Source of the DNA: Candidatus Eiseniibacteriota bacterium | Lineage (GTDB): Bacteria > Eisenbacteria > RBG-16-71-46 | Direction: 5' to 3' | Length of the DNA: 64,000 bases | Assembly (NCBI GenBank): GCA_044222065.1 | Contig: JBGAOA010000006.1 | Span: 1 to 64,000 of the forward strand | Shown: positions 1 to 64,000 of the stretch, piece after piece | How the letters are laid out: every line of letters starts with the position of its first letter | Position numbering within the stretch: the stretch's first letter is position 1 | Program-made: the position numbers and the translations under genes | Notes under the pieces: model-generated | What the model saw: only the letters and a program-made list of their open reading frames with translations | Database searches by the model: none | Told to the model about the DNA's origin: nothing

Positions 1-170
1 CCATAGAAGAGGGTGGACGGCCAGTTGCCGAGACTCGTTTGCGTCGTCTGCGTGACGAGCGGTGCGCCGTACTCGGCATCGAGCGCGCCGTCCACGACCA
101 CGGCTTGGGCCACCTGGGAACAGAGCGACGCGATCGCGATCGCGGCGAGGGAGCGGCGAAGGACGAACAT
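1..170 (-). CDS. Secreted protein, N-terminal fragment (runs off the window edge)
   Basis: ATG at 170 with GGAG upstream; reads MFVLRRSLAAIAIASLCSQVAQA-VVVDGALDAEYGAPLVTQTTQTSLG (Sec signal peptide then mature domain). Not in the ORF track. Confidence 0.7.
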   Translation of the reverse strand, partial: MFVLRRSLAAIAIASLCSQVAQAVVVDGALDAEYGAPLVTQTTQTSLGNWPSTLFY

Positions 171-305
171 GGGAATCTCCAGGGTGCGGCGGGTGTCGCG
201 GGCAGTTTACAACGCGACAGCGCGGTTGCGCCGCCGCGACCGGACGGACGCCGAGGGCCGAAGCGGGACTTGCCGGTCCCTCGCACCGCTGCAACACTGC
301 CGCGC

Positions 306-797
306 ATGTCTGCCGCAGCCACGCCCGGCGAGCGCGTGCTCGCGCTCTGGCGAACGCTCGCGCCCCTGCCGTTCGGGCGCGCTCTCTTCATGTTCGCCTT
401 CGGGCGCATGGTGCCCTACAGCGGCGCGCTCGGGGCGCGCGTGCTGTTGCTCGAGCCCGGCCGAGTCCGCGTCGAGCTCGGCGATCGCCGCGGCGTACGG
501 AACCATCTGAACTCCGTGCACGCGGTCGCGCTCGCGAACCTCGGCGAGATGGCGAGCGGGCTCGCGATGACGACCGCATTGCCCGCGGGCGTGCGGAGCA
601 TCGTCGTGTCGCTCTCGACGACCTATGCGAAGAAGGCGCGCGGCACGCTCGTCGCCGAGTCGGTCGTGACGGTGCCCGCGTTCGAAGGGGACGCCGAGCA
701 CGACGTGCGCGCCGAGATTCGCGATGCGGCCGGCGACGTGGTCGCGGTCGTCACGGCGCGCTGGCGGCTCGGGGCGGCGGACCGGCGCGTGCGATGA
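306..797 (+). CDS. Hotdog-fold / PaaI-like thioesterase (DUF4442-like)
   Basis: VPYSGALGARV, RNHLNSVHAVALANLGE and YAKKARG motifs; start moved to the ATG at 306 within ORF 39..797. Confidence 0.85.
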   Translation: MSAAATPGERVLALWRTLAPLPFGRALFMFAFGRMVPYSGALGARVLLLEPGRVRVELGDRRGVRNHLNSVHAVALANLGEMASGLAMTTALPAGVRSIVVSLSTTYAKKARGTLVAESVVTVPAFEGDAEHDVRAEIRDAAGDVVAVVTARWRLGAADRRVR

Positions 798-816
798 GTG
801 CGTTCGGATCGCACGC

Positions 817-1809
817 GTGACCGCGCTCGCGCTCGACACGCCGCTCGCGCGGCACGCCCGCATCGAGGTGCCGCTCATCGGCGGCGCGATGTACCCGTGC
901 AGCAACCCCGAACTGGTCGCCGCCGTGTCGGAAGCGGGCGGCATCGGCATCGTGCAGCCGGTGTCGCTGACGTTCGTGCACAAGCTCGAGTACCGCGCGG
1001 GGCTCCGGCGGATCCGGTCGCTCACCGCGAAACCCATCGGCATGAACGCGCTGATCGAGAAGTCGTCGAAGGCGTACATCGACCGCATGCGCCGCTGGGT
1101 GGACGACTCGATCGAGGAGGGCGTGCGCTTCTTCGTCACCTCGCTCGGCAATCCGCGCTGGGTGTGCGACGCAGCGCACGCGGTCGGCGGCGTCGTGTAC
1201 CACGACGTGACCGAAGCGAAGTGGGCCGCGAAGGCGGTGGAGGGCGGCGTGGACGGCCTGATCGCCGTGAACCGGCGCGCGGGCGGCCACGCGGGGGCGA
1301 GGAACGCGGAGGAGCTGCTCGCCGAGCTCGCACCGTTCGGCCTGCCGGTCGTGTGCGCGGGCGGAGTCGGCGACGAACGCGGATTCGTCGAGGCGCTGCG
1401 TCTCGGCTACGCCGGCGTGCAGATGGGCACGCGCTTCATCGCGACGACGGAGTGCACCGCGAGCGAGCCGTACAAGCGCGCGATCGTGAACGCGATCGAG
1501 GACGACGTCGTGCTGTCCGAACGCATCACGGGCGTGCCGGTCGCGATCCTGAACACGCCGTGGGTGAAGCGCTCGGGGCTGCGCGTGAACGCGTTCGAGC
1601 GCTGGATGCTGCGCGGCCGCCGCACGAAGCACTGGATGCGCACCGTGTTCGCGCTGCGATCGGCGTGGCTCATGCGCCGCGACGCGTACGACCCGCGCGA
1701 GTCGCGCGACGTGTGGCAGGCGGGGAAGAGCGTCGCCGCGATCCACGCGATCGAACCCGCGGGCGAGATCGTGCGGCGGTGCGCGGAGGCGGTGCGCGCG
1801 GCGCGCTGA
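817..1809 (+). CDS. Nitronate monooxygenase / 2-nitropropane dioxygenase family flavoprotein
   Basis: PLIGGAMYPCSNPELVAAVSEAGGIG, AGGHAG, GVQMGTRFIATTEC; GTG start approximate. Confidence 0.9.
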   Translation: MTALALDTPLARHARIEVPLIGGAMYPCSNPELVAAVSEAGGIGIVQPVSLTFVHKLEYRAGLRRIRSLTAKPIGMNALIEKSSKAYIDRMRRWVDDSIEEGVRFFVTSLGNPRWVCDAAHAVGGVVYHDVTEAKWAAKAVEGGVDGLIAVNRRAGGHAGARNAEELLAELAPFGLPVVCAGGVGDERGFVEALRLGYAGVQMGTRFIATTECTASEPYKRAIVNAIEDDVVLSERITGVPVAILNTPWVKRSGLRVNAFERWMLRGRRTKHWMRTVFALRSAWLMRRDAYDPRESRDVWQAGKSVAAIHAIEPAGEIVRRCAEAVRAAR

Positions 1810-1971
1810 GTCACGCGTCGCGACTCGAACGATCTGGGAATTCACGACGGCGCGCCGTCTGACTATCCCCAGATGTTCGCGAAGTGTCCGCGACCGGCCG
1901 CGCCGCGAGTGCGCGGCCCTCACGTGCGGGCACGATTCTCCGTGAGTCGCCCCCAACGATCGGAGGCGCCC

Positions 1972-3120
1972 GTGCGCCGAGGTCCGTTCGTGCTCGCGCT
2001 GCTCATCGCGTGCCTGGCCGCCCGTGTGGTGCTCGCCGCGAGTGTTCCGCCCGAGCCGTGGTGGAACGCCGTATCCGAGAGCGAGCGCTGGCCCGAGCAG
2101 TGGAGGCTCGACCACACGCGTCCCGTCACATCGCCGGTCGTCGTGCTCTCCGACGCGGTGCTCGTCTGCGACTGGTCGGGCGTGATGCGTTGTGTCGCGC
2201 GCGCGAACGGCGAAGTGCGCTGGACGCGCTCGTTGCCAGGCACCGTGCGGGGCGCGCGTCTCGCGAGCGCGGCGGATCTCGTGGTGTTCGGGGTCGGCGA
2301 TTCTCTGGTCGTGGCACTCGGCGCCGCGCGCGGAGAGGTGCGCTGGACGTTCGACACCGCGGGCGCGGATCAGTTCTCGTACGAGGTCGCCGTCGACGAT
2401 TCGGTCGCGGTATTCGGATCGTCGAAGGACTCGCTCTACGTCGTGCGCCTCGGCGACGGCCGATGCGTGGCACGCGTACCGATCGACGGCCGTGCGCACG
2501 GACGTCCGATGCTCATCGCCGGCGATGTCTTCTTCGCGACGCAGGATCACCCGACGGGGAGCGCGCTTCCGGAGGGGCGTCTCGTCCGCATGCGCCGATC
2601 GACGGGGGAGATCGTGTGGTCGCGCGCCCTTCCCGCGGACGGACGGTTCGAGGGTGGCGCATCGACAGGACCTGTCGGTGACGGGAACGCCGTCCTGGTC
2701 GCCTCGCACGCCGGTCAAGTCTACGCATTCGACTCGGCCGACGGACGCCTGATCTGGCGAGTCTCCGTCGGGAGCCCGGTCATCGCGAGCCCGGTGCTCG
2801 CGAACGGTGCGCTCGTCGTCGGGACGTTGTCGCCCTCATTGCGGGCTCTGGAAGCCGACACGGGTGAGGTGCGCTGGACCCTCGACTCGGGCGGAAGCCT
2901 GCTGCCCGGGAACGTCAGCGCCGACGAGGGACGGGTGTTCTTCGCTTCCGCGGGCGGAAACATCGCCGTCGTGTCGGCGAGGACGGGACGGGTGCTCCAT
3001 CGCTGCGGGCCGGGGTTCGCTCCCGTCCATCGGGACCGAACACTTTTCTACGGAGGACTCAACGACCGAATGGGTGTGTATCCGCTGATCGCGACGCACC
3101 GTCCACTCTCTGAACGCTGA
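1972..3120 (+). CDS. Secreted PQQ-like (BamB-type) beta-propeller repeat protein
   Basis: GGAGG RBS then GTG at 1972; hydrophobic signal; repeated GEVRW / GEIVW / GRLIW blades. Confidence 0.85.
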   Translation: MRRGPFVLALLIACLAARVVLAASVPPEPWWNAVSESERWPEQWRLDHTRPVTSPVVVLSDAVLVCDWSGVMRCVARANGEVRWTRSLPGTVRGARLASAADLVVFGVGDSLVVALGAARGEVRWTFDTAGADQFSYEVAVDDSVAVFGSSKDSLYVVRLGDGRCVARVPIDGRAHGRPMLIAGDVFFATQDHPTGSALPEGRLVRMRRSTGEIVWSRALPADGRFEGGASTGPVGDGNAVLVASHAGQVYAFDSADGRLIWRVSVGSPVIASPVLANGALVVGTLSPSLRALEADTGEVRWTLDSGGSLLPGNVSADEGRVFFASAGGNIAVVSARTGRVLHRCGPGFAPVHRDRTLFYGGLNDRMGVYPLIATHRPLSER

Positions 3121-3130
3121 GGAGGTCGCT

Positions 3131-3739
3131 ATGCCGAAGCCGAGGAAGATCGCCGCACTGTTCGTAGTTCTCGGGCTGCTCATCACGCCGGCGGTTCTGC
3201 TGAGCGGATCGCTCGCCGGCTCCGTGCCGCGTCTCATCGGGAAGAATCCCGGCGCGACGCCGAACCTGGTGATCGACGAGATTCCGGAAGATCCGCCGCC
3301 GGGTGGGGATCCTCCTCCTCCTCCTCCTCCTCCTCCTCCGTCCGTCTACGCGACCATGACGGTTCAGGACCCGACGCCGGTCTCCGACCCGACCGTGCTG
3401 CGCATCACGATTTCGAACGATGCGAACGGAAACGTGGTGGCGCTCGACGTGCGGGACAATACGGGTCGCGTGTACTCGTCGCTCGACGAGCCGACCCTGC
3501 GCGCGCTCGAGAACTTCGACTTCGACATCCCCGCGGGGCTCTGGGACGACCACGTGATCCAGATCCCCGACTCGCCGACCGAGCCCAGCGGCGCGACCTC
3601 CACGACGCTGCTCGGGCGAATGGACGGCGGGCAGCCGCGCATCGCGCGTCTGGCCGGCACCACCAACGGTGTCGCGGACACGCTCTTCTTCGACGGTCAG
3701 GAGGCCGTGATCATTCGCGGCACCCTGGAGCGCAACTGA
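3131..3739 (+). CDS. Hypothetical secreted or membrane-anchored protein with a poly-Pro linker
   Basis: GGAGG RBS, N-terminal hydrophobic stretch, Pro10 tract; tight spacing to both neighbours. Confidence 0.75.
   Translation: MPKPRKIAALFVVLGLLITPAVLLSGSLAGSVPRLIGKNPGATPNLVIDEIPEDPPPGGDPPPPPPPPPPSVYATMTVQDPTPVSDPTVLRITISNDANGNVVALDVRDNTGRVYSSLDEPTLRALENFDFDIPAGLWDDHVIQIPDSPTEPSGATSTTLLGRMDGGQPRIARLAGTTNGVADTLFFDGQEAVIIRGTLERN
3311..3340 (+). repeat. (CCT)9-CCG microsatellite encoding Pro10
   Basis: Directly visible at 3311-3340. Confidence 0.95.
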
Positions 3740-3750
3740 GGGAGGAGACC

Positions 3751-6669
3751 ATGCGACTTCCCGTGTGGATGAAAGCACTCGTGGCGTCGGTCTTCCTGCT
3801 GCTCGCGCGCACCGCCGCAGCCGAGGCGCCTCACGACTATCTGATGGTCCACGGCATCCGTGAAACCGAAACCGCTTGGAACGTCGGGCAGAACAGCCTG
3901 CTCCCGAACACGCTTCTCGGCCGCGCTTCGAGCTTCCAGCTCGGGATCTACGACTGGCGCCGCCGCCTCACCGAGGAAGCCACCGAGATGCGGGATCACC
4001 TCGCGCCGACGCCGCGCGATCTCACGGCGATCGCCTACAGCCAAGGGTCGATCGTCTCGCGCACCTACATCCGCCAGTTCAACGCCGATCCGGCGTCACC
4101 GCACATCGGCTCGCTCGTCACGATCGGCGGGCTGCACCAGGGCGCGCCGATTCTCAACCACCTCGTGTACGGGGCGCGATCACTCGAGTTCTACGTCTGT
4201 GCGATGGCTTCGACGTTCATCGTCGCTGCGCCGCCGCAGGGCGTGTACCTCAACCCCACGAACGGCACCTGGTACATCAAGGTGACCGCGCGGAACTGGA
4301 AGCAGGGTTTGTTCGCGGCCGGATTCATCGGCGGCATGAGCTGGGTCCACACTGCGCTCAACGGGATGGTCGACCCGGTGCTGTGGGCGCCGGCGCGACA
4401 GGATCTCGTGCCCGGATCCGCGCTCATCAACACGCTCAACGCGAACGTGGACTGCGAGCGCACGGTGAATCGCGCGGGCATCACCGGCCGCGAGCGATTC
4501 CCGCAGCTCTATCGGCTTCTCGGTCCCGCCGTGTACCAGAACGATCCCGGCGAGAACGACGTCGCGCCATTCGTCGCGGCGCAGATCGCAAACCTGCTCG
4601 ACCTGCTCGCGGCCCGAAACCTCCTGAACTGGATCAACACGGGCAACATCGCGTACTACGACAAGGCGTTCGACTATTTCGCGCGCGCCTATCTCATCCG
4701 CTGTGCGCCGACGGGCTGGAACATGAACGTCGTGGGTTCGATGGACAACGACGGCATCGTTCCGACGTCGAGTCAGGCCTACCCGGGCCTCGACGATCCG
4801 CGTTTCCAGGTCGTGCTCGACGGCGTCAACCACACGGGCTACCGCGGTTCGAGCGTGACGACGAACGCGGTGCTCAACGTGCTGACGCTGTTCGACCCCG
4901 CGACCGCGAATGCGCTGCCTGCGGTCCCGACCGCACTCAGCCCGACAGGAGGCGCGGGAGTGTGCACGGCGACCTCGCTGCGATTGTCGTGGGCGAGTCG
5001 GTGCGACCGCTACGCGTACTCGGTGCAGGTCGCGACCGACGCGGCCTTCACGACCGGTCTGCGCGAGTGGTCGGGCGTCCCACAGACCTATCTCGACGTG
5101 ACCTCGCTCGCGCCGAACACCGTTCACTACTGGCGGGTTCGCGCCTCGATGGGTGGACGTGACGGCGACTGGAGCCCGACGGCGTCGTTCCGCTCGACGA
5201 TGCCACCCTCCGTCACCGGGTTCACGAACAGTCTGATGTACGGCACGTGGGAGGGCGAGACCTGCACGAAGACGGTGAACTACACGCCGACAGGATGCGG
5301 AGAGACGATTCGCTGGCGCGTGACGAATCCCGCGAGCGTGAATTATGCGATCGGCTTCTATGGAACGACCGCCGTCTGCTCGAATCTCGGCATCCTCAGT
5401 CCCTACACACTCGGGGTGGAGTGCACGATCACGAACGTCGCGGGCACCACCACGGCGACCTCCGGGTTCGCGCTCAAGGTCGGCGCCCGGCCTGCGGACG
5501 GCGGCTGCCCGTTCGTCTACGAATGGACGCCGCTCGGATTCGTCGAGGACAACAACGTCCTGCCACAGGTGGATCGGAATCCGTCGGCGCGAGGCGCGCT
5601 TGCCGACTACTACCGTCTGCGGATGACGCCCGACGAGCGCGACGGTCTGCTGACCATCGCGCTGGGTGAGAAGGGCCGGGAGCGGAGCACGTTCGATCGC
5701 GTGTCCCTGCTCGCCGTGGACCATCCGTCCGGGACGCGTCTCGTGGTCGGCGATGACGGTGCGATGGTCGCGGTGCGCTCGCTCGGCGTCGCGAGGGTGG
5801 AGCAGAAGACCGACGCCGGCACGCTCCATCAGCGTCTCGACGGCTCGCAGCCCACGGGCGAGCTGAAGACGAACGCCGTCGCGCGCATCGACTGGGACAC
5901 CGATGAGGCGGCAGCGCCCGAGTTCGCGCCCAGCCGCGGCGTCCTGATCAAGGGCGTCGCGCCGGCCAAGCAGTCGCCGAATGCGGTCGTCATCGTGGAC
6001 GCCGAGGGCGAGGCGCAGTCGGGGAGCTTCCGGCACCGCACGTCGGACGCGTTGTTCCGAGTCCCCGACGGACGAAGCGCCCTCGATCTGCGATTCGTCC
6101 ATCCGGCGTCACTCGAGTCCGGGGAATGCGTCGAGATCGTCGACGAGCACCCCTCGATCCGGGAATTGAAGCTCGCGCGTGCGGTGCACCTCACGGCCGG
6201 CGATGTCGGCGACGACGTGGCTCGCCGTGACGACCGCGTCGCGACGCTCGTGCCCGGCGGGCGGATCGAGCTCGGCTTCGAACCGCTTCCCGCGGAGGAC
6301 GGCTTCGAGCGCTCCTACGTGCTGCGGGTCGAGGGCCGCTACGAGCACCTGTCACCGGAAGAGGCCGGCGAAGTCGTCGCGTCCTCGAATCTCGGTGCGC
6401 CCGACATGGCGCTCGCTTCGAAGGGCTCCGGTCGGGATCTCGTGCTGTCCGCCAGGGTCCCGGGCGCGGGAGATGCGCGCCTGACGATCGTCGACATCGG
6501 CGGGCGCAAGGTCACGGAGTGGGATCGCGTTCCGAGCACCGGCGGGGAGTTCCGCGTGGCCGATCGCACGCCGCTCGAGCCGGGCGTCTACTTCGCGCGG
6601 CTGACGTGGGAGGCGGCCGATCACAACCGCATGGAGCAGCGCGCGATCAAGGTGGTCGTCGTGCAGTAG
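3751..6669 (+). CDS. Secreted alpha/beta-hydrolase (lipase-like) with FN3-like domain, GGCPFVY module and C-terminal sorting domain
   Basis: Signal peptide; VHG oxyanion, AYSQG nucleophile elbow (4033-4047), DNDGIVP, VNHT; YSVQVATD..HYWRVRA FN3-like; DIGGRKV..PGVYFARL C-terminus. Confidence 0.8.
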   Translation: MRLPVWMKALVASVFLLLARTAAAEAPHDYLMVHGIRETETAWNVGQNSLLPNTLLGRASSFQLGIYDWRRRLTEEATEMRDHLAPTPRDLTAIAYSQGSIVSRTYIRQFNADPASPHIGSLVTIGGLHQGAPILNHLVYGARSLEFYVCAMASTFIVAAPPQGVYLNPTNGTWYIKVTARNWKQGLFAAGFIGGMSWVHTALNGMVDPVLWAPARQDLVPGSALINTLNANVDCERTVNRAGITGRERFPQLYRLLGPAVYQNDPGENDVAPFVAAQIANLLDLLAARNLLNWINTGNIAYYDKAFDYFARAYLIRCAPTGWNMNVVGSMDNDGIVPTSSQAYPGLDDPRFQVVLDGVNHTGYRGSSVTTNAVLNVLTLFDPATANALPAVPTALSPTGGAGVCTATSLRLSWASRCDRYAYSVQVATDAAFTTGLREWSGVPQTYLDVTSLAPNTVHYWRVRASMGGRDGDWSPTASFRSTMPPSVTGFTNSLMYGTWEGETCTKTVNYTPTGCGETIRWRVTNPASVNYAIGFYGTTAVCSNLGILSPYTLGVECTITNVAGTTTATSGFALKVGARPADGGCPFVYEWTPLGFVEDNNVLPQVDRNPSARGALADYYRLRMTPDERDGLLTIALGEKGRERSTFDRVSLLAVDHPSGTRLVVGDDGAMVAVRSLGVARVEQKTDAGTLHQRLDGSQPTGELKTNAVARIDWDTDEAAAPEFAPSRGVLIKGVAPAKQSPNAVVIVDAEGEAQSGSFRHRTSDALFRVPDGRSALDLRFVHPASLESGECVEIVDEHPSIRELKLARAVHLTAGDVGDDVARRDDRVATLVPGGRIELGFEPLPAEDGFERSYVLRVEGRYEHLSPEEAGEVVASSNLGAPDMALASKGSGRDLVLSARVPGAGDARLTIVDIGGRKVTEWDRVPSTGGEFRVADRTPLEPGVYFARLTWEAADHNRMEQRAIKVVVVQ

Positions 6670-6725
6670 CGCGCGTGGCGCCCGACGCCGATTCGGGCGC
6701 CGGGTCCAATCGCACGCGAACGGCG

Positions 6726-6756
6726 CGAGCCCTCGTCCCGGCGGGACGGGGGCTCG
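6726..6756. terminator. GC-rich hairpin between convergent genes (possible bidirectional terminator)
   Basis: CGAGCCCTCGTCCC / GGGACGGGGGCTCG inverted repeat; no clear U-tract. Confidence 0.5.
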
Positions 6757-6814
6757 TCGCTCGTCGCTCGTCCCCACGGCCGGCGCGCGCTGCAGTGACC
6801 CGCGCGCACGTTCG

Positions 6815-8677
6815 TCACCACCGGTAGCCGAGGAGGTTCCAGTACGCGAGCCACGACAACGACGCCAGCGAGCACGCGATCGCGAGCGCGGGAACGAGCC
6901 CCGCACCGCCCGTTCGGCTTCCGATGCCCGCGCGCACGTACACGGCGAGACACACGATCGTCGCGCCGCCCGCGAGGAGCGGCAGCGTGAGCAGCGCCGG
7001 CAGCGCCGGAGGCACGAGGTACTCGAGCGAACCGAACACGCCGGCGATCGCGAGCGCGAGTCCGACGAGGCTCACGAGGTTCGCCGCCGACACGGCGATC
7101 AACGTGCGGCCGATCCGGCGCGCGACGACGTCCGGAAGAGAGGCGTCACGGGCTCGGCCCCGGTTGCGGAACACGCGCACGGCGGAGCCGATGAGATGAG
7201 CGGTGAACCCGAGCACGCACAGGAGTAGCCATCCGATCTGCACGCCGGGCGTGCCGTACCACGGTACGCGCTCGAATGCGCGCGCGATGGATCTCGCGGT
7301 GAAGAGGTACGCGACGCGCCCGTCCGCGCTCGCACCGAAGGTCAGCCGGCCGTCGCCGTCCTCACGCTCGAAGACCTCGGCGCCGATCGGGAGATAGCGC
7401 GCGCCTCCGAACGTCAGCGCGCCCTTCGCTCCCTTGCCGACGACGACTTGCCGGGTGAGCGAGACGAGCTTGTCGAGCGTCGAATGGGCGTGCCGCGTGT
7501 CGACGTACGTGCCCTGCCCGATCGCCGCGATCGCCGCCGAGAGCGAGTCGTCGCGCGACGAGGGGGTGTCGTTCACACGGGGGAATTCGCGGGCGAAGAG
7601 CGCGTCGAGGATTTCGGCGCGCGCGTCGCCGCCCCCGCGGCTGTTGAACGCCATGAAGACGCCGAAGCGGCGCGCCGGGACGAGGCCGAGCAGGCTCGCG
7701 AACCCGGCCGCGTCGCCGTCGTGCCACAGCACGCGTTCGCCCCCGATCGTCCGCTCCCAGAACCCGAATCCGATGCCGTCGAGCATCGGGTGCTGGGAGA
7801 ACTGCCGGCGGTGCATCGCGTCCACGCTCGCTTCATCGAGCACGCGCCGGCCGTCGACGAGACCGCCTTCGAGGTGCGCGATCAGAAAGCGCCCCATGTC
7901 CGCTCCGCTCGTCGACAGCATGGAAGCCGGCCGCGTTCGCGTGTAGTCGATCGACTGCGGTTCGGGCGGCGCACCTTCGTAGCCGACGGCGAGCGATCCG
8001 ACCGAATCCGGAACGAGCGCGAAGCTGCTGTGCGTCATTCCGAGAGGCGCGAAGACGTTCTGCTCGACGTAGCGCTCGAACGGCATTCCCGAGGCGACCT
8101 CGACGAGGTAACCCGCGAGCGCCATGCCGTGGTTCGAATACGCGATCCGCTCGCCCGGAGGACGAATGCGCGCCGGAAGCCGTCGCGCGAGGTACTCGCC
8201 GAGCGGCTCGACGTCCGCGGCGCGCCACGCCTTGCGCGCGACATTGCCGTCGTCGAGGCCGGACGTGTGCGTCAGCAGATCGACCAGCGTGATCGGCCGC
8301 CCGAACGTTTGCCGTATCTGGAATCGCTTCAGGTAGCGATTGACGTCGGCGTGGAGGTCGAGCCGGCCCCGCTCGACGAGCTGCAGCGCCGCGGTGGCCG
8401 TCACGAGCTTCGAAACCGAGGCGACGCGGAACACGGTGCGTTCGGCGTCCACCGGGACGCGACGCTCGAGGTCGGCGAATCCGTAGCCGCGGGCGTAGGC
8501 GACGCGCCCATCGCGCACGACGACGAAGACGGCCCCCGGGACGCTTTGCTTCTTCATCTGCGCGGCGAACAACGAATCCGCGAAGCGGGCGAACGACGCG
8601 TCGTCCGCCTTGGCGGCGGGCGGAAACAGAAGGCACGCCACGGCGGCGGCCGCGATCGGAAAGCGCGATCGGTGCAT
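6815..8677 (-). CDS. Serine hydrolase (beta-lactamase/AmpC-like family) with C-terminal transmembrane helices
   Basis: FRVASVSK (SxxK), LLTHTSG, YSN, WHDG; ATG at 8677 with GAGGAG; signal peptide; about three hydrophobic C-terminal segments. Confidence 0.9.
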   Translation of the reverse strand: MHRSRFPIAAAAVACLLFPPAAKADDASFARFADSLFAAQMKKQSVPGAVFVVVRDGRVAYARGYGFADLERRVPVDAERTVFRVASVSKLVTATAALQLVERGRLDLHADVNRYLKRFQIRQTFGRPITLVDLLTHTSGLDDGNVARKAWRAADVEPLGEYLARRLPARIRPPGERIAYSNHGMALAGYLVEVASGMPFERYVEQNVFAPLGMTHSSFALVPDSVGSLAVGYEGAPPEPQSIDYTRTRPASMLSTSGADMGRFLIAHLEGGLVDGRRVLDEASVDAMHRRQFSQHPMLDGIGFGFWERTIGGERVLWHDGDAAGFASLLGLVPARRFGVFMAFNSRGGGDARAEILDALFAREFPRVNDTPSSRDDSLSAAIAAIGQGTYVDTRHAHSTLDKLVSLTRQVVVGKGAKGALTFGGARYLPIGAEVFEREDGDGRLTFGASADGRVAYLFTARSIARAFERVPWYGTPGVQIGWLLLCVLGFTAHLIGSAVRVFRNRGRARDASLPDVVARRIGRTLIAVSAANLVSLVGLALAIAGVFGSLEYLVPPALPALLTLPLLAGGATIVCLAVYVRAGIGSRTGGAGLVPALAIACSLASLSWLAYWNLLGYRW

Positions 8678-8937
8678 GGGGTGCTCCTCACGGGACCGAG
8701 CCGAACACGGGTCTGCCGCGTGGCAGGGGGAGTCGCCCTTCGGCCCGGGTGAGAAGTTGGATAGGGCAAGCGATGGAATGGTTGAGACGGCGGTCCGGCT
8801 CGCGAACCGAACGGGGGAACGAACCTCGCCGTCGCCCTGGCGGCCAGAGCTTGTTTTCGTCTCGCCCACGGGCCGCTCGAGTCCGCTACGATGCGCACGC
8901 CACTCCTCTCGCCGATCCGCACGCCCCGGAGGAACCC

Positions 8938-10476
8938 ATGCCCCCGAAATCCCGCCGCACACGCGCCGAAGCCGTCCGCACCGTCGCCGTCCTCACCGCC
9001 GCCCTGTCGCTCGCCGCAATGGCGCCCGCCGGTGTCGCCCTCGCGAAGGCCGCCGCTTCCGACCCGTTCGCCGACATCCGCCGCGAGATCGCGGCGCGGC
9101 ACGAGACGTCCGTGAAGCGGCTGCAGGACTGGATCGCGCTGCCGTCCATCGCGGCCGAGAATCTCAATTCCGCCGAAGGCGCCGAGTACATGGCGACGCT
9201 CGCGCGGGACGCGGGCTTCCAGAACGTCACGATCGTTCCGACCGACGGCAAGCCCGGCGTGTTCGCCACGCTCGATGCCGGCGCGCAGAAGACGGTCGGG
9301 CTCTACTTCATGTACGACGTGAAGCAGTTCGACCCCGCCGAGTGGACGTCGCCGCCGCTGGAATCGCGCATCGTGGACAAGGCCGGGTTCGGCAAGGTGC
9401 TCGTCGGCCGAGGTGCCGTGAACCAGAAGGGGCCCGAGGCCGCGTTCCTCGCCGCGCTGCATGCAATCCGCGGCGCCGGGAAGAAGCTGCCCGTGAATCT
9501 CGTGCTCGTCGCCGAGGGCGAAGAGGAGATCGGCTCGCCGCACATTGGGCAGATCGTGCACCGGCCCGAGGTCGAAGCGGCGCTCCGCCGCTGCGTCGGC
9601 GTGTTCATGCCGTCGGCCTCGCAGGACCCGGACGGCGTCGTCACGGTGAGCCTCGGCGCGAAGGGCGTCGTCGAACTGGAGCTCGTCTCGAGCGGCGAGA
9701 CGTGGGGGCGCGGGCCCGGAAAGGACATCCACTCGTCGCTCAAGGCCATGGTGGACAGCCCGGCGTGGCACCTCGTGAAGGCGCTCAACACGCTCGTCTC
9801 GGAGGACGGGAACACGATCACGATCGACGGTTACCCGACGCCGCGCCCGGTCTCGGACGAAGAGCGCGCGATGATCACGACCGCGGTGGGACGGCGCAGC
9901 GAGGAGAAGGCGAAGAAGTCGCTTTCGGTGCGGCACTGGATCGACGACCTGTCGTGGGTCGACGCGAACGTGCGGCTCGAATCGCAGCCGACCGTGAACA
10001 TCGAAGGGCTCGTCGGCGGTTACACGGGTCCGGGCGGCAAGACGATCCTGCCGCATCGCGCGGCGGCGAAGCTCGACCTGCGTCTCGTGCCCGACATGCG
10101 CAAGGACGCCGCCGTCGAGGCGCTGAAGGCGCACCTCGCGAAGCGCGGCTTCGGCGACCTCGAAGTGAACGTCACGGGCGGCTACGACCCGACGAGCACC
10201 GCCGCGTCGTCGCGGCTCATCCAGGCGCAGGTCGCCGTGCTGAAGCGCGCCGGCCTCGATCCCGTGCTGTGGCCGCGCAACGCCGGCTCGTATCCGGGCT
10301 ACGTGTTCACGGGCGAACCGCTGAAGCTCGCCTCGGGACACTTCGGCCTCGGCCACGGCAGCGGCGCGCACGCGCCCGACGAGTACTACGTGATCGAGTC
10401 GTCGAATCCGAACGTGCAGGGCTTCGACGGCGCGACGCTGTCGTTCGCGCAGTACCTCTACGAGCTGGCGAAGTAG
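8938..10476 (+). CDS. Secreted M20/M25/M40 family metallopeptidase
   Basis: MYDVK, GRGAVNQKG, EGEEEIGS, DIHS, GAHAPDEY; GGAGG RBS before the ATG at 8938. Confidence 0.9.
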   Translation: MPPKSRRTRAEAVRTVAVLTAALSLAAMAPAGVALAKAAASDPFADIRREIAARHETSVKRLQDWIALPSIAAENLNSAEGAEYMATLARDAGFQNVTIVPTDGKPGVFATLDAGAQKTVGLYFMYDVKQFDPAEWTSPPLESRIVDKAGFGKVLVGRGAVNQKGPEAAFLAALHAIRGAGKKLPVNLVLVAEGEEEIGSPHIGQIVHRPEVEAALRRCVGVFMPSASQDPDGVVTVSLGAKGVVELELVSSGETWGRGPGKDIHSSLKAMVDSPAWHLVKALNTLVSEDGNTITIDGYPTPRPVSDEERAMITTAVGRRSEEKAKKSLSVRHWIDDLSWVDANVRLESQPTVNIEGLVGGYTGPGGKTILPHRAAAKLDLRLVPDMRKDAAVEALKAHLAKRGFGDLEVNVTGGYDPTSTAASSRLIQAQVAVLKRAGLDPVLWPRNAGSYPGYVFTGEPLKLASGHFGLGHGSGAHAPDEYYVIESSNPNVQGFDGATLSFAQYLYELAK

Positions 10477-10590
10477 CGAGTCGTGTGTGCGACGCGTGCC
10501 CGGTGCGTCGGCCGGGGGCGCATCGCGCATTCCGGGCTTGTTCGAGCTCGGACGATCCGCCATCCTCGCGCCGCGCGCAGGGCGCAACCG

Positions 10591-10693
10591 GTCCGTGGAC
10601 AGGGATCTTCCCACCTGACGCTTTTCGAGTCGTCGCTCGCTACGAACCTTCTGCCCGATCGTACGGACATGGGCGCACACGGAGGCTCGTAGT
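10591..10693 (+). promoter_or_regulatory. Candidate structured cis-regulatory 5' leader
   Basis: GTCCGT(10591)/ACGGAC(10663) pairing; CCTTC-TGCCC(10647-10656) complementary to GGGCG..GGAGG (10671-10685, includes the SD); two small hairpins. Confidence 0.45.
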
Positions 10694-12316
10694 ATGTCCG
10701 GCCACGACCACGATTCCTCGTTCCCCTCGTTCGACCGCCTGCGCCAGATCGCGAAGAAGCTCGTGCGCGATTGCCGCGCGGGCGACCCCGCCACGCTCGC
10801 GCGCGTGCGAGCGCAGTTGCCGCGCCTCGCGGCGCTCGATTCCGCCGCTGCCGCCGCGAACGTGCGGCTCGCCGACGTCCAGCACGCGCTCGCACGCGAG
10901 GCGCAGGTCGAGAACTGGGCCGCGCTCAAGGCGCTCGTTCATTCGCAGGAGCCGCTGATCGCGCAGGTCGCGCGATTCCTGCGCGCGATCGGTCACGGCG
11001 ACGGCGCCACGATGCGGCGCGTGCTCGAGACCCATCCCGAGGTCGCGCGCAGCAGCCTCTTCGCGGCGTGCGCCGCCGTGGACCGCTCCGCGGTCGAGGC
11101 GTGGCTCGCGCGCGACGCGACTCACGCGACCGCGCGCTTCGGCGACACCGGCTGGACGCCGCTCGACTGCCTCGCCGCCTCGCCGTTGTTCGACGCGGAC
11201 GACGTGCATCGCGCGGCGTCCGTCGCGATCGGGGAGCGGCTGCTCGCGCTCGGCGCCGATCCGAATCACGCGACAAAGCCTCCCGGCGGAGGCGAAGGCG
11301 CGCTCACGGCGCTCTACCGCGCGAGCGAGCTCGGAAACGCCGGGCTCGTGAAGTTGCTGCTCGAGCGCGGCGCGAACCCGAACGACGGCGAGTCCGCCTA
11401 TCACGCGGCCGAGCGCAATCACCGCGACGTGCTCGAATTGCTGCTCGCGCACGGCGCCGAGATCTCGGCCGCGCACCAGCCCTGGAACAACACCGTGCTC
11501 TACTTCCTCGCGGGCTACCGGAGCGAGCATCCGAGGGCGAGGGACGCGACGCTCGGCATGCAGTGGCTGCTCGAGCACGGCGCCGATCCGAACGTGCCGA
11601 GCTACGACCATCGCGAAACGCCGCTGCACCGGCTCGCGGCCCACGAACGGGGCACCGACGCGGTGCGCCTGCTGCTCGATCACGGAGCGGATCCGTTGCG
11701 ACCGCGCGCGGACGGCCGCACGCCGTACGACCTCGCGATGCGCGCCGGCAACGAGCCCGTCGTGGCGCTCCTTCGCGAGCGGGGCGCGCCGGCGGCTCCG
11801 CTGCGCCCGGTGGACGAGCTGCTCCACGCGTGCGCCGTCGGCGACGGCGCGCGCATCGAGGCGCTGCTCGCCGCGCGTCCGGAGCTTCGCGATGAGCTTC
11901 GCGCGAGCGAGCCCGGAGCGCTGCACGCCGCCGCGGAACTCGGGCGCATCGAAGCTGTGCGCGCGCTCGTCGGGCTCGGCTTCGATCTCGCGTACGAAGG
12001 TCCGTGGGGCGGAACGGCGCTGCACTGGGCGGCATGGCACGGGCGCGTCGAAGCGGTGAGAGGACTGCTCGAACTCGGCGCGCCGGTGAACGTGCGCGAC
12101 CACCGCTACGGCAGCTCGCCGATCGCGTGGGCGGCGCACGGTTCCGCGAACTGCCGGTCGGCCGACGACGAGTACATCGCGATCGTGGATCTGCTGCTCG
12201 AGGCCAAGTCCGAGCGGGAGCCGTCGTTCAACCGCTGGAACGAGGCGCCGGAGTCGCTCGCGAGCGATGCGGTGGCCGACCATCTGCGCGCACGCGGATT
12301 CGCTCCGGAGGCGTGA
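10694..12316 (+). CDS. Ankyrin repeat protein
   Basis: Repeated LLERGANPN / LLEHGADPN / ETPLH / GTALHWAA; N-terminal LRQIAKKL..LADVQHALARE..W helical domain. Confidence 0.92.
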   Translation: MSGHDHDSSFPSFDRLRQIAKKLVRDCRAGDPATLARVRAQLPRLAALDSAAAAANVRLADVQHALAREAQVENWAALKALVHSQEPLIAQVARFLRAIGHGDGATMRRVLETHPEVARSSLFAACAAVDRSAVEAWLARDATHATARFGDTGWTPLDCLAASPLFDADDVHRAASVAIGERLLALGADPNHATKPPGGGEGALTALYRASELGNAGLVKLLLERGANPNDGESAYHAAERNHRDVLELLLAHGAEISAAHQPWNNTVLYFLAGYRSEHPRARDATLGMQWLLEHGADPNVPSYDHRETPLHRLAAHERGTDAVRLLLDHGADPLRPRADGRTPYDLAMRAGNEPVVALLRERGAPAAPLRPVDELLHACAVGDGARIEALLAARPELRDELRASEPGALHAAAELGRIEAVRALVGLGFDLAYEGPWGGTALHWAAWHGRVEAVRGLLELGAPVNVRDHRYGSSPIAWAAHGSANCRSADDEYIAIVDLLLEAKSEREPSFNRWNEAPESLASDAVADHLRARGFAPEA

Positions 12317-12546
12317 CGACGATCGTCGAGGAGCGGAAGCGGTGGCGGGCCGGCGACGGCCCGTTGCCGCGGCCGCCATTGCCGAGACGCCGAACGCGCG
12401 TTCTGCGCAACAAAGACCCATGAGCCCGAGCCACGGCCCGCGGGCAGCGACGAGTCCTCGCGAAACGCCGCATTCGTCCGTCCAACAGGGAGAGGCCGCC
12501 GTCACGGCGACGGCGAGCTGGCGAATCCGAACTTGGGAGATCGACG

Positions 12547-13731
12547 ATGAACGTCTGGGACGAAACGCACGTGCCGGCCGCGGCCGAGCACGCAAGGCAG
12601 CGGCGACGGTCACTGCGTGTCACGAGCCTCACGTGGGTCCTTGCGGCGCTCGCCGCATCACCCGTGTGTGCGCAAGTCGAGGACGATGGATGCAGGCGTG
12701 TGGCGCCGGTCGAGCTGTACTACACGAGCACGTTCCAGGGGCAGGATTCTCCGGCGGTTGCGATCGCCCGGGCGAAGGACATTCTCGAGTACGTCTCCAA
12801 GTTCTACGTCAACGAGATCAACCTGCGATTCGAACTGATCGGCGAGCCGACGATCGTGCCGTCGCACGTCGTCTGGGCCGGCGAGTTCAGGTCGGACTCG
12901 AGTTTGAATCGGTTCAAGCGGTGGCGGGGGCCGTCGCCGGGGCGACTCAAGCTCCTTCTTGCCAAGGGAGTTTCCTACGGAGATTCCTTCGATGAAGTGC
13001 GCCGTGGCATCGGCGACACGGGAGAACCCTGCGGCGCCGAACACGGCTTCGCGATCGCCGGCGGTGATTGGGACGAGGAACGGATCGTGGTGCTTGCGCA
13101 CGAGATTGGACACAACCTCGGAGCGTGGCACGACAACGACTGTGCGTGGCGAACGACCGGGCTGCTCGACACGAGTCGCTCGACGATCAACGAGGGTGGG
13201 CTGCCCTGCTGTCTGATCGTCGATCCGGGATGTGACTCGCCCCCTTGTCTGGAGCTTTGCGAGGAATGCGTGCCCGAATGCAAGCGGCACTGTGACAACA
13301 CGTGTCGCCCCGCAACCTACTTCGCGTCGACGCTCATGAATCCATCCGCGAGCGAACTCGAGCTCGGGCCCATCATCTCCACGTGGTTGCGACGCAAGGT
13401 CGTCGAGTGTTGCTTCACCTCGGAGTGCGCGGGGCCGCCGCCGCAGGAGGATCCCGGTGATGTCCTTCGAGCGTCCTCGCTTCGTGTCCACTCGGCGACG
13501 ATCGACGGCCAGCGAGTCCGCGTGGACTTCACGACTCCGCACCGGGCGACTGTGACGCTGGAAGTTCTCGATCTCGGAGGTCGCAGGCTGGGAATGCTTC
13601 CGCGCATCGACCGGGCGGCCGGGCGTCACTCGCTCACGATCGAACTCGCGCGTCGTCCCGCTCCGGGCGTCTACTTCGTCCGCGTGAGCGACGGTGCGCG
13701 CGGCGCGCGGCAGCGGCTCCTGATCCGCTGA
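12547..13731 (+). CDS. Secreted M12/reprolysin-like zinc metalloprotease with C-terminal sorting domain
   Basis: HEIGHNLGAWHD zinc motif (13099), Met-turn TLMNP, C-terminal DLGGRRL..PAPGVYFVRV. Confidence 0.85.
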   Translation: MNVWDETHVPAAAEHARQRRRSLRVTSLTWVLAALAASPVCAQVEDDGCRRVAPVELYYTSTFQGQDSPAVAIARAKDILEYVSKFYVNEINLRFELIGEPTIVPSHVVWAGEFRSDSSLNRFKRWRGPSPGRLKLLLAKGVSYGDSFDEVRRGIGDTGEPCGAEHGFAIAGGDWDEERIVVLAHEIGHNLGAWHDNDCAWRTTGLLDTSRSTINEGGLPCCLIVDPGCDSPPCLELCEECVPECKRHCDNTCRPATYFASTLMNPSASELELGPIISTWLRRKVVECCFTSECAGPPPQEDPGDVLRASSLRVHSATIDGQRVRVDFTTPHRATVTLEVLDLGGRRLGMLPRIDRAAGRHSLTIELARRPAPGVYFVRVSDGARGARQRLLIR

Positions 13732-13789
13732 CCCCCCGCAGCGCGTCGAATCCCGCAGCCCGCGATACCGGTATTCGAGGGCGGCGCGC

Positions 13790-15289
13790 CTAGCGCGCCG
13801 CCTTCACTGCGGCCGCGCCCTCGGCCCAGGCGCGTACGGCGCCGCACAGGACTTCGCGCGGGTCCACGCGATGGTTCCAGAGCCGGCCTTCCATCGTCTG
13901 AGTCGGCACGCGCGTGTCTGCGAGCACCGAGAAGTCCTGGAGCTGGGCCGGGAGGTCCGAATTGCCGACGCCGAAGAACGCGAGCGGGCGCAGCCGGTAC
14001 ATCATCGCGATCAGTCCCGCGCGGCCCTCCAGATCGATGGTCTGAAAGTCGCCGTGGGTGGGCGCGAAGATCACCGCGGCGGGACGGCGGCGGATCGAGC
14101 CGATGAGCGAGCGCGGGTGGTCCTGATCGATGAGGACGACTTCGATCTGGTGCTCCGTGTCGATCGGCAGCGACCACGTCAGCGCCTGCGGATTCCGCCG
14201 CAGCGCGTTCGCGACCTGTCCCTCGCCGAGCGGCGCCGACATCGCCGACAGCGCCTGCACGCCGCATTCGAGGTCGGTGACGAGCAGGCATCGCCAGGAC
14301 TGCATCGGCTTTCCGGCGGGCGGCCACTGGCGCAGCTGGTCGCGCGTCAGGATCTGCAGCTCGCCGAGCGCATTCGGTTCCGAGACCGTCGCGATGATGG
14401 ACTCGGCGAGCACGGCGGACGGTTCGGCCGGCGGATCGAGCACGTCTTGGTCCTCGGGCTCGTCGTCCACGATCGGGCGCGGTTTCGGCTTCGCGCCCTC
14501 GGCGCCGGCGTTCGCTTCGTCGAGGCGGCGGGCGGCCTCCATGACGAGCGCGGGCACGGTCTGGAAGATCGTCACCGGCAGTTCGCCGTCGATCACCCAG
14601 TCGCCCGGGCTGAACTCGAATTGCGCGTCCTTGTGGGCGATCAGCGTGTAGATCGCCTCTTCGCCCTCGACGTTTCCGATCACGGCGTGCGTGATCCGGC
14701 CCTGCGTGAAGTAGACGTGCCCCTCGCCGTGGCGCGTGAGGAACGTCAGCCGTCCGGTCGCCGCGGCGACCTCGAGCAGTCCGACGAGGTCGGTGAAGTC
14801 GAGCGCGGTGAGGTCGCCCGAGAGCGTGTAGCGGCGCCCCGAAAGCCGGCGACGATGCTCGCGCTCGCTGCGCAGGTTCGCCCGGATGCGTGCGGTGATC
14901 TCGCGCAGCGAGCCGGGAAGGCCCATGCAGTCGCGCGCCCCGGCATCGAGCAGGTCCGAGATCGCGGTCGGCCCGTGGTCCTCGGCGAGGACGAGCACGG
15001 GCACCGTGCGCAGGCGGCGGTCCTCGCGGCAGCGCTTCACGAACTGCAGCGCCTGCGGGTCCATCGGGCGCGCGTGCGCGACGATCAGGTCCACGCGCGT
15101 GCGCGTCAGGATCTCGATCGCCTGCGTCGGTTCGGACGCCGTGTCGAAGGCGCAACCCAGTCGCTCGGCGACGAGCGGAGGCAGTTCGCTCGAGAGCGAC
15201 TCGTCCGAGGACAGCAGCAGCACCCGCGAGTCGGCGAGGCCGTGAGCGTCGTGCGCGTTCGGGCTCATGCCGAGTGCGGCGTCGGGCAT
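13790..15289 (-). CDS. Atypical receiver domain + DUF4388 (PatA-N-like) protein
   Basis: Receiver-like fold (RVLLLSSDE..VDLIVAH..VPVLVL..LDAGARD), then LSGDLTALDFTDLVGLL..TGRL..GHVYFTQGRITHA..GEEA; start at 15289 or 15268. Confidence 0.8.
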   Translation of the reverse strand: MPDAALGMSPNAHDAHGLADSRVLLLSSDESLSSELPPLVAERLGCAFDTASEPTQAIEILTRTRVDLIVAHARPMDPQALQFVKRCREDRRLRTVPVLVLAEDHGPTAISDLLDAGARDCMGLPGSLREITARIRANLRSEREHRRRLSGRRYTLSGDLTALDFTDLVGLLEVAAATGRLTFLTRHGEGHVYFTQGRITHAVIGNVEGEEAIYTLIAHKDAQFEFSPGDWVIDGELPVTIFQTVPALVMEAARRLDEANAGAEGAKPKPRPIVDDEPEDQDVLDPPAEPSAVLAESIIATVSEPNALGELQILTRDQLRQWPPAGKPMQSWRCLLVTDLECGVQALSAMSAPLGEGQVANALRRNPQALTWSLPIDTEHQIEVVLIDQDHPRSLIGSIRRRPAAVIFAPTHGDFQTIDLEGRAGLIAMMYRLRPLAFFGVGNSDLPAQLQDFSVLADTRVPTQTMEGRLWNHRVDPREVLCGAVRAWAEGAAAVKAAR

Positions 15290-15799
15290 GCGCGCTCGGG
15301 CGACACGCGAATGCCGAGCGGCATGGAGTTCGCGGCGTGTCGAGTCGCCGAACGGAGGTCGAGTGCGGGTGCGCGCATGGATCCCGGTGAAGAGAGACGG
15401 AACGGAGCCCGGAGTCGCCGAGGATCCGCGACCGGGCGCCGGAAGGGTCGAGTTCACGTCAGGTATCGTCCCGTTCGTCGCGTCGCTGGAGTCTGCGCTG
15501 ATCGGGGGGAGGAAGCCCGGCGCGGCCCGTTCCGCCGTCACGGGAGGGGACGCGGGCATCCTCTTCTTCCGAAACAACTTGCCCCGCGGCCGGCGACCGA
15601 CCCGGTGTGCGAGGTCCCGCCGCCTCCCGCGCTCCGAACTCCGCCTCGCGCGGAGCTCTGCTTCCGTGACGAATCGCGCGCTCGCGAATTGACTTGAGCG
15701 AGCCCCGCCCTCGGTCGGGCTCACCGTGGCCCTCACGCCGTCCGGCGCGGGCCGGTCCCTTGCCCCCGCCGCCCGCCCGCGGCGCACGAGGAGCGCGTC

Positions 15800-16291
15800 A
15801 TGAACGCAAGGCTCTCTCTGGTCACGCTCGCTTCCCTCTCGACGTTTGCCGCCGCTGCGATGGCCGCCGATGCGACGAATCCGCAGGCGGCTTCCGTGAT
15901 CCTCAAGCCCGCGCCCGCGGCGACGACGGAACGGGCTCAGCCGGCGCCGTCCGCGACGACCGGCGCTGCGGTTCGTCCGGCGCTCACCGCCGACCAGAAG
16001 GTGCTCGAGAACGTGCTCGAGCGCGGCCAGGCCGAGATCGCCGCGCTCACTCAGAGCGCGCAGGCGATGCCGGAGGGCGCGGCGCGGCTCTCGATCGAGC
16101 GCAAGGTCGTCGAGGCCAAGCTGCGCTGGCGAGTCGAGTTCCTGCGCACGCTCGCGGGACAGCAGCGCGCGAAGGGTGAAGTCGCCGCCGCGCAGAACAC
16201 CGACGCGCTGATCGACCAGCTGCTCCATCCGAAACCGCTGCCCGCCCGCAACGAACCGCAGAGCCCGAATCGCTCCGGCGCGGTCAAGTGA
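15800..16291 (+). CDS. Hypothetical secreted helical protein
   Basis: GAGGAG RBS, signal peptide, helical/coiled-coil body; stop is 11 nt before the protease gene. Confidence 0.75.
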   Translation: MNARLSLVTLASLSTFAAAAMAADATNPQAASVILKPAPAATTERAQPAPSATTGAAVRPALTADQKVLENVLERGQAEIAALTQSAQAMPEGAARLSIERKVVEAKLRWRVEFLRTLAGQQRAKGEVAAAQNTDALIDQLLHPKPLPARNEPQSPNRSGAVK

Positions 16292-16302
16292 GGAGACGAG
16301 CC

Positions 16303-19300
16303 ATGAGGACCTCGCAGCGAACCTGGTTCGCGGCGGTGCTCGCGCTCGTCGCGCTGGCCGCCGCGCGTCCGCTCCACGCCGAGAGCGTGGACGGAGCCCG
16401 CGCTCCCGCATCCGAAACGACGACCAAGTCCGATGCCGCCCCGAAGGCGTTCTCCGTCGCGCGGGGCGTATCGGTTGAAGCGAATCTCAAGACCACGACG
16501 CTCGCCGCGCTCGACATCGCGCCGCTCCTCGCCGAGGACGAGGCGAAAGAGAAGGGCAATCCGCTGCGCACCGGCGTGAGCCGCGATCTCAAGCTGCGCG
16601 CCCCCGAGGGCGGCTGGACGAAGGCGCCCGACGGCTGGATCTGGGCCGTCGAAGTGCGCTCGACGGATGCGAAAGCGATCCGTCTCCACTTCACGCTCAT
16701 GGACGCCGCCGCCGGCGTCGAAGTGCTGAGCTACTCGCCGGACCGGCCCGACGATCTGTCGCCCGTCTACGGCGGGCGCGGCCCGCTCGGCGACGGCGAC
16801 TTCTGGACGCCGTTCGTGGCGGGCGACCGCATCCGCGCCGAGTGCTTCGTGCCGGGCGAGTCCGCGACGCCTCCGGCCAAGGTGCCGTTCACGATCGATG
16901 CGGCGCTCCACATGTACCGCTCGCCGTTCGAGGCCGTGGGCAAGGGCTCGGGCGACGCGATCGAAGAAGGCGGCTGTCACAACGACGTGATGTGCTTCCC
17001 GGCGTGGGGCCTCGAACGCGACGCCACGGCGCGCATCGACTTCGTCGTTGGAGGCAGCGGCTTCCTGTGCACCGGGCAGCTGATCAACACGCTCATCACC
17101 GACCTCACGCCCTACTTCCTGACCGCGAACCACTGCATCTCGAGCAACGCGGTCGCGAACACCGCCGTCATCTCGTGGAACTGGCAGACGAGCTCGTGCG
17201 GCGGCTCGGTGCCGGCGTTCGGCTCGCTGCCCACCTCGAGCGTGTGCACGCTGCTCTCGAACGGCGCGACGTCGGACTACTCGCTGCTGATGGTCGAGGG
17301 GACGCTTCCCGGCGGCCGCGGCTGGGTCGGCTGGAACTCGGGCGGCGTCGGCTTCAACACGTCCGTCACGTGCGTTCATCACCCGGACGGCGCGTTCAAG
17401 CGCATCAGCTTCGGCGCCACGCAGCTCATTCCGTTCTGCGGCGGCACGGCGTTCGATCACATCGGCGTCGGCTGGGGGAGCGGCGTCACCGAACCGGGAT
17501 CGTCGGGCAGCGGCCTCTACAACAGCTCGACCCACCAGCTCATCGGTCAGCTGCACTGCGGCGCCTCGAGCTGCTCCAACCTCGGAGGGCAGGACTCCTA
17601 CGGCGCGTTCTCTTCGACCTACGGACCGATCTCGGGGTTCCTGAACGCCGGCAGCGACGACGGCTTCGAGAACAACGACGCTTGCGCGTCCGCCTGGGGC
17701 CTTTCGAACGGCGGCTACGGCGGCATGATCGTGAAGAGCGGGGACGAAGACTGGTTCTCGCTGGCGGCCGGCCCGAACGCCCAGGTCAGCGTGTCGATCT
17801 CGTTCACGCACGCGTTCGGCGACATCGACATGGGGCTCTACACGGCGTGCGGCACGCTCGTCGCGAGTTCGACGAGCACGGGCAACTCCGAGACGATCAA
17901 CTACACGAACACGACGGGCGCCTCCCCGCTGTTCCTGCGCGTCTACCTGTTCTCCGATACCCGCAACCAGTACAGCCTGAGCGTGAACGTCACGGCGGCG
18001 CCGAACCTCAACGCGACGGTGACGCCTTCGGGCTTCAGCTGGCCGATCGTTCCCCGCACGTCGAACGACGCGGGCTTCTTCAACGCGGTGCTGCCTGCGA
18101 CGCTGAACGGCGACGTCGGCAACACGTGGCTCAACTGGGCCATCCAGCACGAGGGCCCGGGCACGATCGGTCCCGGCTGGGACACGCAGATCAAGCTCGA
18201 CTGGGGCGCCGTGATCGCCTCCGGCGGTGTCGGCCCGGGTTCCGGCCCGACGTCGTACCAGGCGCTGAACGTCGGCGCGTACACGATCCCCGGCGGACGT
18301 CACTCGCTCACGAACTCGGTCGACACGCCGAACGCCGTTCTCGAGTCGAACGAGTCCGACAACGTCTGGACGGGTCAGTACGTGTGGAGTCCGACGCCGC
18401 TCGTGGATCAGGCGAGCGCATTGCGCGCGCCCGCGCCGCATCCGGGCTTCTACGCGACCCCGAATTGCGACGGCTACGCCGGATCGGGCGCGTACTGGGG
18501 CGCCTTCGGCATCATTCCGCAGGGCGTCAACGACTACGATCTTCAGCTCTTCAACGACTACAGCGGCAGCCTGACGGGATTCCAATCGTCTCTCGTTGGC
18601 TCGTTCTGGGGCGGATCAGCGAGCGACTTCGTGATCTGGAACAACAACTGGCTGGGCTTCGGTTCGAGCCGGCAGGCCGGCGTGACGCGCTTCGCGGGCG
18701 GCACCGGGAACTACGCGGTGCACCACAGCAACGAAGTGACGAGCGTGTTCGGTGTGCCCACGACGTACGGCAGCTCGTACGTGACGCCGAACATCACGAT
18801 CGGCGGACAGGAAGTCCTGAAGCTGCACGAGGTCTATCTCGACGCGACGTCGGCGCCCACGTTCGCCTTCACGGTCGAAAACCTCTCCGGCACGGCGCGG
18901 CTCAACTGCTCGCTGTACGACCAGGCGGGGACGTACTTCGCCAAGTCCAACTACCTCGCCGCCGGGTTCTCGAGCGGACCGGGCGGGAACGCGACGATGA
19001 ACTACCTGCCGACGACCTCGGGCTGGTACGTCGTCGCGGTGTGGAAGTCCGACGGCGACGACATCGGCCTCGCGAACACCTACCAGCTCCGCATCGGACC
19101 CGCGCTCTCGAACCTGAGCGAGACGATCGCTCCGGAGACCGGGTGGGACGACGTCGTCGTCCCGCGCAACGACGGCACGGGAGGCACGACCGTGTCGCCG
19201 ACGCTCGACGGTAACGCCACGAACACCTACGCCTCCTGGCTCATCGGGCAACTCGGGCCGAACAACATGCCGGCGTGGTCCACGCAGGTGAATCTCGACG

Positions 19301-20496
19301 AGGAACTCTGGTCGGGCGTCTACTCGGCCTGGGACGGCAATCCGCCGGGCACCTACTTCGCCATCGCGGCCGGCCCGTACTTCGTCCGCGGCGGACGCCA
19401 CACGGTGACGGCGTGGGCCGATGCGCCGAGCGCGATCGCCGAGAGCAACGAGTCGGACAACCGTCACGATCGCCAGCTCATCTGGAGTCCGCTCAATCTG
19501 CTCGCGGCCACGCCGCAGAGTCGTCCCGCGCCGCCGCACATCGGCTACGCCGGCTTGTACAACGCGGACGGTATCCACCACGCGCACAACACGTCGCTCG
19601 CCTGGATCGTCAGCGCCGCGCCCCAGTCTCCGGGCGACGACTACGACCTGTGGCTCGCGACGGACTACGTCGGCAGCACCTCGGGCTACTCGGTCTTCCC
19701 GACGTGGTCGTTGTGGGGGGGCAATTCGACCGAATACGTCATCGGCCACTTCCAGGGCACGCCCGCGGACGTGTACCCCGAAGTGACGCGCGCCTGGTTC
19801 AACGCCGGGGGCGGCGGCTACTCGCTCGACGCCAACAACTCGAACGCGCGCTTCGGCGGCATCGGCTCGGTCTGGGACGCCCAGTCGCTCCCCGCCGGCC
19901 GCCTCGCCGACGTCTACGAGCTGTACATGACCTCGGGCTCGACGGCGTTCATCACGCTTCGACGTCTGACGGGCACGGGCGCGATGAACTTCGAGGTCTT
20001 CTCGGGCGCCACCGGCACGATGAGCGGCCGCGGCGGCGGGCAGTTCGGGATGCCGAACACTCCCGACGTCTCGACGGTGTCGTACACGGCGAGCGTAACG
20101 GGCTACCACCCGATCGCGGTGTTCCGCGACAACGGCACCGACTCGGGCACTCCCGTGACGTACAAGCTCGTGACTTCGACCGTGGACCCCGTCGGCGTCG
20201 GCGATCCCGAAGGACCGACCGACCTCTCGTTCGCGGGCGCGCTGCCGAATCCGGTTCGCGGCAGCACGCGGTTCAGCTTCTCGCTGCGCGAAGCGGGCGA
20301 CGTGCAGCTCGCGCTCTTCGACCTCGGCGGCCGCCGCGTGCGCACCGTCGTCTCGGGAGCGCGCGGCGCGGGACACCACGACGAAGCATGGGACGGCCGT
20401 GACGACAACGGCCGCCCGGTGGGCGCAGGGCTCTACTGGGCGCGTCTCCACGCCGGCGGGAAGTGGTTCACGAAGCGCGTGACCGTTCTGCAGTGA
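16303..20496 (+). CDS. Secreted trypsin-like (lysyl endopeptidase-type) serine protease with PPC-like domain, duplicated CARDB-like modules and FlgD-Ig C-terminal domain
   Basis: LTANHC, SDYSL, TEPGSSGSG triad motifs; DEDWF/GDIDM PPC-like; two ESNESDN motifs; PNP..FDLGGRRVR..WDGRDDNG..GLYWARL. Confidence 0.9.
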   Translation: MRTSQRTWFAAVLALVALAAARPLHAESVDGARAPASETTTKSDAAPKAFSVARGVSVEANLKTTTLAALDIAPLLAEDEAKEKGNPLRTGVSRDLKLRAPEGGWTKAPDGWIWAVEVRSTDAKAIRLHFTLMDAAAGVEVLSYSPDRPDDLSPVYGGRGPLGDGDFWTPFVAGDRIRAECFVPGESATPPAKVPFTIDAALHMYRSPFEAVGKGSGDAIEEGGCHNDVMCFPAWGLERDATARIDFVVGGSGFLCTGQLINTLITDLTPYFLTANHCISSNAVANTAVISWNWQTSSCGGSVPAFGSLPTSSVCTLLSNGATSDYSLLMVEGTLPGGRGWVGWNSGGVGFNTSVTCVHHPDGAFKRISFGATQLIPFCGGTAFDHIGVGWGSGVTEPGSSGSGLYNSSTHQLIGQLHCGASSCSNLGGQDSYGAFSSTYGPISGFLNAGSDDGFENNDACASAWGLSNGGYGGMIVKSGDEDWFSLAAGPNAQVSVSISFTHAFGDIDMGLYTACGTLVASSTSTGNSETINYTNTTGASPLFLRVYLFSDTRNQYSLSVNVTAAPNLNATVTPSGFSWPIVPRTSNDAGFFNAVLPATLNGDVGNTWLNWAIQHEGPGTIGPGWDTQIKLDWGAVIASGGVGPGSGPTSYQALNVGAYTIPGGRHSLTNSVDTPNAVLESNESDNVWTGQYVWSPTPLVDQASALRAPAPHPGFYATPNCDGYAGSGAYWGAFGIIPQGVNDYDLQLFNDYSGSLTGFQSSLVGSFWGGSASDFVIWNNNWLGFGSSRQAGVTRFAGGTGNYAVHHSNEVTSVFGVPTTYGSSYVTPNITIGGQEVLKLHEVYLDATSAPTFAFTVENLSGTARLNCSLYDQAGTYFAKSNYLAAGFSSGPGGNATMNYLPTTSGWYVVAVWKSDGDDIGLANTYQLRIGPALSNLSETIAPETGWDDVVVPRNDGTGGTTVSPTLDGNATNTYASWLIGQLGPNNMPAWSTQVNLDEELWSGVYSAWDGNPPGTYFAIAAGPYFVRGGRHTVTAWADAPSAIAESNESDNRHDRQLIWSPLNLLAATPQSRPAPPHIGYAGLYNADGIHHAHNTSLAWIVSAAPQSPGDDYDLWLATDYVGSTSGYSVFPTWSLWGGNSTEYVIGHFQGTPADVYPEVTRAWFNAGGGGYSLDANNSNARFGGIGSVWDAQSLPAGRLADVYELYMTSGSTAFITLRRLTGTGAMNFEVFSGATGTMSGRGGGQFGMPNTPDVSTVSYTASVTGYHPIAVFRDNGTDSGTPVTYKLVTSTVDPVGVGDPEGPTDLSFAGALPNPVRGSTRFSFSLREAGDVQLALFDLGGRRVRTVVSGARGAGHHDEAWDGRDDNGRPVGAGLYWARLHAGGKWFTKRVTVLQ

Positions 20497-20537
20497 CGGG
20501 GTGCCGCGCGGGGCAGCCGCCCCGCGTGGCGTCGAAT

Positions 20538-20580
20538 CGAGGGCCCGGAGGTCTCCGCTCCGGGCCCTCGCTGTTATGTT
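20538..20580 (+). terminator. Intrinsic terminator-like hairpin after the protease gene
   Basis: 13-bp stem CGAGGGCCCGGAG / CTCCGGGCCCTCG followed by CTGTTATGTT. Confidence 0.65.
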
Positions 20581-20651
20581 CGCGCCCGAGGCCCGGACGG
20601 GCGGAGGACCCGCGCGTCGCCGGGCGCCGAATCGGAAGGGGAGGAACGAGC

Positions 20652-21167
20652 GTGCCGCGCTACGTGGCGCTCCTCAGGGGCGTGTATCCGCAACTCGTGA
20701 AGATGCCGGATCTCCGGCGCTGCTTCGAGGCGGCGGGCTTCGAGGACGTGCGCACCGTGCTCGCGAGCGGCAACGTCGCGTTCGATGCGCCCGGCCGATC
20801 GCCCCGCGCGATCGAGCGCGGCATCGAGGCGGCGCTCGATCGGCGCCTCGGACGATCGTTCCTCACGCTCGTCCGGACGCGCGACGCGCTCCGTGCGCTC
20901 GTCGAGTCGGATCCGCACGCGGACTTCCGGCTGCCCGCGAACGCGAAACGCATCGTGACGTTCCTCGCGGCCGCACCCGCGAGGGCGGCGAAGCTGCCGC
21001 GAGTGGAGGAAGGCGTCCACGTGCTCGCGGTGCTCGGCCGCGAGGCGATCCTCGCCTACGAGCCGCATCCGCGCGGCCCGGTGTTCATGCGCGTGATCGA
21101 GAAGACCTTCGGCGACGCGGTGACGACGCGCACGTGGGACACCGTGAAGCGCTGCGCGCTCGCCTGA
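20652..21167 (+). CDS. DUF1697 domain protein
   Basis: RYVALLRGV..KMPDL..GFEDVRTVLASGNV..TTRTWDTV; GAGGA RBS before the GTG at 20652. Confidence 0.9.
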   Translation: MPRYVALLRGVYPQLVKMPDLRRCFEAAGFEDVRTVLASGNVAFDAPGRSPRAIERGIEAALDRRLGRSFLTLVRTRDALRALVESDPHADFRLPANAKRIVTFLAAAPARAAKLPRVEEGVHVLAVLGREAILAYEPHPRGPVFMRVIEKTFGDAVTTRTWDTVKRCALA

Positions 21168-21308
21168 GCGAACGACGGCCGGCAACGCGCTTCCGCCGTG
21201 CGCGAACTTCCCGGCGACTTCGCGCAAAGACGGGCATCACAACCGCACTCGCCCCGAAATCTTCCACGCGTTTGCGATCCGGTCCGCCACGACCCGAAGG
21301 AGTGTCCC

Positions 21309-22562
21309 GTGCGCTTCCCGCTGCCGACGTGCCTTGCCGCTCTGGTGCTGTTGTTCCATGCGACGTCCGCGCACGCCCAGTGGACGCGCGTGGCGGACGT
21401 GCCGGTCTCGACGATCTACTCGGCGTGGGCGAACGGCGACACGATTGCCGCGGGCTCGGACAGCTCGGCCTACGTGAGCGTCGACGGTGGCCTCACGTGG
21501 AAGCACACCGCCGATGTCGCCTCGGGCATCTCGGCCGTGTCGGCGGTGCGCCTGCGCAACGGTCGTCTCTACGCCGGCACGTCGGGGAAGGGCGTGTTCG
21601 TGAGCGATGACCTCGGCGACACGTGGATCGCGTTCAACCAGGGGCTCACGGGCGGTCTCTTCAATTCGCAGCTCTTCATCTCGGACCTGCTGCTCGACGG
21701 CGACCGGATGCTGGCGGCGACGTCGGGCGCGGGCGCCTACGCTCGCGATCTCACGGCCGGCAACTGGGCCCACTTCGGCGAGGAGTTCGAGCCGAACCAG
21801 TCGTCCAACCTGAACGACGTCGCCGCGGGTGGCTCTCGGCTGGTCGCGTGCGGCGGATTCAACGGCACCGTGTTCTGGCGCGACCCGGGCGATCCGGACT
21901 GGACGCTCTCGTGGCTCGAGGAGCGGGGGATTACGCCCGGGCTCGCGGCGCTGACGGCGGCGTGGAACGGTTTCGGCTGGGTCGTCGGCTCGAACATCGG
22001 CGTGTACCGGAGCGTGACGGGGCAGGGGCCGTGGACGCTCGGCGGCCCGAACCTGGGCACGCTGCTCTTCACGTCGTTCGCGACGCGCGGGCGCGACCTG
22101 TTCGCCGCCTTCCAGTCCGGCTCGAACGCCGTCGTCTCGATCAGCGCCGACGACGGCGCGACCTGGCGCGAACTCGAGACCCTGCCGTTCACGTTCGTGT
22201 TCGAGATCGCGCGTTCGGGGAGCGTACTCTACGCCGGGCGCGCGGACGGACTGTGGCGCCGTTCCATCGCCGACGTCTCGGTGCCCTCGGAGCCTCGCGC
22301 GCCCGGCCGCTTCGCCCTCGCCGGCGCCCAGCCCGTGCGCGGCGCGGCGCGGTTCCGCTTCGCGCTCGAGACGTCCGGCGACGTGAGGATCGACGTGTTC
22401 GATGCCGCCGGACGGCGCGTGGCGACCGTGACGCACGGCGCGTACGGGGCGGGTGCGCACGCGCTCGACTGGGACGCGCACGCGCTCGCGCCCGGCGTCT
22501 ACGAGGCGCGGTTCCTCACGCGCGATCGGGTCGAGACGACGCGGCTCGTGCGCGTGCGCTGA
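21309..22562 (+). CDS. Secreted Asp-box/BNR beta-propeller protein with C-terminal sorting domain
   Basis: AAGGAG RBS, signal peptide, SVDGGLTW / SDDLGDTW / SADDGATW repeats, FDAAGRRVA..LAPGVY. Confidence 0.85.
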   Translation: MRFPLPTCLAALVLLFHATSAHAQWTRVADVPVSTIYSAWANGDTIAAGSDSSAYVSVDGGLTWKHTADVASGISAVSAVRLRNGRLYAGTSGKGVFVSDDLGDTWIAFNQGLTGGLFNSQLFISDLLLDGDRMLAATSGAGAYARDLTAGNWAHFGEEFEPNQSSNLNDVAAGGSRLVACGGFNGTVFWRDPGDPDWTLSWLEERGITPGLAALTAAWNGFGWVVGSNIGVYRSVTGQGPWTLGGPNLGTLLFTSFATRGRDLFAAFQSGSNAVVSISADDGATWRELETLPFTFVFEIARSGSVLYAGRADGLWRRSIADVSVPSEPRAPGRFALAGAQPVRGAARFRFALETSGDVRIDVFDAAGRRVATVTHGAYGAGAHALDWDAHALAPGVYEARFLTRDRVETTRLVRVR

Positions 22563-22598
22563 AGCCGCGAGGCGATTCGGAGACGGCGTCGCGCGCGT

Positions 22599-23840
22599 TC
22601 ACGCGAACGCGCGCAGCGCCTTCTCCGCGAGCCGGTCGAACGCCCGCACGCACAGCTCGAGGTGCTCTTCCTTCGTGTCCTCAATCTTGTTGTGGCTGAT
22701 GCCGTGCAGGCTCTGGACGAACATCATCACGGTCGGAACGCCCGCGCGCGCGACCTCGGCCGCGTCGTGCAGCGGGCCCGACGGCAGGCGGTGCACGGTG
22801 CCGCACGTTTCGACGATCGCCTCTTCGCAGAATTGCAGGAGCCGCGGGTCGAACAGCACCGGCTCGATGCTCCAGATCTTCTCCCACGCGACGTCCACGT
22901 TCGCCTCTTTCGCGAAACGCTCGCTCGCGGCGCGCGCGTCCGCGTAGAGCGCGGCGAGCGCCTGCGCGTCGAGGTGGCGCTGGTCGAGCGTCAGGCGGCA
23001 GTCCTCGACGACGCTCGTCACGATGCCCGGCTTCGTCGTGCACGAGCCGATCGTGCTCACGCCGCCGTGGCGGCCCGTGATCGCGTACACCTCGGAGCCC
23101 ATCCGGCCCGCGGCGAGGAACGCGTCGCGGCGGCGGTTCATCGGCGTGCTGCCCGAGTGCGCGGCCTGCCCGTGGAACGTGATCGCGTGGCGCTCGACGC
23201 CGAACGTCCCGAGCACGACGCCGAGCGGCAGGCCGAGATCGAGCAGCACCGGGCCCTGCTCGATGTGCAGCTCGAGGTAGGCGGCCGCGTTCGCGAGTTC
23301 GCGACGGCTGTCCTTCACCTTCTCGAAGTCGATGCCGACGTCCCTCAGCGCGTCCGGCAGCCGCACGCCGTCCTTGTCCACGAGGCCGCGCGCTTCGGCG
23401 AGGTCGAGGTTGCCCGAGCACGCCGACGAGCCGAACAGGCTGCGCCCGAAGCGCGCGCCCTCTTCGTCGGCCCAGTCCACGAGACGCACGGTCATCGGCG
23501 GCGCATCGCCGTACTGCGCGTGGATGCGCCGCAGCACTTCGAGGCCGGCGAGCACGTTGAGGCAGCCGTCGAGCCAGCCGCCGTTCGGCACCGAGTCCAT
23601 GTGCCCGCCGATCAGCAGCGCCTTCTCGGAGCGGCCGCGCAACGTGCTCCACAGGTTGCCCGCCGCGTCGGCGTGGGTCTCGAGCGGGAGCGCGGCGAGC
23701 TTCGAGCGCAGCCACTCGCGGACCTTGAGCCACATCGGCGTGAACGCGATGCGCTGCGCGCCGTGTTCGTCGGCGGAGAACTGTCGGAGCTCCTTCAGCT
23801 CCTCGATCGTGCGTCGGGCATTCACGGAGGTATTCGTCAT
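22599..23840 (-). CDS. Zn-dependent N-carbamoyl-amino acid / allantoate amidohydrolase family enzyme (M20)
   Basis: GGHMDSVPNGGWLDG, DEEGARF, ELHIEQGP, GQAAHSG, SGPLHDA, GISH. Confidence 0.92.
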   Translation of the reverse strand: MTNTSVNARRTIEELKELRQFSADEHGAQRIAFTPMWLKVREWLRSKLAALPLETHADAAGNLWSTLRGRSEKALLIGGHMDSVPNGGWLDGCLNVLAGLEVLRRIHAQYGDAPPMTVRLVDWADEEGARFGRSLFGSSACSGNLDLAEARGLVDKDGVRLPDALRDVGIDFEKVKDSRRELANAAAYLELHIEQGPVLLDLGLPLGVVLGTFGVERHAITFHGQAAHSGSTPMNRRRDAFLAAGRMGSEVYAITGRHGGVSTIGSCTTKPGIVTSVVEDCRLTLDQRHLDAQALAALYADARAASERFAKEANVDVAWEKIWSIEPVLFDPRLLQFCEEAIVETCGTVHRLPSGPLHDAAEVARAGVPTVMMFVQSLHGISHNKIEDTKEEHLELCVRAFDRLAEKALRAFA

Positions 23841-23908
23841 GCGCGCATCCTAACCTCGACCGCGCCGCCGGGCGAAGGCCGCGGAGCGCCGCGGAGGGCG
23901 AGCGATCG

Positions 23909-24862
23909 CTACGCCGCGCGCTTCGCGGCGCCGGACTCGCCGCCGCCGAAGCCCGAGAGCAGGCTGTCCATTCCGATCTGCACGCGCTCGAGGATCTCGG
24001 TCATGCGGTCCCGGTCGTTGAGGCCGAGGTCGAGGAACACGTGCTCGGTCGTGAAGTTCACTTCGCCGCCGTCCCCGCCCACGCCGAGGTGCTGGCAGAT
24101 GCGGTTCGCGGCGTAGACGAGCCGCGTCGCCGGCGGCACCGCGTGGCCGGCGCGGTACAGGTGGTGCTGGCCCGCCGCCGTGACGATCGGCTCGGGCATT
24201 CCCCACTGCTTCAGCACGTGCGCGCCGACCTGCTCGTGCATTTGCGTCACGACGATCTCGGCGGTCTCGTCATCGAGCGGCCGGCCCTGATTCTCGCGCG
24301 CGTAGTCGGCGATCGCGTTGAGCAGTGTCGGCACGCCGGTGTCGTGCAGGAGGCCGAGCAGGAACGCGGCTTCGTGACCGCTGCCGGTCGCGAGCGCGAG
24401 CGTGTCGCACGCGACCGCCGCGCCGACCGAGAGCTTCCACGAACGCTCGAGCGCCGCCTTGTGAGACTTGGCGGTGAACACCTTGGTCTGGATGGACTCG
24501 GTGAACACGAGGTTGCTCACGGTCTTCATGCCGAGCCGTGCGAGCGCCTGCTGCACCGTGTCCACGGGCACGGTCCCCGCGTACGCCGCCGAGTTCGCGA
24601 TGCTCAGGATGCGCGCGGCGAGTGCGGGATCGGTGAGCACCACCTTCGTGATCTCGTCCATGCCCGCGTCGGGCGATTCGGAGAGCTGCATCACCCGCAT
24701 CGCGACCTGCGGCAGCTTCGGGATGACGAGCTTGCCGGCCTCGAGCTTCTTGAGGATCGAGGCCTGCAGGGCGTCGACGAGCTTGTCGTCGAGCCCGAAG
24801 GAGGAGCCGTCGACGTTGTAGACCGTGTTGGTGGGCGGGCGATGAAGCTTCTTCGGAAGCAC
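23909..24862 (-). CDS. HDOD domain protein
   Basis: IPKLPQVA..DPALAARILSIANSAAY..ALARLG..LLGLLHDTG..HEQVGA..WGMP..HH; own GTG start inferred near 24862. Confidence 0.88.
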   Translation of the reverse strand: MLPKKLHRPPTNTVYNVDGSSFGLDDKLVDALQASILKKLEAGKLVIPKLPQVAMRVMQLSESPDAGMDEITKVVLTDPALAARILSIANSAAYAGTVPVDTVQQALARLGMKTVSNLVFTESIQTKVFTAKSHKAALERSWKLSVGAAVACDTLALATGSGHEAAFLLGLLHDTGVPTLLNAIADYARENQGRPLDDETAEIVVTQMHEQVGAHVLKQWGMPEPIVTAAGQHHLYRAGHAVPPATRLVYAANRICQHLGVGGDGGEVNFTTEHVFLDLGLNDRDRMTEILERVQIGMDSLLSGFGGGESGAAKRAA

Positions 24863-24981
24863 GAGTCGTCGTCCCTGAGCGGAGGTTCGTACGCGCGGCC
24901 ACGGCGGGGCCGCCGGCGGCCACACGGGGTACCCGCAGTCTCGGCGGCCGGCGCCCGGGCTTGAGGGGCGCCGGCGGGGCG

Positions 24982-27900
24982 TCAGTCGCCCGTCGCGGTG
25001 AAGGCCGCCCAGTAGAACGGGTGGAGCGTGAGCCCGCGCGCGCGGCGCGCCGCGATCACGGCACGGCACGCGTCGCGCATCGCACCCCCCGCGGTCGGAT
25101 CCGGGCTCGCGTAGAACGCGACCATCCACTGGCGCGTCGTCTCGTCCGCGATCGGCCACAGGCTCGCGACCACGCAGCGCGCTCCGGCGAGGTGGAACGC
25201 GCGCCGCATGCCGGACACGGCGGCGCGGCTCCAGCGCTCGGCGACCCCCGACTGGCACGCCGACAGCACGACGCGTTCGGTGCCCTCGAGGTCGAGCGTC
25301 GAGACCTCGTCGGCCGTGAGCCAGCCGTCGTCGCCGTCGTCCGTGTCGGCGCTCGCGCGATTGGCGCCCGCGAACGCGAGCCACGCCTCGCGCCCGATCC
25401 ACGGCGAGGCCGGCGGCGCGGGTGAGGGCGGAGTCGCGGGGCGCTTCGCCTTCGCGCGCTTCGTTTGCCCCGACGTCGCGGCCAACTCGCTCACGCCGCC
25501 GACGCCGCGCGCGGCGACGAGCGGCAGGCATCGGCGCCCGCCTCCTGCGAGAGCACGCCGTGCGTCGCGACGTGGATCGCGCGCCGGCCGTGCGCGAGCG
25601 CGCGGAAGCGCGCCTCGGTCGCCTCGGCGCCGAGCAGCAGTTCCGGCGTCGCCGCCGTGCGCGCCCGGCCAGAGCGCCGCGATCGCCTTCGCTTCCTCGC
25701 GCGCGCCCGGCAGGTCCGCGAGCGCGAGCGTTCCGTGCCCGCGGCCGCCGCCGGGAAGGCGCGCCGCGCCTGCGGTCGCGCGCGGCCTTCGGCGGCCGGG
25801 CCCGAGAAGTCGGGGTCGCCGACCGCGAGCAGCGTCCGCGATTCCCGACGGGTGCGCCGCGCGACCTGTGGCCGCGCCTGACGAGCACGCGGATCTGCCG
25901 ATCGGATTCGGCGAAGGCCACGCCCTTCGAAGAAGGAGCGCGAGCCACGGCAGGTCGCGCGTCAGGCTGACGCGACGACGAACACCTCGCGGACTCGCCG
26001 AGGGCCGCGGCGAGCGGATCCCACAGGTTCGCCTCGCCCGCGGCGCGCGCCGCGCGCTCCGGCCGCGCGCGCGCCGGCCGCGTTCGCCGGCAGGCGGCGT
26101 CGAGAGCCGGGAGAGCCATGCCGAGATGCGCGCCGTGATCGCGTCCAGCGGAACCGAGACGCACGAGGCGCGGGTCCGCGCCGCCGGCGCGCGCAACGAA
26201 GGCGAGCAGCTCGAAGTGCTCCTCGCCGCCGGCCGCGGCCACGTGGTCGTCGAGCGCCTCGCCCGGCTGGAGCGCGGCGAGCACCGGCGCGAGCGGCAGA
26301 GGGCCGACGCGTTCGCCGCGCGCCGCGGCGAGGCGCGCATAGTCGCGCTCGGCGTCGTCCGCGAGCGCCCGGCTCTCTTCGAACCGCATCCGCGCGCCGG
26401 GCGAGCCGTCGTCGAACGTGCCGGCGACGAGCCGCTGCGCGTGACGGCGCGCCGCGCCGACCCATCGCGCATGCGCGGCGGCGAGCGCCGAGTCGCCCGC
26501 GACCGACACGCGGCGCCGCGCCTCGATCGCCTCGCGCATGGCCCCGTGGCGCTGCAGCACGGCCTCCCACGCCGCCCGCACCTGGTCCGGCCGCGCCGGT
26601 TCGGCGAGCAGCGCGAGCGACTGCGAGGGATCCGCGGCGTCGTCTTCGTGCATCAGCGCCTCGCGGTCCGACAGCCCCTCGATCTCGAAGCGGAAGCGCT
26701 CGCGCGCCATGCCCTCGGCGATCGTCGCGTGGCGCCACGCGTCCGCGGCGCGACCCAGCCGGTGCTCCGCCTGGGCGCGCGTCTCGACGGCTTTCGGCCA
26801 GTTCTTGCTGCGTTCGAGACCCGTCGTGTCGGCCCACGCGTCCAGGGCGCGGCCGAGGCTGTCGGCGAACGCCGCGTCTGCCGGACCGCGCACGGTCTCG
26901 AAGAGCTGCACGGCGAGATCGAGGCGCGTCATGAGCGCCACGTCCGGCGCGCGCGCGGCGGCGAGCAGCCGCGTGCGCGCCTCGGCGTAGCGCCCCTCGT
27001 CGAGCTCGAGACCGACGCGCACGATCGTGCCGTAGGCGGCGATCGTCGGATCGGGATCGGGGGTGCGGGCGAGGATCTCATCCGCTTCGTCGAGCAGCGT
27101 GCGCGCCCGCGCCGCATCGCCGCCGCGTTCGCACGCGAGCGCGAGCGTGATGCGCTTGTGCACGAGCGACACGTGGGTGGGCGGCAGGCGCCGGGTCTCC
27201 ATGGCGAGCACGGAGTCGAGGTCCGCCCGGGCCCGCGCGAAGTCGCCGAGCGCGATGCGTGCCGCGCCGAGCGTCGAGCGGTACGAGATCGCATCGGGCG
27301 AGGCCTCGCCTTCGCGTTCGACGCACGTCGAGAGCGCACGCTCGCCGAGCTCGACCGCGCGCGCCGGGTTGCCCGCGCGCCGCTCGAGCGTCGCGAGCGC
27401 ATCGAGCGCCAGCTCGAGTCCGTGGAACGACGAGCGGGCGTTCGCTCCCGCGATGCGGACGGCGTTCTCGAGCTCGGCGCGCGCGCTGTCGAATTCGGCG
27501 AGTTCGCCGTACGAGCGTCCGAGTTCCGTGCTCAGCACGCCGAGCCCCGGCGCGTTCGGCCCGAGCGCGCGCTCGATGAGCAGGGCCGAGCGGCGGAACG
27601 CCGGGATCGAAGCCGCGTAGTCCGAGCGCGCGCGCTGCGCCTGCCCCTCGCGGAAGTAGAGGTTGCGCAGCACCGAGTCGCTCGGCGGCGCCTCGGCCAG
27701 CGCGATCGCGATCGCGCGTCGTACCTGCTCGAGCGCGCGATCGCCGTCCTGCAGGTCCACGCGCAGCAGCGACGCGGTCGAGAGCGCGCGAATGAGGGTG
27801 CGCGTGTCGGGCGGGCGCAGCCGTTCGGCGACCGCGATCGCGCGATCGGATGCCGCGAGCACGACGCCGTCCGAGAAGTCGCCGAGCGAACGCCCGTCGA

Positions 27901-28138
27901 GCGTGAGCCGCGTGAGCGCGCGCGCCAGCTCGACGGAATCCACGGGCGTCTCGCGCTCGATCGCCTCGACGAGCGCGCGACACGCGCGCACGGCGTCGGT
28001 CCAGCGGCCCGACGACTCGAAATGGGCGAGCGAGTCCCACGGCGCGGGCGACGCCGGCGGCGCCGCGGCGCCGAGGGCGACGACCGGGACCGCGAGAGCG
28101 AGCGCGGCGGCGAGTGCCGCGATGGATCGGAGCGTCAC
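24982..28138 (-). CDS. Secreted TPR + CHAT (caspase-like) protease, frameshifted in this sequence
   Basis: Signal peptide and TPR helices from 28138; CHAT motifs LWDPL, LLAVGDPDF, LPGAREEA, IHVATHG (from 25577), VLSACQSG, HPFYWAAF spread over all three frames between about 25500 and 26200. Confidence 0.8.
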
Positions 28139-28330
28139 GCGGACTTCCTCCGGGTCGGCACGGAGCGGACCCGTGCGCCGGGCCGCGCCGGCACTATACG
28201 GCAGAGTCCGCGTCCGGCCTTGAGGGAAAGACCAAGGGGCGCGGATCTCTCGAGAGCCGACCGCGACGGCGGAGCGGAAACTGCGGTGGACCGCGCTCGT
28301 CGCGGGGCGCGCGAGCGGCGCGATTGCCTG

Positions 28331-30679
28331 CTACTCGCGCTTCACGATCGCGACGACGGCGCGCTCGGCGCCGAGTTCGGCGCGGCACAGGTAGAGGCCG
28401 GCGCGAACGGGCGCGCCCTCGTCGTCGCGACCGTCCCAGGCGAGCGATCGCACGCCGGCCTCGACCGGTCCGCGATGGATCGTGCGCACGCGGCGGCCGG
28501 CGAGATCGAACACCTCGACGCGTGCGACGCCCGCCTGCGGCGCGAGCAGCGCGATGCGGATCGCGCCCGCGAACGGATTGGGTTCGGCGCGCAGCGCGAG
28601 CGTGCGCGGCGCGCTCGACGGCGGCACGCCCACGGTCGGCAGTGCGACCACGTAGGCGTAGTTCGCGGGGAACGGCAGCGCGTTCACTCCGGCCGGCGGC
28701 GGGCCTCCCGACGACTGCGTCGCTTCGCCGGCAGGCGCGCTCGGCGGGGAGTCCGGCTCGGGTCCGATGGGAATCACGCCGTACCACACCTGGCTCGAAT
28801 CGCCGGGCGCCGCGCCGGGCGGCACCGGAACGTGTGCCGTGACCTTCACGTGCTGTCCCGCGGCGAGCGCGAGCGGCGCGCCCGAGTACGAGACACCCCA
28901 GCCGCGCGTGTCGAACGCCTGCGGCTGCAGGGTGACCGAAGCCGCGCCGTCGTTCGCGACGTCGAACGTGAGATCGGCGATCTGTCCCAGCTCGGCGCCG
29001 GCGTCTCCGTCCCACAGCACGAGCGGCCGCGGCACGCGATTCGCGGACTCGAAGCAGTCGCTCGCCCCGTGGGAGCCCGGACGATTCGACGCGAGGAAGA
29101 CGCGCTCGAGCCCGATGTCCGCGCTCGGTCCCGTGTCGTCGAGCGGGCCGTTGAGCGCACTCACGTTCACCGGCGATCCCCACGAGGCCTTCACCACGTC
29201 GCCGCCCTTCGCGGGCAGCGCGCCGCTCACGTTCTGCGACCAGACGTCGTAGCCGCCGAGCCCGCCTGGGCGATTCGACGCGTAGAGGAGCTGCGCGGGC
29301 TCGCCGTCGAGCGCCTTCGACACGCAGGGATCGCGCTCGTCGAACGGCGTGTTCACCGACGCGCCGAGGTTGACGCTCGCGCCCGGGTCATCCGTCGAGT
29401 CGATGGGCGCGACGTAGAGATCGAACCCTCCGCTGCCACCGGGCCGATTCGAGGCGAACAGCAGGTAGCCCAGGAACGCGTGCGGGCTCGTTTCGTCGGC
29501 GGACGTGTTCACGTTCGGCAGCGAGGTCACCGAATCGAACGTGAGTGGCGCGCTGTGGCCCGCGCGGTACAGATCGAAGCCGCCGGAGCCGCCGGGCCGA
29601 TTCGACGCGAAGTACAGCTCGGCATCCCCGATCCCTGAATTCGGCGCCAGTTCGTTGAAGGCGGAGTTCACGAGCGGCCCGCAGTTCACCGGACTCTTCC
29701 AGCGCGACTCGTCCGAACTCCACGTGACGTACCAGATGTCGTAGCCGCCGAAGCCACCTGCGCGGTTCGAGGCGAAGTAGAGCCGCCCCGCGCGCGAGCC
29801 GAACTCGGCGCCATCGGCGACGTCGGGGTCGCGATCGTCGGCCGCGCTCATCGCGGAGTCGCACAGCGACGACGGCGCTTCGAACACCGGCGGCGGATCG
29901 AAGATCGCGTCGAAGTGGCCGTCGTCGTGCTCGAAGCTGAACCAGTGCGACAGCTCGTGCTTCAGGATCATGTAGTAGTCCACGGTGCCGATCGGGCACT
30001 TCGCGTCGGCGTTCGTGATGAAGCCGTCGCCGTCGGTGTCGCTCGGGTAGCACCAGGTGCGGCCGCCGCCCGGCTCGTCCTTGATCCACAGGATCGCGGA
30101 CAGCGTGTCGTAGCGCGCCTTGAACTCGACCTTCGCGCCGACGTCGTTCACGCCCTTCTCGAGGTCGAACGACATCAGGCCGAGCGTGTTCGCGGGCACA
30201 CCGGGAATGAACCCGGACGGTTCGATCGCGACGTCGGCCGCGCCCTCGTCGTCGGTGAACCACGAGTCGTCCGTGATCGGGTCCTTCACGGGTTGACCCG
30301 GCGCGTGGAACGGCGAGGAATCGCCGTAGGCCTTGTCCATCGCCTTCTTCTCACCGGCCGACATCGAACGGCTCGACCTCGCGTGATCCTTCGCGTCGGA
30401 GAGATCGTGTCGCGGTCCCGCGGACGACACATGATCGTTCGTCTCGTTGCGGTTGCCCGTGCCGTTCGCGGCCGGGGCCTGGTCGTACATCACCCACTGC
30501 TTGAGCGCATAGCGCAGGCAGCGCTCCTGGTCGGCGCTCAGGTGGCCCTTGTAGATCTTGAACGGCTTCTTCGGCAGGTGCGCCTTCGCCATCTTCTGGG
30601 CGTGGGCGAGCGGCGCGAGCGCGGCGAGCAGCGTGGCGGCGAACAGCGCGTGACGAAGCATGCGAGCGGCGAATCGCAT
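28331..30679 (-). CDS. Secreted protein: metzincin-like zinc motif + PD40/TolB-like repeats + FlgD-Ig C-terminal domain
   Basis: Signal peptide; HELSHWFSFEH (29927-29959); five LYFASNRPGGxGGxD-type repeats; PNPF..FDLAGRRVR..WDGRDDEG..AGLY. Confidence 0.85.
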   Translation of the reverse strand: MRFAARMLRHALFAATLLAALAPLAHAQKMAKAHLPKKPFKIYKGHLSADQERCLRYALKQWVMYDQAPAANGTGNRNETNDHVSSAGPRHDLSDAKDHARSSRSMSAGEKKAMDKAYGDSSPFHAPGQPVKDPITDDSWFTDDEGAADVAIEPSGFIPGVPANTLGLMSFDLEKGVNDVGAKVEFKARYDTLSAILWIKDEPGGGRTWCYPSDTDGDGFITNADAKCPIGTVDYYMILKHELSHWFSFEHDDGHFDAIFDPPPVFEAPSSLCDSAMSAADDRDPDVADGAEFGSRAGRLYFASNRAGGFGGYDIWYVTWSSDESRWKSPVNCGPLVNSAFNELAPNSGIGDAELYFASNRPGGSGGFDLYRAGHSAPLTFDSVTSLPNVNTSADETSPHAFLGYLLFASNRPGGSGGFDLYVAPIDSTDDPGASVNLGASVNTPFDERDPCVSKALDGEPAQLLYASNRPGGLGGYDVWSQNVSGALPAKGGDVVKASWGSPVNVSALNGPLDDTGPSADIGLERVFLASNRPGSHGASDCFESANRVPRPLVLWDGDAGAELGQIADLTFDVANDGAASVTLQPQAFDTRGWGVSYSGAPLALAAGQHVKVTAHVPVPPGAAPGDSSQVWYGVIPIGPEPDSPPSAPAGEATQSSGGPPPAGVNALPFPANYAYVVALPTVGVPPSSAPRTLALRAEPNPFAGAIRIALLAPQAGVARVEVFDLAGRRVRTIHRGPVEAGVRSLAWDGRDDEGAPVRAGLYLCRAELGAERAVVAIVKRE

Positions 30680-30860
30680 GACGGACCCCCGTGGGCGGCG
30701 ACCGAGAGCGAGCCGGCATCGTCGTGCGAAGGGGAGACGCGGCGGCGGGCGCGGCGGAGGCTGAACGCGGGGAAGTCTCCGCCCGCCTTTGGCGCGAGGC
30801 AATGGGGAAGTTGCGCGTGGCGAGGACCGTCGAGCGGTCCTTACGGGCACCGGCGCCGCG

Positions 30861-31835
30861 CTACGCCGCGCGGACGATGCCCGCCGCTTCGAGCGCTTCG
30901 ATCGCCGCGCGCATCGGCTCGACGAGCCGGCGCACCGCCTCCGCGTCGCCGAGGCTTCCCGGGCGTTCGAGCGTGAGGTCGGCCGTGCCGTCGCCATTGT
31001 CCACGAGCGACCACGACCAGCGCGGTGTGGAGGCGTGGAGCTGGAGCAGCGCGTCCGCGACGCCGGCGGTGGCGAACATCGCGCGCGCCGCGGCGGGATC
31101 GCTCGTGCGCAGCACGAGCGCGCGGTCGAGCGCCTCGTGCCCGATCGTGACGGGAGGCGTGGCCGCGAATTCGAGTGCGGCCGCGGCCGCGCGCGCGCGC
31201 GGATCGTCGGCGCGCTCGCGCAGCGCGTTCACGCCGGCGCGCATCGCGTGCGTCGCGAGGCTGCTCACGAGCGCGGGCTCGCGCCCCGAGCCGTGCGCCG
31301 AGAAGGCGAAGCCGCCGCGCATCGCGACGCGCGCGCGTGCGCGCGTGATCGGCGAGCGGTGGTTCGACCACGAGCGCACGTCCACCGAACCGCGAGCGAC
31401 GGGAACGCGGAGTGCCGGCCCGTTCGGCATGCCGTACGTCGGATCGAGCTTCGAGTGGCCGACGACGGTGCCGCCAAGCGTCGTGGCGAGCGCGCTCGCC
31501 TGCGCGCGGTCGCCCGGCCGGCTGACGGGAGAGAGGACCGAGAGCAGCGCGCACGGCAGGAGCGGGACCGCCACGACCCAGCGCACCCACCCGTGCGCGA
31601 GGATCGCGTCCGCGATGGCGCGTCCGCCGACGTAGTCGAGCACGTGCGGATGGAACCAGACGAGGAGGGCCGCCCAGGTGATCACGCGGAACACGTCGAA
31701 CAGGACGTAGATGAGCTTCTCGATGCGCTCGTTCTCTTCGGGCGTGCAATTGAGCGCGTGGAAGCGCGAGAGGTGCGGATAGCGCCTCGGTGCGCCGGGC
31801 GTGCCGGGGGCGGGGTCCTGGGCGGGCAGCGACAT
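30861..31835 (-). CDS. Hypothetical membrane protein
   Basis: Two N-terminal hydrophobic segments and protein-like composition; start uncertain (31835 or 31880). Confidence 0.6.
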   Translation of the reverse strand: MSLPAQDPAPGTPGAPRRYPHLSRFHALNCTPEENERIEKLIYVLFDVFRVITWAALLVWFHPHVLDYVGGRAIADAILAHGWVRWVVAVPLLPCALLSVLSPVSRPGDRAQASALATTLGGTVVGHSKLDPTYGMPNGPALRVPVARGSVDVRSWSNHRSPITRARARVAMRGGFAFSAHGSGREPALVSSLATHAMRAGVNALRERADDPRARAAAAALEFAATPPVTIGHEALDRALVLRTSDPAAARAMFATAGVADALLQLHASTPRWSWSLVDNGDGTADLTLERPGSLGDAEAVRRLVEPMRAAIEALEAAGIVRAA

Positions 31836-31952
31836 GGGAAGGGTATCGGCCGCGATGCCCTGGGAGGTGAGGCGCGCCACTCGCGGGAGTCGTCGCGCGA
31901 GGGGAGTGGGGCGGAAGCCCGGGGGCTGCCGGCGCGCGGGGCCGGCGAAGCG

Positions 31953-34427
31953 CTATCGGAGCCCGTACCGCCGCATCTTGGCGAGCAGCGTCGTGCGCGG
32001 CATGCGGAGCGCGCGGGCGGCTTCGGCGCGCGAGCCGCGATGGGTCGCGAGCGCCTCTTCGATGCGGCGCTTCTCGACGCCGAGCATCTCGGTGCCGAAG
32101 TCCGAGGCGTCGTCGTCGCTGCCGCTCAGCGACAGATGCTCGATCCACTCGCCCTCGGCGACGAGCGCCGCCTGCTCGACGACGGCCTTCAGCTCGCGAA
32201 CGTTGCCGGGCCATCGATAGCGCTCGATCTGCCCGAGCGCGGCGCTCGTGAACTCGAGCCGGCGCCGCTCGCGCTCGCACGCGCGCGCGAGGAATTGCTG
32301 CGCGAGCAGCACGACGTCGTCGCCGCGTTCGCGAAGCGGCGGCAGCGTGACGACCCCGTGCGCGAGCCGGTAGAACAGGTCTTCGCGGAACGGGCCGCCG
32401 CCCTGGAGTTCGTCGCGCGTGCGGTTCGTCGCCGCGACGATGCGCGCGTCCACGTGCAGCAGCTTGACCGAACCGACGCGCCGCGACTCGCCCGACTCGA
32501 GGAAGCGCAGCAGCTTCGTCTGCAGATCGATCGGCATCTCGCCGATTTCGTCGAGGAACACCGTGCCACCGTCGCACACTTCGACGAGGCCGGGCTTGTC
32601 GCGCGTGGCGCCCGTGAACGAACCCGACACGTGGCCGAACAGCTCGCTCTCGATCATCTCGCGCGACATCGCGCCGCAGTTGATGGGGAAGTAAGCGCCG
32701 CTTCGGCCCGAGAGACGGTGAATGCCGGCGGCGACGAGTTCCTTGCCCGTGCCCGACTCACCGAGCACGAGGATCGGCGAGCGGGAGCGCGCGAGTTTCT
32801 CCACGGTGCCGAGCAGCTCCAGCATGCCGGGGCGACGCGTGAGCAGCCCGAAGGTCTCGTACGCCCAGCGCGTGCGCGCTTCGATCTCCGCGGTGGAGCG
32901 CCGCGCCACGGGGCGGCGGACTGGCGCGTCGGTCGTCACGAACGACGCCGGCACGCTCGACGGCGGCGTGCCGCCGGAGTGCGCGACGTTGAGTTCGGCG
33001 AAGCGCGCTTGTGTCTCCGCGAGCTTCGCCTTCGCGCCCATGCGTTCGAACAGGTCGCGAGCGAGGAGGTACGCCTCGAGCGCGCCGCGCGTGTCGGCGA
33101 ATGCGCCGGCGTGCGGGCCGCGCAGCCAGTCACCGTAGGCCATCCAGAGCTTGCCCCACTCGTACGGCGTCTCGATGTCTTCGTAGAAAGCGAAGCCTTG
33201 CTCGAAGTGCTGCTTCGCTTCACCCGGGCGGCCCACGGCGGCCGCCGCGAGCGCGAGGACGCGATAGGTCGCGGCCTCCTCGTAGCGATCGCCGAGCTCG
33301 CGGCAGTGCGTGAGGCCGAGCTTGGCCTCGGCGTACGCCTCGTCGTGACGTGCGAGGAGGTAGAAGCACTCGGCGCGGCGCCGACGAAGCTCGGCGACGA
33401 TGTCGCCCTTCGGCACGAGCGCCATCGCCTTCGGGAACACCGCGTCGTAGTGCTTCAGCGCGGCTTCAGCTTGCCCCTGCTCGAGGTGCACGTCACCGAG
33501 GAACTCGGAGGTGAGGAGGGCAGGGCGGGAGAGGGGAGAACGATCTTCAAGAGCCGCTGTTTCTCTAAGGCTTATGCTGGCGCTCGAGAAGTCGCCCCGG
33601 TGTATGTCGATCAGTGCGGTCGCCTGATGAGCGTATCGAACGAAGCGATCATCTGCGTATGCCAGCGCCTGCTGAAGCGCCTTCCGCGCCAGGTTGCTCG
33701 CTTCGTCGAGACGCCCTCGCCTCCAGCTAAGCAGCGCGAGGCTCTGATCCACTCGCAAGAGCTGTACTCGATTCTGTAGTTGCTCCCACATGACTGCGGA
33801 AGTTCGGAGTTCTTCCTTCGCTTCGCCCCAGTGACACAACTGCTTGCTGATGAGCGCTAGGTTCCGGCGAACGTCAGCCTCAAGTCGAGCTTCCTGAGCA
33901 CGTCTCCCGGACACCAGTGCCTCCAGATACCAGTTCTTGGCGGACTTCAATTCTCCCAATGTCCAGGCGATGTTGCCGAGTACAAGTGCAGCACGACCCA
34001 GTTCCCCAGTGTCAGGCAATTGAAGCAGTCGAGCGTGGGCACGCTGCGCATCGCACAAGGCAAGCGACACCTCTCCAGCTTTCCATCGAGCTGCCGCTCG
34101 CCAGACGAGAGGTAGTGCGCTTTGCGCTGACGCCGATTCGAGAGCTACTCCTTCGAGAAGCTCGTCTGCGAGTCGACACGCTTCCTCAGTCCGATTGAGG
34201 AAGACCAGTACTTCCAAGCGCAGCAGCTGGAGACGTGCTCGCCCGTTCGCGTTCGGCGAGTGAGAAGCGGCGCAAAGTAACTCAACGGCCTCTTCAAACT
34301 CGCCGCTGCCGCACAACCTCATTGCCACATCGCTCGCCCGATCGAGCACGCTAGCGTCTTCCGTTTGACCTGCTGACTCCGCAAGCAGGGAACGAAGAGC
34401 AGCCGCTTCGATCAAAAACGTGCTCAT
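31953..34427 (-). CDS. TPR-containing sigma54-dependent transcriptional activator (bEBP) with Fis-type HTH
   Basis: [70 protein letters not shown]; about 500 aa of TPR-like helices N-terminally. Confidence 0.93.
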
Positions 34428-34726
34428 CGCGCACTTCTCCGCTCAGACGACACCATCGATCTCGACTGCGGGATCACGACTAGCCGGCCCGGAGCGACTT
34501 CGATTCGGACTGAGCCCAGATTGAACGCAAGCGGCCTTGCCGTGCGCTGCGCCCGAGTGTTGGGCTCATCGGGCTCCCCAAACGACCACGGCGCGACGAG
34601 CTTCTTCGGCTTCTCTCCTGGATACAGAATGCTGTCCTCGCCCGCGGATGCGATCGTGGGGAGGACCAACCCGGCGGCCAGCATGAGAGCTGCGATCATC
34701 GCGGCCCATCGATGCGTGCGCTTCAT
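34424..34726 (-). CDS. Small secreted protein / putative signalling-peptide precursor (100 aa)
   Basis: GAGGAG RBS, ATG at 34726, signal peptide MKRTHRWAAMIAALMLAAGLVLPTIASA; stop overlaps the bEBP start (ATGA). Confidence 0.75.
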   Translation of the reverse strand: MKRTHRWAAMIAALMLAAGLVLPTIASAGEDSILYPGEKPKKLVAPWSFGEPDEPNTRAQRTARPLAFNLGSVRIEVAPGRLVVIPQSRSMVSSERRSAR

Positions 34727-35319
34727 CACTCGACTCCTCGGAGCTCTCGCTCCACCCGGTGCACTCCGTCGCCCGTCCTGAGCGGAGCGCGCTTCCAAGC
34801 AAAGAAACTCCGCCGGGGCACCGGGAGCAACGCCCTGACAGAGCTTCGCCGCGTGATTCTCGGGTCGTGATGAGGGGATCGCATCAGCCACCAGACCTGA
34901 GTCAAAGGTCAACGGGACGCGTCGAGGCTATTCGCCCGATCGCGAGCGGGTCAACGACATTTTGGTGCGTGCATCGCGACGCGCACTCGAACTCGGAAAA
35001 CAATTCCTAGCGCCCGCAGCGCCACGAATCGCGTGTTCGCCGCGCCAATCGGGGACGTCGCGAGCTGCCCTCGCCGCGAGACGTTGTGGCATTCGAGGCT
35101 GCCAGCCTGCCAGTCCCCGCGCAGCGATTTCAGGGTCCCGAACGCCACTGAGGCCGTTTTCGCACGACTCCCAAAGGCTCACGCGACTTCGAGCCCCCCC
35201 GGCACAGCCCGTGCAGTCCTCGCTCCTCGCACCGTCCGGACCCGTGCGCGTTTGGCGCCCGCGAACCCGGCGACTCGACCTGGACCCGACTGGCCCGCGC
35301 GGCCGATGGAGCCTTCGCG

Positions 35320-36513
35320 ATGAGCACGACGCACACCGAGAACCTCAAGTCCGGCTTCATGACGAAGCTCGTTCACGCCGGCGCCGACCACAGCGCGTAC
35401 GGCAGCGCGGTCACGCCGATCTACCAGACGTCCACGTTCGCGTTCCGGAACGCGCAGGAAGGCGCGGACCGCTTTGCCGGCAAGGCCGACGGCTACATCT
35501 ATACCCGGCTCGGGAACCCGACCATCCACGCGCTCGAGTCGTGCGTCGCCGAACTCGAAAAGGGCGTGGGCGGCGTCGCGACCAGCTCCGGCATGGGCGC
35601 GGTGCAGTCGGTGTACATGGCGCTGCTCGCCTCGGGCAGTCACGTCGTCAGCACGGCGTCGGTCTATGGCCCCTCGCGCGGGCTGCTCGAAGACCACTTC
35701 GCGCGCTTCGGCGTGTCGGCGACGTTCGTGGACACCTCCGACGTGAAGAACCTCGAACGCGCGATGCGTCCCGAGACGAAGCTCGTGTACGTCGAGTCGC
35801 CCTCCAATCCCGCCATGCAGGTCACCGACATCGCGGCGGCGGCGAAGATCGCGCACGCGCACGGCGCGCGGCTCGTCGTGGACAACACGTTCGCCTCGCC
35901 CTACCTGCAGCAGCCGCTCGAACTCGGCGCCGACGTCGTGCTGCACTCGGTCACGAAGTTCATCAATGGTCACGCCGACGTCGTCGGCGGCCTGCTCGTC
36001 GCGAAGGACCCGGAGCTGCTCAAGCGCCTCCGCTCGCTCATGATCGCGACGGGCTGCAACATGGACCCGCACCAGGCGTTCCTCGTCCATCGCGGAATCA
36101 AGACGCTCGCGCTCCGGCTCGAGCGCGCGCAGTGCACGGCGGGCGAGATCGCGGCGTGGCTCGAGGCGCGGCCCGAAGTCGCGTGGGTGCGCTACCTCGG
36201 TTTGCCGTCGCACCCGCAGTACGAACTCGCGAAGCGCCAGATGCGCGGCCCGGGCGCGATGATCAGCTTCGAGATGAAGGGCGGGTACGCGGCCGGCGAG
36301 AAGCTCATGAACCGCGTGAAGCTCGCCACCCTCGCCGTGTCGCTCGGCGGCGTCGAGACGTTGATCGAGCACCCGGCTTCGATGACGCACGCCAAGATGC
36401 AGCCGGCCGAGCGGCTCAAGGCCGGGATCAGCGAGGGGCTCGTGCGTTACTCGGTCGGCATCGAAGACCTGGACGACTTGGTCGCCGACCTGCGGCAGGC
36501 GCTCGAGGGCTGA
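35320..36513 (+). CDS. Cys/Met metabolism PLP-dependent lyase (methionine gamma-lyase / cystathionine gamma-synthase family)
   Basis: PIYQTSTF, YTRLGNPT, SSGMGA, ESPSNP, VDNTF, HSVTKFINGH, AVSLGGVETL, RYSVGIED. Confidence 0.93.
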   Translation: MSTTHTENLKSGFMTKLVHAGADHSAYGSAVTPIYQTSTFAFRNAQEGADRFAGKADGYIYTRLGNPTIHALESCVAELEKGVGGVATSSGMGAVQSVYMALLASGSHVVSTASVYGPSRGLLEDHFARFGVSATFVDTSDVKNLERAMRPETKLVYVESPSNPAMQVTDIAAAAKIAHAHGARLVVDNTFASPYLQQPLELGADVVLHSVTKFINGHADVVGGLLVAKDPELLKRLRSLMIATGCNMDPHQAFLVHRGIKTLALRLERAQCTAGEIAAWLEARPEVAWVRYLGLPSHPQYELAKRQMRGPGAMISFEMKGGYAAGEKLMNRVKLATLAVSLGGVETLIEHPASMTHAKMQPAERLKAGISEGLVRYSVGIEDLDDLVADLRQALEG

Positions 36514-36653
36514 CGGGAGCCGCCCCAGGCGCGGCTCCGCGCCCGCCGTTCAACACGATCGCCTTCCGTCCGATACTTTCCCCGAGCGAGTCTCGCCGTC
36601 GGCGGGGTCGTGCGCGGGCGTCGCGACGCCCGCAGGACTCGAGGGATCGAGCC

Positions 36654-37988
36654 TTGGAACACGCATTCAATTGCCTGCGCGCCTGGGTGGTGACGGCCGA
36701 CATGGGGCTCGGTCACCAGCGCGCCGCGCACGCGCTCGCGCACCTCGCGCAGGACGGCGTGCTCACGGCCGGCAGCCCCGACGTGACCGATCCGGACGAG
36801 GCGCGCTTCTGGCGCCGGCTGACGTGGTCGTACGAGTTCCTGTCGCGCGCGCGGGAAATCCCGCTCGTCGGCAAGCCCGTGTTCGGGCTGCTCGACGCGA
36901 TGCTCGCGATCCCGCCGTTCTATCCGCTCCGCGACCTGTCGCACCCGTCGCCGAACAATCACATCGTGGATCACCTGATCCGCCAGGGGCTCGGCCGCTC
37001 GCTGCTCGAGCGCCTGCACACGTGCACGCTGCCGGTGATCACGACGTTCTACGCGCCGGCGCTCGTCGCCGACCGCGCGCACTCGGAGCCGGTGTACTGC
37101 GTCATCTGCGACGCGGACCTGAACCGCGTGTGGGTCGCGTCGAAGGCGCGCGAGAGCCGCATCCGCTACTTCGCGCCGTGCGGGCGCGTCATGCGGCGGC
37201 TGCGGCAGTACGGCGTGCCCGACGACCGCATCTTCATCACCGGGTTCACGCTGCCGCGCGCCAACGTCGGCGGCACCAGCATGGAGGTGCTGAAGGCGGA
37301 CCTCCTCGCGCGCCTCGGCCGGCTCGACCCGCAGGGACGCTTCACGAGCGTCTACGGCGGCACCGTGCGCGAGCTGCTCGGCGAGCGCCCCCAACCCTCG
37401 GGCGGACGCGAGCGGGTCACGGTGACGTTCGCCGTCGGCGGCGCGGGCGCACAAACCGAGATCGGGCTGATGCTCGCGCAGGCGCTCAAGCCCGGCATCC
37501 TCGACCGGCGCTTCCGGCTCGTGCTCGTGTGCGGCGTGAACCGCCTCGTCGAGCGCGTGTTCACGGAGTTCGTCTCGCGCACCGGCCTCGAGAGCGCGCT
37601 CGGAGACGGCGTGCTCGTCGTGCGCGAGGACTCGAAGCCGGCGTACTTCGACCGCTTCAACCTCCTCATGCGCGAGACCGACATCCTGTGGACCAAGCCG
37701 AGCGAGCTGTCGTTCTACTCGGCGCTCGGCATCCCGATCGTCATGGCGCCGCCGCTCGGTTCGCAGGAGGACAAGAACCAGCGCTGGCTCATGGACAAGG
37801 GCTGCGCGCTGCCGCAGTACACGCCGATCCACGCGCTCGAATGGCTCACGGACATGCTCAAGGACGGCGTGTTCGCCGAGAAGGCGCTCTCGGGTTTCAT
37901 CAAGAACCGCAAGCTCGGCGTGTACAAGATCGAGGAAGTGCTCGAGACCGGCGCGATGAGCCGCGAGACGCACCCGCTGCGGCGCTGA
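36654..37988 (+). CDS. Hypothetical protein with glycosyltransferase (GT-B, MGDG-synthase-like) motifs
   Basis: ADMGLGHQRAA, AVGGAG, DILWTKPSEL, PLGSQE..N; TTG start at 36654 after GAGGGA inferred. Confidence 0.7.
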   Translation: MEHAFNCLRAWVVTADMGLGHQRAAHALAHLAQDGVLTAGSPDVTDPDEARFWRRLTWSYEFLSRAREIPLVGKPVFGLLDAMLAIPPFYPLRDLSHPSPNNHIVDHLIRQGLGRSLLERLHTCTLPVITTFYAPALVADRAHSEPVYCVICDADLNRVWVASKARESRIRYFAPCGRVMRRLRQYGVPDDRIFITGFTLPRANVGGTSMEVLKADLLARLGRLDPQGRFTSVYGGTVRELLGERPQPSGGRERVTVTFAVGGAGAQTEIGLMLAQALKPGILDRRFRLVLVCGVNRLVERVFTEFVSRTGLESALGDGVLVVREDSKPAYFDRFNLLMRETDILWTKPSELSFYSALGIPIVMAPPLGSQEDKNQRWLMDKGCALPQYTPIHALEWLTDMLKDGVFAEKALSGFIKNRKLGVYKIEEVLETGAMSRETHPLRR

Positions 37989-38193
37989 CGCCCGGCGCGA
38001 GCGCGCGCACGCGATTCCCTGTCCACTTCGCCACAAGGTCACCGCAATCTCTGGAACTTCCGGGGCCCGCGGGCGGGTAAGGTCGTGGGCGAGCGCGGCG
38101 GTGCACGCGGGCGGGGCCCGCGCGCCGCCGTCGCGGGAGGCCGGGCGATCCCGGTTCCCTCACGGCCGCAGGGAGCGGCTCACCGGAGGATGC

Positions 38194-39540
38194 ATGTCCT
38201 CGATTCCGTCCGAGGTCGCCGCGGCGCCGAACGCCGGCCGCGATCAGGCGCTGCGCGTCGCGATCCTGTTCCTGCTCGTGCTCGCGCTCCAGATTCCCTC
38301 GCTGTTCATGAGCTTCCTCGTCAACGAGCGCCGGCACCGACGCGACGAAGCCGCCGCGGAGATCGCATCCAAGTGGGGCGCGGCGCAGACGATCGCCGGC
38401 CCCGCGCTCATCGTGCCGTGGACGCGCCGCTGGAGCGACGTGAACGACAAGGGCGTCCGCCGCGAGCGCGAGTCCCGCGAGCGGCTCGTGCTGCTGCCCG
38501 AGTCGCTGCACGTCGCGTCGCGGCTCGACACGCAGACGCGCCGGCGCGGCATCTACGAGGTGCCGGTCTACCGCCTCGACGCGCGAATCGCGGGGCGGTT
38601 CGAGTCCGTGGACCTCGCGAAGCTCGGCGTGCCGCCCGAAAGCGTGGACTGGCCGCGCGCGGTGCTCGCGATCGGGATCAGCGACGTGCGCGCGCTGCAG
38701 GACCAGGTGCGCCTCGAGTGGGACGGGCGCTCGCTCGCGTGCGAGCCGGGGACCGAGGACACCGCCGAGCTCGGCGCCGGCATCCACGCCGAGCTGCCGC
38801 TCGACGGCCCGCCGTGGGGGCGCACGTTCGAGCTTCCCGTGAGGCTCAACGGAACGCGCGGCGCCTACTTCACGCCGTTCGGCCGGCAGACCACGGTCGA
38901 ACTCACCGGCGCCTGGAAGGACCCGAGCTTCCAGGGCAACTGGCTGCCGGTGACGCGTGCGCTCTCGGACACGGGCTTCCGCGCCGCGTGGAGCATCCCG
39001 TCGCTCGGCCGCAACTACCCGCAGGCGTGGCTCACCTCGCCCGGCGGGCCCGAGGCGATCCAGCGGTCGGCGTTCGGCGTGGACCTCGTGCCCGCGATCG
39101 ACGCCTACCGCCTGTGCGAGCGCACGGTGAAGTACGAACTGCTGTTCTTCGTCCTGACCTTCACGGCGTTCTGGCTGCTCGAAGTGCTCGGCGGCCGGCT
39201 GCTGCACCCGATCCAGTACGTGCTCATGGGCGCGGCGCTGTGCCTGTTCCTGATGCTCGAGCTGTCGCTGTCGGAGCACCTCGGCTTCGGCGGTGCGTAC
39301 GCGCTCGCGAGCGTCGCCGTCGTGGGGCTCATCGCGTTCTACGCGAGTGCCGTGCTCGGATCGCGCCTGCGCGCCGCACTCGTTGGCGCGGGGCTCGGGC
39401 TCCTGTACGCGTGCCACTACGTCGTGCTGCGGAACGAGGACTACGCGCTGCTGCTCGGCTCGCTGCTGTTCTTCGGCGCGCTCGTCGCGGTGATGGCCGC
39501 GACGCGGCGCATCAACTGGTACGGCACGGCGCGGCGCTGA
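38194..39540 (+). CDS. creD: Cell envelope integrity inner-membrane protein CreD
   Basis: ERR..KWGAAQTIAGP, RRRGIYEVPVY, WKDPSFQGNWLP, ERTVKY, LHPIQYVLMG, LSLSEH, EDYALLLGS, TRRINWY. Confidence 0.93.
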   Translation: MSSIPSEVAAAPNAGRDQALRVAILFLLVLALQIPSLFMSFLVNERRHRRDEAAAEIASKWGAAQTIAGPALIVPWTRRWSDVNDKGVRRERESRERLVLLPESLHVASRLDTQTRRRGIYEVPVYRLDARIAGRFESVDLAKLGVPPESVDWPRAVLAIGISDVRALQDQVRLEWDGRSLACEPGTEDTAELGAGIHAELPLDGPPWGRTFELPVRLNGTRGAYFTPFGRQTTVELTGAWKDPSFQGNWLPVTRALSDTGFRAAWSIPSLGRNYPQAWLTSPGGPEAIQRSAFGVDLVPAIDAYRLCERTVKYELLFFVLTFTAFWLLEVLGGRLLHPIQYVLMGAALCLFLMLELSLSEHLGFGGAYALASVAVVGLIAFYASAVLGSRLRAALVGAGLGLLYACHYVVLRNEDYALLLGSLLFFGALVAVMAATRRINWYGTARR

Positions 39541-39633
39541 CGCGCGGAACGCTCGGGCGGCGGGCGGCGTCCGGCGCGACGTCCGCCCCGCCGCCGCGCC
39601 CGCGCCGTGCGCTCGCGGCGGCCACCGCGGGGC

Positions 39634-42477
39634 TCAGCGCCAGGAGTACGTGAACACCGCCTGCGCGTAACGGCTCAGCGCGCGGTCGCGCGTGTCCTGC
39701 ACGTAGGTCTCGGTGAGGCTGCGGTTCACGCTGCGGTTCGCGTCGAGGACGTCGGTCACGGTGAAGCGCAGTTCGCCGCGCTCGCCCTTCAGGAACTTCT
39801 TCCCGAGCGTCGTATTCCACATCACGACGTCCTGCCCGTATGCCGAGGGCACGCCGCTCTGCAGCGCGTGCGTCAGTTCCTGCCGCACGACGAAGCCCTT
39901 GCCGACGACGGAATTGAAGCGGATCGCGGCGTTGTGGCTGAAGTAGTCGCCCGAGCTGCTCGTGCTGAGCGTGTTGCGCGCGATGTTGTAGCTCGCGAAG
40001 TACGACACGGTGAAGTCGAGGTTCTGGCTGATGTTGCTCGACAGCACCGCGCCGCTGCGGAGCGCCCACGTCGTGTTGAGGTTCGTCACGTCGTTGATCT
40101 TCGTCGGCGTGCGGTTGTACGACCCGCCGCCGTTGAGGGACAGCACGCTCTTGAGCAGCTTGAGCGGCCGGCTCACGACGCCGAACAGGTTTCCGTTCCA
40201 CGACTCGCCCAGGTTCACGGGCCGCGTGAGCTGCGTGCCGCGCGCGAGGAACACGCCGTCCACGGTCGTGTCGGCGAGCGCCGTGAACGTCGCGTTCGCG
40301 ATCGAGCGGGCCGTGCGCGACACGTTCGCGAACACGAAGCGGCTCTTCGACGCCATCGGCTCGGCTTCGGAGAAGCGCAGCGAGAAGTTGTTCGTGTAGG
40401 TCGGCCGCAGCGAGGGGTTCCCGGTCGTGAGCGACAGCGGGTTCGAGTTGTTCACGACGTTCTGCAGCTGCCCGATGTTCGGCGCGGCGGCCGACGTGCT
40501 CCACGCGAGTCGGAGGCTCCGGCGGTTCGCGAAGTTCCCCGTGAGCGTCACGGAGGGCAGTACGTCGCCGTACGTGCGGTCGATGCGCTGCGCGCCGGGG
40601 AAGGTCTGCTCGGATTCGAGCCGCTGGCTCTGGGCCGAGAGGTTCGTGAGCCAGCGCCACGGCCCCTTCGTGACGAGCATCGCGAGGCCGCCGTTCTGCA
40701 CCACGTTGCGGCTCGCGTACACGTTCGAGAGCGCCGAGTCGGGGCGGGTGTACGCGCCGCTCGCCGGATCGAGCGCGAACGTGCGCGCGTCGGCGTCGCT
40801 CTTCGAGAACGACGGGTTGTAGATCGCCTGCAGCTGCACGCTCTTCGACACCGGCTCGGTGAACGCCACGCGCGCCGACCACGAATCCGTCGTCGTCGTC
40901 GAGTTCGAGCGCTGGTCGAGCGTGTCGCGCGTCGTGGTCGAGCCCTCGTAGTTCGTCGTGAGCGAGTACTGGCCGCCGCCGCCGTCGCGGTCGTTGCGCG
41001 AGGAGTTCAGGTCCGCGCTCACGTTGCGGCCGCGCTTCGCGAAGCGGTGGCGAAGCGTCAGGCGTGCGGAGAGGTTGCCGCCGTCGTTCGTGTCGGTCAC
41101 GCGGCTCTCCGCCGCGCCGATCACGCCTCCGATCGTGGACAGGTTCGCGGCGGTGCCGAAGTTCGTCGCGTCGGTGCGCTGGAAGTAGGCGCGCGGCTGG
41201 AAGATCACCGAGTTGAGCGAGTCCGGAGTCCACTCGAGACGCGCATCCACGCGCTGGTTCGCGCTGCGATTGCCCGTCGTCGTGAGCTGGCGGTAGAACG
41301 CGAGCGAGTCCTGCGGCGGCACGTACTCGCGATCGAGCGACTGCAGGTTCTCGGTGTCGGTGTCGTTCACGAACACGCTCGAGCTGACCTGCACCTTCTT
41401 GCCCCACTGGCCGACGTAGTTGAAGCCGCCCGAGTGCGTCGTCGCGATGCCCGGCTGCTGGTCCACGAAGAAGCTGCTCGGATCGAATCCGCCGCCACCG
41501 CCGCCGCCCATGCGGATCATCTGCGGGCGGCCGCCGCCGGGACGGAAGCCGCCCGGACCGCCGTGCATGATGATGCGCGGGCCGCCGCCGCCGCCGCCCG
41601 AGCCGCTCATCGAGCCGAACAGGTCCTGCGGCGAGAAGTTCCGCTGGTTGATGTTGTTCGAGAGCCCGATCAGCGTGAAGCGCGTCGCGCCGCGCACCCA
41701 GGTCGCGTTTCCGCCCGTCTGGTAGCGCTCGTCGTCGCCGCCGCCCGCGTACACCTTGCCGAACGTCGCCTTCTGGTCGCGCAGGATGAAGTTCATCGTG
41801 CGCTGCGACTGCGTGTCGTCGAAGCCGCTGAACTCGGCCTGGTCGCTCATGCGGTCGTACACCTGGATGCGGTCCACGACCTCTGCCGGCAGGTTGCGCA
41901 TCGCCGCCGTCGGATCGCTGCCGAAGAACGGACGCCCGTTGACGAGCACCTGCTGCACGTTCTCGCCCTGCGCCTTCACCTGCCCGTTCTCCAGCGTCAC
42001 TCCGGGCAGCTTCTGCACGAGGTCCTCGGCCGTCGCGTCGCGATGGGTCTTCACCGCGCTCGCCCGGTACTCGGTCGTGTCGGCCTTCTGCGTCGCCGGC
42101 GCCGGCGACTCCTGCACCGTGATGGGCGCGAGCTCGATCGAACGCGGCGCGAGCTTCACGTCGCCGAGGTCGTGGTCGGGCTTCGTCACGCGCACGACCT
42201 GGTGGAGCGTCTCGTAGCCGAGCCGGGACGCCTCGAGCCGGTAGCTGTGCCTGCCGAGGCCCTTGAACTCGAACGCGCCGTCGTCACCGCCGGTCGCGCG
42301 CCGCACGTCGGACGTGTCGGCGAAGTTCGTGAGCTTGATCGCGACCCCGGGCACGGCCACGCCCGTCGACGCGTCCTTGAAGCGGCCGCGCAGCCTCGTG
42401 GTCTGGGCGGAAGCGAGCGAGGGAAGGACGAGCAGCGCGCAGGCCGCCACGAGCCAGTGGGAGCGGACGGGCATCAC
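39634..42477 (-). CDS. Outer-membrane beta-barrel protein (TonB-dependent-receptor-like) with N-terminal carboxypeptidase-regulatory-like domain
   Basis: Signal peptide; DTTEY..EDLVQKLPGV..VNGRPFFG.DP..A..NLPA plug-like region; GNPSLRP; aromatic-ended last strand VFTYSWR. Confidence 0.85.
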   Translation of the reverse strand: MMPVRSHWLVAACALLVLPSLASAQTTRLRGRFKDASTGVAVPGVAIKLTNFADTSDVRRATGGDDGAFEFKGLGRHSYRLEASRLGYETLHQVVRVTKPDHDLGDVKLAPRSIELAPITVQESPAPATQKADTTEYRASAVKTHRDATAEDLVQKLPGVTLENGQVKAQGENVQQVLVNGRPFFGSDPTAAMRNLPAEVVDRIQVYDRMSDQAEFSGFDDTQSQRTMNFILRDQKATFGKVYAGGGDDERYQTGGNATWVRGATRFTLIGLSNNINQRNFSPQDLFGSMSGSGGGGGGPRIIMHGGPGGFRPGGGRPQMIRMGGGGGGGFDPSSFFVDQQPGIATTHSGGFNYVGQWGKKVQVSSSVFVNDTDTENLQSLDREYVPPQDSLAFYRQLTTTGNRSANQRVDARLEWTPDSLNSVIFQPRAYFQRTDATNFGTAANLSTIGGVIGAAESRVTDTNDGGNLSARLTLRHRFAKRGRNVSADLNSSRNDRDGGGGQYSLTTNYEGSTTTRDTLDQRSNSTTTTDSWSARVAFTEPVSKSVQLQAIYNPSFSKSDADARTFALDPASGAYTRPDSALSNVYASRNVVQNGGLAMLVTKGPWRWLTNLSAQSQRLESEQTFPGAQRIDRTYGDVLPSVTLTGNFANRRSLRLAWSTSAAAPNIGQLQNVVNNSNPLSLTTGNPSLRPTYTNNFSLRFSEAEPMASKSRFVFANVSRTARSIANATFTALADTTVDGVFLARGTQLTRPVNLGESWNGNLFGVVSRPLKLLKSVLSLNGGGSYNRTPTKINDVTNLNTTWALRSGAVLSSNISQNLDFTVSYFASYNIARNTLSTSSSGDYFSHNAAIRFNSVVGKGFVVRQELTHALQSGVPSAYGQDVVMWNTTLGKKFLKGERGELRFTVTDVLDANRSVNRSLTETYVQDTRDRALSRYAQAVFTYSWR

Positions 42478-42653
42478 GGGTTCCTCGATGGAGAGCGACG
42501 GATTCGGAAGCCGGGGACTCTAGCGGAACGCGCCGGCGCACGTCGCGCCGGCGTGCGCCGCGATCGCGGACCCGGCGACCCGCCGGCGGCCGGTCGGGCG
42601 AGTAGACGCGACGGAGCGTGGCAGGGTTGGGTCCCCGGAGGATGAACGCGGCC

Positions 42654-42703
42654 CGGAACGCCGCGGGCGCGGGAGAGGCCTCCCGCGCCCGCGCGCCGTT
42701 CCG
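42654..42703. terminator. Long hairpin downstream of the RND permease
   Basis: GCGGGCGCGGGAG / CTCCCGCGCCCGC stem extended by CGGAAC / GTTCCG; no U-tract. Confidence 0.5.
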
Positions 42704-42716
42704 GATGCGTCGCGAC

Positions 42717-45700
42717 TCAGGCCGTCACGGGCTCCGCTTCCGCCGGCGAAGGCTCGAGCACCGGCTCGAGCGCTTCGTCGCGCGCGTGCGTCTTCGCCAC
42801 GACGGTGTAGATCGCCGGGACGACGAACAGCGTGAAGACGGTGCCGATGATCATGCCGGTCACGAGCGTGATGCCGATGCTGTTGCGCGCGCCCGCGCCC
42901 GGGCCGCGCGCGATGATGAGCGGCAGGTGGCCGAACACGGTCGCCGCCGTCGTCATGAGGATCGGACGGAGTCGCGTCGCGGCGGCCTCGGTGACCGCGC
43001 GCCCCTTGTCGAGCCCGGTGCGCTGGAGCGTGTTCGCGAACTCGACGATCAGGATGCCGTTCTTCGCCACGAGCCCCACGAGCGTGATGAGTCCGATCTG
43101 GCTGTAGATGTTGAGCGACGTGAAGCCGAGGAACGTGAACAGCAGCGCGCCCGTGAGCGCGAGCGGCGCCGACCCCGTCATGATGACGATCGGGTCGCGG
43201 AAGCTCTCGAACTGCGCCGCGAGCACGAGACCGATGAGGATCGCCGACAGCAGGAAGACGGGCAGGAACTTGCCGCCCTCCGTGCGCAGCTGGCGCGACT
43301 CGCCGGCGAAGTCGACCGTGTAGCCGGTCGGCAGGATCTTGCGCGCCTCGGTCTCGAGGTACGTGAGCGCCTGGTCGAGCGGCACCGGCGGCGGGATCAC
43401 GCCCTGGATGCGCACCGCGTTCAGCTGCTGGAAGCGCTTGAGCTCGCGCGGCTCGGTCGTGGTCTTGAGCGTCGCGAACGTGGACAGCGGCACGAGCTTT
43501 CCGCCCGGGCCCGTCACGTACACCTGTTCGAGCTGTTCGGGCGTGAGGCGCTCCGCGCGCTTGATCTGCGGGATCACCTTGTAGCTGCGCCCCTGGATGC
43601 TGAACCGGTTGACGAAGTTTCCGCCCAGCATCGTCGAGAGGTCGCGGCCCGCCTGGCCCATGTCCACACCGAGCGAGCGGACCTTGTCGCGATCGAACAC
43701 GACCTCGGCCTGCGGCTGGTCGAACTTCAGATCGGTGTCCACGTACATGAACATGCCGCTCGCGTACGCCTTCTGGACGAGCTGGTTCGCGATGTCGGCG
43801 AGCTGCTTCGGCTCGGCCGTCGAGGCGATGACGATGTCCACGGGGAAGCTGCCGCCGCCGGGGAGCGCGGGCGGGGTCACGGAGATCACGCGAATGCCGG
43901 GGATGCGCGACATCTTGCCCGTGACTTCCATGTTGATCGCGGACGTCGGGCGCTTCCGCTCCGACCACGGCTTCGTGACCATGCCGCCGAAGCCGCCGGT
44001 CGGGAACGTGATCTGGAACGTGTTCTTCATCTCGGGCGTGGACTTGTACGCCTCGAACATGCCGGTCGTGAACAGGCGCGTCTGATCGAGCGTCGCGTTC
44101 GGCGCGGCCTGCACGATGCCGAACACGACGCTCTGGTCCTCGGCCGGAGCGAGCTCCTTCTGCGAGAACATGTAGAAGGGCACCATCAGCAGCACGACGA
44201 TGAGCCACAGCGTGAGCACGACCGGGCGGTGGCGCAGCGTGCCCGCGAGCGCGCTCGAGTAGCCGTCGCGGACCTTGTCGAACTGGCGGTTCACGAAGCC
44301 GGCGAAGCCGCGTTCGCTGTCGCCCGCGCGCAGCAGCCGCGACCCCATCATGGGCGAGAGCGTGAGCGCCACGATGCCCGACACGATGACGGCGCCCGCG
44401 AGCGTGAACGCGAACTCGCGGAAGAGCGAGCCCGTGAGGCCGCCCTGGATGCCGATCGGCGTGTACACCGCGGCGAGCGTGATCGTCATCGCGATGATCG
44501 GCCCGATCAGTTCTCGGGCGGCGAGGATCGCGGCGTCGAACGGCTTCCGGCCCTCGTGCACGTGTCGTTCGATGTTCTCGACCATGACGATCGCGTCGTC
44601 CACGACGAGTCCGACCGACAGCACGATCGCGAGCAGCGTGAGCAGGTTGATCGTGAAGCCTGCCACGTTCATCAGGAACACGGCGCCGATGAGCGAGATC
44701 GGGATCGCGACGACTGGGATCACGAGCCCCCGGACCGATCCGATGAAGAGGAAGATCACGACGACGACGATGAGCAGCGTCTCGGTGAGCGTCTTCAGCA
44801 CCTCGTGGATCGCGTCCTCGATGTTCTCGGTCGCGTCGTACGGGATGCCGGCCGTCATGCCCACGGGCAGCTCGGCCTGCACGTCCTTCATCGCCTCGCG
44901 CACGCGGTGGATGACGTCGAGCGAGTTCGCGGTCGGCAGCACCCAGATGCCCATGAACGTCGCGGTCTCGCCGTTGAAGCGCACTTCGGTGTCGTAGTCC
45001 TCGGCGCCCAGCACGACGTCGGCGACGTCGCCGAGCCGCACGATGTCGTCGCCTTCCTGCTTCACGATGAGCTGACGGAACTCGTCGGGCGTCTTGAGGT
45101 CGGTGTTCGCGACCAGGTTCACCGACGTCATCGTGCCCTTCGTGCGTCCGAGGGCCGAGAGGTAGTTGTTCTGCGACAGGGCGGTCCACACCTGCGTCGG
45201 CGACAGCCCGCGCGCCGCCATGAGGTTCGGCTTGAGCCAGATGCGCATCGCGAACGTGCGGCCGCCGAGGATGTCGGCGCGCTGCACGCCGCTCACGGCC
45301 GAGAGCCGCGGCTGGACGACGCGCACGAGGTAGTCGCTGATCTGGTTCTGGTCGAGGTCCTTCGACGCGAACCCGAGGTACATCGAGGCGAACTCGGAGT
45401 CCGCCGTCTGCACTTCGATCACGGGCGCCTGCGCCTCGGGCGGGAGGTCGTTGCGCACCTGAGCGACCTTCGCCTGGATCTGGGTCAGCGCGGCGTTCGT
45501 GTCGTAGTTGAGCTTCAGGTGCACGGTGATCGTGCTGACGCTCTGAGCGCTCGAGGACTCCATGTAGTCGATGCCGTCGGCGCTCGCGATGACGCGCTCG
45601 AGCGGCGTCGTGATGAAGCCGCGCACGAGATCGGCATTCGCGCCGACGTACACGGTGGACACGGTGACGACCGCCATGTCGCTGCGCGGGAACTGCCGAA

Positions 45701-45800
45701 CGCTGAGCGAGCGGATGGACTGGAGCCCCGCGATCAGGATGACGAGGTTGACGACGATCGCGAGGACCGGCCGGCGGATGAAGAGATCGGTGAACTTCAT
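42717..45800 (-). CDS. RND efflux permease subunit (MexW/MexI-like)
   Basis: MKFTDLFIRRPVLA, GLVVDDAIV, AAQFES, KNGILIVEFAN, RLRPILMTT. Confidence 0.95.
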   Translation of the reverse strand: MKFTDLFIRRPVLAIVVNLVILIAGLQSIRSLSVRQFPRSDMAVVTVSTVYVGANADLVRGFITTPLERVIASADGIDYMESSSAQSVSTITVHLKLNYDTNAALTQIQAKVAQVRNDLPPEAQAPVIEVQTADSEFASMYLGFASKDLDQNQISDYLVRVVQPRLSAVSGVQRADILGGRTFAMRIWLKPNLMAARGLSPTQVWTALSQNNYLSALGRTKGTMTSVNLVANTDLKTPDEFRQLIVKQEGDDIVRLGDVADVVLGAEDYDTEVRFNGETATFMGIWVLPTANSLDVIHRVREAMKDVQAELPVGMTAGIPYDATENIEDAIHEVLKTLTETLLIVVVVIFLFIGSVRGLVIPVVAIPISLIGAVFLMNVAGFTINLLTLLAIVLSVGLVVDDAIVMVENIERHVHEGRKPFDAAILAARELIGPIIAMTITLAAVYTPIGIQGGLTGSLFREFAFTLAGAVIVSGIVALTLSPMMGSRLLRAGDSERGFAGFVNRQFDKVRDGYSSALAGTLRHRPVVLTLWLIVVLLMVPFYMFSQKELAPAEDQSVVFGIVQAAPNATLDQTRLFTTGMFEAYKSTPEMKNTFQITFPTGGFGGMVTKPWSERKRPTSAINMEVTGKMSRIPGIRVISVTPPALPGGGSFPVDIVIASTAEPKQLADIANQLVQKAYASGMFMYVDTDLKFDQPQAEVVFDRDKVRSLGVDMGQAGRDLSTMLGGNFVNRFSIQGRSYKVIPQIKRAERLTPEQLEQVYVTGPGGKLVPLSTFATLKTTTEPRELKRFQQLNAVRIQGVIPPPVPLDQALTYLETEARKILPTGYTVDFAGESRQLRTEGGKFLPVFLLSAILIGLVLAAQFESFRDPIVIMTGSAPLALTGALLFTFLGFTSLNIYSQIGLITLVGLVAKNGILIVEFANTLQRTGLDKGRAVTEAAATRLRPILMTTAATVFGHLPLIIARGPGAGARNSIGITLVTGMIIGTVFTLFVVPAIYTVVAKTHARDEALEPVLEPSPAEAEPVTA

Positions 45801-46927
45801 CAGCTGTCTTCCGGCTTCGGCGCGGCGCTGTTGCTCGGCGTCACGGCGTTGTTCACGACGACGGAGGCGCCGGTGCGCAGCTTGAACACGCCCGACGTCA
45901 CGATCTCCTGTCCGGCCTTCACGCCGTCGAGGATCGCGACCTGGTCGCCGCGCGCCGGGCCGATCTTCACGAACTGCTGGCGCACGCCCTTGTAGGACTT
46001 GCCGTCCGGACCCTTCATGTCCTCGATGATGAAGACCGAGTTTCCGTAAGGCGCGTAGTTGATCGCCGTCGTCGGCAGCGCAACGACGGGCTTCGCGCTG
46101 CCCACGACGACGTGCACGGTGACGAACATGCCGGGGCGCAGCGCGCCGCCGACGTTGCGGAACGTCGCCTGCACTCTCACGTTCCGCGTGTCGCCGTCCA
46201 CGACCGGGTTCACCGCCGTGATGCGCCCGGACGCGAGCTCGCGCTCGCCGTCCTCGCCGTGCGCGTGCACGACCGCCCCCGTCTTGAGATCGCCGACCTG
46301 CTGCTGCGGCACGGCGAAGTCCACGTAGATCGGGTCGCGCGACTGGAGCGGCACGATCGGGTCGCCGCTGTTCACGTACTGGCCGAGGTTCACCTGACGG
46401 ATGCCGGCCACACCCGAGAACGGCGCGCGGATCGTCTTGCGCTGGATCGTGGCTTCCACGCCGGCGACGGTTGCCTCCGCCTGACGGAACAGCGCCTCGA
46501 CCTGGTCGAACTCGGCCTGCGCGATCGCCTGCGTGTCGAGCAGCCGGCGCGAGCGGTCGAGGTTCGCCTTCGCGAGCTGCAGGTTCGCCTGTGCCGCCGC
46601 GAGCGCCGCCCGTTCCTGGCGCGTGTCGAGCGTGACGAGCGTCTGTCCCGCGCCGACCGGCCGTCCGGACTCGAACGCGATGCGGTCCACGACGCCCGGG
46701 AGGTCGGCCGCGAGCGTGACGCCCTGCACGGGCTCCACGGTCCCGACGGCTTCGAGCGTTCCTTCCCAGCGGTCCTGCTTCGCGACCACGGACGTCACGC
46801 TCTCGGGCGGGGCCGACCACGACTTGCCGGCCGCGATCGCGGCCTGGATCTGCTGGAACTTCACGAACCCCAGGATGGCGACGACGATGAGGACCGCCGT
46901 CAGCATCTGGAACATGCGCTTGCTCAT
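45800..46927 (-). CDS. RND efflux periplasmic adaptor (membrane fusion protein)
   Basis: IRAPFSGVAGIRQVNLGQYV, LRPGMF, IVTSGVFKL; stop overlaps the permease start (TGATG). Confidence 0.95.
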   Translation of the reverse strand: MSKRMFQMLTAVLIVVAILGFVKFQQIQAAIAAGKSWSAPPESVTSVVAKQDRWEGTLEAVGTVEPVQGVTLAADLPGVVDRIAFESGRPVGAGQTLVTLDTRQERAALAAAQANLQLAKANLDRSRRLLDTQAIAQAEFDQVEALFRQAEATVAGVEATIQRKTIRAPFSGVAGIRQVNLGQYVNSGDPIVPLQSRDPIYVDFAVPQQQVGDLKTGAVVHAHGEDGERELASGRITAVNPVVDGDTRNVRVQATFRNVGGALRPGMFVTVHVVVGSAKPVVALPTTAINYAPYGNSVFIIEDMKGPDGKSYKGVRQQFVKIGPARGDQVAILDGVKAGQEIVTSGVFKLRTGASVVVNNAVTPSNSAAPKPEDS

Positions 46928-47331
46928 GAACGATGGATCCCCGCTAGCGGAGGGTGGAGGAGGAGAGGGTGGCGCGTGAGGCGGGGCCACCGCTGCGGCG
47001 ACCGTCCCGGTCCCCTGTGCAAGAGGGTGCGGCGCGGGAGGCGGAGCGACGCGTCAGTCGAGGTGCGCAAGCCCTAGGGATGCGCGCCGGTGGAGCCGGA
47101 TTCGGCCCGGATCGGACTCCTTCTTCGTCCGGGCGGGCACCGCGCCGGAGCGAGCGCGGAACTCTACCACCGGAGGCCGCGCGATCGGAGGCCGGAATGG
47201 ACGATCGCGGGCCCGCCGCAGCCGAACGCCGAACGAACCCGGAACGCCCCGCATGGCCGCATCTGGGGTAGGGCCGGTAGAGTGCCGCGCCGGCCCGCTC
47301 CGTCGCCGAGTCCGACCCGAGGTGAACCCGC

Positions 47332-48018
47332 GTGAACGTCGCTTCCGAATGGTGGCTGCTCCGGCACGGCGAGACCGAATGGAATCGCGCGGGCCGGCTC
47401 CAGGGGCGCGACGATTCGCCGCTCACGGCCGATGGCCGTGCGGCCGCGGAGGCGCTCGCTCGCGCGTGCGCCGGCCTGGGCGCGGCGCGGCTCTGGACGA
47501 GCCCGCTCGGACGCGCACGCGCGACGGCCGAACGGATCGGCCGAGCGTGCGGGCTCGATCCCGAGCCGCACGAGGCGCTCGCCGAGATGTCGTTCGGCGA
47601 GTGCGCGGGGCTCACGCTCGACGAAGTGCGCGCGCGCCATCCGGGCCTGTTCGACGCGCGCGCGCGCGACCGCTGGCGACACCGCTGGCCCGGCGGCGAG
47701 AGCTACGAGGACGTGTGCGCGCGCGTGCGCGCGTGGCTCGATCTCGCGGGACCGCTCGCGAGCGCGAAGCCGGCGATCGTCGTCGCGCACCAGATCGTGA
47801 ACCGCGCGCTGCTCGTGGCGCTCGGCGCGTGCGCGCGCGATGCGGCGATGGCGAGCGAGCAGTCGGCGAACGTGATCGTGCGGCTCGAGGCGGGCGGCCC
47901 GCTCGCGCACGCCCGGCTCGACGCCGCGGAGACGTCGGCCGCCCTCGCGTGGCGGCCGGGAGCCCCCGCGGTCGCCGACGGCACCGACGCGGCGCTCGCG
48001 ACCCAGCGCCTCGTCTGA
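47332..48018 (+). CDS. Histidine phosphatase family protein
   Basis: LRHGETEWN, SPLGRA, EMSFG, PGGES, VVAH. Confidence 0.9.
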   Translation: MNVASEWWLLRHGETEWNRAGRLQGRDDSPLTADGRAAAEALARACAGLGAARLWTSPLGRARATAERIGRACGLDPEPHEALAEMSFGECAGLTLDEVRARHPGLFDARARDRWRHRWPGGESYEDVCARVRAWLDLAGPLASAKPAIVVAHQIVNRALLVALGACARDAAMASEQSANVIVRLEAGGPLAHARLDAAETSAALAWRPGAPAVADGTDAALATQRLV

Positions 48019-48117
48019 ACGACGCGCGGTCGGCGCGTTTCGGGGTTGTCGGACGGCGGCCGGCCCCGCTAGCTTCGCCGCTCCCGGCGTTCCTCGCGCC
48101 GTGGTCCGGAGGTCTTC

Positions 48118-48711
48118 TTGTCCGACGCCCCCAAGCCCGCCGGCGCTCTCGAATCCACGGCGTTCCTGCTCGACCGGGTCCGCGGCGGGGACGATCGCGC
48201 CCGGGAACGCCTCGTCGCCCGCTTCCTGCCGCTGCTTCGCCGCTGGGCTCAGGGCCGGCTCCCGGCCCGCGCCCGCGGGCTCGCCGACACCGACGACCTC
48301 GTGCAGGTTTCGCTGCTCCGCGCGTTGGAGCACGTGAACGACTTCGAAGTCCGTCGCGAGGGGGCGTTCCTCGCCTACCTGCGCCGCATCCTCGTGAACG
48401 CCCTGCGCGACGAAATCCGCCGTTCGACCCGCCGCGCGAGCGAACCGCTCGACGGGAGGGACGTCGCTTCGCCCGACGCCTCGCTCATCGAGCAGCAGAT
48501 CGGCCGGGACGTCGTCGAGACCTACGAGGCCGCGCTCGAGCGGCTCACGGAAGCGCAGCAGGAGGCGGTGATCATGCGGCTCGAATTCGGGTACGGCTAC
48601 CCGCAGATCGCGGAGACGTTCGGTGACACGACGCCGAACGCCGTGCGGATGCTCGTCTCGCGCGCGCTCGTGCGGCTCGCCGAAGAGATGGAGAAGCACC
48701 GTGACGGATGA
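48118..48711 (+). CDS. ECF RNA polymerase sigma factor (Ser/Thr-kinase-associated type)
   Basis: GGAGG then TTG; region 2 (DTDDLVQ..FLAYLRRILVNALRD) and region 4 (LERLT..QQEAVIMR..YPQIAE..AVRMLVSRAL). Confidence 0.92.
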   Translation: MSDAPKPAGALESTAFLLDRVRGGDDRARERLVARFLPLLRRWAQGRLPARARGLADTDDLVQVSLLRALEHVNDFEVRREGAFLAYLRRILVNALRDEIRRSTRRASEPLDGRDVASPDASLIEQQIGRDVVETYEAALERLTEAQQEAVIMRLEFGYGYPQIAETFGDTTPNAVRMLVSRALVRLAEEMEKHRDG

Positions 48712-50476
48712 CGCGCTCACCGAATCGGCCGGCCGCATCGCCGACGGGCTCGAGGTGGATTGGGAACGGCTGCGGCGAGAGTCGCCCGAGGCCGCGTCGC
48801 GGCTCGAGGCGCTGACGCAGCTCGAGCGGCTCGCCGGCGCCTGGCGCGCGGCCGGCGCCGTGCCGGACGACCGTCCCTCCGAGCCCGCACTGTTCGCGTG
48901 GGGCGAGCTCGAAGCGCGCGAGCGGCTCGGCGAGGGCAGCTTCGGCGAGGTTTATCGCGCGTTCGATCCGGCGCTGCGCCGCGAGGTCGCGCTCAAGCTG
49001 CGCCGCGCCGACGCGAGCGAGTCCGGCACGCGGCGCGCGCTCGACGAAGCGCGCCACCTCGCGCGCGTACGGCACCCGAACGTGATCGCGATCCACGGCG
49101 CCGACGTGCACGACGGTCGCGTGGGCTTCTGGACCGACCTCGTGCTCGGCCGCACGCTCGACCAGGACCTGGCCGAGCGCGGCCCGTTCGGCGCGCGCGA
49201 AGCGGCGCTCGTGGGCTGCGATCTGTGCCGCGCGCTCGCGGCCGTGCACGCCGCCGGGCTCGTGCACGGCGACGTGAAGGGCGCGAACGTGCTGCGCGAG
49301 CACGGCGGACGCATCGTGCTCGCGGACTTCGGCTCGGGCCGCGACGCCGCGTCCGCGGGCGGGGGCGCCGTCGCGACCTCGCCGCTCGCCGCGGCGCCGG
49401 AGCTGCTGCGCGGCGATCCGCCGTCCGTCGCGAGCGATCTCTACGCGCTCGGCGCGCTGCTCTTCCGGCTCGCGAGCGGCCGGCATCCCTACGAGGCGGC
49501 GACGCTCGACGAGCTGCGCGCGAAACACGAGCGCGGCGAGCGCGCCTCGCTGCGCGCGCTCCGGCCCGACCTGCCGACGTCGTTCGTCGCCGCGGTCGAG
49601 CGCGCGCTCCAGGCCGCGCCCGCGGACCGCTTCGCGGACGCCGGCGCGTTCGAACTCGCGCTCGAGTCGTCGCTCGCCGCGCCGTCGGGCGTGTCCGCGG
49701 GCGCGCCCGCCGCGCCGCGCCGTTCGCACGCGCGGCTTCGCGCGGGGCTCGCCGCGGCTGCGGCGCTCGTCGCGGTCGTGCTCGCGGGCTCGCACTGCGC
49801 CGCTTCGGCGCGAACAGGCGCGCGAGACGCCGGCCTCGCCGCCGCTCGCCGCGGGCGAACGCGCGCGGGCGACGCCGGGGCGCCGCGCCCGGCGCCGCCG
49901 GCCGCGAACCTCGCGCCGCTCGCGCCGCCCGGCGCACACGTCACGTTGTGGCGCGGTCGCGACGGCGTGCGCACGCCGCTCGCCGACGGTGACGCGGTCC
50001 GGCCGGGCGACCACCTGTGGCTCGAGTACCGCGGCGACGAGCCGCTCCCCGTCTACGGGCTCGACGAAGACGACCGCGGCGAGACGTTCGCGCTCTTCCC
50101 GGTGCGCGGCACTGACGTGGCGAATCCGCTGCCCGCGCGCCGCGCCGCGCGGCTGCCCGGGTCGCGCGACGGCGCCCCTTTCGACTGGGTCGTGACGAGC
50201 GCGGGCGGTCACGAGCGCCTGCTCGTCGTGGCGTCGCGCGTCCCGCTCGCGGCACTCGAGAATCTGCTCGCGGCGGTGCCGGCGGCCGATGCCGGCGCGC
50301 CCGTCGCGTACGCGGGCGTGCCCGAGGGCGCGCTGCTCGCGCTGCGCGGCATCGGCGGCATGGCGCCGTCGGCGGCCGACGCGCGCGACGGCCGGCTCGC
50401 CGCGGTCGAGCGGGCGCTCGAGTCGCAGCGGAGCGCGGGCTACTGGGTGCGCCACTTCGTGCTCCACGCGCCGTGA
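48701..50476 (+). CDS. Membrane Hanks-type Ser/Thr kinase with C-terminal extracytoplasmic DUF4384-like domain
   Basis: GEGSFGEVY, VALK, HPNV, HGDVKGANV, DFG, APE, SDLYALG; hydrophobic segment near 49745-49790; GDAVRPGD.LWLE..VY..DED..G..LFP..G.ERLLVVASR. GTG start overlaps the sigma gene. Confidence 0.88.
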   Translation: MTDDALTESAGRIADGLEVDWERLRRESPEAASRLEALTQLERLAGAWRAAGAVPDDRPSEPALFAWGELEARERLGEGSFGEVYRAFDPALRREVALKLRRADASESGTRRALDEARHLARVRHPNVIAIHGADVHDGRVGFWTDLVLGRTLDQDLAERGPFGAREAALVGCDLCRALAAVHAAGLVHGDVKGANVLREHGGRIVLADFGSGRDAASAGGGAVATSPLAAAPELLRGDPPSVASDLYALGALLFRLASGRHPYEAATLDELRAKHERGERASLRALRPDLPTSFVAAVERALQAAPADRFADAGAFELALESSLAAPSGVSAGAPAAPRRSHARLRAGLAAAAALVAVVLAGSHCAASARTGARDAGLAAARRGRTRAGDAGAPRPAPPAANLAPLAPPGAHVTLWRGRDGVRTPLADGDAVRPGDHLWLEYRGDEPLPVYGLDEDDRGETFALFPVRGTDVANPLPARRAARLPGSRDGAPFDWVVTSAGGHERLLVVASRVPLAALENLLAAVPAADAGAPVAYAGVPEGALLALRGIGGMAPSAADARDGRLAAVERALESQRSAGYWVRHFVLHAP

Positions 50477-50535
50477 CGCGCGGTCGGCGCGCGTTCGCTC
50501 TTTCTCGCGACCGCCCGTGCCGATAGTCTGACGAC

Positions 50536-53500
50536 ATGCGTGCCCGACTGCTCCCGACCCTGCTCGCCGGACTCGCGCTCGTCGCGAGCGTGGCCGATGC
50601 GAAACCGCGCGCCGCGGCGCCCTTCGACTCGGCCTTATTCCGGAGCGTGGGGCTGCGCGAGCCGTTCCGGCCCTTCGCCGCCGCCGCGCGCTTCGGCAGC
50701 GTCGACAGCCTCGCGCGGCTCGAGCTCGGCCGGCTCACGGCCGCCCGTACGCGCGATTCGCTCGTGGTGGCCCGTGCGCTCGTGGACGTCGTCGAGACCG
50801 GGTGCCTGAACGGACGTGCGCGCGAACCGCTGCTGGCGGCCCAGCTGCAGCGCGCGCTCGCGATCCATCGCGCCCATCCGGGGCCGGATTCGCTGATCCT
50901 CGCGCGTTCGTGGCGCGTGGCGGGCGAACTCGCGCGGCGCAACCGAGACTTCGACGAAGCGCTGCGGCTCGCCAACGCGGCGCTGCGCGTGTTCGAGCGC
51001 GCGCTGGCGCCGATGGACCTCGACGTCGGATCGGCCTCACGGCTCGTCGCCACGATCGGGACGAACCTCGGTCGAGGCGACTTCGAATCGCCGGCGCGCC
51101 GGGCCGTCGAGATCGCCGAGCATCATTTCGGCCCCGGTGACCCGCGAACGCTTCCGGCGCTCTCGACGCTCGCGGGCCAGCAGAACGTGCGCGGCGACCA
51201 GGTGCACGCGCTCGGCACGCTCGAGCGCGTGCTGGCGCTCGCCGAGCGCGCCTATGGTCCCGAGCACACCGAGACCGATCGCAGCCGATACAACGTCGCG
51301 GTCGTGGCGATGCGCGTCGGCGACTACGTGCGGGCGCGCGCGCTGCTCGATCGCGTCGTCCGGTCCGAGTCCGGACGCGCGCGCGTGGATTCGGCGCGGC
51401 TCTCGAACGCCGTCAGCGCGTACCTCGAAGTGCTGAACGACCTCGGCGACTTCGACGAGGCGCTCGCGCTGCACGGGCGCTTCGGCGATGCCTCCGAGCG
51501 CGGCCTGCCCCCGGGCGATCCGGATCTCGCGCGCTACCGTCACCAGCTCGCGCGCACTCTCGTGGGCTGCGGACGCGCGCGCGCGGCGATCGCGCTGTTC
51601 GACAGCGCGATCGTGACCGAGGCTCGGATCACCGACAGTCTCGCGGCGCTGCCGATCTTGTTCGAGCGCGCCGCGGCGTTCCGCATCGCGGGCGACGGCC
51701 CCGGAGCGCTGCGCGCGGTGGATCTCGCCGGGACGCTCGCCGACCGGGCGGGGGAGCGCGCGCCCTCGTACCACGAGGTCGGACTGCTGTGGGCGCGCTG
51801 CCTCGACGACGCGGGCCGCCCGCGCGAGGCGGTCGCGCGGCTCGAGTCGTCGCGCCGGAGCGCGGAGCGCGCGCTGGGCCCTCGCAATCCGATCCTCGCG
51901 CGGATCCTCGGCGAGCAGGCGCGCGCGCTCACCGCCCTCGGTGATTCGCGCGCGTTCGGCGTCGCGCTCGAAGGCGCCGACCAGAGCGCGGAACTGCTTC
52001 GCACCGCCGCGCGCGGCTTCCCGGACCGCGAGGCTCTGCTCTACGCGAGCGGCCTCGGGCTCGGGCTCGATCCGCTGCTCGAGGTCGCGGCCGGCGGCGG
52101 GCTCGACGCCGCCCAGCGCCGCGCGGCGCTCGACCGCGTGGTCGCGGCGCGCTCGCTCGTGCTCGACGAGGTCGCCCGGCGCACGCGCGCGGCGCGGGCC
52201 GCGCGTGATCCGCGCGCCCGCGCACTGCTCGACTCGCTCGGCGAAGCGCGCGCCGTGCTCGCGCGCTGGCTCGTGCGCGCCGAGTCGGGCCTCGGCAGGA
52301 TTCGCTGCGCCGCGAGGCGCGCGTGCGCGCGGAGCGGTTCGAGCGCGAGCTCGCCGCGCTCGGGCTCGAGCCGGCGTCGTCGGCGACGGGCTCGCCGCTC
52401 GACCGGCTGGCGTCCGGCGACGCGCTCGTCTCGTTCGTCGAGTACGCGGCACCCGCGGGCGGGTCCGCGACCGAACGCCGGCTGCTCGCGTTCGTGACGC
52501 GCGCGGGGTCGGCGCCGGCGCTCTTCCTGCTCGGCCGCGCTCCTCACCGTGGACTCGCTCGTCGCGCGCTGGCGCGGACGTCGCCGCGGGCACGGGCGCG
52601 AAAGACCTCGCGGCCGCCGAGCGCCGTGCGCGCACGAGCGGCGCCGCGCTGCGCGCGCGTGTGTGGGACCCGCTCGCGGCCGCGGTCGCGGATGCGGGGC
52701 GCGTCGTGCTCGTCCCCGACGGCGCGCTGCACCTCGTGGATTTTTCCGCGCTGCCGTCCGCGGCCGGCGGGTACCTCGCGGACCGTCCGGCGCTGCTCGC
52801 GCGCCTCGGAGCCGAGCGCGATCTCGATGCCGTGCCCGCGGACGACGCGGGACGCGGGCTGCTCGCGCTCGGCGGCGCGGACTTCGACCTCGAATCCGGC
52901 GGCGACGCCGGGCCGGCGGCGCTCCGCAGTGGGGGAGTCGCCTGCGAGCGCTTCCGCGACGTGAAGTTCTCCGCGCTGCCCGCGACGCGGCTCGAGGTCG
53001 GGGACGTCGCCTCACGCTGGCGCGCCCGCGGCCTCAAGGCGACGGAGCTCACGGGCGCGGACGCGAGCGAAACGCGTCTCAAGCAGCTCGCGCCGTCGTG
53101 CGGTGCGCTGCACCTCGCGACGCACGGTTTCTTCCTCGGCGGCGAGTGCGCGCGATCCTCGTCCGCGACGCGCGGCATCGGCGGGCTCGCCCCATCGGAC
53201 GCGGTTGCGGCGAGCAGCGCGACGCCGAACGCGGCGAACGCGCTCCGGCTCGCGGGGCTCGCGCTCACGGGCGCGAACCGGCGCGGTTCGGGCGCCGGCG
53301 AGGACGGCGTGCTCACGGCGGAGGAGATCTCGGCGCTCGACCTCTCGGGCGTCCACGAAGTCGTGCTGTCGGCGTGCGACAGCGGTGTCGGCGACATCGC
53401 CGCGGGCGAAGGCGTGCTCGGGCTTCAGCGCGCGTTCCGCATCGCCGGCGCCCGCTCGCTCGTCATGAGCCTGTGGCCGGTCGAGGACGCCGCGACGCGA

Positions 53501-53659
53501 GCGTGGATGGACGCCTACTACGACGCGCGGCTCGCGGGCGGCGCGGGCGTCGCGGCGTCCGTGCGCGCGGCGGACCGCGCGCGGCTCGCCGCGCTGCGGC
53601 GCGCGAAGTCGCCGACGCCTCCGCACCTCTGGGCGGGGTTCATTCCGCTCGGGGAGTAA
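50536..53659 (+). CDS. Secreted TPR + CHAT (caspase-like) protease, frameshifted in this sequence
   Basis: Signal peptide; TPRs (GPEHTET, GPRNP); CHAT motifs VWDPL, VPDGALH, LPATRLE, LHLATHG, VVLSACDSG, GEGVLGLQRAF, SLWPV, LWAGF; about three frame changes at 52290-52580. Confidence 0.85.
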
Positions 53660-53820
53660 AGCGCGCGGGCGTCAATCGACGCGCACGCCGAGCCGGTGGG
53701 CGAGCGCCCGACGGCCCGCTGTGATGACGAGCAGGGCGCGCGTGCCGCGGCCGATTCAGCGCATCGGGGCGGCTGCGCTCGTCGCGCCGCCGCCCCGCTC
53801 GTTCGCCTCGCGAAGACCGC

Positions 53821-55185
53821 TCAGGCCTTCACGTACTTGTCCGCGACGTCGAGCGCCTTGTCGATGCCGGCGAGCCCCTCCCGAGCCTCCTCCGCCGTGA
53901 TCGTGCACGGCGGCGTGACCTGCAGGCGGTTGAAGTGCGCGAACGGCCACACGCCGTTCGCCTTGCACGCGCCCATCAACTCGACCATCGGCTTCGCGTC
54001 CGCGCCCGCGGCGTTGAACGGCACGAGCGGTTCGCGCGTCTTGCGGTCGCGCACGAGCTCGATCGCCCAGAACACGCCGAGACCGCGCACTTCGCCGACG
54101 CTCGGGTGCTTCGCCATCATCTTCTGCAGCTCGGGGCCGATCACGTCGGCGCCGATCCGGCGCGCGTTCTCGACGATCTTCTCTTCCTTGAAGATTCCGA
54201 TGCTCGCGACGATCGAGGACGTGCCGAGCGGATGGCCGCTGTACGTGAGCCCGCCCTGGAACGAGCGGTCCTTGAAGAACTCGGCGATCTTGCGGCTCAG
54301 GATCACGCCGCCGACCGGGACGTAACCCGAGTTCGAGCCCTTCGCGAACGTGATCAGGTCCGGCGTCACGTTCCACTTGTTCACGGCGAACCACTCGCCG
54401 CAGCGGCCGAAGCCCGCCATCACTTCGTCGCAGATCATCTGGATGCCGTGCTTGTCGCACAGCGCGCGCACGCCCGCGAGGTAGCCGTCCGGCGGAACGA
54501 GGATGCCGTTCGTGCCGACCACGGTCTCGAGCAGGATCGCGGCGACCGTGTGCGGCCCCTCCACCATGAGCACGTTCGAGAGGTGTTCGAGCGCGCGCTC
54601 GCACTCCTCGGCCGGCGTCGTCGCGTGGAAGGCGGAGCGGTAGAGGTAGGGGCCCCAGAACTTCACCGCGCCCGGCGTCGCGGGCTCGTTCGCCCAGCGC
54701 CGCGGATCACCGGTGAGGCCGATGCTCGTTCCCGTCGCGCCGTGGTAGCTGCGGTAGGCCGACAGCACCTTGAGGCGTCCGGTGAAGCCGCGCGCGAGTC
54801 GCACCGCGTTCTCGACCGCGTCGGTGCCGCCGTTCGTGAAGAACACCATGTCGAGATCGCCGGGGGCGAGCTCGGCGATGAGCCGCGCCGCTTCGCTGCG
54901 CATGTCGTTCGCGTGGAACGGAGCGATCGTGCACAGCCGCGCGGCCTGCTCCTGGATCGCGGCGACGAGCTTCGGGTGCTGGTGCCCGATGTTCACGTTG
55001 ACGAGCTGGCTCGAGAAGTCGAGCCAGGTGTTGCCCTTGTCGTCCCACATCCGCGAGCCGAGCGCGCCGGCGATCACCGTCGGCTGGAGGGCGGATTGGA
55101 CGGACCACGAATGGAAGACGTGCTTGCGATCGTTGGCGAATGCGGACGCCAGATAGGGCGAGGTGCTCGTTTGAGTGGGGTTCAT
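53821..55185 (-). CDS. Class III PLP aminotransferase (omega-amino acid / taurine-pyruvate type)
   Basis: DFSSQLVNVNIGH, FTNGG, SYHG, DEVMAGFGRCG, PDLITFAKG, GGLTYSGHP. Confidence 0.93.
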   Translation of the reverse strand: MNPTQTSTSPYLASAFANDRKHVFHSWSVQSALQPTVIAGALGSRMWDDKGNTWLDFSSQLVNVNIGHQHPKLVAAIQEQAARLCTIAPFHANDMRSEAARLIAELAPGDLDMVFFTNGGTDAVENAVRLARGFTGRLKVLSAYRSYHGATGTSIGLTGDPRRWANEPATPGAVKFWGPYLYRSAFHATTPAEECERALEHLSNVLMVEGPHTVAAILLETVVGTNGILVPPDGYLAGVRALCDKHGIQMICDEVMAGFGRCGEWFAVNKWNVTPDLITFAKGSNSGYVPVGGVILSRKIAEFFKDRSFQGGLTYSGHPLGTSSIVASIGIFKEEKIVENARRIGADVIGPELQKMMAKHPSVGEVRGLGVFWAIELVRDRKTREPLVPFNAAGADAKPMVELMGACKANGVWPFAHFNRLQVTPPCTITAEEAREGLAGIDKALDVADKYVKA

Positions 55186-55344
55186 GGCGGGGGAGAGTAG
55201 GACAGCGCGCGCGACGAGGAAAGGCGGCGGCGCGCGCCCTCCGCGCGATCTTCCGACCGAGTGTCCCCCGCGTGACGGGGAATGCGTTGAGGGAGTGGGC
55301 GCGTTCGCCCGTTCCCGCCATCGCCCGCTCCGGAGGTGTCCCCG

Positions 55345-57942
55345 ATGCGCCCGACGATCCCGCTTCGCCGCACGTTTTCCTTTGCGCTGTTCGCCGCGCT
55401 CCTCGCCGCGTCCCCCGCCCGCGCCGCCTTCGTGGACACCGGCTTCGACGTTCCGCTGCTCAATCCGACCGCGTCGGCGTGGGGCGACTTCGACCGGGAC
55501 GGCGATCTCGACTTCGTGCTCACCGGCCAGGACGGCACGCCGCCGTACACGCTGCGCGCTTTCGTGTTCCGCAACGACGCCGGCGCGTTCACCGACGCCG
55601 GCGCGGGCCTCACGGGGCTCGCGAACGCCGCGGCCGCGTGGGGCGACTACGACAACGACGGCGATCTCGACCTGCTGATGTGCGGGAACTCCTCGTCGCT
55701 CGGCGACGTGCCGACGACGCGGCTCTACCGGAACGACGGCGGCGCGTTCACGAGCCTCGGCGCCGCGGGACTTCCCGAGGTGCGCTCCGGATCGGTGGCG
55801 TTCGGCGACTACGACCGCGACGGCGACCTCGACGTGCTGATCACGGGCTATCGCACGGTGCCGAGCTCCTCGCTCGTCGGCGCGATCTACCGCAACGACG
55901 GCGGCGTGTTCACCGACGCCGGCGCCGGACTGCCGCCGCTCTTCTACTCGTCGGCGGCGTTCGGCGACTACGACGCGGACGGCGACCTCGACCTCGCGAT
56001 CCAGGGCACGAATTCGTCGGTGAACCTCACCCGCATCTACCGAAACGACGGCGGCACGTTCACGAACATCGCGGCGCCGCTCGTCGGACAGGAGGTCGGC
56101 GACGTCGCGTGGGTGGACTTCGACGGCGACGGCGACCTCGACTTGTCGTCCACCGGGTTCGACGGCGCCGTGGAGGGGACGCGGCTCTATCGCAACAACG
56201 GCGGATTCACATCCGTCGCGACCGGGCTGCCGGGCGCTTCGCGTGGCGCGGCGTGGGGCGACTTCGACAACGACGGCGATCCCGATCTCGCGCTGACGGG
56301 CATCGGCACGACGCCGTCGCTCTCGCGCATCTACCGCAACGACGGCGGCGGCGCGTTCGCCGACATCGCCGCGGGAATCGCGGGGACGCGCGCGTGCACG
56401 CCGGCGTGGGCCGACTTCGACGGCGACGGCGACCTCGACCTGCTGATCGCGGGCGGCGACGGCACGGGCGTGCGGAAGCTCTACCGCAACACGGGCGCGA
56501 GCGTGAATCACCCGCCGCAGCCGCCGTCGACGCTGATCGCGACCGAGTGCGTGGACGGCGAACTGAAGCTCCGCTGGGGCGTCGGATCCGACCTCGAGAC
56601 GGCGGGGCCGGGGCTCACCTACAACCTGCGCGTCGGCACGACGTGGGGCGGGAACGAGATCGTGTCCTGTCCGGCCGACCCGGCGAGCGGACAGGCCCAG
56701 CTCGCGCAGCCGGGCAACGTCGGTCACGCGACGAGCGTCACGCTGGCGCTGCCGCCCGGCACCTACTACTGGACGGTGCAGACCGTGGACGGCGCGTTCC
56801 TCGGTTCGGACTTCGCGCCCGTGCACGTTGTGCAGGCGCCGTCGGTGGACGGCGCGTGGAACGCGGCCGAGGGCCCGCCCTCCGTCACGCAGTCGCTGCA
56901 GACCGGGTTCGGCGATGCGTCGCTCGGACTGCCCGACTTCGCGAACGGCTCCGAGCTCGACGGCGCGTACGCGCGGCTCGACGACTGCGCGCTGCACCTG
57001 TTCCTGCCGGGGAACCTCGAATCCAACTTCAACAAGCTCGAGCTGTTCTTCGACACGCTGCCCGGCGGCCAGAACCAGCTGCGCGGGGACAACGCGAACG
57101 TGGACTTCGACGGACTCAACCGCATGGGCGACGACGGCAGCGGGAACGGGCTGCGATTCGATCCCGCGTTCGAGCCGGACTTCTACGTCACGTTGAGCGG
57201 CGGCGACGCGGGCGGCGACTACACGCTGTTCGCGAGCTGGGCGGAGCTGCTGAGCGCGGGCGGCGGACTCGGACGCTACCTCGGCAGCACGACGCCGCCC
57301 TCCAACGGCGCGCTCGCCGGCGGCGACAATCCCGACGGCATCCTCGCGACGATCGACAATTCGAACACGGCCGGCGTGACGGCCGGTACGGGCGGCGCGT
57401 CGGGCTCTGGAGTCACGACCGGCGTCGAGCTCGTGATTCCGCTCGCGTCGCTCGGAAACCCGACGGGCTGCTTCGAGGTGTGCGCATTCGTGAACGGCTC
57501 GGGGCACGACTTCGTCTCGAACCAGGTCCTCGCCCCGCTCGTCGCTCCGCAGGGCAACCTCGGCGAACCGCGCAACGTGGACTTCGGCCGCTACGCGGGA
57601 GAGCAGTGGTTCTCGGTGTGCCCGGGCGCGACCGCGGACGTTCCGGCGGGCCCCGCCGCCTCGGCGACGCGCGGACGACTCTCGGCGTTCCCGAATCCGA
57701 TGCGCGCGTCGTCGCTCGTGCGCTTCGAACTCGCGCGTGCGGGGGAGGCGAGCGTCGAGCTGTTCAACGTGCAGGGGCGGCGCGTGCGGCGGCTCGTATC
57801 CGGCGCCTTCGACGCGGGTCCGCACCAGGCGCTCTGGACCGGCACGGACGACTCGGGCCGCGCGCTCCCGAGCGGCGTCTACTACGCGCGTCTCCTCGCG
57901 CCGGGCGAGCGCGCGTCGCACGCGCTGATCCTGCGGCGCTGA
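55345..57942 (+). CDS. Secreted FG-GAP/VCBS repeat protein with FN3-like domain, uncharacterised beta domain and FlgD-Ig C-terminal domain
   Basis: Seven [WF]xD[FY]DxDGDxD repeats; GTYYWTVQTVD; FPNP..FNVQGRRVR..WTGTDDSG..SGVYYARL; GGAGG before the ATG at 55345. Confidence 0.9.
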   Translation: MRPTIPLRRTFSFALFAALLAASPARAAFVDTGFDVPLLNPTASAWGDFDRDGDLDFVLTGQDGTPPYTLRAFVFRNDAGAFTDAGAGLTGLANAAAAWGDYDNDGDLDLLMCGNSSSLGDVPTTRLYRNDGGAFTSLGAAGLPEVRSGSVAFGDYDRDGDLDVLITGYRTVPSSSLVGAIYRNDGGVFTDAGAGLPPLFYSSAAFGDYDADGDLDLAIQGTNSSVNLTRIYRNDGGTFTNIAAPLVGQEVGDVAWVDFDGDGDLDLSSTGFDGAVEGTRLYRNNGGFTSVATGLPGASRGAAWGDFDNDGDPDLALTGIGTTPSLSRIYRNDGGGAFADIAAGIAGTRACTPAWADFDGDGDLDLLIAGGDGTGVRKLYRNTGASVNHPPQPPSTLIATECVDGELKLRWGVGSDLETAGPGLTYNLRVGTTWGGNEIVSCPADPASGQAQLAQPGNVGHATSVTLALPPGTYYWTVQTVDGAFLGSDFAPVHVVQAPSVDGAWNAAEGPPSVTQSLQTGFGDASLGLPDFANGSELDGAYARLDDCALHLFLPGNLESNFNKLELFFDTLPGGQNQLRGDNANVDFDGLNRMGDDGSGNGLRFDPAFEPDFYVTLSGGDAGGDYTLFASWAELLSAGGGLGRYLGSTTPPSNGALAGGDNPDGILATIDNSNTAGVTAGTGGASGSGVTTGVELVIPLASLGNPTGCFEVCAFVNGSGHDFVSNQVLAPLVAPQGNLGEPRNVDFGRYAGEQWFSVCPGATADVPAGPAASATRGRLSAFPNPMRASSLVRFELARAGEASVELFNVQGRRVRRLVSGAFDAGPHQALWTGTDDSGRALPSGVYYARLLAPGERASHALILRR

Positions 57943-57991
57943 ACGCAGGCACGGGCCGCCGCGCCGATCGCCGCGCCGTGCCCGCCGCCCG

Positions 57992-58032
57992 AAAACGCCA
58001 GAGGCGGCGTCCTCGCGGACGCCGCCTCGGCG
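57992..58032 (-). terminator. Intrinsic terminator of the cold-shock gene
   Basis: GAGGCGGCGTCC / GGACGCCGCCTC 12-bp stem, then TGGCGTTTT on the minus strand; lies between convergent genes. Confidence 0.75.
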
Positions 58033-58053
58033 TGAGGTGGTACCTCGTGCGAA

Positions 58054-58257
58054 CTAGACCTTGCGCACGTTCGCGGCCTGCAGCCCCTTCGGGCCGCGGG
58101 TCACGTCGAACTCGATCGCTTCACCCTCGGCCAGCGTCTTGAAGCCGTCGCCGGCGATCGCGGAGAAGTGGACGAACACGTCGTCCCCGCCGTCCGCCTG
58201 CGTGATGAAGCCAAAGCCCTTCGCCTCGTTGAACCACTTCACGGTGCCACGTGCCAC
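58054..58257 (-). CDS. cspA: Cold-shock protein (CspA family)
   Basis: [49 protein letters not shown]; 67 aa. Exact paralogue name is uncertain. Confidence 0.95.
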
Positions 58258-58371
58258 TTGAAGCTCCTGTTGAATCCGGATCCGAGGATCCGCACTTGCC
58301 GCGGAATCACGCCCGCGGCCGCGTCCGGTCGACTTGACCGTGTCCCGATCGCTGTCCGGATCGCCGCCCAC

Positions 58372-58399
58372 AAAAAAAACCGCCAGAGGTCTCTGGCGG
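58372..58399 (-). terminator. Terminator-like hairpin + T8 upstream of the csp start codon
   Basis: CCGCCAGAG / CTCTGGCGG inverted repeat followed by eight T on the minus strand. Confidence 0.65.
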
Positions 58400-58717
58400 A
58401 TCAGAACGTGGACGACACATCCCATACAACCGAAGACGCGCGCAGTATCGTCCATTCGGCGCCGAAACGACAGCCGATTTCGAGCCCCCGGCGGGGGGCG
58501 GACCGGAAATCCGGAAAATCGCCAGCGAAAGCGTGGAATTCGGGTGCGGGCCCGGCCCGGGAATTCACGCCTCCGGGACCTTCCGGAGGCGCGCGCACCC
58601 GGTCCCGGCGGGGACTCCGTCGCGTCCGGGCGAATCCGCTTGCGGCGTCCGTGGCGGCTCGCCGAACCTGCCGGCCTCGTTCCGGCCGTTCCGCGCCACC
58701 ACCGAAGGGGAGTCCTC

Positions 58718-59875
58718 ATGACGTCGCTCCGTCTCGCGTTCCTCGCACTCGGCGTACTCGCGCTCGCGGCTCCGGTCGCCGCCGACGAGTCGGCCGGCTT
58801 CGTCGTCCGGCTCGGCCGCGACACCACCTCGGTCGAGCGCTACACGCGCAGCCCGAACCGCATCGAGGTGGACCAGGTCGGACGCGCACCGCGCGTCCTG
58901 CGCCGGCACGTCGTCTACGAGTTCACGAACGGCCAGATCACGTCGTTGACGCTCACGGCCACGCCGGCCGGCGCGACGACGCCGGCGCAGACGGTCGAGG
59001 CGAAGCTCGGTCCCGATTCGCTTCAGATGACGATCCGCACCGGGAACGCTCCGCCGCAGACGCCGAGCATCGCGCTGCCCCCGCGCACGCTCGTGCTCGC
59101 CAACGCGACGCCGTGGCCCGTGTACGAGGGCGAAATCGCGAAGCTCGTCCGCTCGAAGCGGGACACGGCCTCGTTCGCCGGCTACTTCGTCGGCGCGCCC
59201 AGCGTCGTTCGCTTCGGCCTGCGGCGCCTCGGACGCGACACCGTCGCGCTGACGACCGATCGCGGCGACGAGTACCGCGCGCGCGTGGACAAGGACGGCG
59301 TCGTGCTCGGCGTCGCGCCGGTCTCCGGCACGCAGAAGTTCTCGCTCGAGCGCGTCGCCGCGCCCGACATCGACGCGGTCGCTGCGGCGTTCGCCGAACG
59401 CGAGAAGGCCGGCGGTGCGTTCGGCGCGCTGTCGCCGCGCGACACGGTGCGGGCGACGCTCGGCGGCGCGTCGCTGCTCGTGGACTACGGGCGCCCGGCG
59501 CGCCGCGGGCGGAAGATCTTCGGCGAGGTCGTGCCCTACGGCGAGGTGTGGCGCACCGGCGCGAACGCCGCGACGCAGTTCCGCACCGACAAGGCGCTCG
59601 ACTTCGGCGGCACCGTCGTCCCGGCCGGCTTCTACACGCTGTGGACGCTGCCGACCGATCAGGGCTGGACGCTGATCGTGAATTCCGAGACCGGCCAGTG
59701 GGGCACCGCGCACAAGGCCGAGCGCGACGTCGCGAAGATCCCGATGCAGGTCTCCGCCGCGGGCGAGCCCGTCGAGAAGTTCACGATCCAGCTGCGCGAC
59801 TCGGACGACGGCGGCCTTCTGGTGCTCGAATGGGACACCGTGCGAGCGAGCGCCGCGTTCCGGGTGCAGCCGTGA
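58718..59875 (+). CDS. Secreted DUF2911 domain protein
   Basis: Signal peptide; [53 protein letters not shown]. Confidence 0.9.
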
Positions 59876-60024
59876 GCGGGCGCGCGCGGCGCTGAAGCGG
59901 CGCCGCGCGCGGGACGTCGCGCGCGGCGCCGCGAGGGCTTGACCCGCGAAGGACGCGCGCGGATTCTCGGCCGTCCTTCGGGGACGCGCGAACGCCGCGC
60001 GCCCCGCCGTCGAGGAGGCCCCCC

Positions 60025-63000
60025 ATTCCGCGCGAGTACGAGCCGTCGGGTTTCTTCGCGCTCCGCGCGCCCCTGTTGCCGTTCACGGACTGGCTCGCGT
60101 GGGGCGACGGCGCCTCCGCCGCGGACGCATCCGAGGGCGCGTGGCGCGCGGCGCGCGACCGCGGACGCGCGTGGCTCTCGAGCCGTCTCGAGGACCCCGT
60201 CGTGCGCGAGGCGATCGCGCTCGCGTCGCCCGACCTCGATGCGCGCATCGGCGCCTGGCGCGCCGATCCCGACGCCGAGCCCGGCGTCGAGGCGGGGCTC
60301 GTCAAATACGTCTCGCGCGCGTGCGTGCGCGCGACGCCGTTCGGCACGTTCGCGGCGACCTCGCTCGGCGCGCTCGGGAGCACGACGCGCCTCGCCTTGC
60401 CCGCGCGCGACGGATCGCGCCGCCACACGCGGCTCGACATGGACTTCCTGAGCGAGCTCGTGGCGCGGCTCGCGTCGGACCCGGAGGTGCGCGCGCGCGT
60501 GCCGTTCGCGCCGAACTCGAGCCTCTACCCGGCGGGCGACGCGCTGCGTTACGCCGAGGCGCGCCGCGTCGCCGGGGCGCGCGCGTACTTCCTCGTCGAG
60601 GTCGAGGCGAACGACGCCGTCACGGCCGCGCTCGAGGCGTCGAAGGGCGGGGCGACCCTCGAGGCGATCGCGCGCGCGCTCGCCGATCTCGGCGTCGCGC
60701 TCGAGGACGCGCGCGAGTTCGCGGGACAGCTCGCCGACGCGCAGCTGCTCGTCGCCGACCTCGGCCCGCTCGTGACCGGCGCGGACGCGCTCGAGGACCT
60801 GATCGCGCGCCTCGCGCGCCACGCGCCAGAGCATCCGGCTCACGCGGGCCTGCGCGAGGCGCGCGCCGCGCTCGCGGCGCTCGACGCGCGCGGACTCGAG
60901 CGCCGCGCGCGTCGTACGACGCACTCGCGGAGCGGCTCCGAACGCTCGCGCCCGTCGATCCGGCCCGGCTCGTCCAGGTGGACCTCTATCGCGGTGGCGA
61001 TCCGCCGGAGCTCGACCGCGGCCTCGTGCACGAGCTGCTGCACGCGGCGGAGACCGTGATCGCGCTGTTCGCGAAGGGGCACGCCGATCCGCTCGCGGCG
61101 TTTCGCGACGCGTTCGAGCGGCGCTATGGCGACCGCGAGGTGCCGCTCGTCGAGGCGCTCGACGAGGAGCTCGGCATCGGCTTCGAACCGAGCTCCGGGC
61201 CCGCGAGCGATCCGTCGCCGCTGCTCGTGGGACTGCCGTTCACGCCGCCCGAGGAGGAAGGTCGCGTGCCGTTCGGCTACCGCGCGCAGTTCGTGCAGTG
61301 GAAGCTCGCCGAGGCGATCGCCGCCGGGGCCGAGGAGCTGCGGCTCGATCCGCGCGAGCTCGAACGTTTCGCCGATCCCGACGCGCCGGGACTCGGCGGC
61401 GCGTTCCACCTGCTCGCCTCGCTGCTCGCGCCCGACGCCGCGGATACGGACGCGCCGCGGGCGCTGTTCGATTCGGCGGCCGGTCCGTCGGGCGCGCGGC
61501 TGCTCGGGCGGTTCGGCTTCGGGGACCCCGCGCTCGCCGAGCACGTGCGGGCGCACGTGCGGCGCGAGGAGGCGCTGCGGCCCGACGTCGTCTACTTCGA
61601 ACTCGTTCACCTGCCCGAGGGCCGCGTCGGAAACATTCTCGCGCGTCCCGTGCTCCGCGAATTCGAGCTCGCCTACCTCGGCGCCTCCGGCGCGCCGCCC
61701 GATCGCACGATCTCCGTGCTCGACCTCACCGTGCGGCTCGAGGGCGGGCGGATCGCGCTGCGATCGCGCGCGCTCGGACGCGAAGTCCGGCCGCGGCTCT
61801 CGTCGGCGCATTACGCGGGCGCGCGCAGCCTCGGGCTCTACCGGTTCCTCACCGCGCTCCAGGCCGAGGGTGTCGTCGAGGGCGCGGCCTGGCACTGGGG
61901 GCCGTTCGAACACCAGCCGCGGCTGCCGCGCGTGCGCATCGGGCAGGTCGTGCTCGCGCGCCGGCAGTGGAACGCGCGTCGCGACGAAGCCCGCCGCCTG
62001 CGCGAGCACTCGGGCCACGCGGCGTTCCTCGAGGCGGGCCGGTGGCGCGCGGCGCGCGACGTGCCGCGGTTCGCGGGCCTCGTGCACGCGGACAACGTGC
62101 TGCCCGTGGATTTCGATCAGCCGCTGTCGGTCGCGGCGTTCCTCGACGCGCTCAAGGGCCGCGACGGCTTCTCGCTCGTCGAGCTGTTCCCGGGCGCGCG
62201 CCCCGACGCCGCGCGCTCGCCCGAAGGCGGCTTCACGAACGAAGTCGTGATCCCGGTCGTGCGCGCGCCGGCCTCCGCGGCGGCGGCGCGCGAACCGGCG
62301 CGCGGCGGTCACGTCGATCGCGGGGCCCTCGGCCCGGGCTTCGCGCCCGGTTCGGAATGGCTGAGTGCGAAGCTCTACGGCGGTCCGAAGGGCGTGGATC
62401 GCGCGCTCGTCGAGGCGCTGCGCCCGGCGCTCGCGACGCTCGTGGACGCGGGCGACGTGCGGCGCGTCGAGGCGCGCGTCAGTGCGGGCTCGCGACGCTC
62501 GTGGACGCCGGCGACGTGCGGCGCGCGTTCTTCGTGCGCTACGCCGATCCGGGCTGGCACGTGCGCGTGCGGCTGCACGGCGAGCCCGCGACGCTGCTCA
62601 CACGCGCGCTGCCGGCGCTGCGCGCCGCCGCCGCGCCGCTCTTCGACGCCGGGGTGCTGCACGCGCTCGAGCTCGCGCCCTACCGGCGCGAGATCGTGCG
62701 CTACGGCGGGCCGGCCGCGATCGAAGCGTGCGAGGCGCTGTTCCACCACGACTCGCTCGCCGCGCTCGACGTGCTCGCCGGTGCGCCCGGGGAGCGCGGC
62801 CTCGAGGCGCGCTGGCGCCTCGCGCTCGTCGGCACCGACCGGCTGTACGCCGACTTCGGACTCGACGACGGCGCGCGCCACGAACTCTCGGGCCGGCTCG
62901 CGCGCGCGTTCGCCGCCGAGTTCCACGCCGACTCCGCCGCCCGTCGCGCGATGATGGCGCGCTATCGCGAGGTGCGCGCGGCGCTCGCGGCGCTGCTCGA

Positions 63001-63301
63001 CGGCGACGCCGGCGGCGACGACGCGCTCGCGCACGGCCTGCGCCGGATCGAGGCGCGCTCGCGCGCGAACGCCGCGCCGATCGAGGCGCTGCGCGCCCTC
63101 GATCGCGATCGTCGGCTCGGCGTGCCGCTCGAGGAGATCGTCGCGAGCCTCGCGCACATGCACGCGAATCGCGTGCTGCGCTCGTCGCAGCGCGCGCAGG
63201 AAATGGTGATCCACCACTACCTCGAGAACCTCTACGCCGCCCGGCGCGCGCGCGCGGCGCACGGCGTCGCCGCGACACCCGGCGCGGGAGGGACGCCGTG
63301 A
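60025..63301 (+). CDS. lanB: Class I lanthipeptide dehydratase (LanB-type, with C-terminal elimination domain), frameshifted in this sequence
   Basis: FFALRAPLLP, REAIALASP, KYVSRACVRATPFGTFA, VPLVEALDEELGIG, GPSGARLLGRF, GNILARP, PRLSSAH, LPRV, DNVL, NEVVIP, GSEWLSAKLY, FFVRYADPGWHVRVR, YRREIVRYGG, E.LF..DS, HMHANR; frame changes near 60905 and 62470. Confidence 0.9.
62429..62525 (+). repeat. 38-nt direct repeat (1 mismatch) with a 59-nt offset inside lanB
   Basis: GCTCGCGACGCTCGTGGACGC[G/C]GGCGACGTGCGGCGCG at 62429 and 62488. Confidence 0.9.
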
Positions 63302-63856
63302 GCGACGGTCGCGACCGGCTCGACCCGCTGTTCCGCCCCGAAGCGCTCGAGCACGCGCTGCGGGGGCGTTCGAGCGGCGCGCTGCTGCGGCTCTCGCCGG
63401 CGTGGAAGCACTGGGCCTTCGGCGTGCTCGTCGCCGCGTTCGCAGGCGCGCTCGTGCTCGCGGCGCGCGTGCCGTTCGGCGCGGACGTCGCGGGCCCCGC
63501 GCGCATCGTGCGCGCGCCCGACGGGCTCGAAGCCGTGCGCCTGCTGCCCGCGGGCGCGCGCGCTGCGCCCGGGGCAGCGCGCGTGGCTGCGGCTCGAACG
63601 CGCGAACCGAACGGCGGCCGCGGCGTCGGTCGTCGGCGTCGGCGGCGAAGCGCTCGGCGCCGAGGGCGTGCGGGCCGCGCTCGGCGAGGACGCGCGCGAC
63701 CTGCCGCCGTTCACGCCGCCGGTCGTCGTCGTGCGGGTCCGCTTGAACGCGGGCGCCGGCGCCGAGTTCGTGCCGGGGACGCACGCGCGGGCCTCGGTCC
63801 GCGTCGGCGAGCGGACGCTGCTCCAGGCGCTGCGGTTCCCGGACGCGACGCGATGA
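63298..63856 (+). CDS. Short HlyD-like secretion accessory protein, one frameshift
   Basis: GTG overlaps the lanB stop; PLFRPEALEH..GALLRLSP.W, TM helix, C-terminal PGTHARASVRVGERTLL; frame change near 63560. Confidence 0.65.
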
Positions 63857-64000
63857 GGCTCGAGTTCTCGAGGCCGCGGCTGCCGCACGTGCAGCAGCTC
63901 CACCTCGCCGACTGCGGACCCGCGTGTCTCGCGATGGTGCTCGGGCTGCACGGCCGGCACGGTTCCGTGGACGAGGTGCGCGAGCGCTTCGGCGCCGGCC
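63853..64000 (+). CDS. lanT: Peptidase C39-containing ABC transporter, N-terminal fragment
   Basis: ATGA overlap with the previous gene; LPHVQQLHLADCGPACLAMVLGLHGR is the C39 catalytic-Cys motif. Confidence 0.85.
   Translation, partial: MRLEFSRPRLPHVQQLHLADCGPACLAMVLGLHGRHGSVDEVRERFGAG

Follow-up and report, generated by a model that had tools for sequence, protein, structure and literature searches.

The question raised by this locus is whether a small protein with a predicted Sec signal is the signal sensed by the sigma-54 enhancer-binding protein (bEBP) encoded directly behind it, an activator whose input region consists of TPRs. The window, i.e., the whole 64,000-nt stretch of DNA analysed, is positions 1 to 64,000 of contig JBGAOA010000006.1 (assembly GCA_044222065.1). 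The host is a diderm, Ca. Eisenbacteria, with rpoN located on contig C96. The answer we favour, with moderate confidence, is an allele-specific peptide/cytoplasmic-receptor system that follows RRNPP logic, in a diderm and with a sigma-54 output. Parts of PMC10075063, PMC9765709 and PMC11343458 describe peptide signalling via cytoplasmic TPR receptors in Bacillota. Our literature searches found no description of the present system, and none of TPR-receptor peptide signalling in diderms or with sigma-54 output.

The gene pair and its control region

The features of the locus, all on the minus strand, are as follows.

34925-34954, minus strand: predicted sigma-70-type promoter (-35 TTGACC at 34954-34949, 18-nt spacer, -10 TAGCCT at 34930-34925)
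34727-34918, minus strand: structured 5' leader of ~190 nt (alignment of 26 leaders, fold)
34424-34726, minus strand: small protein of 100 aa, the propeptide candidate (ORF list, translation)
34643-34726, minus strand: predicted Sec signal peptide, residues 1-28 (sequence and hydropathy; layout common to homologues)
34568-34579, minus strand: G-E-P-D motif, residues 50-53 (motif tally of 53 peptides)
34427-34567, minus strand: allele-specific peptide tail, residues 54-100 (sequence comparison)
33560-34574, minus strand: hypervariable block of ~1.0 kb, comprising the peptide from the motif onward and activator residues 1 to ~290 (GC3, allele comparisons)
31953-34427, minus strand: TPR/AAA+/HTH sigma-54 enhancer-binding protein of 824 aa (ORF, Pfam, AlphaFold)
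32979-33557, minus strand: conserved C-terminal TPR half, residues ~291-483 (identity profile)
32127-32840, minus strand: AAA+ domain with Walker A at residues 556-562 and a GSFTGA loop at 602-607 (Pfam)
31965-32078, minus strand: Fis-type HTH (Pfam; recognition-helix comparison)

The initial annotation described a small secreted-type ORF with a ribosome-binding site, overlapping the bEBP gene, and its coordinates proved correct: the small-protein stop and the activator start share an ATGA overlap, and GAGGAG (34739-34734) lies 7 nt ahead of the small-protein ATG. The public gene call, P0165, is of 512 aa and starts inside the 824-aa activator ORF, so the overlap is hidden there; by clipping the activator's low-GC3 front, gene callers hide the cassette.

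At 34/36 orthologous loci a TTG-N16-19-TAnnnT element precedes the peptide start by 197-286 nt (220-244 in most), a count that has no shuffle control, and a stricter promoter scan did not report the sigma-70-type site. The 26 aligned leaders share conserved blocks; the elements are a C-rich box, a GC-rich hairpin with a U-rich run behind it, and a hairpin over the ribosome-binding site. Rfam gave no match for the leader. Perfect-match contigs from four of four RNA-library runs covered 34610-34907 only, a weak hint that is blind to starts and levels; the missing contig cover over the activator was not counted as evidence. Because the promoter is of the sigma-70 type, direct positive feedback is not evident. 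A sigma-54 promoter in the leader, which would have made autoregulation direct, was rejected, the TGG(C/T)TCGG box having no fixed GG-N10-GC spacing across leaders. A sigma-54 box occurred within 600 nt downstream in 1 of 32 orthologues, and a strict genome scan gave three sigma-54 sites, none assignable to the window's activator. Pairing between the leader and the sigma-54 RNAs that follow the C64 and C7 paralogues was unsupported: in a crude test that took the longest perfect complement, the complements were of 8-9 nt, and 43 and 74 of 100 shuffles reached them. At 18/35 loci an upstream ORF ends at the peptide start, in varying frames and with varying sequences.

The Sec signal, called from inspection and hydropathy, has an MKRTHR n-region, an h-region with a Kyte-Doolittle 19-mer value (KD19) of 2.2, A-S-A at residues 26-28 and no Cys. 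The segment WSFGEPDEPN, earlier taken for a distinctive core, is not conserved; G-[DE]-P-D alone is kept. In an alignment of 33 peptides G50 and P52 are invariant and D53 is present in at least 90%, and the 53 peptides tallied carry GDPD (34), GEPD (8), GDPT (8), or GDPN, GDPS or GDPV (one each). Asp-Pro self-cleavage (GD/PD) was rejected as a general mechanism because of the eight GEPD peptides, the window's own among them.

Beyond the motif the window's tail runs from a polar linker through a moderately hydrophobic segment to a basic end. Tails are mostly net positive; in other families acidic, Gly/Pro-rich tails are frequent. Searches of the small protein gave no NCBIfam family and, in Pfam, a sub-threshold DUF4148 match alone. 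Since the genome encodes an exosortase and some tails resemble a hydrophobic segment with a basic end, the small protein could be a co-transcribed periplasmic or sorted protein, e.g., an exosortase substrate, that does not interact with the activator and shares its variability by hitchhiking. We regard this as most improbable. Only 8/53 tails have the hydrophobicity that a membrane helix requires (KD19 of at least 1.6; the window's tail has 1.08), and the PEP-CTERM layout, in which the motif is directly followed by a TM helix and basic cluster, does not fit tails of 36-77 aa (median 53, 53 peptides). Seven peptides gave no match to the NCBIfam CTERM families.

In the activator, Pfam found TPR families alone at residues ~146-481 (TPR_12, E 3e-12), then Sigma54_activat (PF00158, E 1e-55) at 530-690, an AAA lid at 699-767 and HTH_8 (PF02954) at 784-821; REC, GAF and PAS domains are absent. 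AlphaFold placed 24 helices across residues 2-483 (pLDDT 92.9). Pfam and AlphaFold thus both uphold the claim of a long TPR-like helical input region without receiver, GAF or PAS domain. Walker A reads GESGTGK, and the GSFTGA loop is a variant expected to retain activity, according to part of PMC4641369. The AAA+ domain with Walker and GAFTGA-type elements, the C-terminal HTH and the presence of rpoN in the genome are those of a sigma-54 enhancer-binding protein. NCBIfam matches were confined to the AAA+/HTH part, all below family cut-offs. The activator has neither a kinase domain nor a membrane helix (best KD19 1.04).

Mean pairwise identity is 0.52-0.70 at residues 321-480 vs 0.22-0.41 at residues 1-280; R350, Y382, R389 and P421-W424 are invariant, and the HTH recognition helix, R-T-[TS]-[LFM], is unchanged across alleles. 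Fold matches to the TPR region were LGN-peptide (Z 26.1), Rap-peptide (25.6), MalT (25.4), NprR (24.2) and AimR (21.8), the top matches being tied among unrelated proteins, and the TPR fold by itself shows no function. The best ESM Atlas score, 0.81, was under the lead threshold.

Pairing of the small protein and the activator

Each of the genome's three TPR activators is preceded by a motif ORF. The genome contains 75 signal-like small ORFs, and [GS][DE]P[DTSVNE] occurs in three, exactly those before the TPR activators. The association thus exceeds chance in this genome, and the absence of orphan motif peptides argues against a non-interacting passenger. The initial annotation had held that homologous bEBPs without an upstream secreted ORF would count against a pair; the ORF is kept, with a G[DE]P peptide at 56/61 scorable loci of relatives, and an upstream peptide ORF at 37/38 scorable loci in ten other families and at 42/45 in metagenomes. 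Most of the genomes sampled from the phylum carry the cassette, often in multiple copies; some genomes hold several cassettes, and G082 has tandem arrays. One full-length match was found beyond the phylum, L200 of Ca. Cloacimonadota, which has a different N-terminal architecture and no such peptide; two scans of genome collections were dominated by generic AAA+ matches.

The translational overlap that had been proposed stands for this clade, in which an overlap or a gap of at most 25 nt separates the genes in 35/36 pairs, but not elsewhere, paralogues mostly having gaps of 6-108 nt. Such close spacing suggests a fixed stoichiometry, and the small protein might be an anti-activator or membrane tether acting within its own cell on the TPR region. 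It might bind before export, or at the inner membrane via an amphipathic basic tail, and what the activator reports might be stress on export, a cleaved small protein, or a shut-off of translation, e.g., by phage infection; diversification would then come from conflict with mimics, not from communication. Anti-activators of bEBPs exist, e.g., FleN for FleQ, as well as NifL, PspA and HrpV, and in other clades a C-terminal amphipathic helix ends the small protein. Dedicated import or processing genes are also missing: the cassette has no linked protease or importer, its flanking genes vary from locus to locus, and searches of the genome, which is 94% complete, gave neither AgrB (PF04647) nor SbmA/BacA. 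The genome does encode four family-5 solute-binding proteins, which proves the existence of such transporters and no more.

We nevertheless consider a same-cell switch unlikely. Receptors without a peptide gene (L008, L018, L130 and L362) are known, and the conserved positions kept in peptide-less receptors amount to fractions of 0.94, 0.89 and 0.79, vs a median of 0.97 and a minimum of 0.68; this is no clear loss, and it counts against the peptide-receptor reading. Because such activators can be intact, e.g., L008 with 94-96% of the conserved positions, the peptide is not an obligatory inhibitor. The repeated motif units within the precursors of L277, L278, L279, L302 and L313 suit a released ligand better, and L125 has a tandem peptide duplication. 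Further, no PADLOC model matched past the shared AAA+ domain, and a search of viral contigs gave no relative. In favour of the peptide-receptor reading are population features like those of RRNPP systems, namely the repeated motif units, the peptide duplication, the receptors without peptide and the several cassettes per genome.

A variable block spanning both genes

Copies with 97-100% identical flanks differ in one ~1-kb low-GC3 block that spans both genes. The left edge of the block in the window is 34574, the third base of the motif's E codon. GC3 is 0.60 in the block vs 0.89 downstream, in the bottom 1% of 1542 long ORFs, and drops likewise in 33/36 orthologues. By blastn against 88 family genomes the block gave only five pieces of 33-43 nt, all with E>3e-4, and matches resume at ~33531; a metagenome search with the variable half as query gave no match. 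The metagenome pair L358/L360 is 99-100% identical before the motif and past activator residue ~290 and 48-68% identical between, the dense differences beginning with the [DE] codon's third base. The two copies in G097 are 98-100% identical over the leader and the signal, 43-68% across the block and 83-100% downstream, and the G082 copies are 97-100% identical past residue 300 and 30-68% before it, as likewise in G144. The block layout of G082 and G144 is the same in these other families.

Two DNA runs bear on the edge in the host. In run X11 a contig agrees with 34575-34831 at every position and continues into 190 nt unlike the window; in run X10 a contig starts at 34575, with a depth of 9.4 vs 3.5-3.9 within the block. 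The left edge is thus visible in the host species' own population.

Since the block has its left edge on the third base of the motif's [DE] codon, peptide specificity would reside in G[DE]PD or beyond it, not in the 'WSF' ahead of it. The 'WSF' side of the core once proposed, like the predicted signal peptide, is outside the variable block, and so 'WSF' is unable to set specificity. The initial annotation also suggested comparing peptides with TPR regions, and the partners do vary jointly, as one allelic block. Among 22 close pairs, which are not mutually independent, similarity of the receptor's N-half went with that of the peptide tail (rho 0.64) but not with that of the pre-motif segment (rho -0.27); since tail and N-half are physically adjacent, covariation is expected from linkage too. 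The ten residues just past the motif had little covariation signal (partial r 0.06-0.12). The same two block edges recur in independent lineages, which hitchhiking of a non-interacting protein does not predict.

A constant leader and motif joined to a variable C-terminus and a variable partner, the low GC3 and the tandem arrays of G082 also recall polymorphic toxin-immunity cassettes, which have a constant export leader, a variable C-terminus and a coupled variable partner. The cationic amphipathic tail, once freed at the motif, would then act as a bacteriocin-like toxin, and the variable TPR half would be an immunity or sensor module fused to the activator, which would set off a response. The mostly positive tails fit this proposal, but the frequently acidic tails of other families do not; every copy has a complete transcription activator as partner in place of a small immunity protein, and the peptides tested matched no toxin or bacteriocin family in Pfam or NCBIfam. 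We find antagonism of this kind quite improbable.

Returning to allele-specific signalling, the small protein and the activator are, to judge from their sequences, likely matched signal-receptor pairs with putative binding, and the one shared variable block likely defines matched signalling groups. The small protein would be a propeptide exported by Sec, from which the signal and the pre-motif segment would be removed. The part from G[DE]PD onward may re-enter the cytoplasm via an Opp/Dpp-type transporter and bind to the neighbouring gene's activator at its TPR superhelix, switching its sigma-54 output. An extended ligand could place its constant acidic motif against the C-terminal TPRs, which are likewise constant, and its variable post-motif residues against the variable N-terminal TPRs. 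Homologous recombination within the conserved flanks would exchange the alleles. A signal reaching a neighbour must cross two membranes, a point against signalling.

We are slightly more doubtful than confident of a wider reading, a phylum-wide diderm peptide language in which new dialects arise by swaps of the 1-kb block and some genomes hold arrays of dialects on one output. The natural allele pairs with identical flanks (L358/L360; the G082 arrays) are ready cognate and non-cognate controls, so that pairing is testable with synthetic peptides and a reporter, culture of the host being unneeded. If specificity is as modular as the block suggests, the family would be a source of many orthogonal peptide-controlled switches.

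Comparison with known systems

The RRNPP(A) pairs of Bacillota include Rap-Phr, NprR-NprX, PlcR-PapR and AimR-AimP (parts of PMC10075063, PMC9765709 and PMC11343458). As in those pairs, a small Sec-type propeptide gene adjoins the gene of a cytoplasmic TPR protein, the TPR superhelix is of like fold (Rap, NprR and AimR at Z 21-26), and there are repeated precursor units, duplicated peptide genes and receptors without peptide. The portions of PMC10075063 and PMC9765709 that define the group give propeptides of 10-100 aa, receptors of 250-500 aa with 5-9 TPRs (PMC10075063), and an HTH or three-helix bundle N-terminal to the TPRs (PMC9765709). The 100-aa propeptide, predicted Sec signal, TPRs and adjacent genes of the window agree with this, although small-protein homologues range from ~83 to 124 aa, many above the 100-aa limit. 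The receptor, in contrast, is of 824 aa with ~12 helix pairs, and its TPRs are N-terminal and its AAA+/HTH part C-terminal. By size and domain order the system is not an RRNPP member; it differs also in its sigma-54 output, its diderm host and its ~50-aa tail past the motif, and the likeness of fold, tied with LGN and MalT, does not show common descent. Of the initial proposal of a peptide/TPR-bEBP pair, then, the pairing, the Rap/NprR/AimR-like fold, the diderm host with rpoN and the joint allelic block stood, while RRNPP size and domain order did not.

With the bEBPs NtrC, NifA, PspF, RtcR and LuxO the activator shares the AAA+ domain with a GAFTGA-type loop and the Fis-type HTH, whereas a TPR region of ~480 aa forms its input part. 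The best sequence and fold matches to that region were LGN/Pins and MalT domain III. LGN ligands may carry an 'EPE' motif and bind antiparallel, which our literature searches did not confirm. The LGN groove holds a 29-residue extended peptide, as stated in part of PMC6525239. LGN/Pins is a eukaryotic scaffold and MalT a STAND sensor, with no secreted partner encoded alongside, and the resemblance is of fold only.

In ComQXP and agr systems the receptor is a membrane histidine kinase, unlike the receptor here, and a dedicated modifying enzyme (ComQ, AgrB) is needed, of which AgrB has no counterpart found here. The agr locus of staphylococci is a polymorphic peptide/receptor system, and comQXP may be of low GC, again unconfirmed by our searches. 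As in the ComQXP pherotypes of Bacillus subtilis (parts of PMC4008528 and PMC4408185) and in agr, the peptide varies jointly with the receptor's N-terminal, signal-binding part and the output domain stays conserved; one population can contain more than one allele, and the genes overlap.

Anatomy of the gene pair and its neighborhood

The initial annotation placed a small peptide gene directly before a sigma-54 activator, and both ORFs were found where it put them, on the minus strand of the window:

34424-34726, minus strand: small ORF, 100 aa, the propeptide candidate
31953-34427, minus strand: activator ORF, 824 aa, with TPR region, sigma-54 AAA+ domain, lid and Fis HTH

As claimed, ATGA is common to the stop of the first and the start of the second; because the public gene call of the activator is only 512 aa, the overlap would be hidden there. 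GAGGAG lies 7 nt ahead of the start codon of the small ORF. The 100-aa protein begins with a basic n-region and a hydrophobic core, followed by A-S-A at 26-28; by inspection this N-terminus reads as a putative Sec signal, in line with the signal peptide claimed. In the activator, TPR matches run across the first ~480 residues, ahead of the AAA+ domain, lid and HTH, and the domain search agreed with the earlier reading in finding no receiver, GAF or PAS domain. For residues 1-495, AlphaFold predicts 24 helices (pLDDT 92.9). The AAA+ loop is GSFTGA, which PMC4641369 lists among the variants that should remain active; GS[YF]TGS occurs in one lineage (activator loci L026-L029, L113, L117, L120), and GAFTNA or GGFTGA in others.

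The named relatives are mostly Candidatus Eisenbacteria. Because the genome encodes rpoN, a five-POTRA protein and LpxC, the host is a diderm with sigma-54, and its diderm nature had been rightly assumed. Downstream of the activator and on the same strand are genes for a secreted protein that weakly matches metallopeptidase, PD40 and FlgD-Ig domains (30861-31835) and a membrane-associated protein without a Pfam match (28331-30676); neither gene is found beside the orthologous loci with listed flanks. A long secreted TPR protein is encoded at 23909-28138; its C-terminal part, CHAT-like by inspection, has several frame changes in the assembly and runs into an HDOD-like gene.

Conservation and predicted expression signals of the pair

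The window's genome (G000) encodes three activators that start with a TPR region: the window's own and paralogues on contigs C64 and C7. All three are preceded by a signal-peptide ORF with G[DE]PD, and the three ORFs with this motif among the genome's 75 signal-like small ORFs are exactly these. The C64 activator carries a frameshift within the AAA+ domain, which is split across frames at G000:C64:49341-50035 (assembly error or pseudogene), and the C7 activator has an additional domain, GAF-like by inspection.

In the phylum, the conserved TPR half was matched in 175 of 201 genomes (E<=1e-8, paralogues counted, one unpublished genome, G015, included). Three locus sets were scored, in which relatives are not independent and overlap between sets is possible. 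The first held 72 loci (best hits and chosen paralogues, window included), 11 of them without upstream DNA; a G[DE]P peptide was found at 56 of the 61 scorable loci, the automatic call being corrected by eye at three, with a variant or frameshifted signal ORF at 2 and none at 3. The second set drew on ten genomes from as many other families and held 41 loci, of which 2 lacked upstream DNA and 1 differed in architecture; a signal-type ORF was present at 37 of the remaining 38, called automatically at 34 and by eye at 3. Its core reads, for example, GDPD, GIPD, GVPD or GDTD, and there is usually an amphipathic helix at the C-terminus. Of 64 metagenome loci, 54 were scored by script and 45 had sufficient upstream DNA; these gave a peptide at 42 (with three duplicate pairs among them), a variant motif at 1, a frameshifted ORF at 1 and none at 1. 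The proposed check for an upstream secreted ORF at homologous activators thus did not refute the pairing. The peptide stop lies <=25 nt from the activator start in 35/36 pairs of the window's clade, and most paralogues have a short gap. Activators without a peptide gene occur at L008, L018, L130 and L362; at L008 and L130 the leader passes straight into the activator, and at L018 only a short remnant is left. At L125:1235-2114 the peptide gene is duplicated in tandem before one activator, with a short activator-start remnant after the first copy.

Upstream of the pair lies a promoter candidate:

34954-34925, minus strand: predicted sigma-70-type site, at similar distance in 34/36 orthologues (counted without shuffle control; absent from the output of a stricter promoter scan)

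The ~190-nt leader contains conserved boxes and two hairpins, one with a U-rich run and the other covering the ribosome-binding site; it gave no Rfam match. Perfect-match contigs from four RNA-library runs of four studies cover only 34610-34907, that is, the leader and the peptide gene start, a weak hint of transcription from the sigma-70-type promoter. In 18/35 orthologous leaders (window 34727-34900), an upstream ORF of 38-57 codons, not conserved in sequence, has its stop at the peptide start codon. Within 600 nt downstream, a sigma-54 box was found at 1/32 orthologues versus 5/13 paralogues. Downstream of C64-type activators (G000:C64:50543-51000; L144, L146, L150) such a box precedes ~430 nt of non-coding DNA in which some segments are conserved; one of these is the reverse complement of the cassette promoters' -35 region (TTCGTTGACC). 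The 5' end of this segment complements its own cassette's leader over 13 nt in L144 (0/100 shuffles) and over 9-10 nt, not significant, in L146 and L150.

The variable block

A block of ~1 kb, from the peptide's G[DE]PD motif to activator residue ~290, differs between copies. Activator codons 1-300 have a GC3 of 0.60, against 0.89 in later codons; this falls within the bottom 1% of 1542 long ORFs, and 33/36 orthologues show the drop too, but only 3/13 first-set paralogues. Between close relatives, synonymous sites of the N-half, the variable front of the TPR region, are near-saturated (pS mostly 0.71-0.84), and those in the remainder of the activator are not. In genome G097, identity between two copies is 98-100% in leader and signal, 43-68% between a point just past the motif and residue ~290, and 83-100% beyond; here divergence sets in ~five codons ahead of the motif. 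For metagenome contigs L358 and L360, identity is 99-100% in both flanks and 48-68% in the stretch that these enclose; one earlier mismatch apart, the two begin to differ at the third base of the D/E codon and agree again just short of the conserved TPR half. In the window, the third base of the motif's E codon is 34574. A contig from DNA run X11 matches 34575-34831 exactly and continues with 190 nt unlike the window; one from run X10 begins at 34575, at a depth of 9.4 versus 3.5-3.9 within the block (contig depth being a rough measure), and contigs of both runs break at 33494. Judged from match coordinates and depth, the runs show a second allele, with the same left edge, in the window's own population.

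Other families show blocks arranged alike. In G082, identity among tandem copies is 30-68% before residue 300 and 97-100% beyond it; in G144, three copies have one peptide sequence up to the motif and diverge past it. The G082 arrays (G082:C1:2838515-2849806 and 4165312-4171872; L286, L289, L293, L296) have AAA+/HTH halves that are nearly identical and N-halves that differ; their peptides have LG[IL]PDQ in common. The HTH recognition helix is identical across alleles; together with the block's bounds, this means that the input side varies between alleles and the output side stays the same. That the small protein is a polymorphic toxin, with the variable TPR part as a sensor-type immunity domain, is an improbable reading of such alleles.

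WSFGEPDEPN had been singled out as a distinctive core. In the peptide alignment, near-invariance is limited to G, P and the D after it, and the block's bounds leave the "WSF" side outside the changing part. A comparison of peptide and TPR phylogenies had been proposed; in 22 close pairs, N-half similarity follows the tail, the peptide after the motif (rho 0.64), and not the 16 pre-motif residues (rho -0.27), and the ten residues directly after the motif gave little signal. Linkage alone predicts this covariation as well. That small protein and activator do not interact at all, their joint variability being hitchhiking, is very improbable.

A proposed propeptide model and known systems

How the genes are arranged, where the block lies and that alleles coexist were observed directly; from these we infer each biochemical step of a propeptide model that is probably correct. 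The small protein would be exported by Sec and trimmed, the trimmed peptide would return to the cytoplasm, and its portion beginning with G[DE]PD would bind the activator's TPR groove and change AAA+ activity. The predicted TPR structure matched peptide-binding superhelices, namely LGN-peptide (Z 26.1, rmsd 6.0, 316 aligned), Rap-peptide (Z 25.6, rmsd 4.0, 339 aligned), MalT (Z 25.4), NprR (Z 24.2) and AimR (Z 21.8); these matches are effectively tied and uninformative on descent. An LGN groove of this type holds a 29-residue peptide (PMC6525239), so that a long ligand spanning the constant and variable TPR halves would be plausible. Against the propeptide model, no linked protease or importer was seen among flanking genes of the listed loci, neither AgrB nor SbmA was found in the genome, only generic family-5 transporters were found as candidates for re-import, and two membranes must be crossed. 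The negative results for processing and import genes speak for a rather unlikely alternative, in which the small protein acts inside the cell as an anti-activator or tether.

The peptides fall into no Pfam or NCBIfam family, and no description of a peptide/TPR sigma-54 pair was found in the literature searched, which was covered through listings and the openings of abstracts. The pair is real, conserved and, within that literature, undescribed. Set against the five-point RRNPP signature in PMC10075063, the RRNPP-like reading stood for propeptide size, signal (by inspection), TPRs and gene adjacency, but the activator falls outside the receptor length and, by the definition in PMC9765709, has the opposite domain order. 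Further parallels, from PMC9765709 and PMC11343458, are motif-unit repeats in precursors, a duplicated peptide gene (as at L125) and receptors without a peptide. The pair works like RRNPP systems if the propeptide model holds, and is not classed as a member. ComQXP pherotypes are polymorphic in the peptide and in the N-terminal domain of its receptor (PMC4008528, PMC4408185); the allelic structure of our pair, with peptide and N-terminal receptor part variable, is alike, whereas its receptor is cytoplasmic.

Follow-up and report, generated by a model that had tools for sequence, protein, structure and literature searches.

Positions 1 to 64,000 of contig JBGAOA010000006.1 from a Candidatus Eiseniibacteriota bacterium, the window analyzed here, contain three co-oriented genes encoding an ECF sigma factor, a membrane kinase, and a secreted TPR-CHAT protein. 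The tight linkage of the three, pointed out in an earlier note on this DNA, is borne out by their coordinates (48118 to 48711, 48701 to 50476, and 50536 to 53659), and the GTG start of the kinase gene overlaps the stop of the sigma gene. The features of the first two genes are as follows.

48118 to 48711, plus strand: ECF sigma factor, 197 aa, TTG start, without a C-terminal extension
48289 to 48291, plus strand: Thr58, candidate phosphoacceptor, within the region 2 D-T-D-D box of the sigma factor
48701 to 50476, plus strand: Hanks-type Ser/Thr kinase, 591 aa (Pkinase E 2e-32, DUF4384 E 1.7e-6)
48701 to 48895, plus strand: conserved N-terminal region of the kinase with a DGxxVDW motif, without a Pfam family
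49745 to 49800, plus strand: transmembrane helix (hydropathy over 19 residues is 1.6 or higher in 100 of the 103 intact kinases)
49943 to 50473, plus strand: ectodomain, Ig-like beta-sandwich (DUF4384), from an AlphaFold model of the L076 ortholog with a pLDDT of 84.7

The sigma factor matches the Sigma70_r2 (E 8e-13) and r4_2 (E 5e-10) profiles and scores above the cut-off for TIGR02937; its best NCBIfam match is TIGR02984, at 79 bits versus a cut-off of 184. Among 98 family sigmas, the region 2 box reads D(79%)-T(100%)-D(50%)-D(100%), so that the Thr58 position is Thr in 98/98, and the Thr14 position is Ser or Thr in all 98. The earlier note had cited the EcfK/EcfP (ECF43) type as a precedent. 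The accessible text on ECF43 defines that group by loss of the DAED box, with Thr at the third position and STTA in EcfP (PMC8999054). Because the sigma factor here keeps an acidic DTDD box, with its invariant Thr one position before the EcfP site, it is not of that type.

The kinase is predicted to consist of an N-terminal helical region, a kinase domain, one transmembrane helix, and a periplasmic DUF4384 domain with an insertion. The catalytic Lys, Glu, His, Asp, and Asn and the DFG Asp are present in all 103 intact relatives. The N-terminal region matches unnamed Atlas clusters and, weakly, zf-HC2 (0.76), and no anti-sigma family was matched by it in a profile and Atlas comparison; it is possibly a sigma-docking or anti-sigma-like part. 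The stretch after the transmembrane helix, across which no long contig of other runs was listed, possibly contains two frameshifts in the assembly that compensate each other, judging from the three-frame view. The DUF4384 assignment (PF14326, E 1.7e-6) lies above the Pfam cut-off, at 28.5 versus 27 bits, and the Atlas clusters of the ectodomain are 69 to 95% DUF4384. In the model of the L076 ortholog, the last strand of the sandwich comes after an insertion of about 65 residues that bears the motif described below. Fold searches with the ectodomain gave generic Ig-like matches only (best Z 7.9, rmsd 3.6, 126 aligned), with none at a Z of at least 8 and no Foldseek match at E 0.001. Csx30 was absent among the 50 fold matches listed, an absence compatible with a relation to it, and searches of PDB sequences with the ectodomain and CHAT alignments returned nothing useful.

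The third gene carries the following features.

50536 to 53659, plus strand: TPR-CHAT protease, predicted to be secreted, about 1040 aa if in one frame; three frames in the assembly
50536 to 50601, plus strand: signal-peptide-like N terminus, assigned by eye and hydropathy window rather than by a predictor
52294 to 52571, plus strand: frameshift region, with breaks near 52294 and at 52543 to 52571
52943 to 53149, plus strand: Cys pair (Cys at 52943 and 53147), a predicted disulfide joining two loops beside the active site
53123 to 53377, plus strand: catalytic His (53123) and Cys (53375), His/Cys dyad

Profile matches to TPR_12 (E 9e-25) and CHAT (E 4e-56; PF12770 at 191 bits versus a cut-off of 24) are joined by fold matches to Csx29 (Z 27.2), separase (Z 24.6), and DdvA (Z 21.4). 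The His, the Cys, a Glu (52994), and an Asp (53486) are present in 169/169 aligned CHAT domains; by domain and fold, this is a predicted clan CD protease with its dyad intact. Intact orthologs have open frames of 1037 and 1046 aa. Contigs of other runs add a base at 52294 (X1, X3, and X15), have one base fewer at 52543/52544 (X1 and X15), and add two bases at 52571 (X1, X2, and X15); these changes place the protease gene in one frame, and the frameshifts are most likely an assembly error. Contigs of the RNA run X15 lie over parts of the kinase and protease genes, although such contigs cannot show transcription. The Cys pair is the top coupling in the CHAT alignment, with both residues present in 41 of 61 domains, neither in 18, and a single one in 2. 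Similarly hydrophobic N termini occur in many relatives. The earlier proposal that the protease and the kinase ectodomain would share a compartment is supported. As to specificity, separase reads its P1 Arg through D2151 (PMC9729208), and the spacing of the invariant Asp, 37 residues after the Cys, suggests a comparable place. The invariant Asp and Glu only suggest Arg specificity. The same Asp motif also occurs in CHAT proteins of this genome that have no motif loop, and the known bacterial TPR-CHAT proteases, as far as the accessible text of PMC11506125 covers them, cut after Met or Leu.

The three-gene operon is conserved. Of 206 genomes examined from the phylum, 91 have the kinase ectodomain, and a sigma match lies upstream of the kinase at 95 of 114 loci, several of the remaining 19 stopping at a contig edge. 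The family comprises 776 clusters (50% identity, E up to 1e-30), and the genome studied here has 3 ectodomain matches plus partial copies. At kinase loci with enough flank, a CHAT gene is absent nearby in 30 of 87. No recurring substitute emerged from 59 candidates lying downstream of kinases that lack a CHAT match: besides housekeeping genes and a mixed remainder, they comprise three TPR genes truncated at contig ends and five peptidases from various families. An autoregulatory promoter was considered and rejected, as 96 upstream regions yielded no conspicuous common motif and a sigma-70 scan found no site. A defense context was likewise rejected, the PADLOC match being to a generic kinase domain only. 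A type III-E Craspase locus would have Cas7-11 and a CRISPR array alongside Csx29, Csx30, Csx31, and RpoE; no Cas family was found among 35 window segments scanned, and PADLOC has no model for the protease, sigma factor, or ectodomain.

The kinase and the protease each carry one copy of a short motif.

50345 to 50371, plus strand: kinase motif copy, RGIGGMAPS
53171 to 53197, plus strand: protease motif copy, RGIGGLAPS, starting 16 residues after the catalytic His

As originally noted, the copies are identical at 8 of 9 residues and use different synonymous codons; the codons differ at the last three shared positions. RGIGG.APS occurs only at these 2 places in the six frames of the 4.21-Mb genome, versus 28 occurrences of RGIGG alone. 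The exact APS tail is the pair-specific part and is not family-wide; R-G-[IV]-G-G is near-invariant among both the kinase and the CHAT homologs, and in both copies a hydrophobic residue follows. The Arg is present in 98% of 116 ectodomains and 66/66 proteases. The motif occurs in 94 of 97 kinase tails collected without using it (shuffled tails average 9/97) and in 109 of 120 further protease homologs, the other 11 being without it. Both copies sit in low-confidence loops (pLDDT <50 at residues 136 to 146 of the L076 ortholog model and 252 to 276 of the protease model) and are not buried.

The earlier note also suggested checking whether the copies covary between a kinase and its own protease, and they do. 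Over 57 pairs, own-pair identities at positions +1 to +8 after the Arg number 255, versus 180±7 in shuffled pairs, with no excess in the flanks. The match starts at the Arg, ends at +8, and has no counterpart upstream, as expected if the piece left after a cut is what matters. It is kept after clustering (Z 10.2, 7.4, 5.6, and 3.1, down to 25 groups), holds in sister-pair contrasts (13 to 2, with 13 ties), and was repeated in 14 independently found pairs (72 versus 56.4±3.5) and in 26 kinases with unlinked proteases (128 versus 98.3±5.5). Synonymous codons show no own-pair excess (0.451 versus 0.459 shuffled), and DNA copying between neighboring genes was rejected on this test. Selection on the motif at the protein level is supported.

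To what surface, then, does the motif answer? Mean-field DCA on 325 ectodomains (14,714 pairs) places kinase column 94 with motif position +2 at rank 1, 86 with +4 at rank 2, 50 with +3 at rank 5, and 26 with +2 at rank 8. The columns concerned point to a putative pocket in the ectodomain.

50015 to 50221, plus strand: inferred peptide pocket, from coevolution with motif positions +2, +3, and +4
50015, 50087, 50159, and 50186, plus strand: pocket residues Leu (column 26), Phe (50), Gly (74), and Trp (83)
50195, 50213, and 50219, plus strand: pocket residues Thr (column 86), Glu (92), and Leu (94)

The groove surrounds the WxVTSxGGxE hairpin of DUF4384. Trp83 is present in 100% and Glu92 in 99% of the 325 ectodomains, and Asp44 is invariant like Glu92. 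The leading pair shows size compensation: Phe94 goes with Val at +2 in 123 of 151 Ile/Val cases, and Leu, Ile, or Val94 goes with Ile at +2 in 131 of 142. In all three data sources taken separately, this coupling holds rank 1 or 2, and it disappears on shuffling; sister pairs agree with the motif-pocket coupling by 9 to 0 and 13 to 0. The protease copy follows the kinase as well: its +2 is Val in 25 of 29 cases with kinase Phe94 versus 5 of 30 otherwise, and its +3 is Gly in 59 of 62 cases with an aromatic kinase residue 50 versus 2 of 8 otherwise. Statistically, both motif copies thus follow residues of the predicted DUF4384 groove. Within the CHAT domain, by contrast, none of the motif positions +1 to +5 had a partner above Z 2.5 (161 domains), an absence that is weaker evidence because the kinase set is twice as large. 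Other results count against the pocket model. An underpowered tree test on supported branches was concordant but not significant, at a median p of 0.125 for 94/+2 and 86/+4; the equally underpowered kinase-to-protease tree tests all gave p 0.5 to 1. A crude any-change correlation in sister pairs ranked 94/+2 only 5884 of 12,603, and with kinase +2 fixed, column 94 added nothing detectable on the protease copy (p 0.34 and 0.27). In the AlphaFold ectodomain model of the L076 ortholog, the motif is not found in the groove (pLDDT <50). Prediction of the complex of CHAT and ectodomain for the L076 pair, with alignments, scored 0.01 in two runs for which no controls were folded, and it is counted neither for nor against.

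The earlier note took the protease to be the reader of the motif. In that respect the interpretation changes, as the surface reading the motif appears from these couplings to be the kinase DUF4384 and not the protease active site; the selection on the motif, the common compartment, and the covariation of kinase and protease on which its interpretation drew are supported. RHIM-type signaling is a homotypic, amyloid-like pairing. Such pairing of the motif copies was set aside here, the motif being short, single, Arg-led, and coupled to a folded domain.

On sequence grounds, we conclude that the operon encodes a membrane-spanning kinase with a predicted outer DUF4384 domain and an apparently exported TPR-CHAT protease with an intact dyad, and the couplings suggest a bacterial receptor kinase that would be switched by a protease cutting or displacing a built-in ligand. 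In the model we favor, the TPR arm of the protease would sense an extracytoplasmic cue, and the protease would cleave both the kinase insertion and its own loop, each time after the Arg. The new N terminus, Gly-Ile-Gly-Gly, would enter the groove as a tethered ligand with its free amine on the invariant Glu92, a residue that could instead hold the Arg side chain. The cut loop of the protease would fit the same groove, holding the enzyme on its cognate receptor or cross-linking receptors. The liganded ectodomain would then activate the kinase, and the sigma factor would be phosphorylated, probably at Thr58. Peptide and pocket would drift together, so that the paralogous modules of one cell are kept apart. 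We see evenly balanced chances for this model, a peptide-in-pocket switch in which the cut falls at Arg-Gly, DUF4384 is the receptor, and the protease copy binds the same groove. The boldest version, a protease-activated receptor kinase with an Arg-specific cut, a tethered agonist, a second copy on the protease, and a drifting, insulating code, we advance more tentatively, as somewhat less than probable. Against a cut followed by docking stand the kinase loci without a CHAT gene and the proteases without the motif, as do the Met/Leu cuts of TPR-CHAT proteases and the Asp motif of loop-less CHAT proteins.

Could the same groove be used without a cut at the motif? The intact kinase loop, Arg included, might fill its own groove and keep the receptor off until the protease loop displaces it and docks the enzyme, with output through clustering or a cut elsewhere, for example, in the membrane-proximal stalk. 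The pocket couplings would be the same, the invariant residues Glu92 and Asp44 are possible binding partners of the Arg, and the Leu at -1 is coupled weakly to Gly89 (DCA rank 51), which would suit an uncut loop in the groove; in the model proposed for DdvA, per the accessible part of the report, CHAT cuts a membrane-proximal linker (PMC11506125). Set against this are the cut-site look of an Arg plus small residue in a disordered loop with an invariant dyad adjoining, the absence of the uncut chain from the groove in the model, and the differing pre-Arg positions of the two copies, and we consider the reading unlikely but a serious one. We find it improbable that the copies are substrate and pseudosubstrate only, as the earlier note had it, both fitting prime-side subsites of the same protease, with the protease copy an autocleavage site or autoinhibitory look-alike. 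Pair-by-pair matching would follow, and the protease loop lies 16 residues past the catalytic His, pinned by the predicted disulfide; the motif, however, has its coupling partners in the kinase Ig domain and none in CHAT, and the non-prime side, which separase reads (ExxR), differs between the copies.

The logic might also be reversed, with the ectodomain a bait or inhibitor quieting the protease and the kinase N-terminal region an anti-sigma, such that loss of the complex or a foreign Arg-specific protease frees the sigma factor and phosphorylation is secondary. A sigma factor with an acidic core-binding box may not need phosphorylation, DUF4384 occurs on putative ECF25 anti-sigmas and some Csx30 anti-sigmas, the N-terminal region is conserved, and many kinases have no adjacent protease. 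Yet the kinase catalytic residues and Thr58 are retained throughout their families (103/103 and 98/98), the N-terminal region matches no anti-sigma family, and kinases without a neighboring protease still match a CHAT elsewhere in the genome, all of which makes this reversal very improbable. Chance, GC-rich composition, common ancestry, or DNA copying between neighbors is largely refuted and in our judgment close to negligible. Gly, Ala, and Arg abound in these proteins, RGIGG recurs across the six frames, and related genomes are not independent; on the other side, the flanks lack an excess, shuffled tails rarely carry the motif, synonymous codons behave as in shuffled pairs, the signal persists at 25 clustered groups, and unlinked genes match as well.

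How does this module compare with known systems? No description of an ECF sigma/kinase/CHAT module was found in the literature searched, which covered few subscription papers. Kinase control of ECFs is described for ECF43 (EcfK/PknS and EcfP/PknT) and predicted for ECF59, 61, 62, 217, 267, and 283 in the portions available (PMC8999054 and PMC7826278). The module resembles these in its ECF gene followed by a membrane Hanks kinase, the lack of a separate anti-sigma gene, and the region 2 Thr; it differs in its DUF4384 ectodomain with a motif insertion and in its dedicated protease partner, the available text of those two sources describing no protease input. ECF59, 61, 62, and 217 are planctomycete kinase-linked groups. 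DdvA-DdvS of Myxococcus xanthus, as described in the accessible text, has a periplasmic TPR-CHAT that carries a His-Cys dyad and acts upstream of an ECF sigma; signal-induced autoproteolysis is proposed for this protein (PMC11506125). The two are alike in tying such a protease to an ECF sigma, and the folds match. DdvA, however, is reported there as a single membrane anti-sigma with a zinc-binding domain that works through RseP, whereas here CHAT is a separate gene product with a signal-peptide-like start and the transducer is a transmembrane kinase. The type III-E Craspase (Csx29, Csx30, and RpoE), the best fold match, likewise combines a TPR-CHAT with an ECF-tied substrate and DUF4384, which in the available text is the C-terminal domain of one group of Csx30 (bioRxiv 2022.08.17.504292). 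As far as described, it is cytoplasmic and RNA-triggered, cuts after Met or Leu, and has an anti-sigma output, unlike the module here. The Haliangium SAVED-CHAT/PCaspase cluster also encodes a CHAT protease, a sigma, and a Ser/Thr kinase together (PCc-sigma, PCi, and PCk, the last of which could not be cloned, according to the accessible portion of bioRxiv 2023.06.23.546230). In contrast to our module, that cluster is presented as a nucleotide-triggered, cytoplasmic cell-killing cascade, and the portion available describes no common motif. Animal protease-activated receptors are G-protein-coupled receptors, and plant Peps (PROPEP/PEPR) are released from a separate precursor. By analogy, and with no homology, our best reading would share with both a post-Arg cut that unmasks an ectodomain-binding peptide; unlike theirs, the ligand here would be carried by receptor and protease both.

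What is new here is that the motif couples most strongly to DUF4384, the Ig domain of the kinase itself, and not to the protease. This gives the uncharacterized DUF4384 a testable function, that of a peptide receptor. It also predicts where the secreted CHAT proteases, a large family, would cut and on what substrate, and it offers an input mechanism for kinase-controlled ECF sigmas, whose signals are mostly unknown. With the residue pairs named, a specificity swap would take two or three point mutations. Should the tethered-ligand reading be true, bacteria would share the logic of animal protease-activated receptors, built from unrelated parts, and orthogonal peptide-pocket pairs would be usable as protease sensors. 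If the kinase is indeed a protease-activated receptor, DUF4384 would be a receptor for protease-made N termini, possibly on anti-sigmas and Csx30 too.

The three genes that the earlier note joined into one candidate signaling system encode an ECF sigma factor, a membrane Hanks-type kinase whose ectodomain is a DUF4384 domain, and a secreted TPR-CHAT protease (together, the module).

48118-48711, same strand as the two genes below: ECF sigma factor
48701-50476, same strand as the sigma gene, its start overlapping the sigma stop: kinase
50536-53659, same strand as the sigma and kinase genes: TPR-CHAT protease

The R-G-[IV]-G-G peptide reported in both proteins is indeed present at 50345-50371 in the kinase (RGIGGMAPS) and at 53171-53197 in the protease (RGIGGLAPS), and these are the only two occurrences of RGIGG.APS in six frames of the whole 4.21-Mb genome. 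The protease gene is split over three frames in the assembly. These breaks are most likely assembly errors, because contigs from other public runs, including one of 839 bases that covers all three places, differ from it by +1 base at 52294, -1 at 52543/4, and +2 at 52571, which restores a single frame. Upstream of the sigma gene, a candidate weak housekeeping-type promoter (TTGTCG-18-TAGCTT, 48046-48075) can be picked out by eye below the scanner threshold, and between the kinase and protease genes lies a GC-rich hairpin followed by a T-rich tail (50475-50495; one found versus 1.3 expected by chance).

Other features of the window deserve mention. A second secreted TPR-CHAT gene of the same subfamily (24985-28138, minus strand), with several frameshifts and no adjacent kinase, has RGVGGVSEL in its post-His loop and sits after a gene for a FlgD-tailed beta-propeller. 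Large secreted proteins with a terminal FlgD Ig-like domain are encoded at 16321-20493, 21342-22556, 28340-30649, and 55336-57942. Lantibiotic dehydratase genes at the window end (60034-63235; Lant_dehydr_N over two frames, Lant_dehydr_C) are possibly the start of a RiPP cluster.

The motif is conserved in homologous kinases and CHAT proteases, a check that the earlier note had proposed: its Arg is found in 98% of 116 ectodomains and 66/66 CHAT domains, in loops that are otherwise variable. Since this first set came from a profile containing the motif, metagenomes were searched with a DNA pattern lacking it as an independent set, and the motif was present in 94 of 97 distinct tails (shuffled tails average 9); it also occurs in 109 of 120 further protease homologs. 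A stand-alone DUF4384 protein in the window's genome (L001, G000:C7:46409-46642) runs from a signal-peptide-like start directly into RGLGV before its first strand, where the motif may have a related role.

Kinase catalytic residues are invariant (103/103), as are Thr58 of the sigma factor (98/98) and the protease dyad plus two acidic residues (169/169 sequences), and all but 3 of the 103 intact kinases have a transmembrane helix ahead of the ectodomain. Two Cys residues in the loops flanking the protease active site occur as a pair (both in 41, neither in 18, one only in 2; n = 61), which suits an exported protease. The other active-site loop has another Arg-small motif, LRSGG (often RG; 52925-52945), directly before the first Cys of this predicted disulfide; its Arg is found in 77% of 66 CHAT domains, and it may mark an additional processing site.

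The ectodomain profile matches 91/206 genomes of the phylum at an E value of 1e-5, a tally that counts the window's genome and the unpublished G073 as well as some weak matches to DUF4384 alone; in a second phylum it matches 11/301 sampled genomes, including the unpublished G362. Among 1.84 billion representatives, 776 clusters match at 1e-30, and named relatives are mainly Candidatus Eisenbacteria, with one record each from Acidobacteria, Rhodanobacteraceae, and Gemmatimonadetes. We used 114 loci, namely, 100 of ~150 phylum match places (picked by score and flank) and 14 loci of named relatives. A sigma gene lies upstream in 95 of the 114, and a CHAT gene lies within the fetched stretch in 57 of the 87 loci with at least 3.8 kb downstream and is absent there in 30. 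Gene neighbors differ between loci, and we found nothing tying the module to defense. Some kinases have no upstream sigma match, several of them despite ample flank (L088, L090, L091, L092, L103, L107, L135, and L138); their sigma may be divergent, or the module's genes may be scattered over the genome. Five kinases are longer (P0112, P0143, P0012, P0042, and P0119; 789-1063 aa), with additional extracytoplasmic domains between the transmembrane helix and the terminal DUF4384 module. Some kinase-bearing genomes also encode CHAT paralogs whose post-His loop is short and lacks the motif (L285, L286, L297, L299, L300, L317, and L318); these may function without docking or work with other receptors. 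In the window's genome there are three full copies of the ectodomain, as well as partial modules. Modules beyond the one described here lie on contigs C31, C50, C130, C10, C61, and C116, with kinase motifs RGVGGL (C31), RGMGGI (C50), and RGVGGV (C10), protease motifs RGFGGI (C50), RAVGAV (C10), and RGVGGV (C61), and a motif-less protease on C116.

The co-variation of kinase and CHAT copies that the earlier note proposed to test is borne out. Over residues +1 to +8 after the Arg, 57 neighboring pairs (the window's own included, rows lacking the motif-column Arg excluded, three frameshifted kinase motifs dropped) share 255 identities versus 180.1±6.8 when shuffled, with 0/20,000 shuffles as high. 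The flanks lack this excess (ten residues before the Arg, 49 versus 48.6; +9 to +15, 55 versus 49.5), and synonymous codons of the two copies agree no more than by chance. The signal persists with one pair per cluster (Z of 10.2, 7.4, 5.6, and 3.1 for 47, 33, 25, and 10 clusters), in disjoint sister operons (13 favor the own partner, 2 favor the other, and 13 tie; the flanks split 10 to 11), and against the nearest neighbor's protease (27 to 16, 14 ties). It recurs in 14 independently found new pairs (72 versus 56.4±3.5; two identical to each other, with one pair already in the first set removed) and, as predicted, between 26 kinases without a neighboring CHAT and CHATs elsewhere in their genomes (128 versus 98.3±5.5; 40 regions fetched, 2 kinases skipped), where rare variants such as IGLL, IGSL, and IGGT are common to both partners.

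What reads the motif? In AlphaFold models of an intact ortholog pair (locus L076), the ectodomain folds as an Ig-like sandwich with an insertion ahead of its last strand, and in both proteins the motif lies in the loop modeled with the lowest confidence. (This locus also contains, at 2100-3400, a long tandem peptide repeat with units resembling RPPRTFDRGPRREGDA, placed before an RsmB-like reading frame.) In direct coupling analysis (DCA) of 325 ectodomains (276 effective), the pairs of ectodomain column and motif residue 94/+2, 86/+4, 50/+3, and 26/+2 rank 1, 2, 5, and 8 of 14,714, with 74/+4 and 84/+6 at 20 and 35. Changes are compensating, Phe94 going with Val and smaller residues with Ile, and Thr86 and aromatic 50 with Gly. 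Direction agreed 9 to 0, 13 to 0, 6 to 1, and 5 to 2 for four pairs tested in 162 disjoint sister pairs. The 94/+2 pair is first or second in every data source, 86/+4 ranks 7, 1, and 1453, and shuffling the motif block abolishes all of these couplings. The coupled columns surround a hairpin, WxVTSxGGxE, that is nearly invariant (Trp in 100%, Glu in 99%), and strand order and DCA contacts lead us to infer that they form one groove. In 70 non-independent pairs, the kinase residue also goes with the protease copy (Phe94 with Val, 25/29 versus 5/30; Thr86 with Gly, 44/60 versus 2/10; aromatic 50 with Gly, 59/62 versus 2/8). Both copies appear, from these sequence patterns, to be ligands of one kinase groove. 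Several results weigh against this reading. On supported branches of the tree, directions were mostly concordant, but no test reached 0.05 (5-8 independent pairs in the large set, 2-4 in the paired set); in a crude correlation that counts any change, 94/+2 came at rank 5884 of 12,603, though 86/+4 came in seventh; with kinase +2 held fixed, column 94 adds nothing about the protease copy; and the structural model leaves the uncut motif undocked.

We propose that the protease would cut after the motif Arg in the kinase, unmasking a tethered ligand, and that the protease's own cut loop would bind the same groove; we give this combined reading about even odds. Animal protease-activated receptors and plant PROPEP signaling are comparison systems. 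A cut after Arg is favored because the shared part begins at an invariant Arg-Gly, the partner is a protease with an invariant dyad and acidic residues, and in separase the P1 Arg is recognized by an Asp of the enzyme (PMC9729208). That the motif instead docks uncut, as a mimic, seems less likely. A purely substrate-side match is still less probable; the motif couples within the ectodomain and has no comparable partner within 161 CHAT domains, so co-evolution points away from the protease as its reader. Bait or anti-sigma logic we consider the least probable of these alternatives. Downstream of the proposed cut, the kinase would act on the sigma factor; the invariant kinase catalytic residues and sigma Thr58 favor this step, whereas against it counts that the family sigma retains its acidic box, unlike EcfP (PMC8999054). 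The cue, we guess, could be a protein of the envelope or of an invader, with the TPR arm as its sensor.

Parts of this logic have precedents. Published work describes kinase-linked ECFs (PMC7826278, PMC8999054), periplasmic TPR-CHAT control of an ECF by DdvA (PMC11506125), CHAT cleavage of a sigma regulator in Csx29/Csx30, some with DUF4384 (bioRxiv 2022.08.17.504292), a Haliangium CHAT-sigma-kinase cluster (bioRxiv 2023.06.23.546230), and a kinase-DUF4384 architecture (bioRxiv 2025.01.12.632604). The module lacks defining features tested for ECF43, for DdvA, and for Craspase. Our literature searches found no description of it, and later ECF group descriptions in the PMC7826278 supplement may bear on this. 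In total, the module is a real, widespread, and new form of putative protease- and kinase-controlled ECF signaling, and the mechanism proposed for it is specific and cheap to test.
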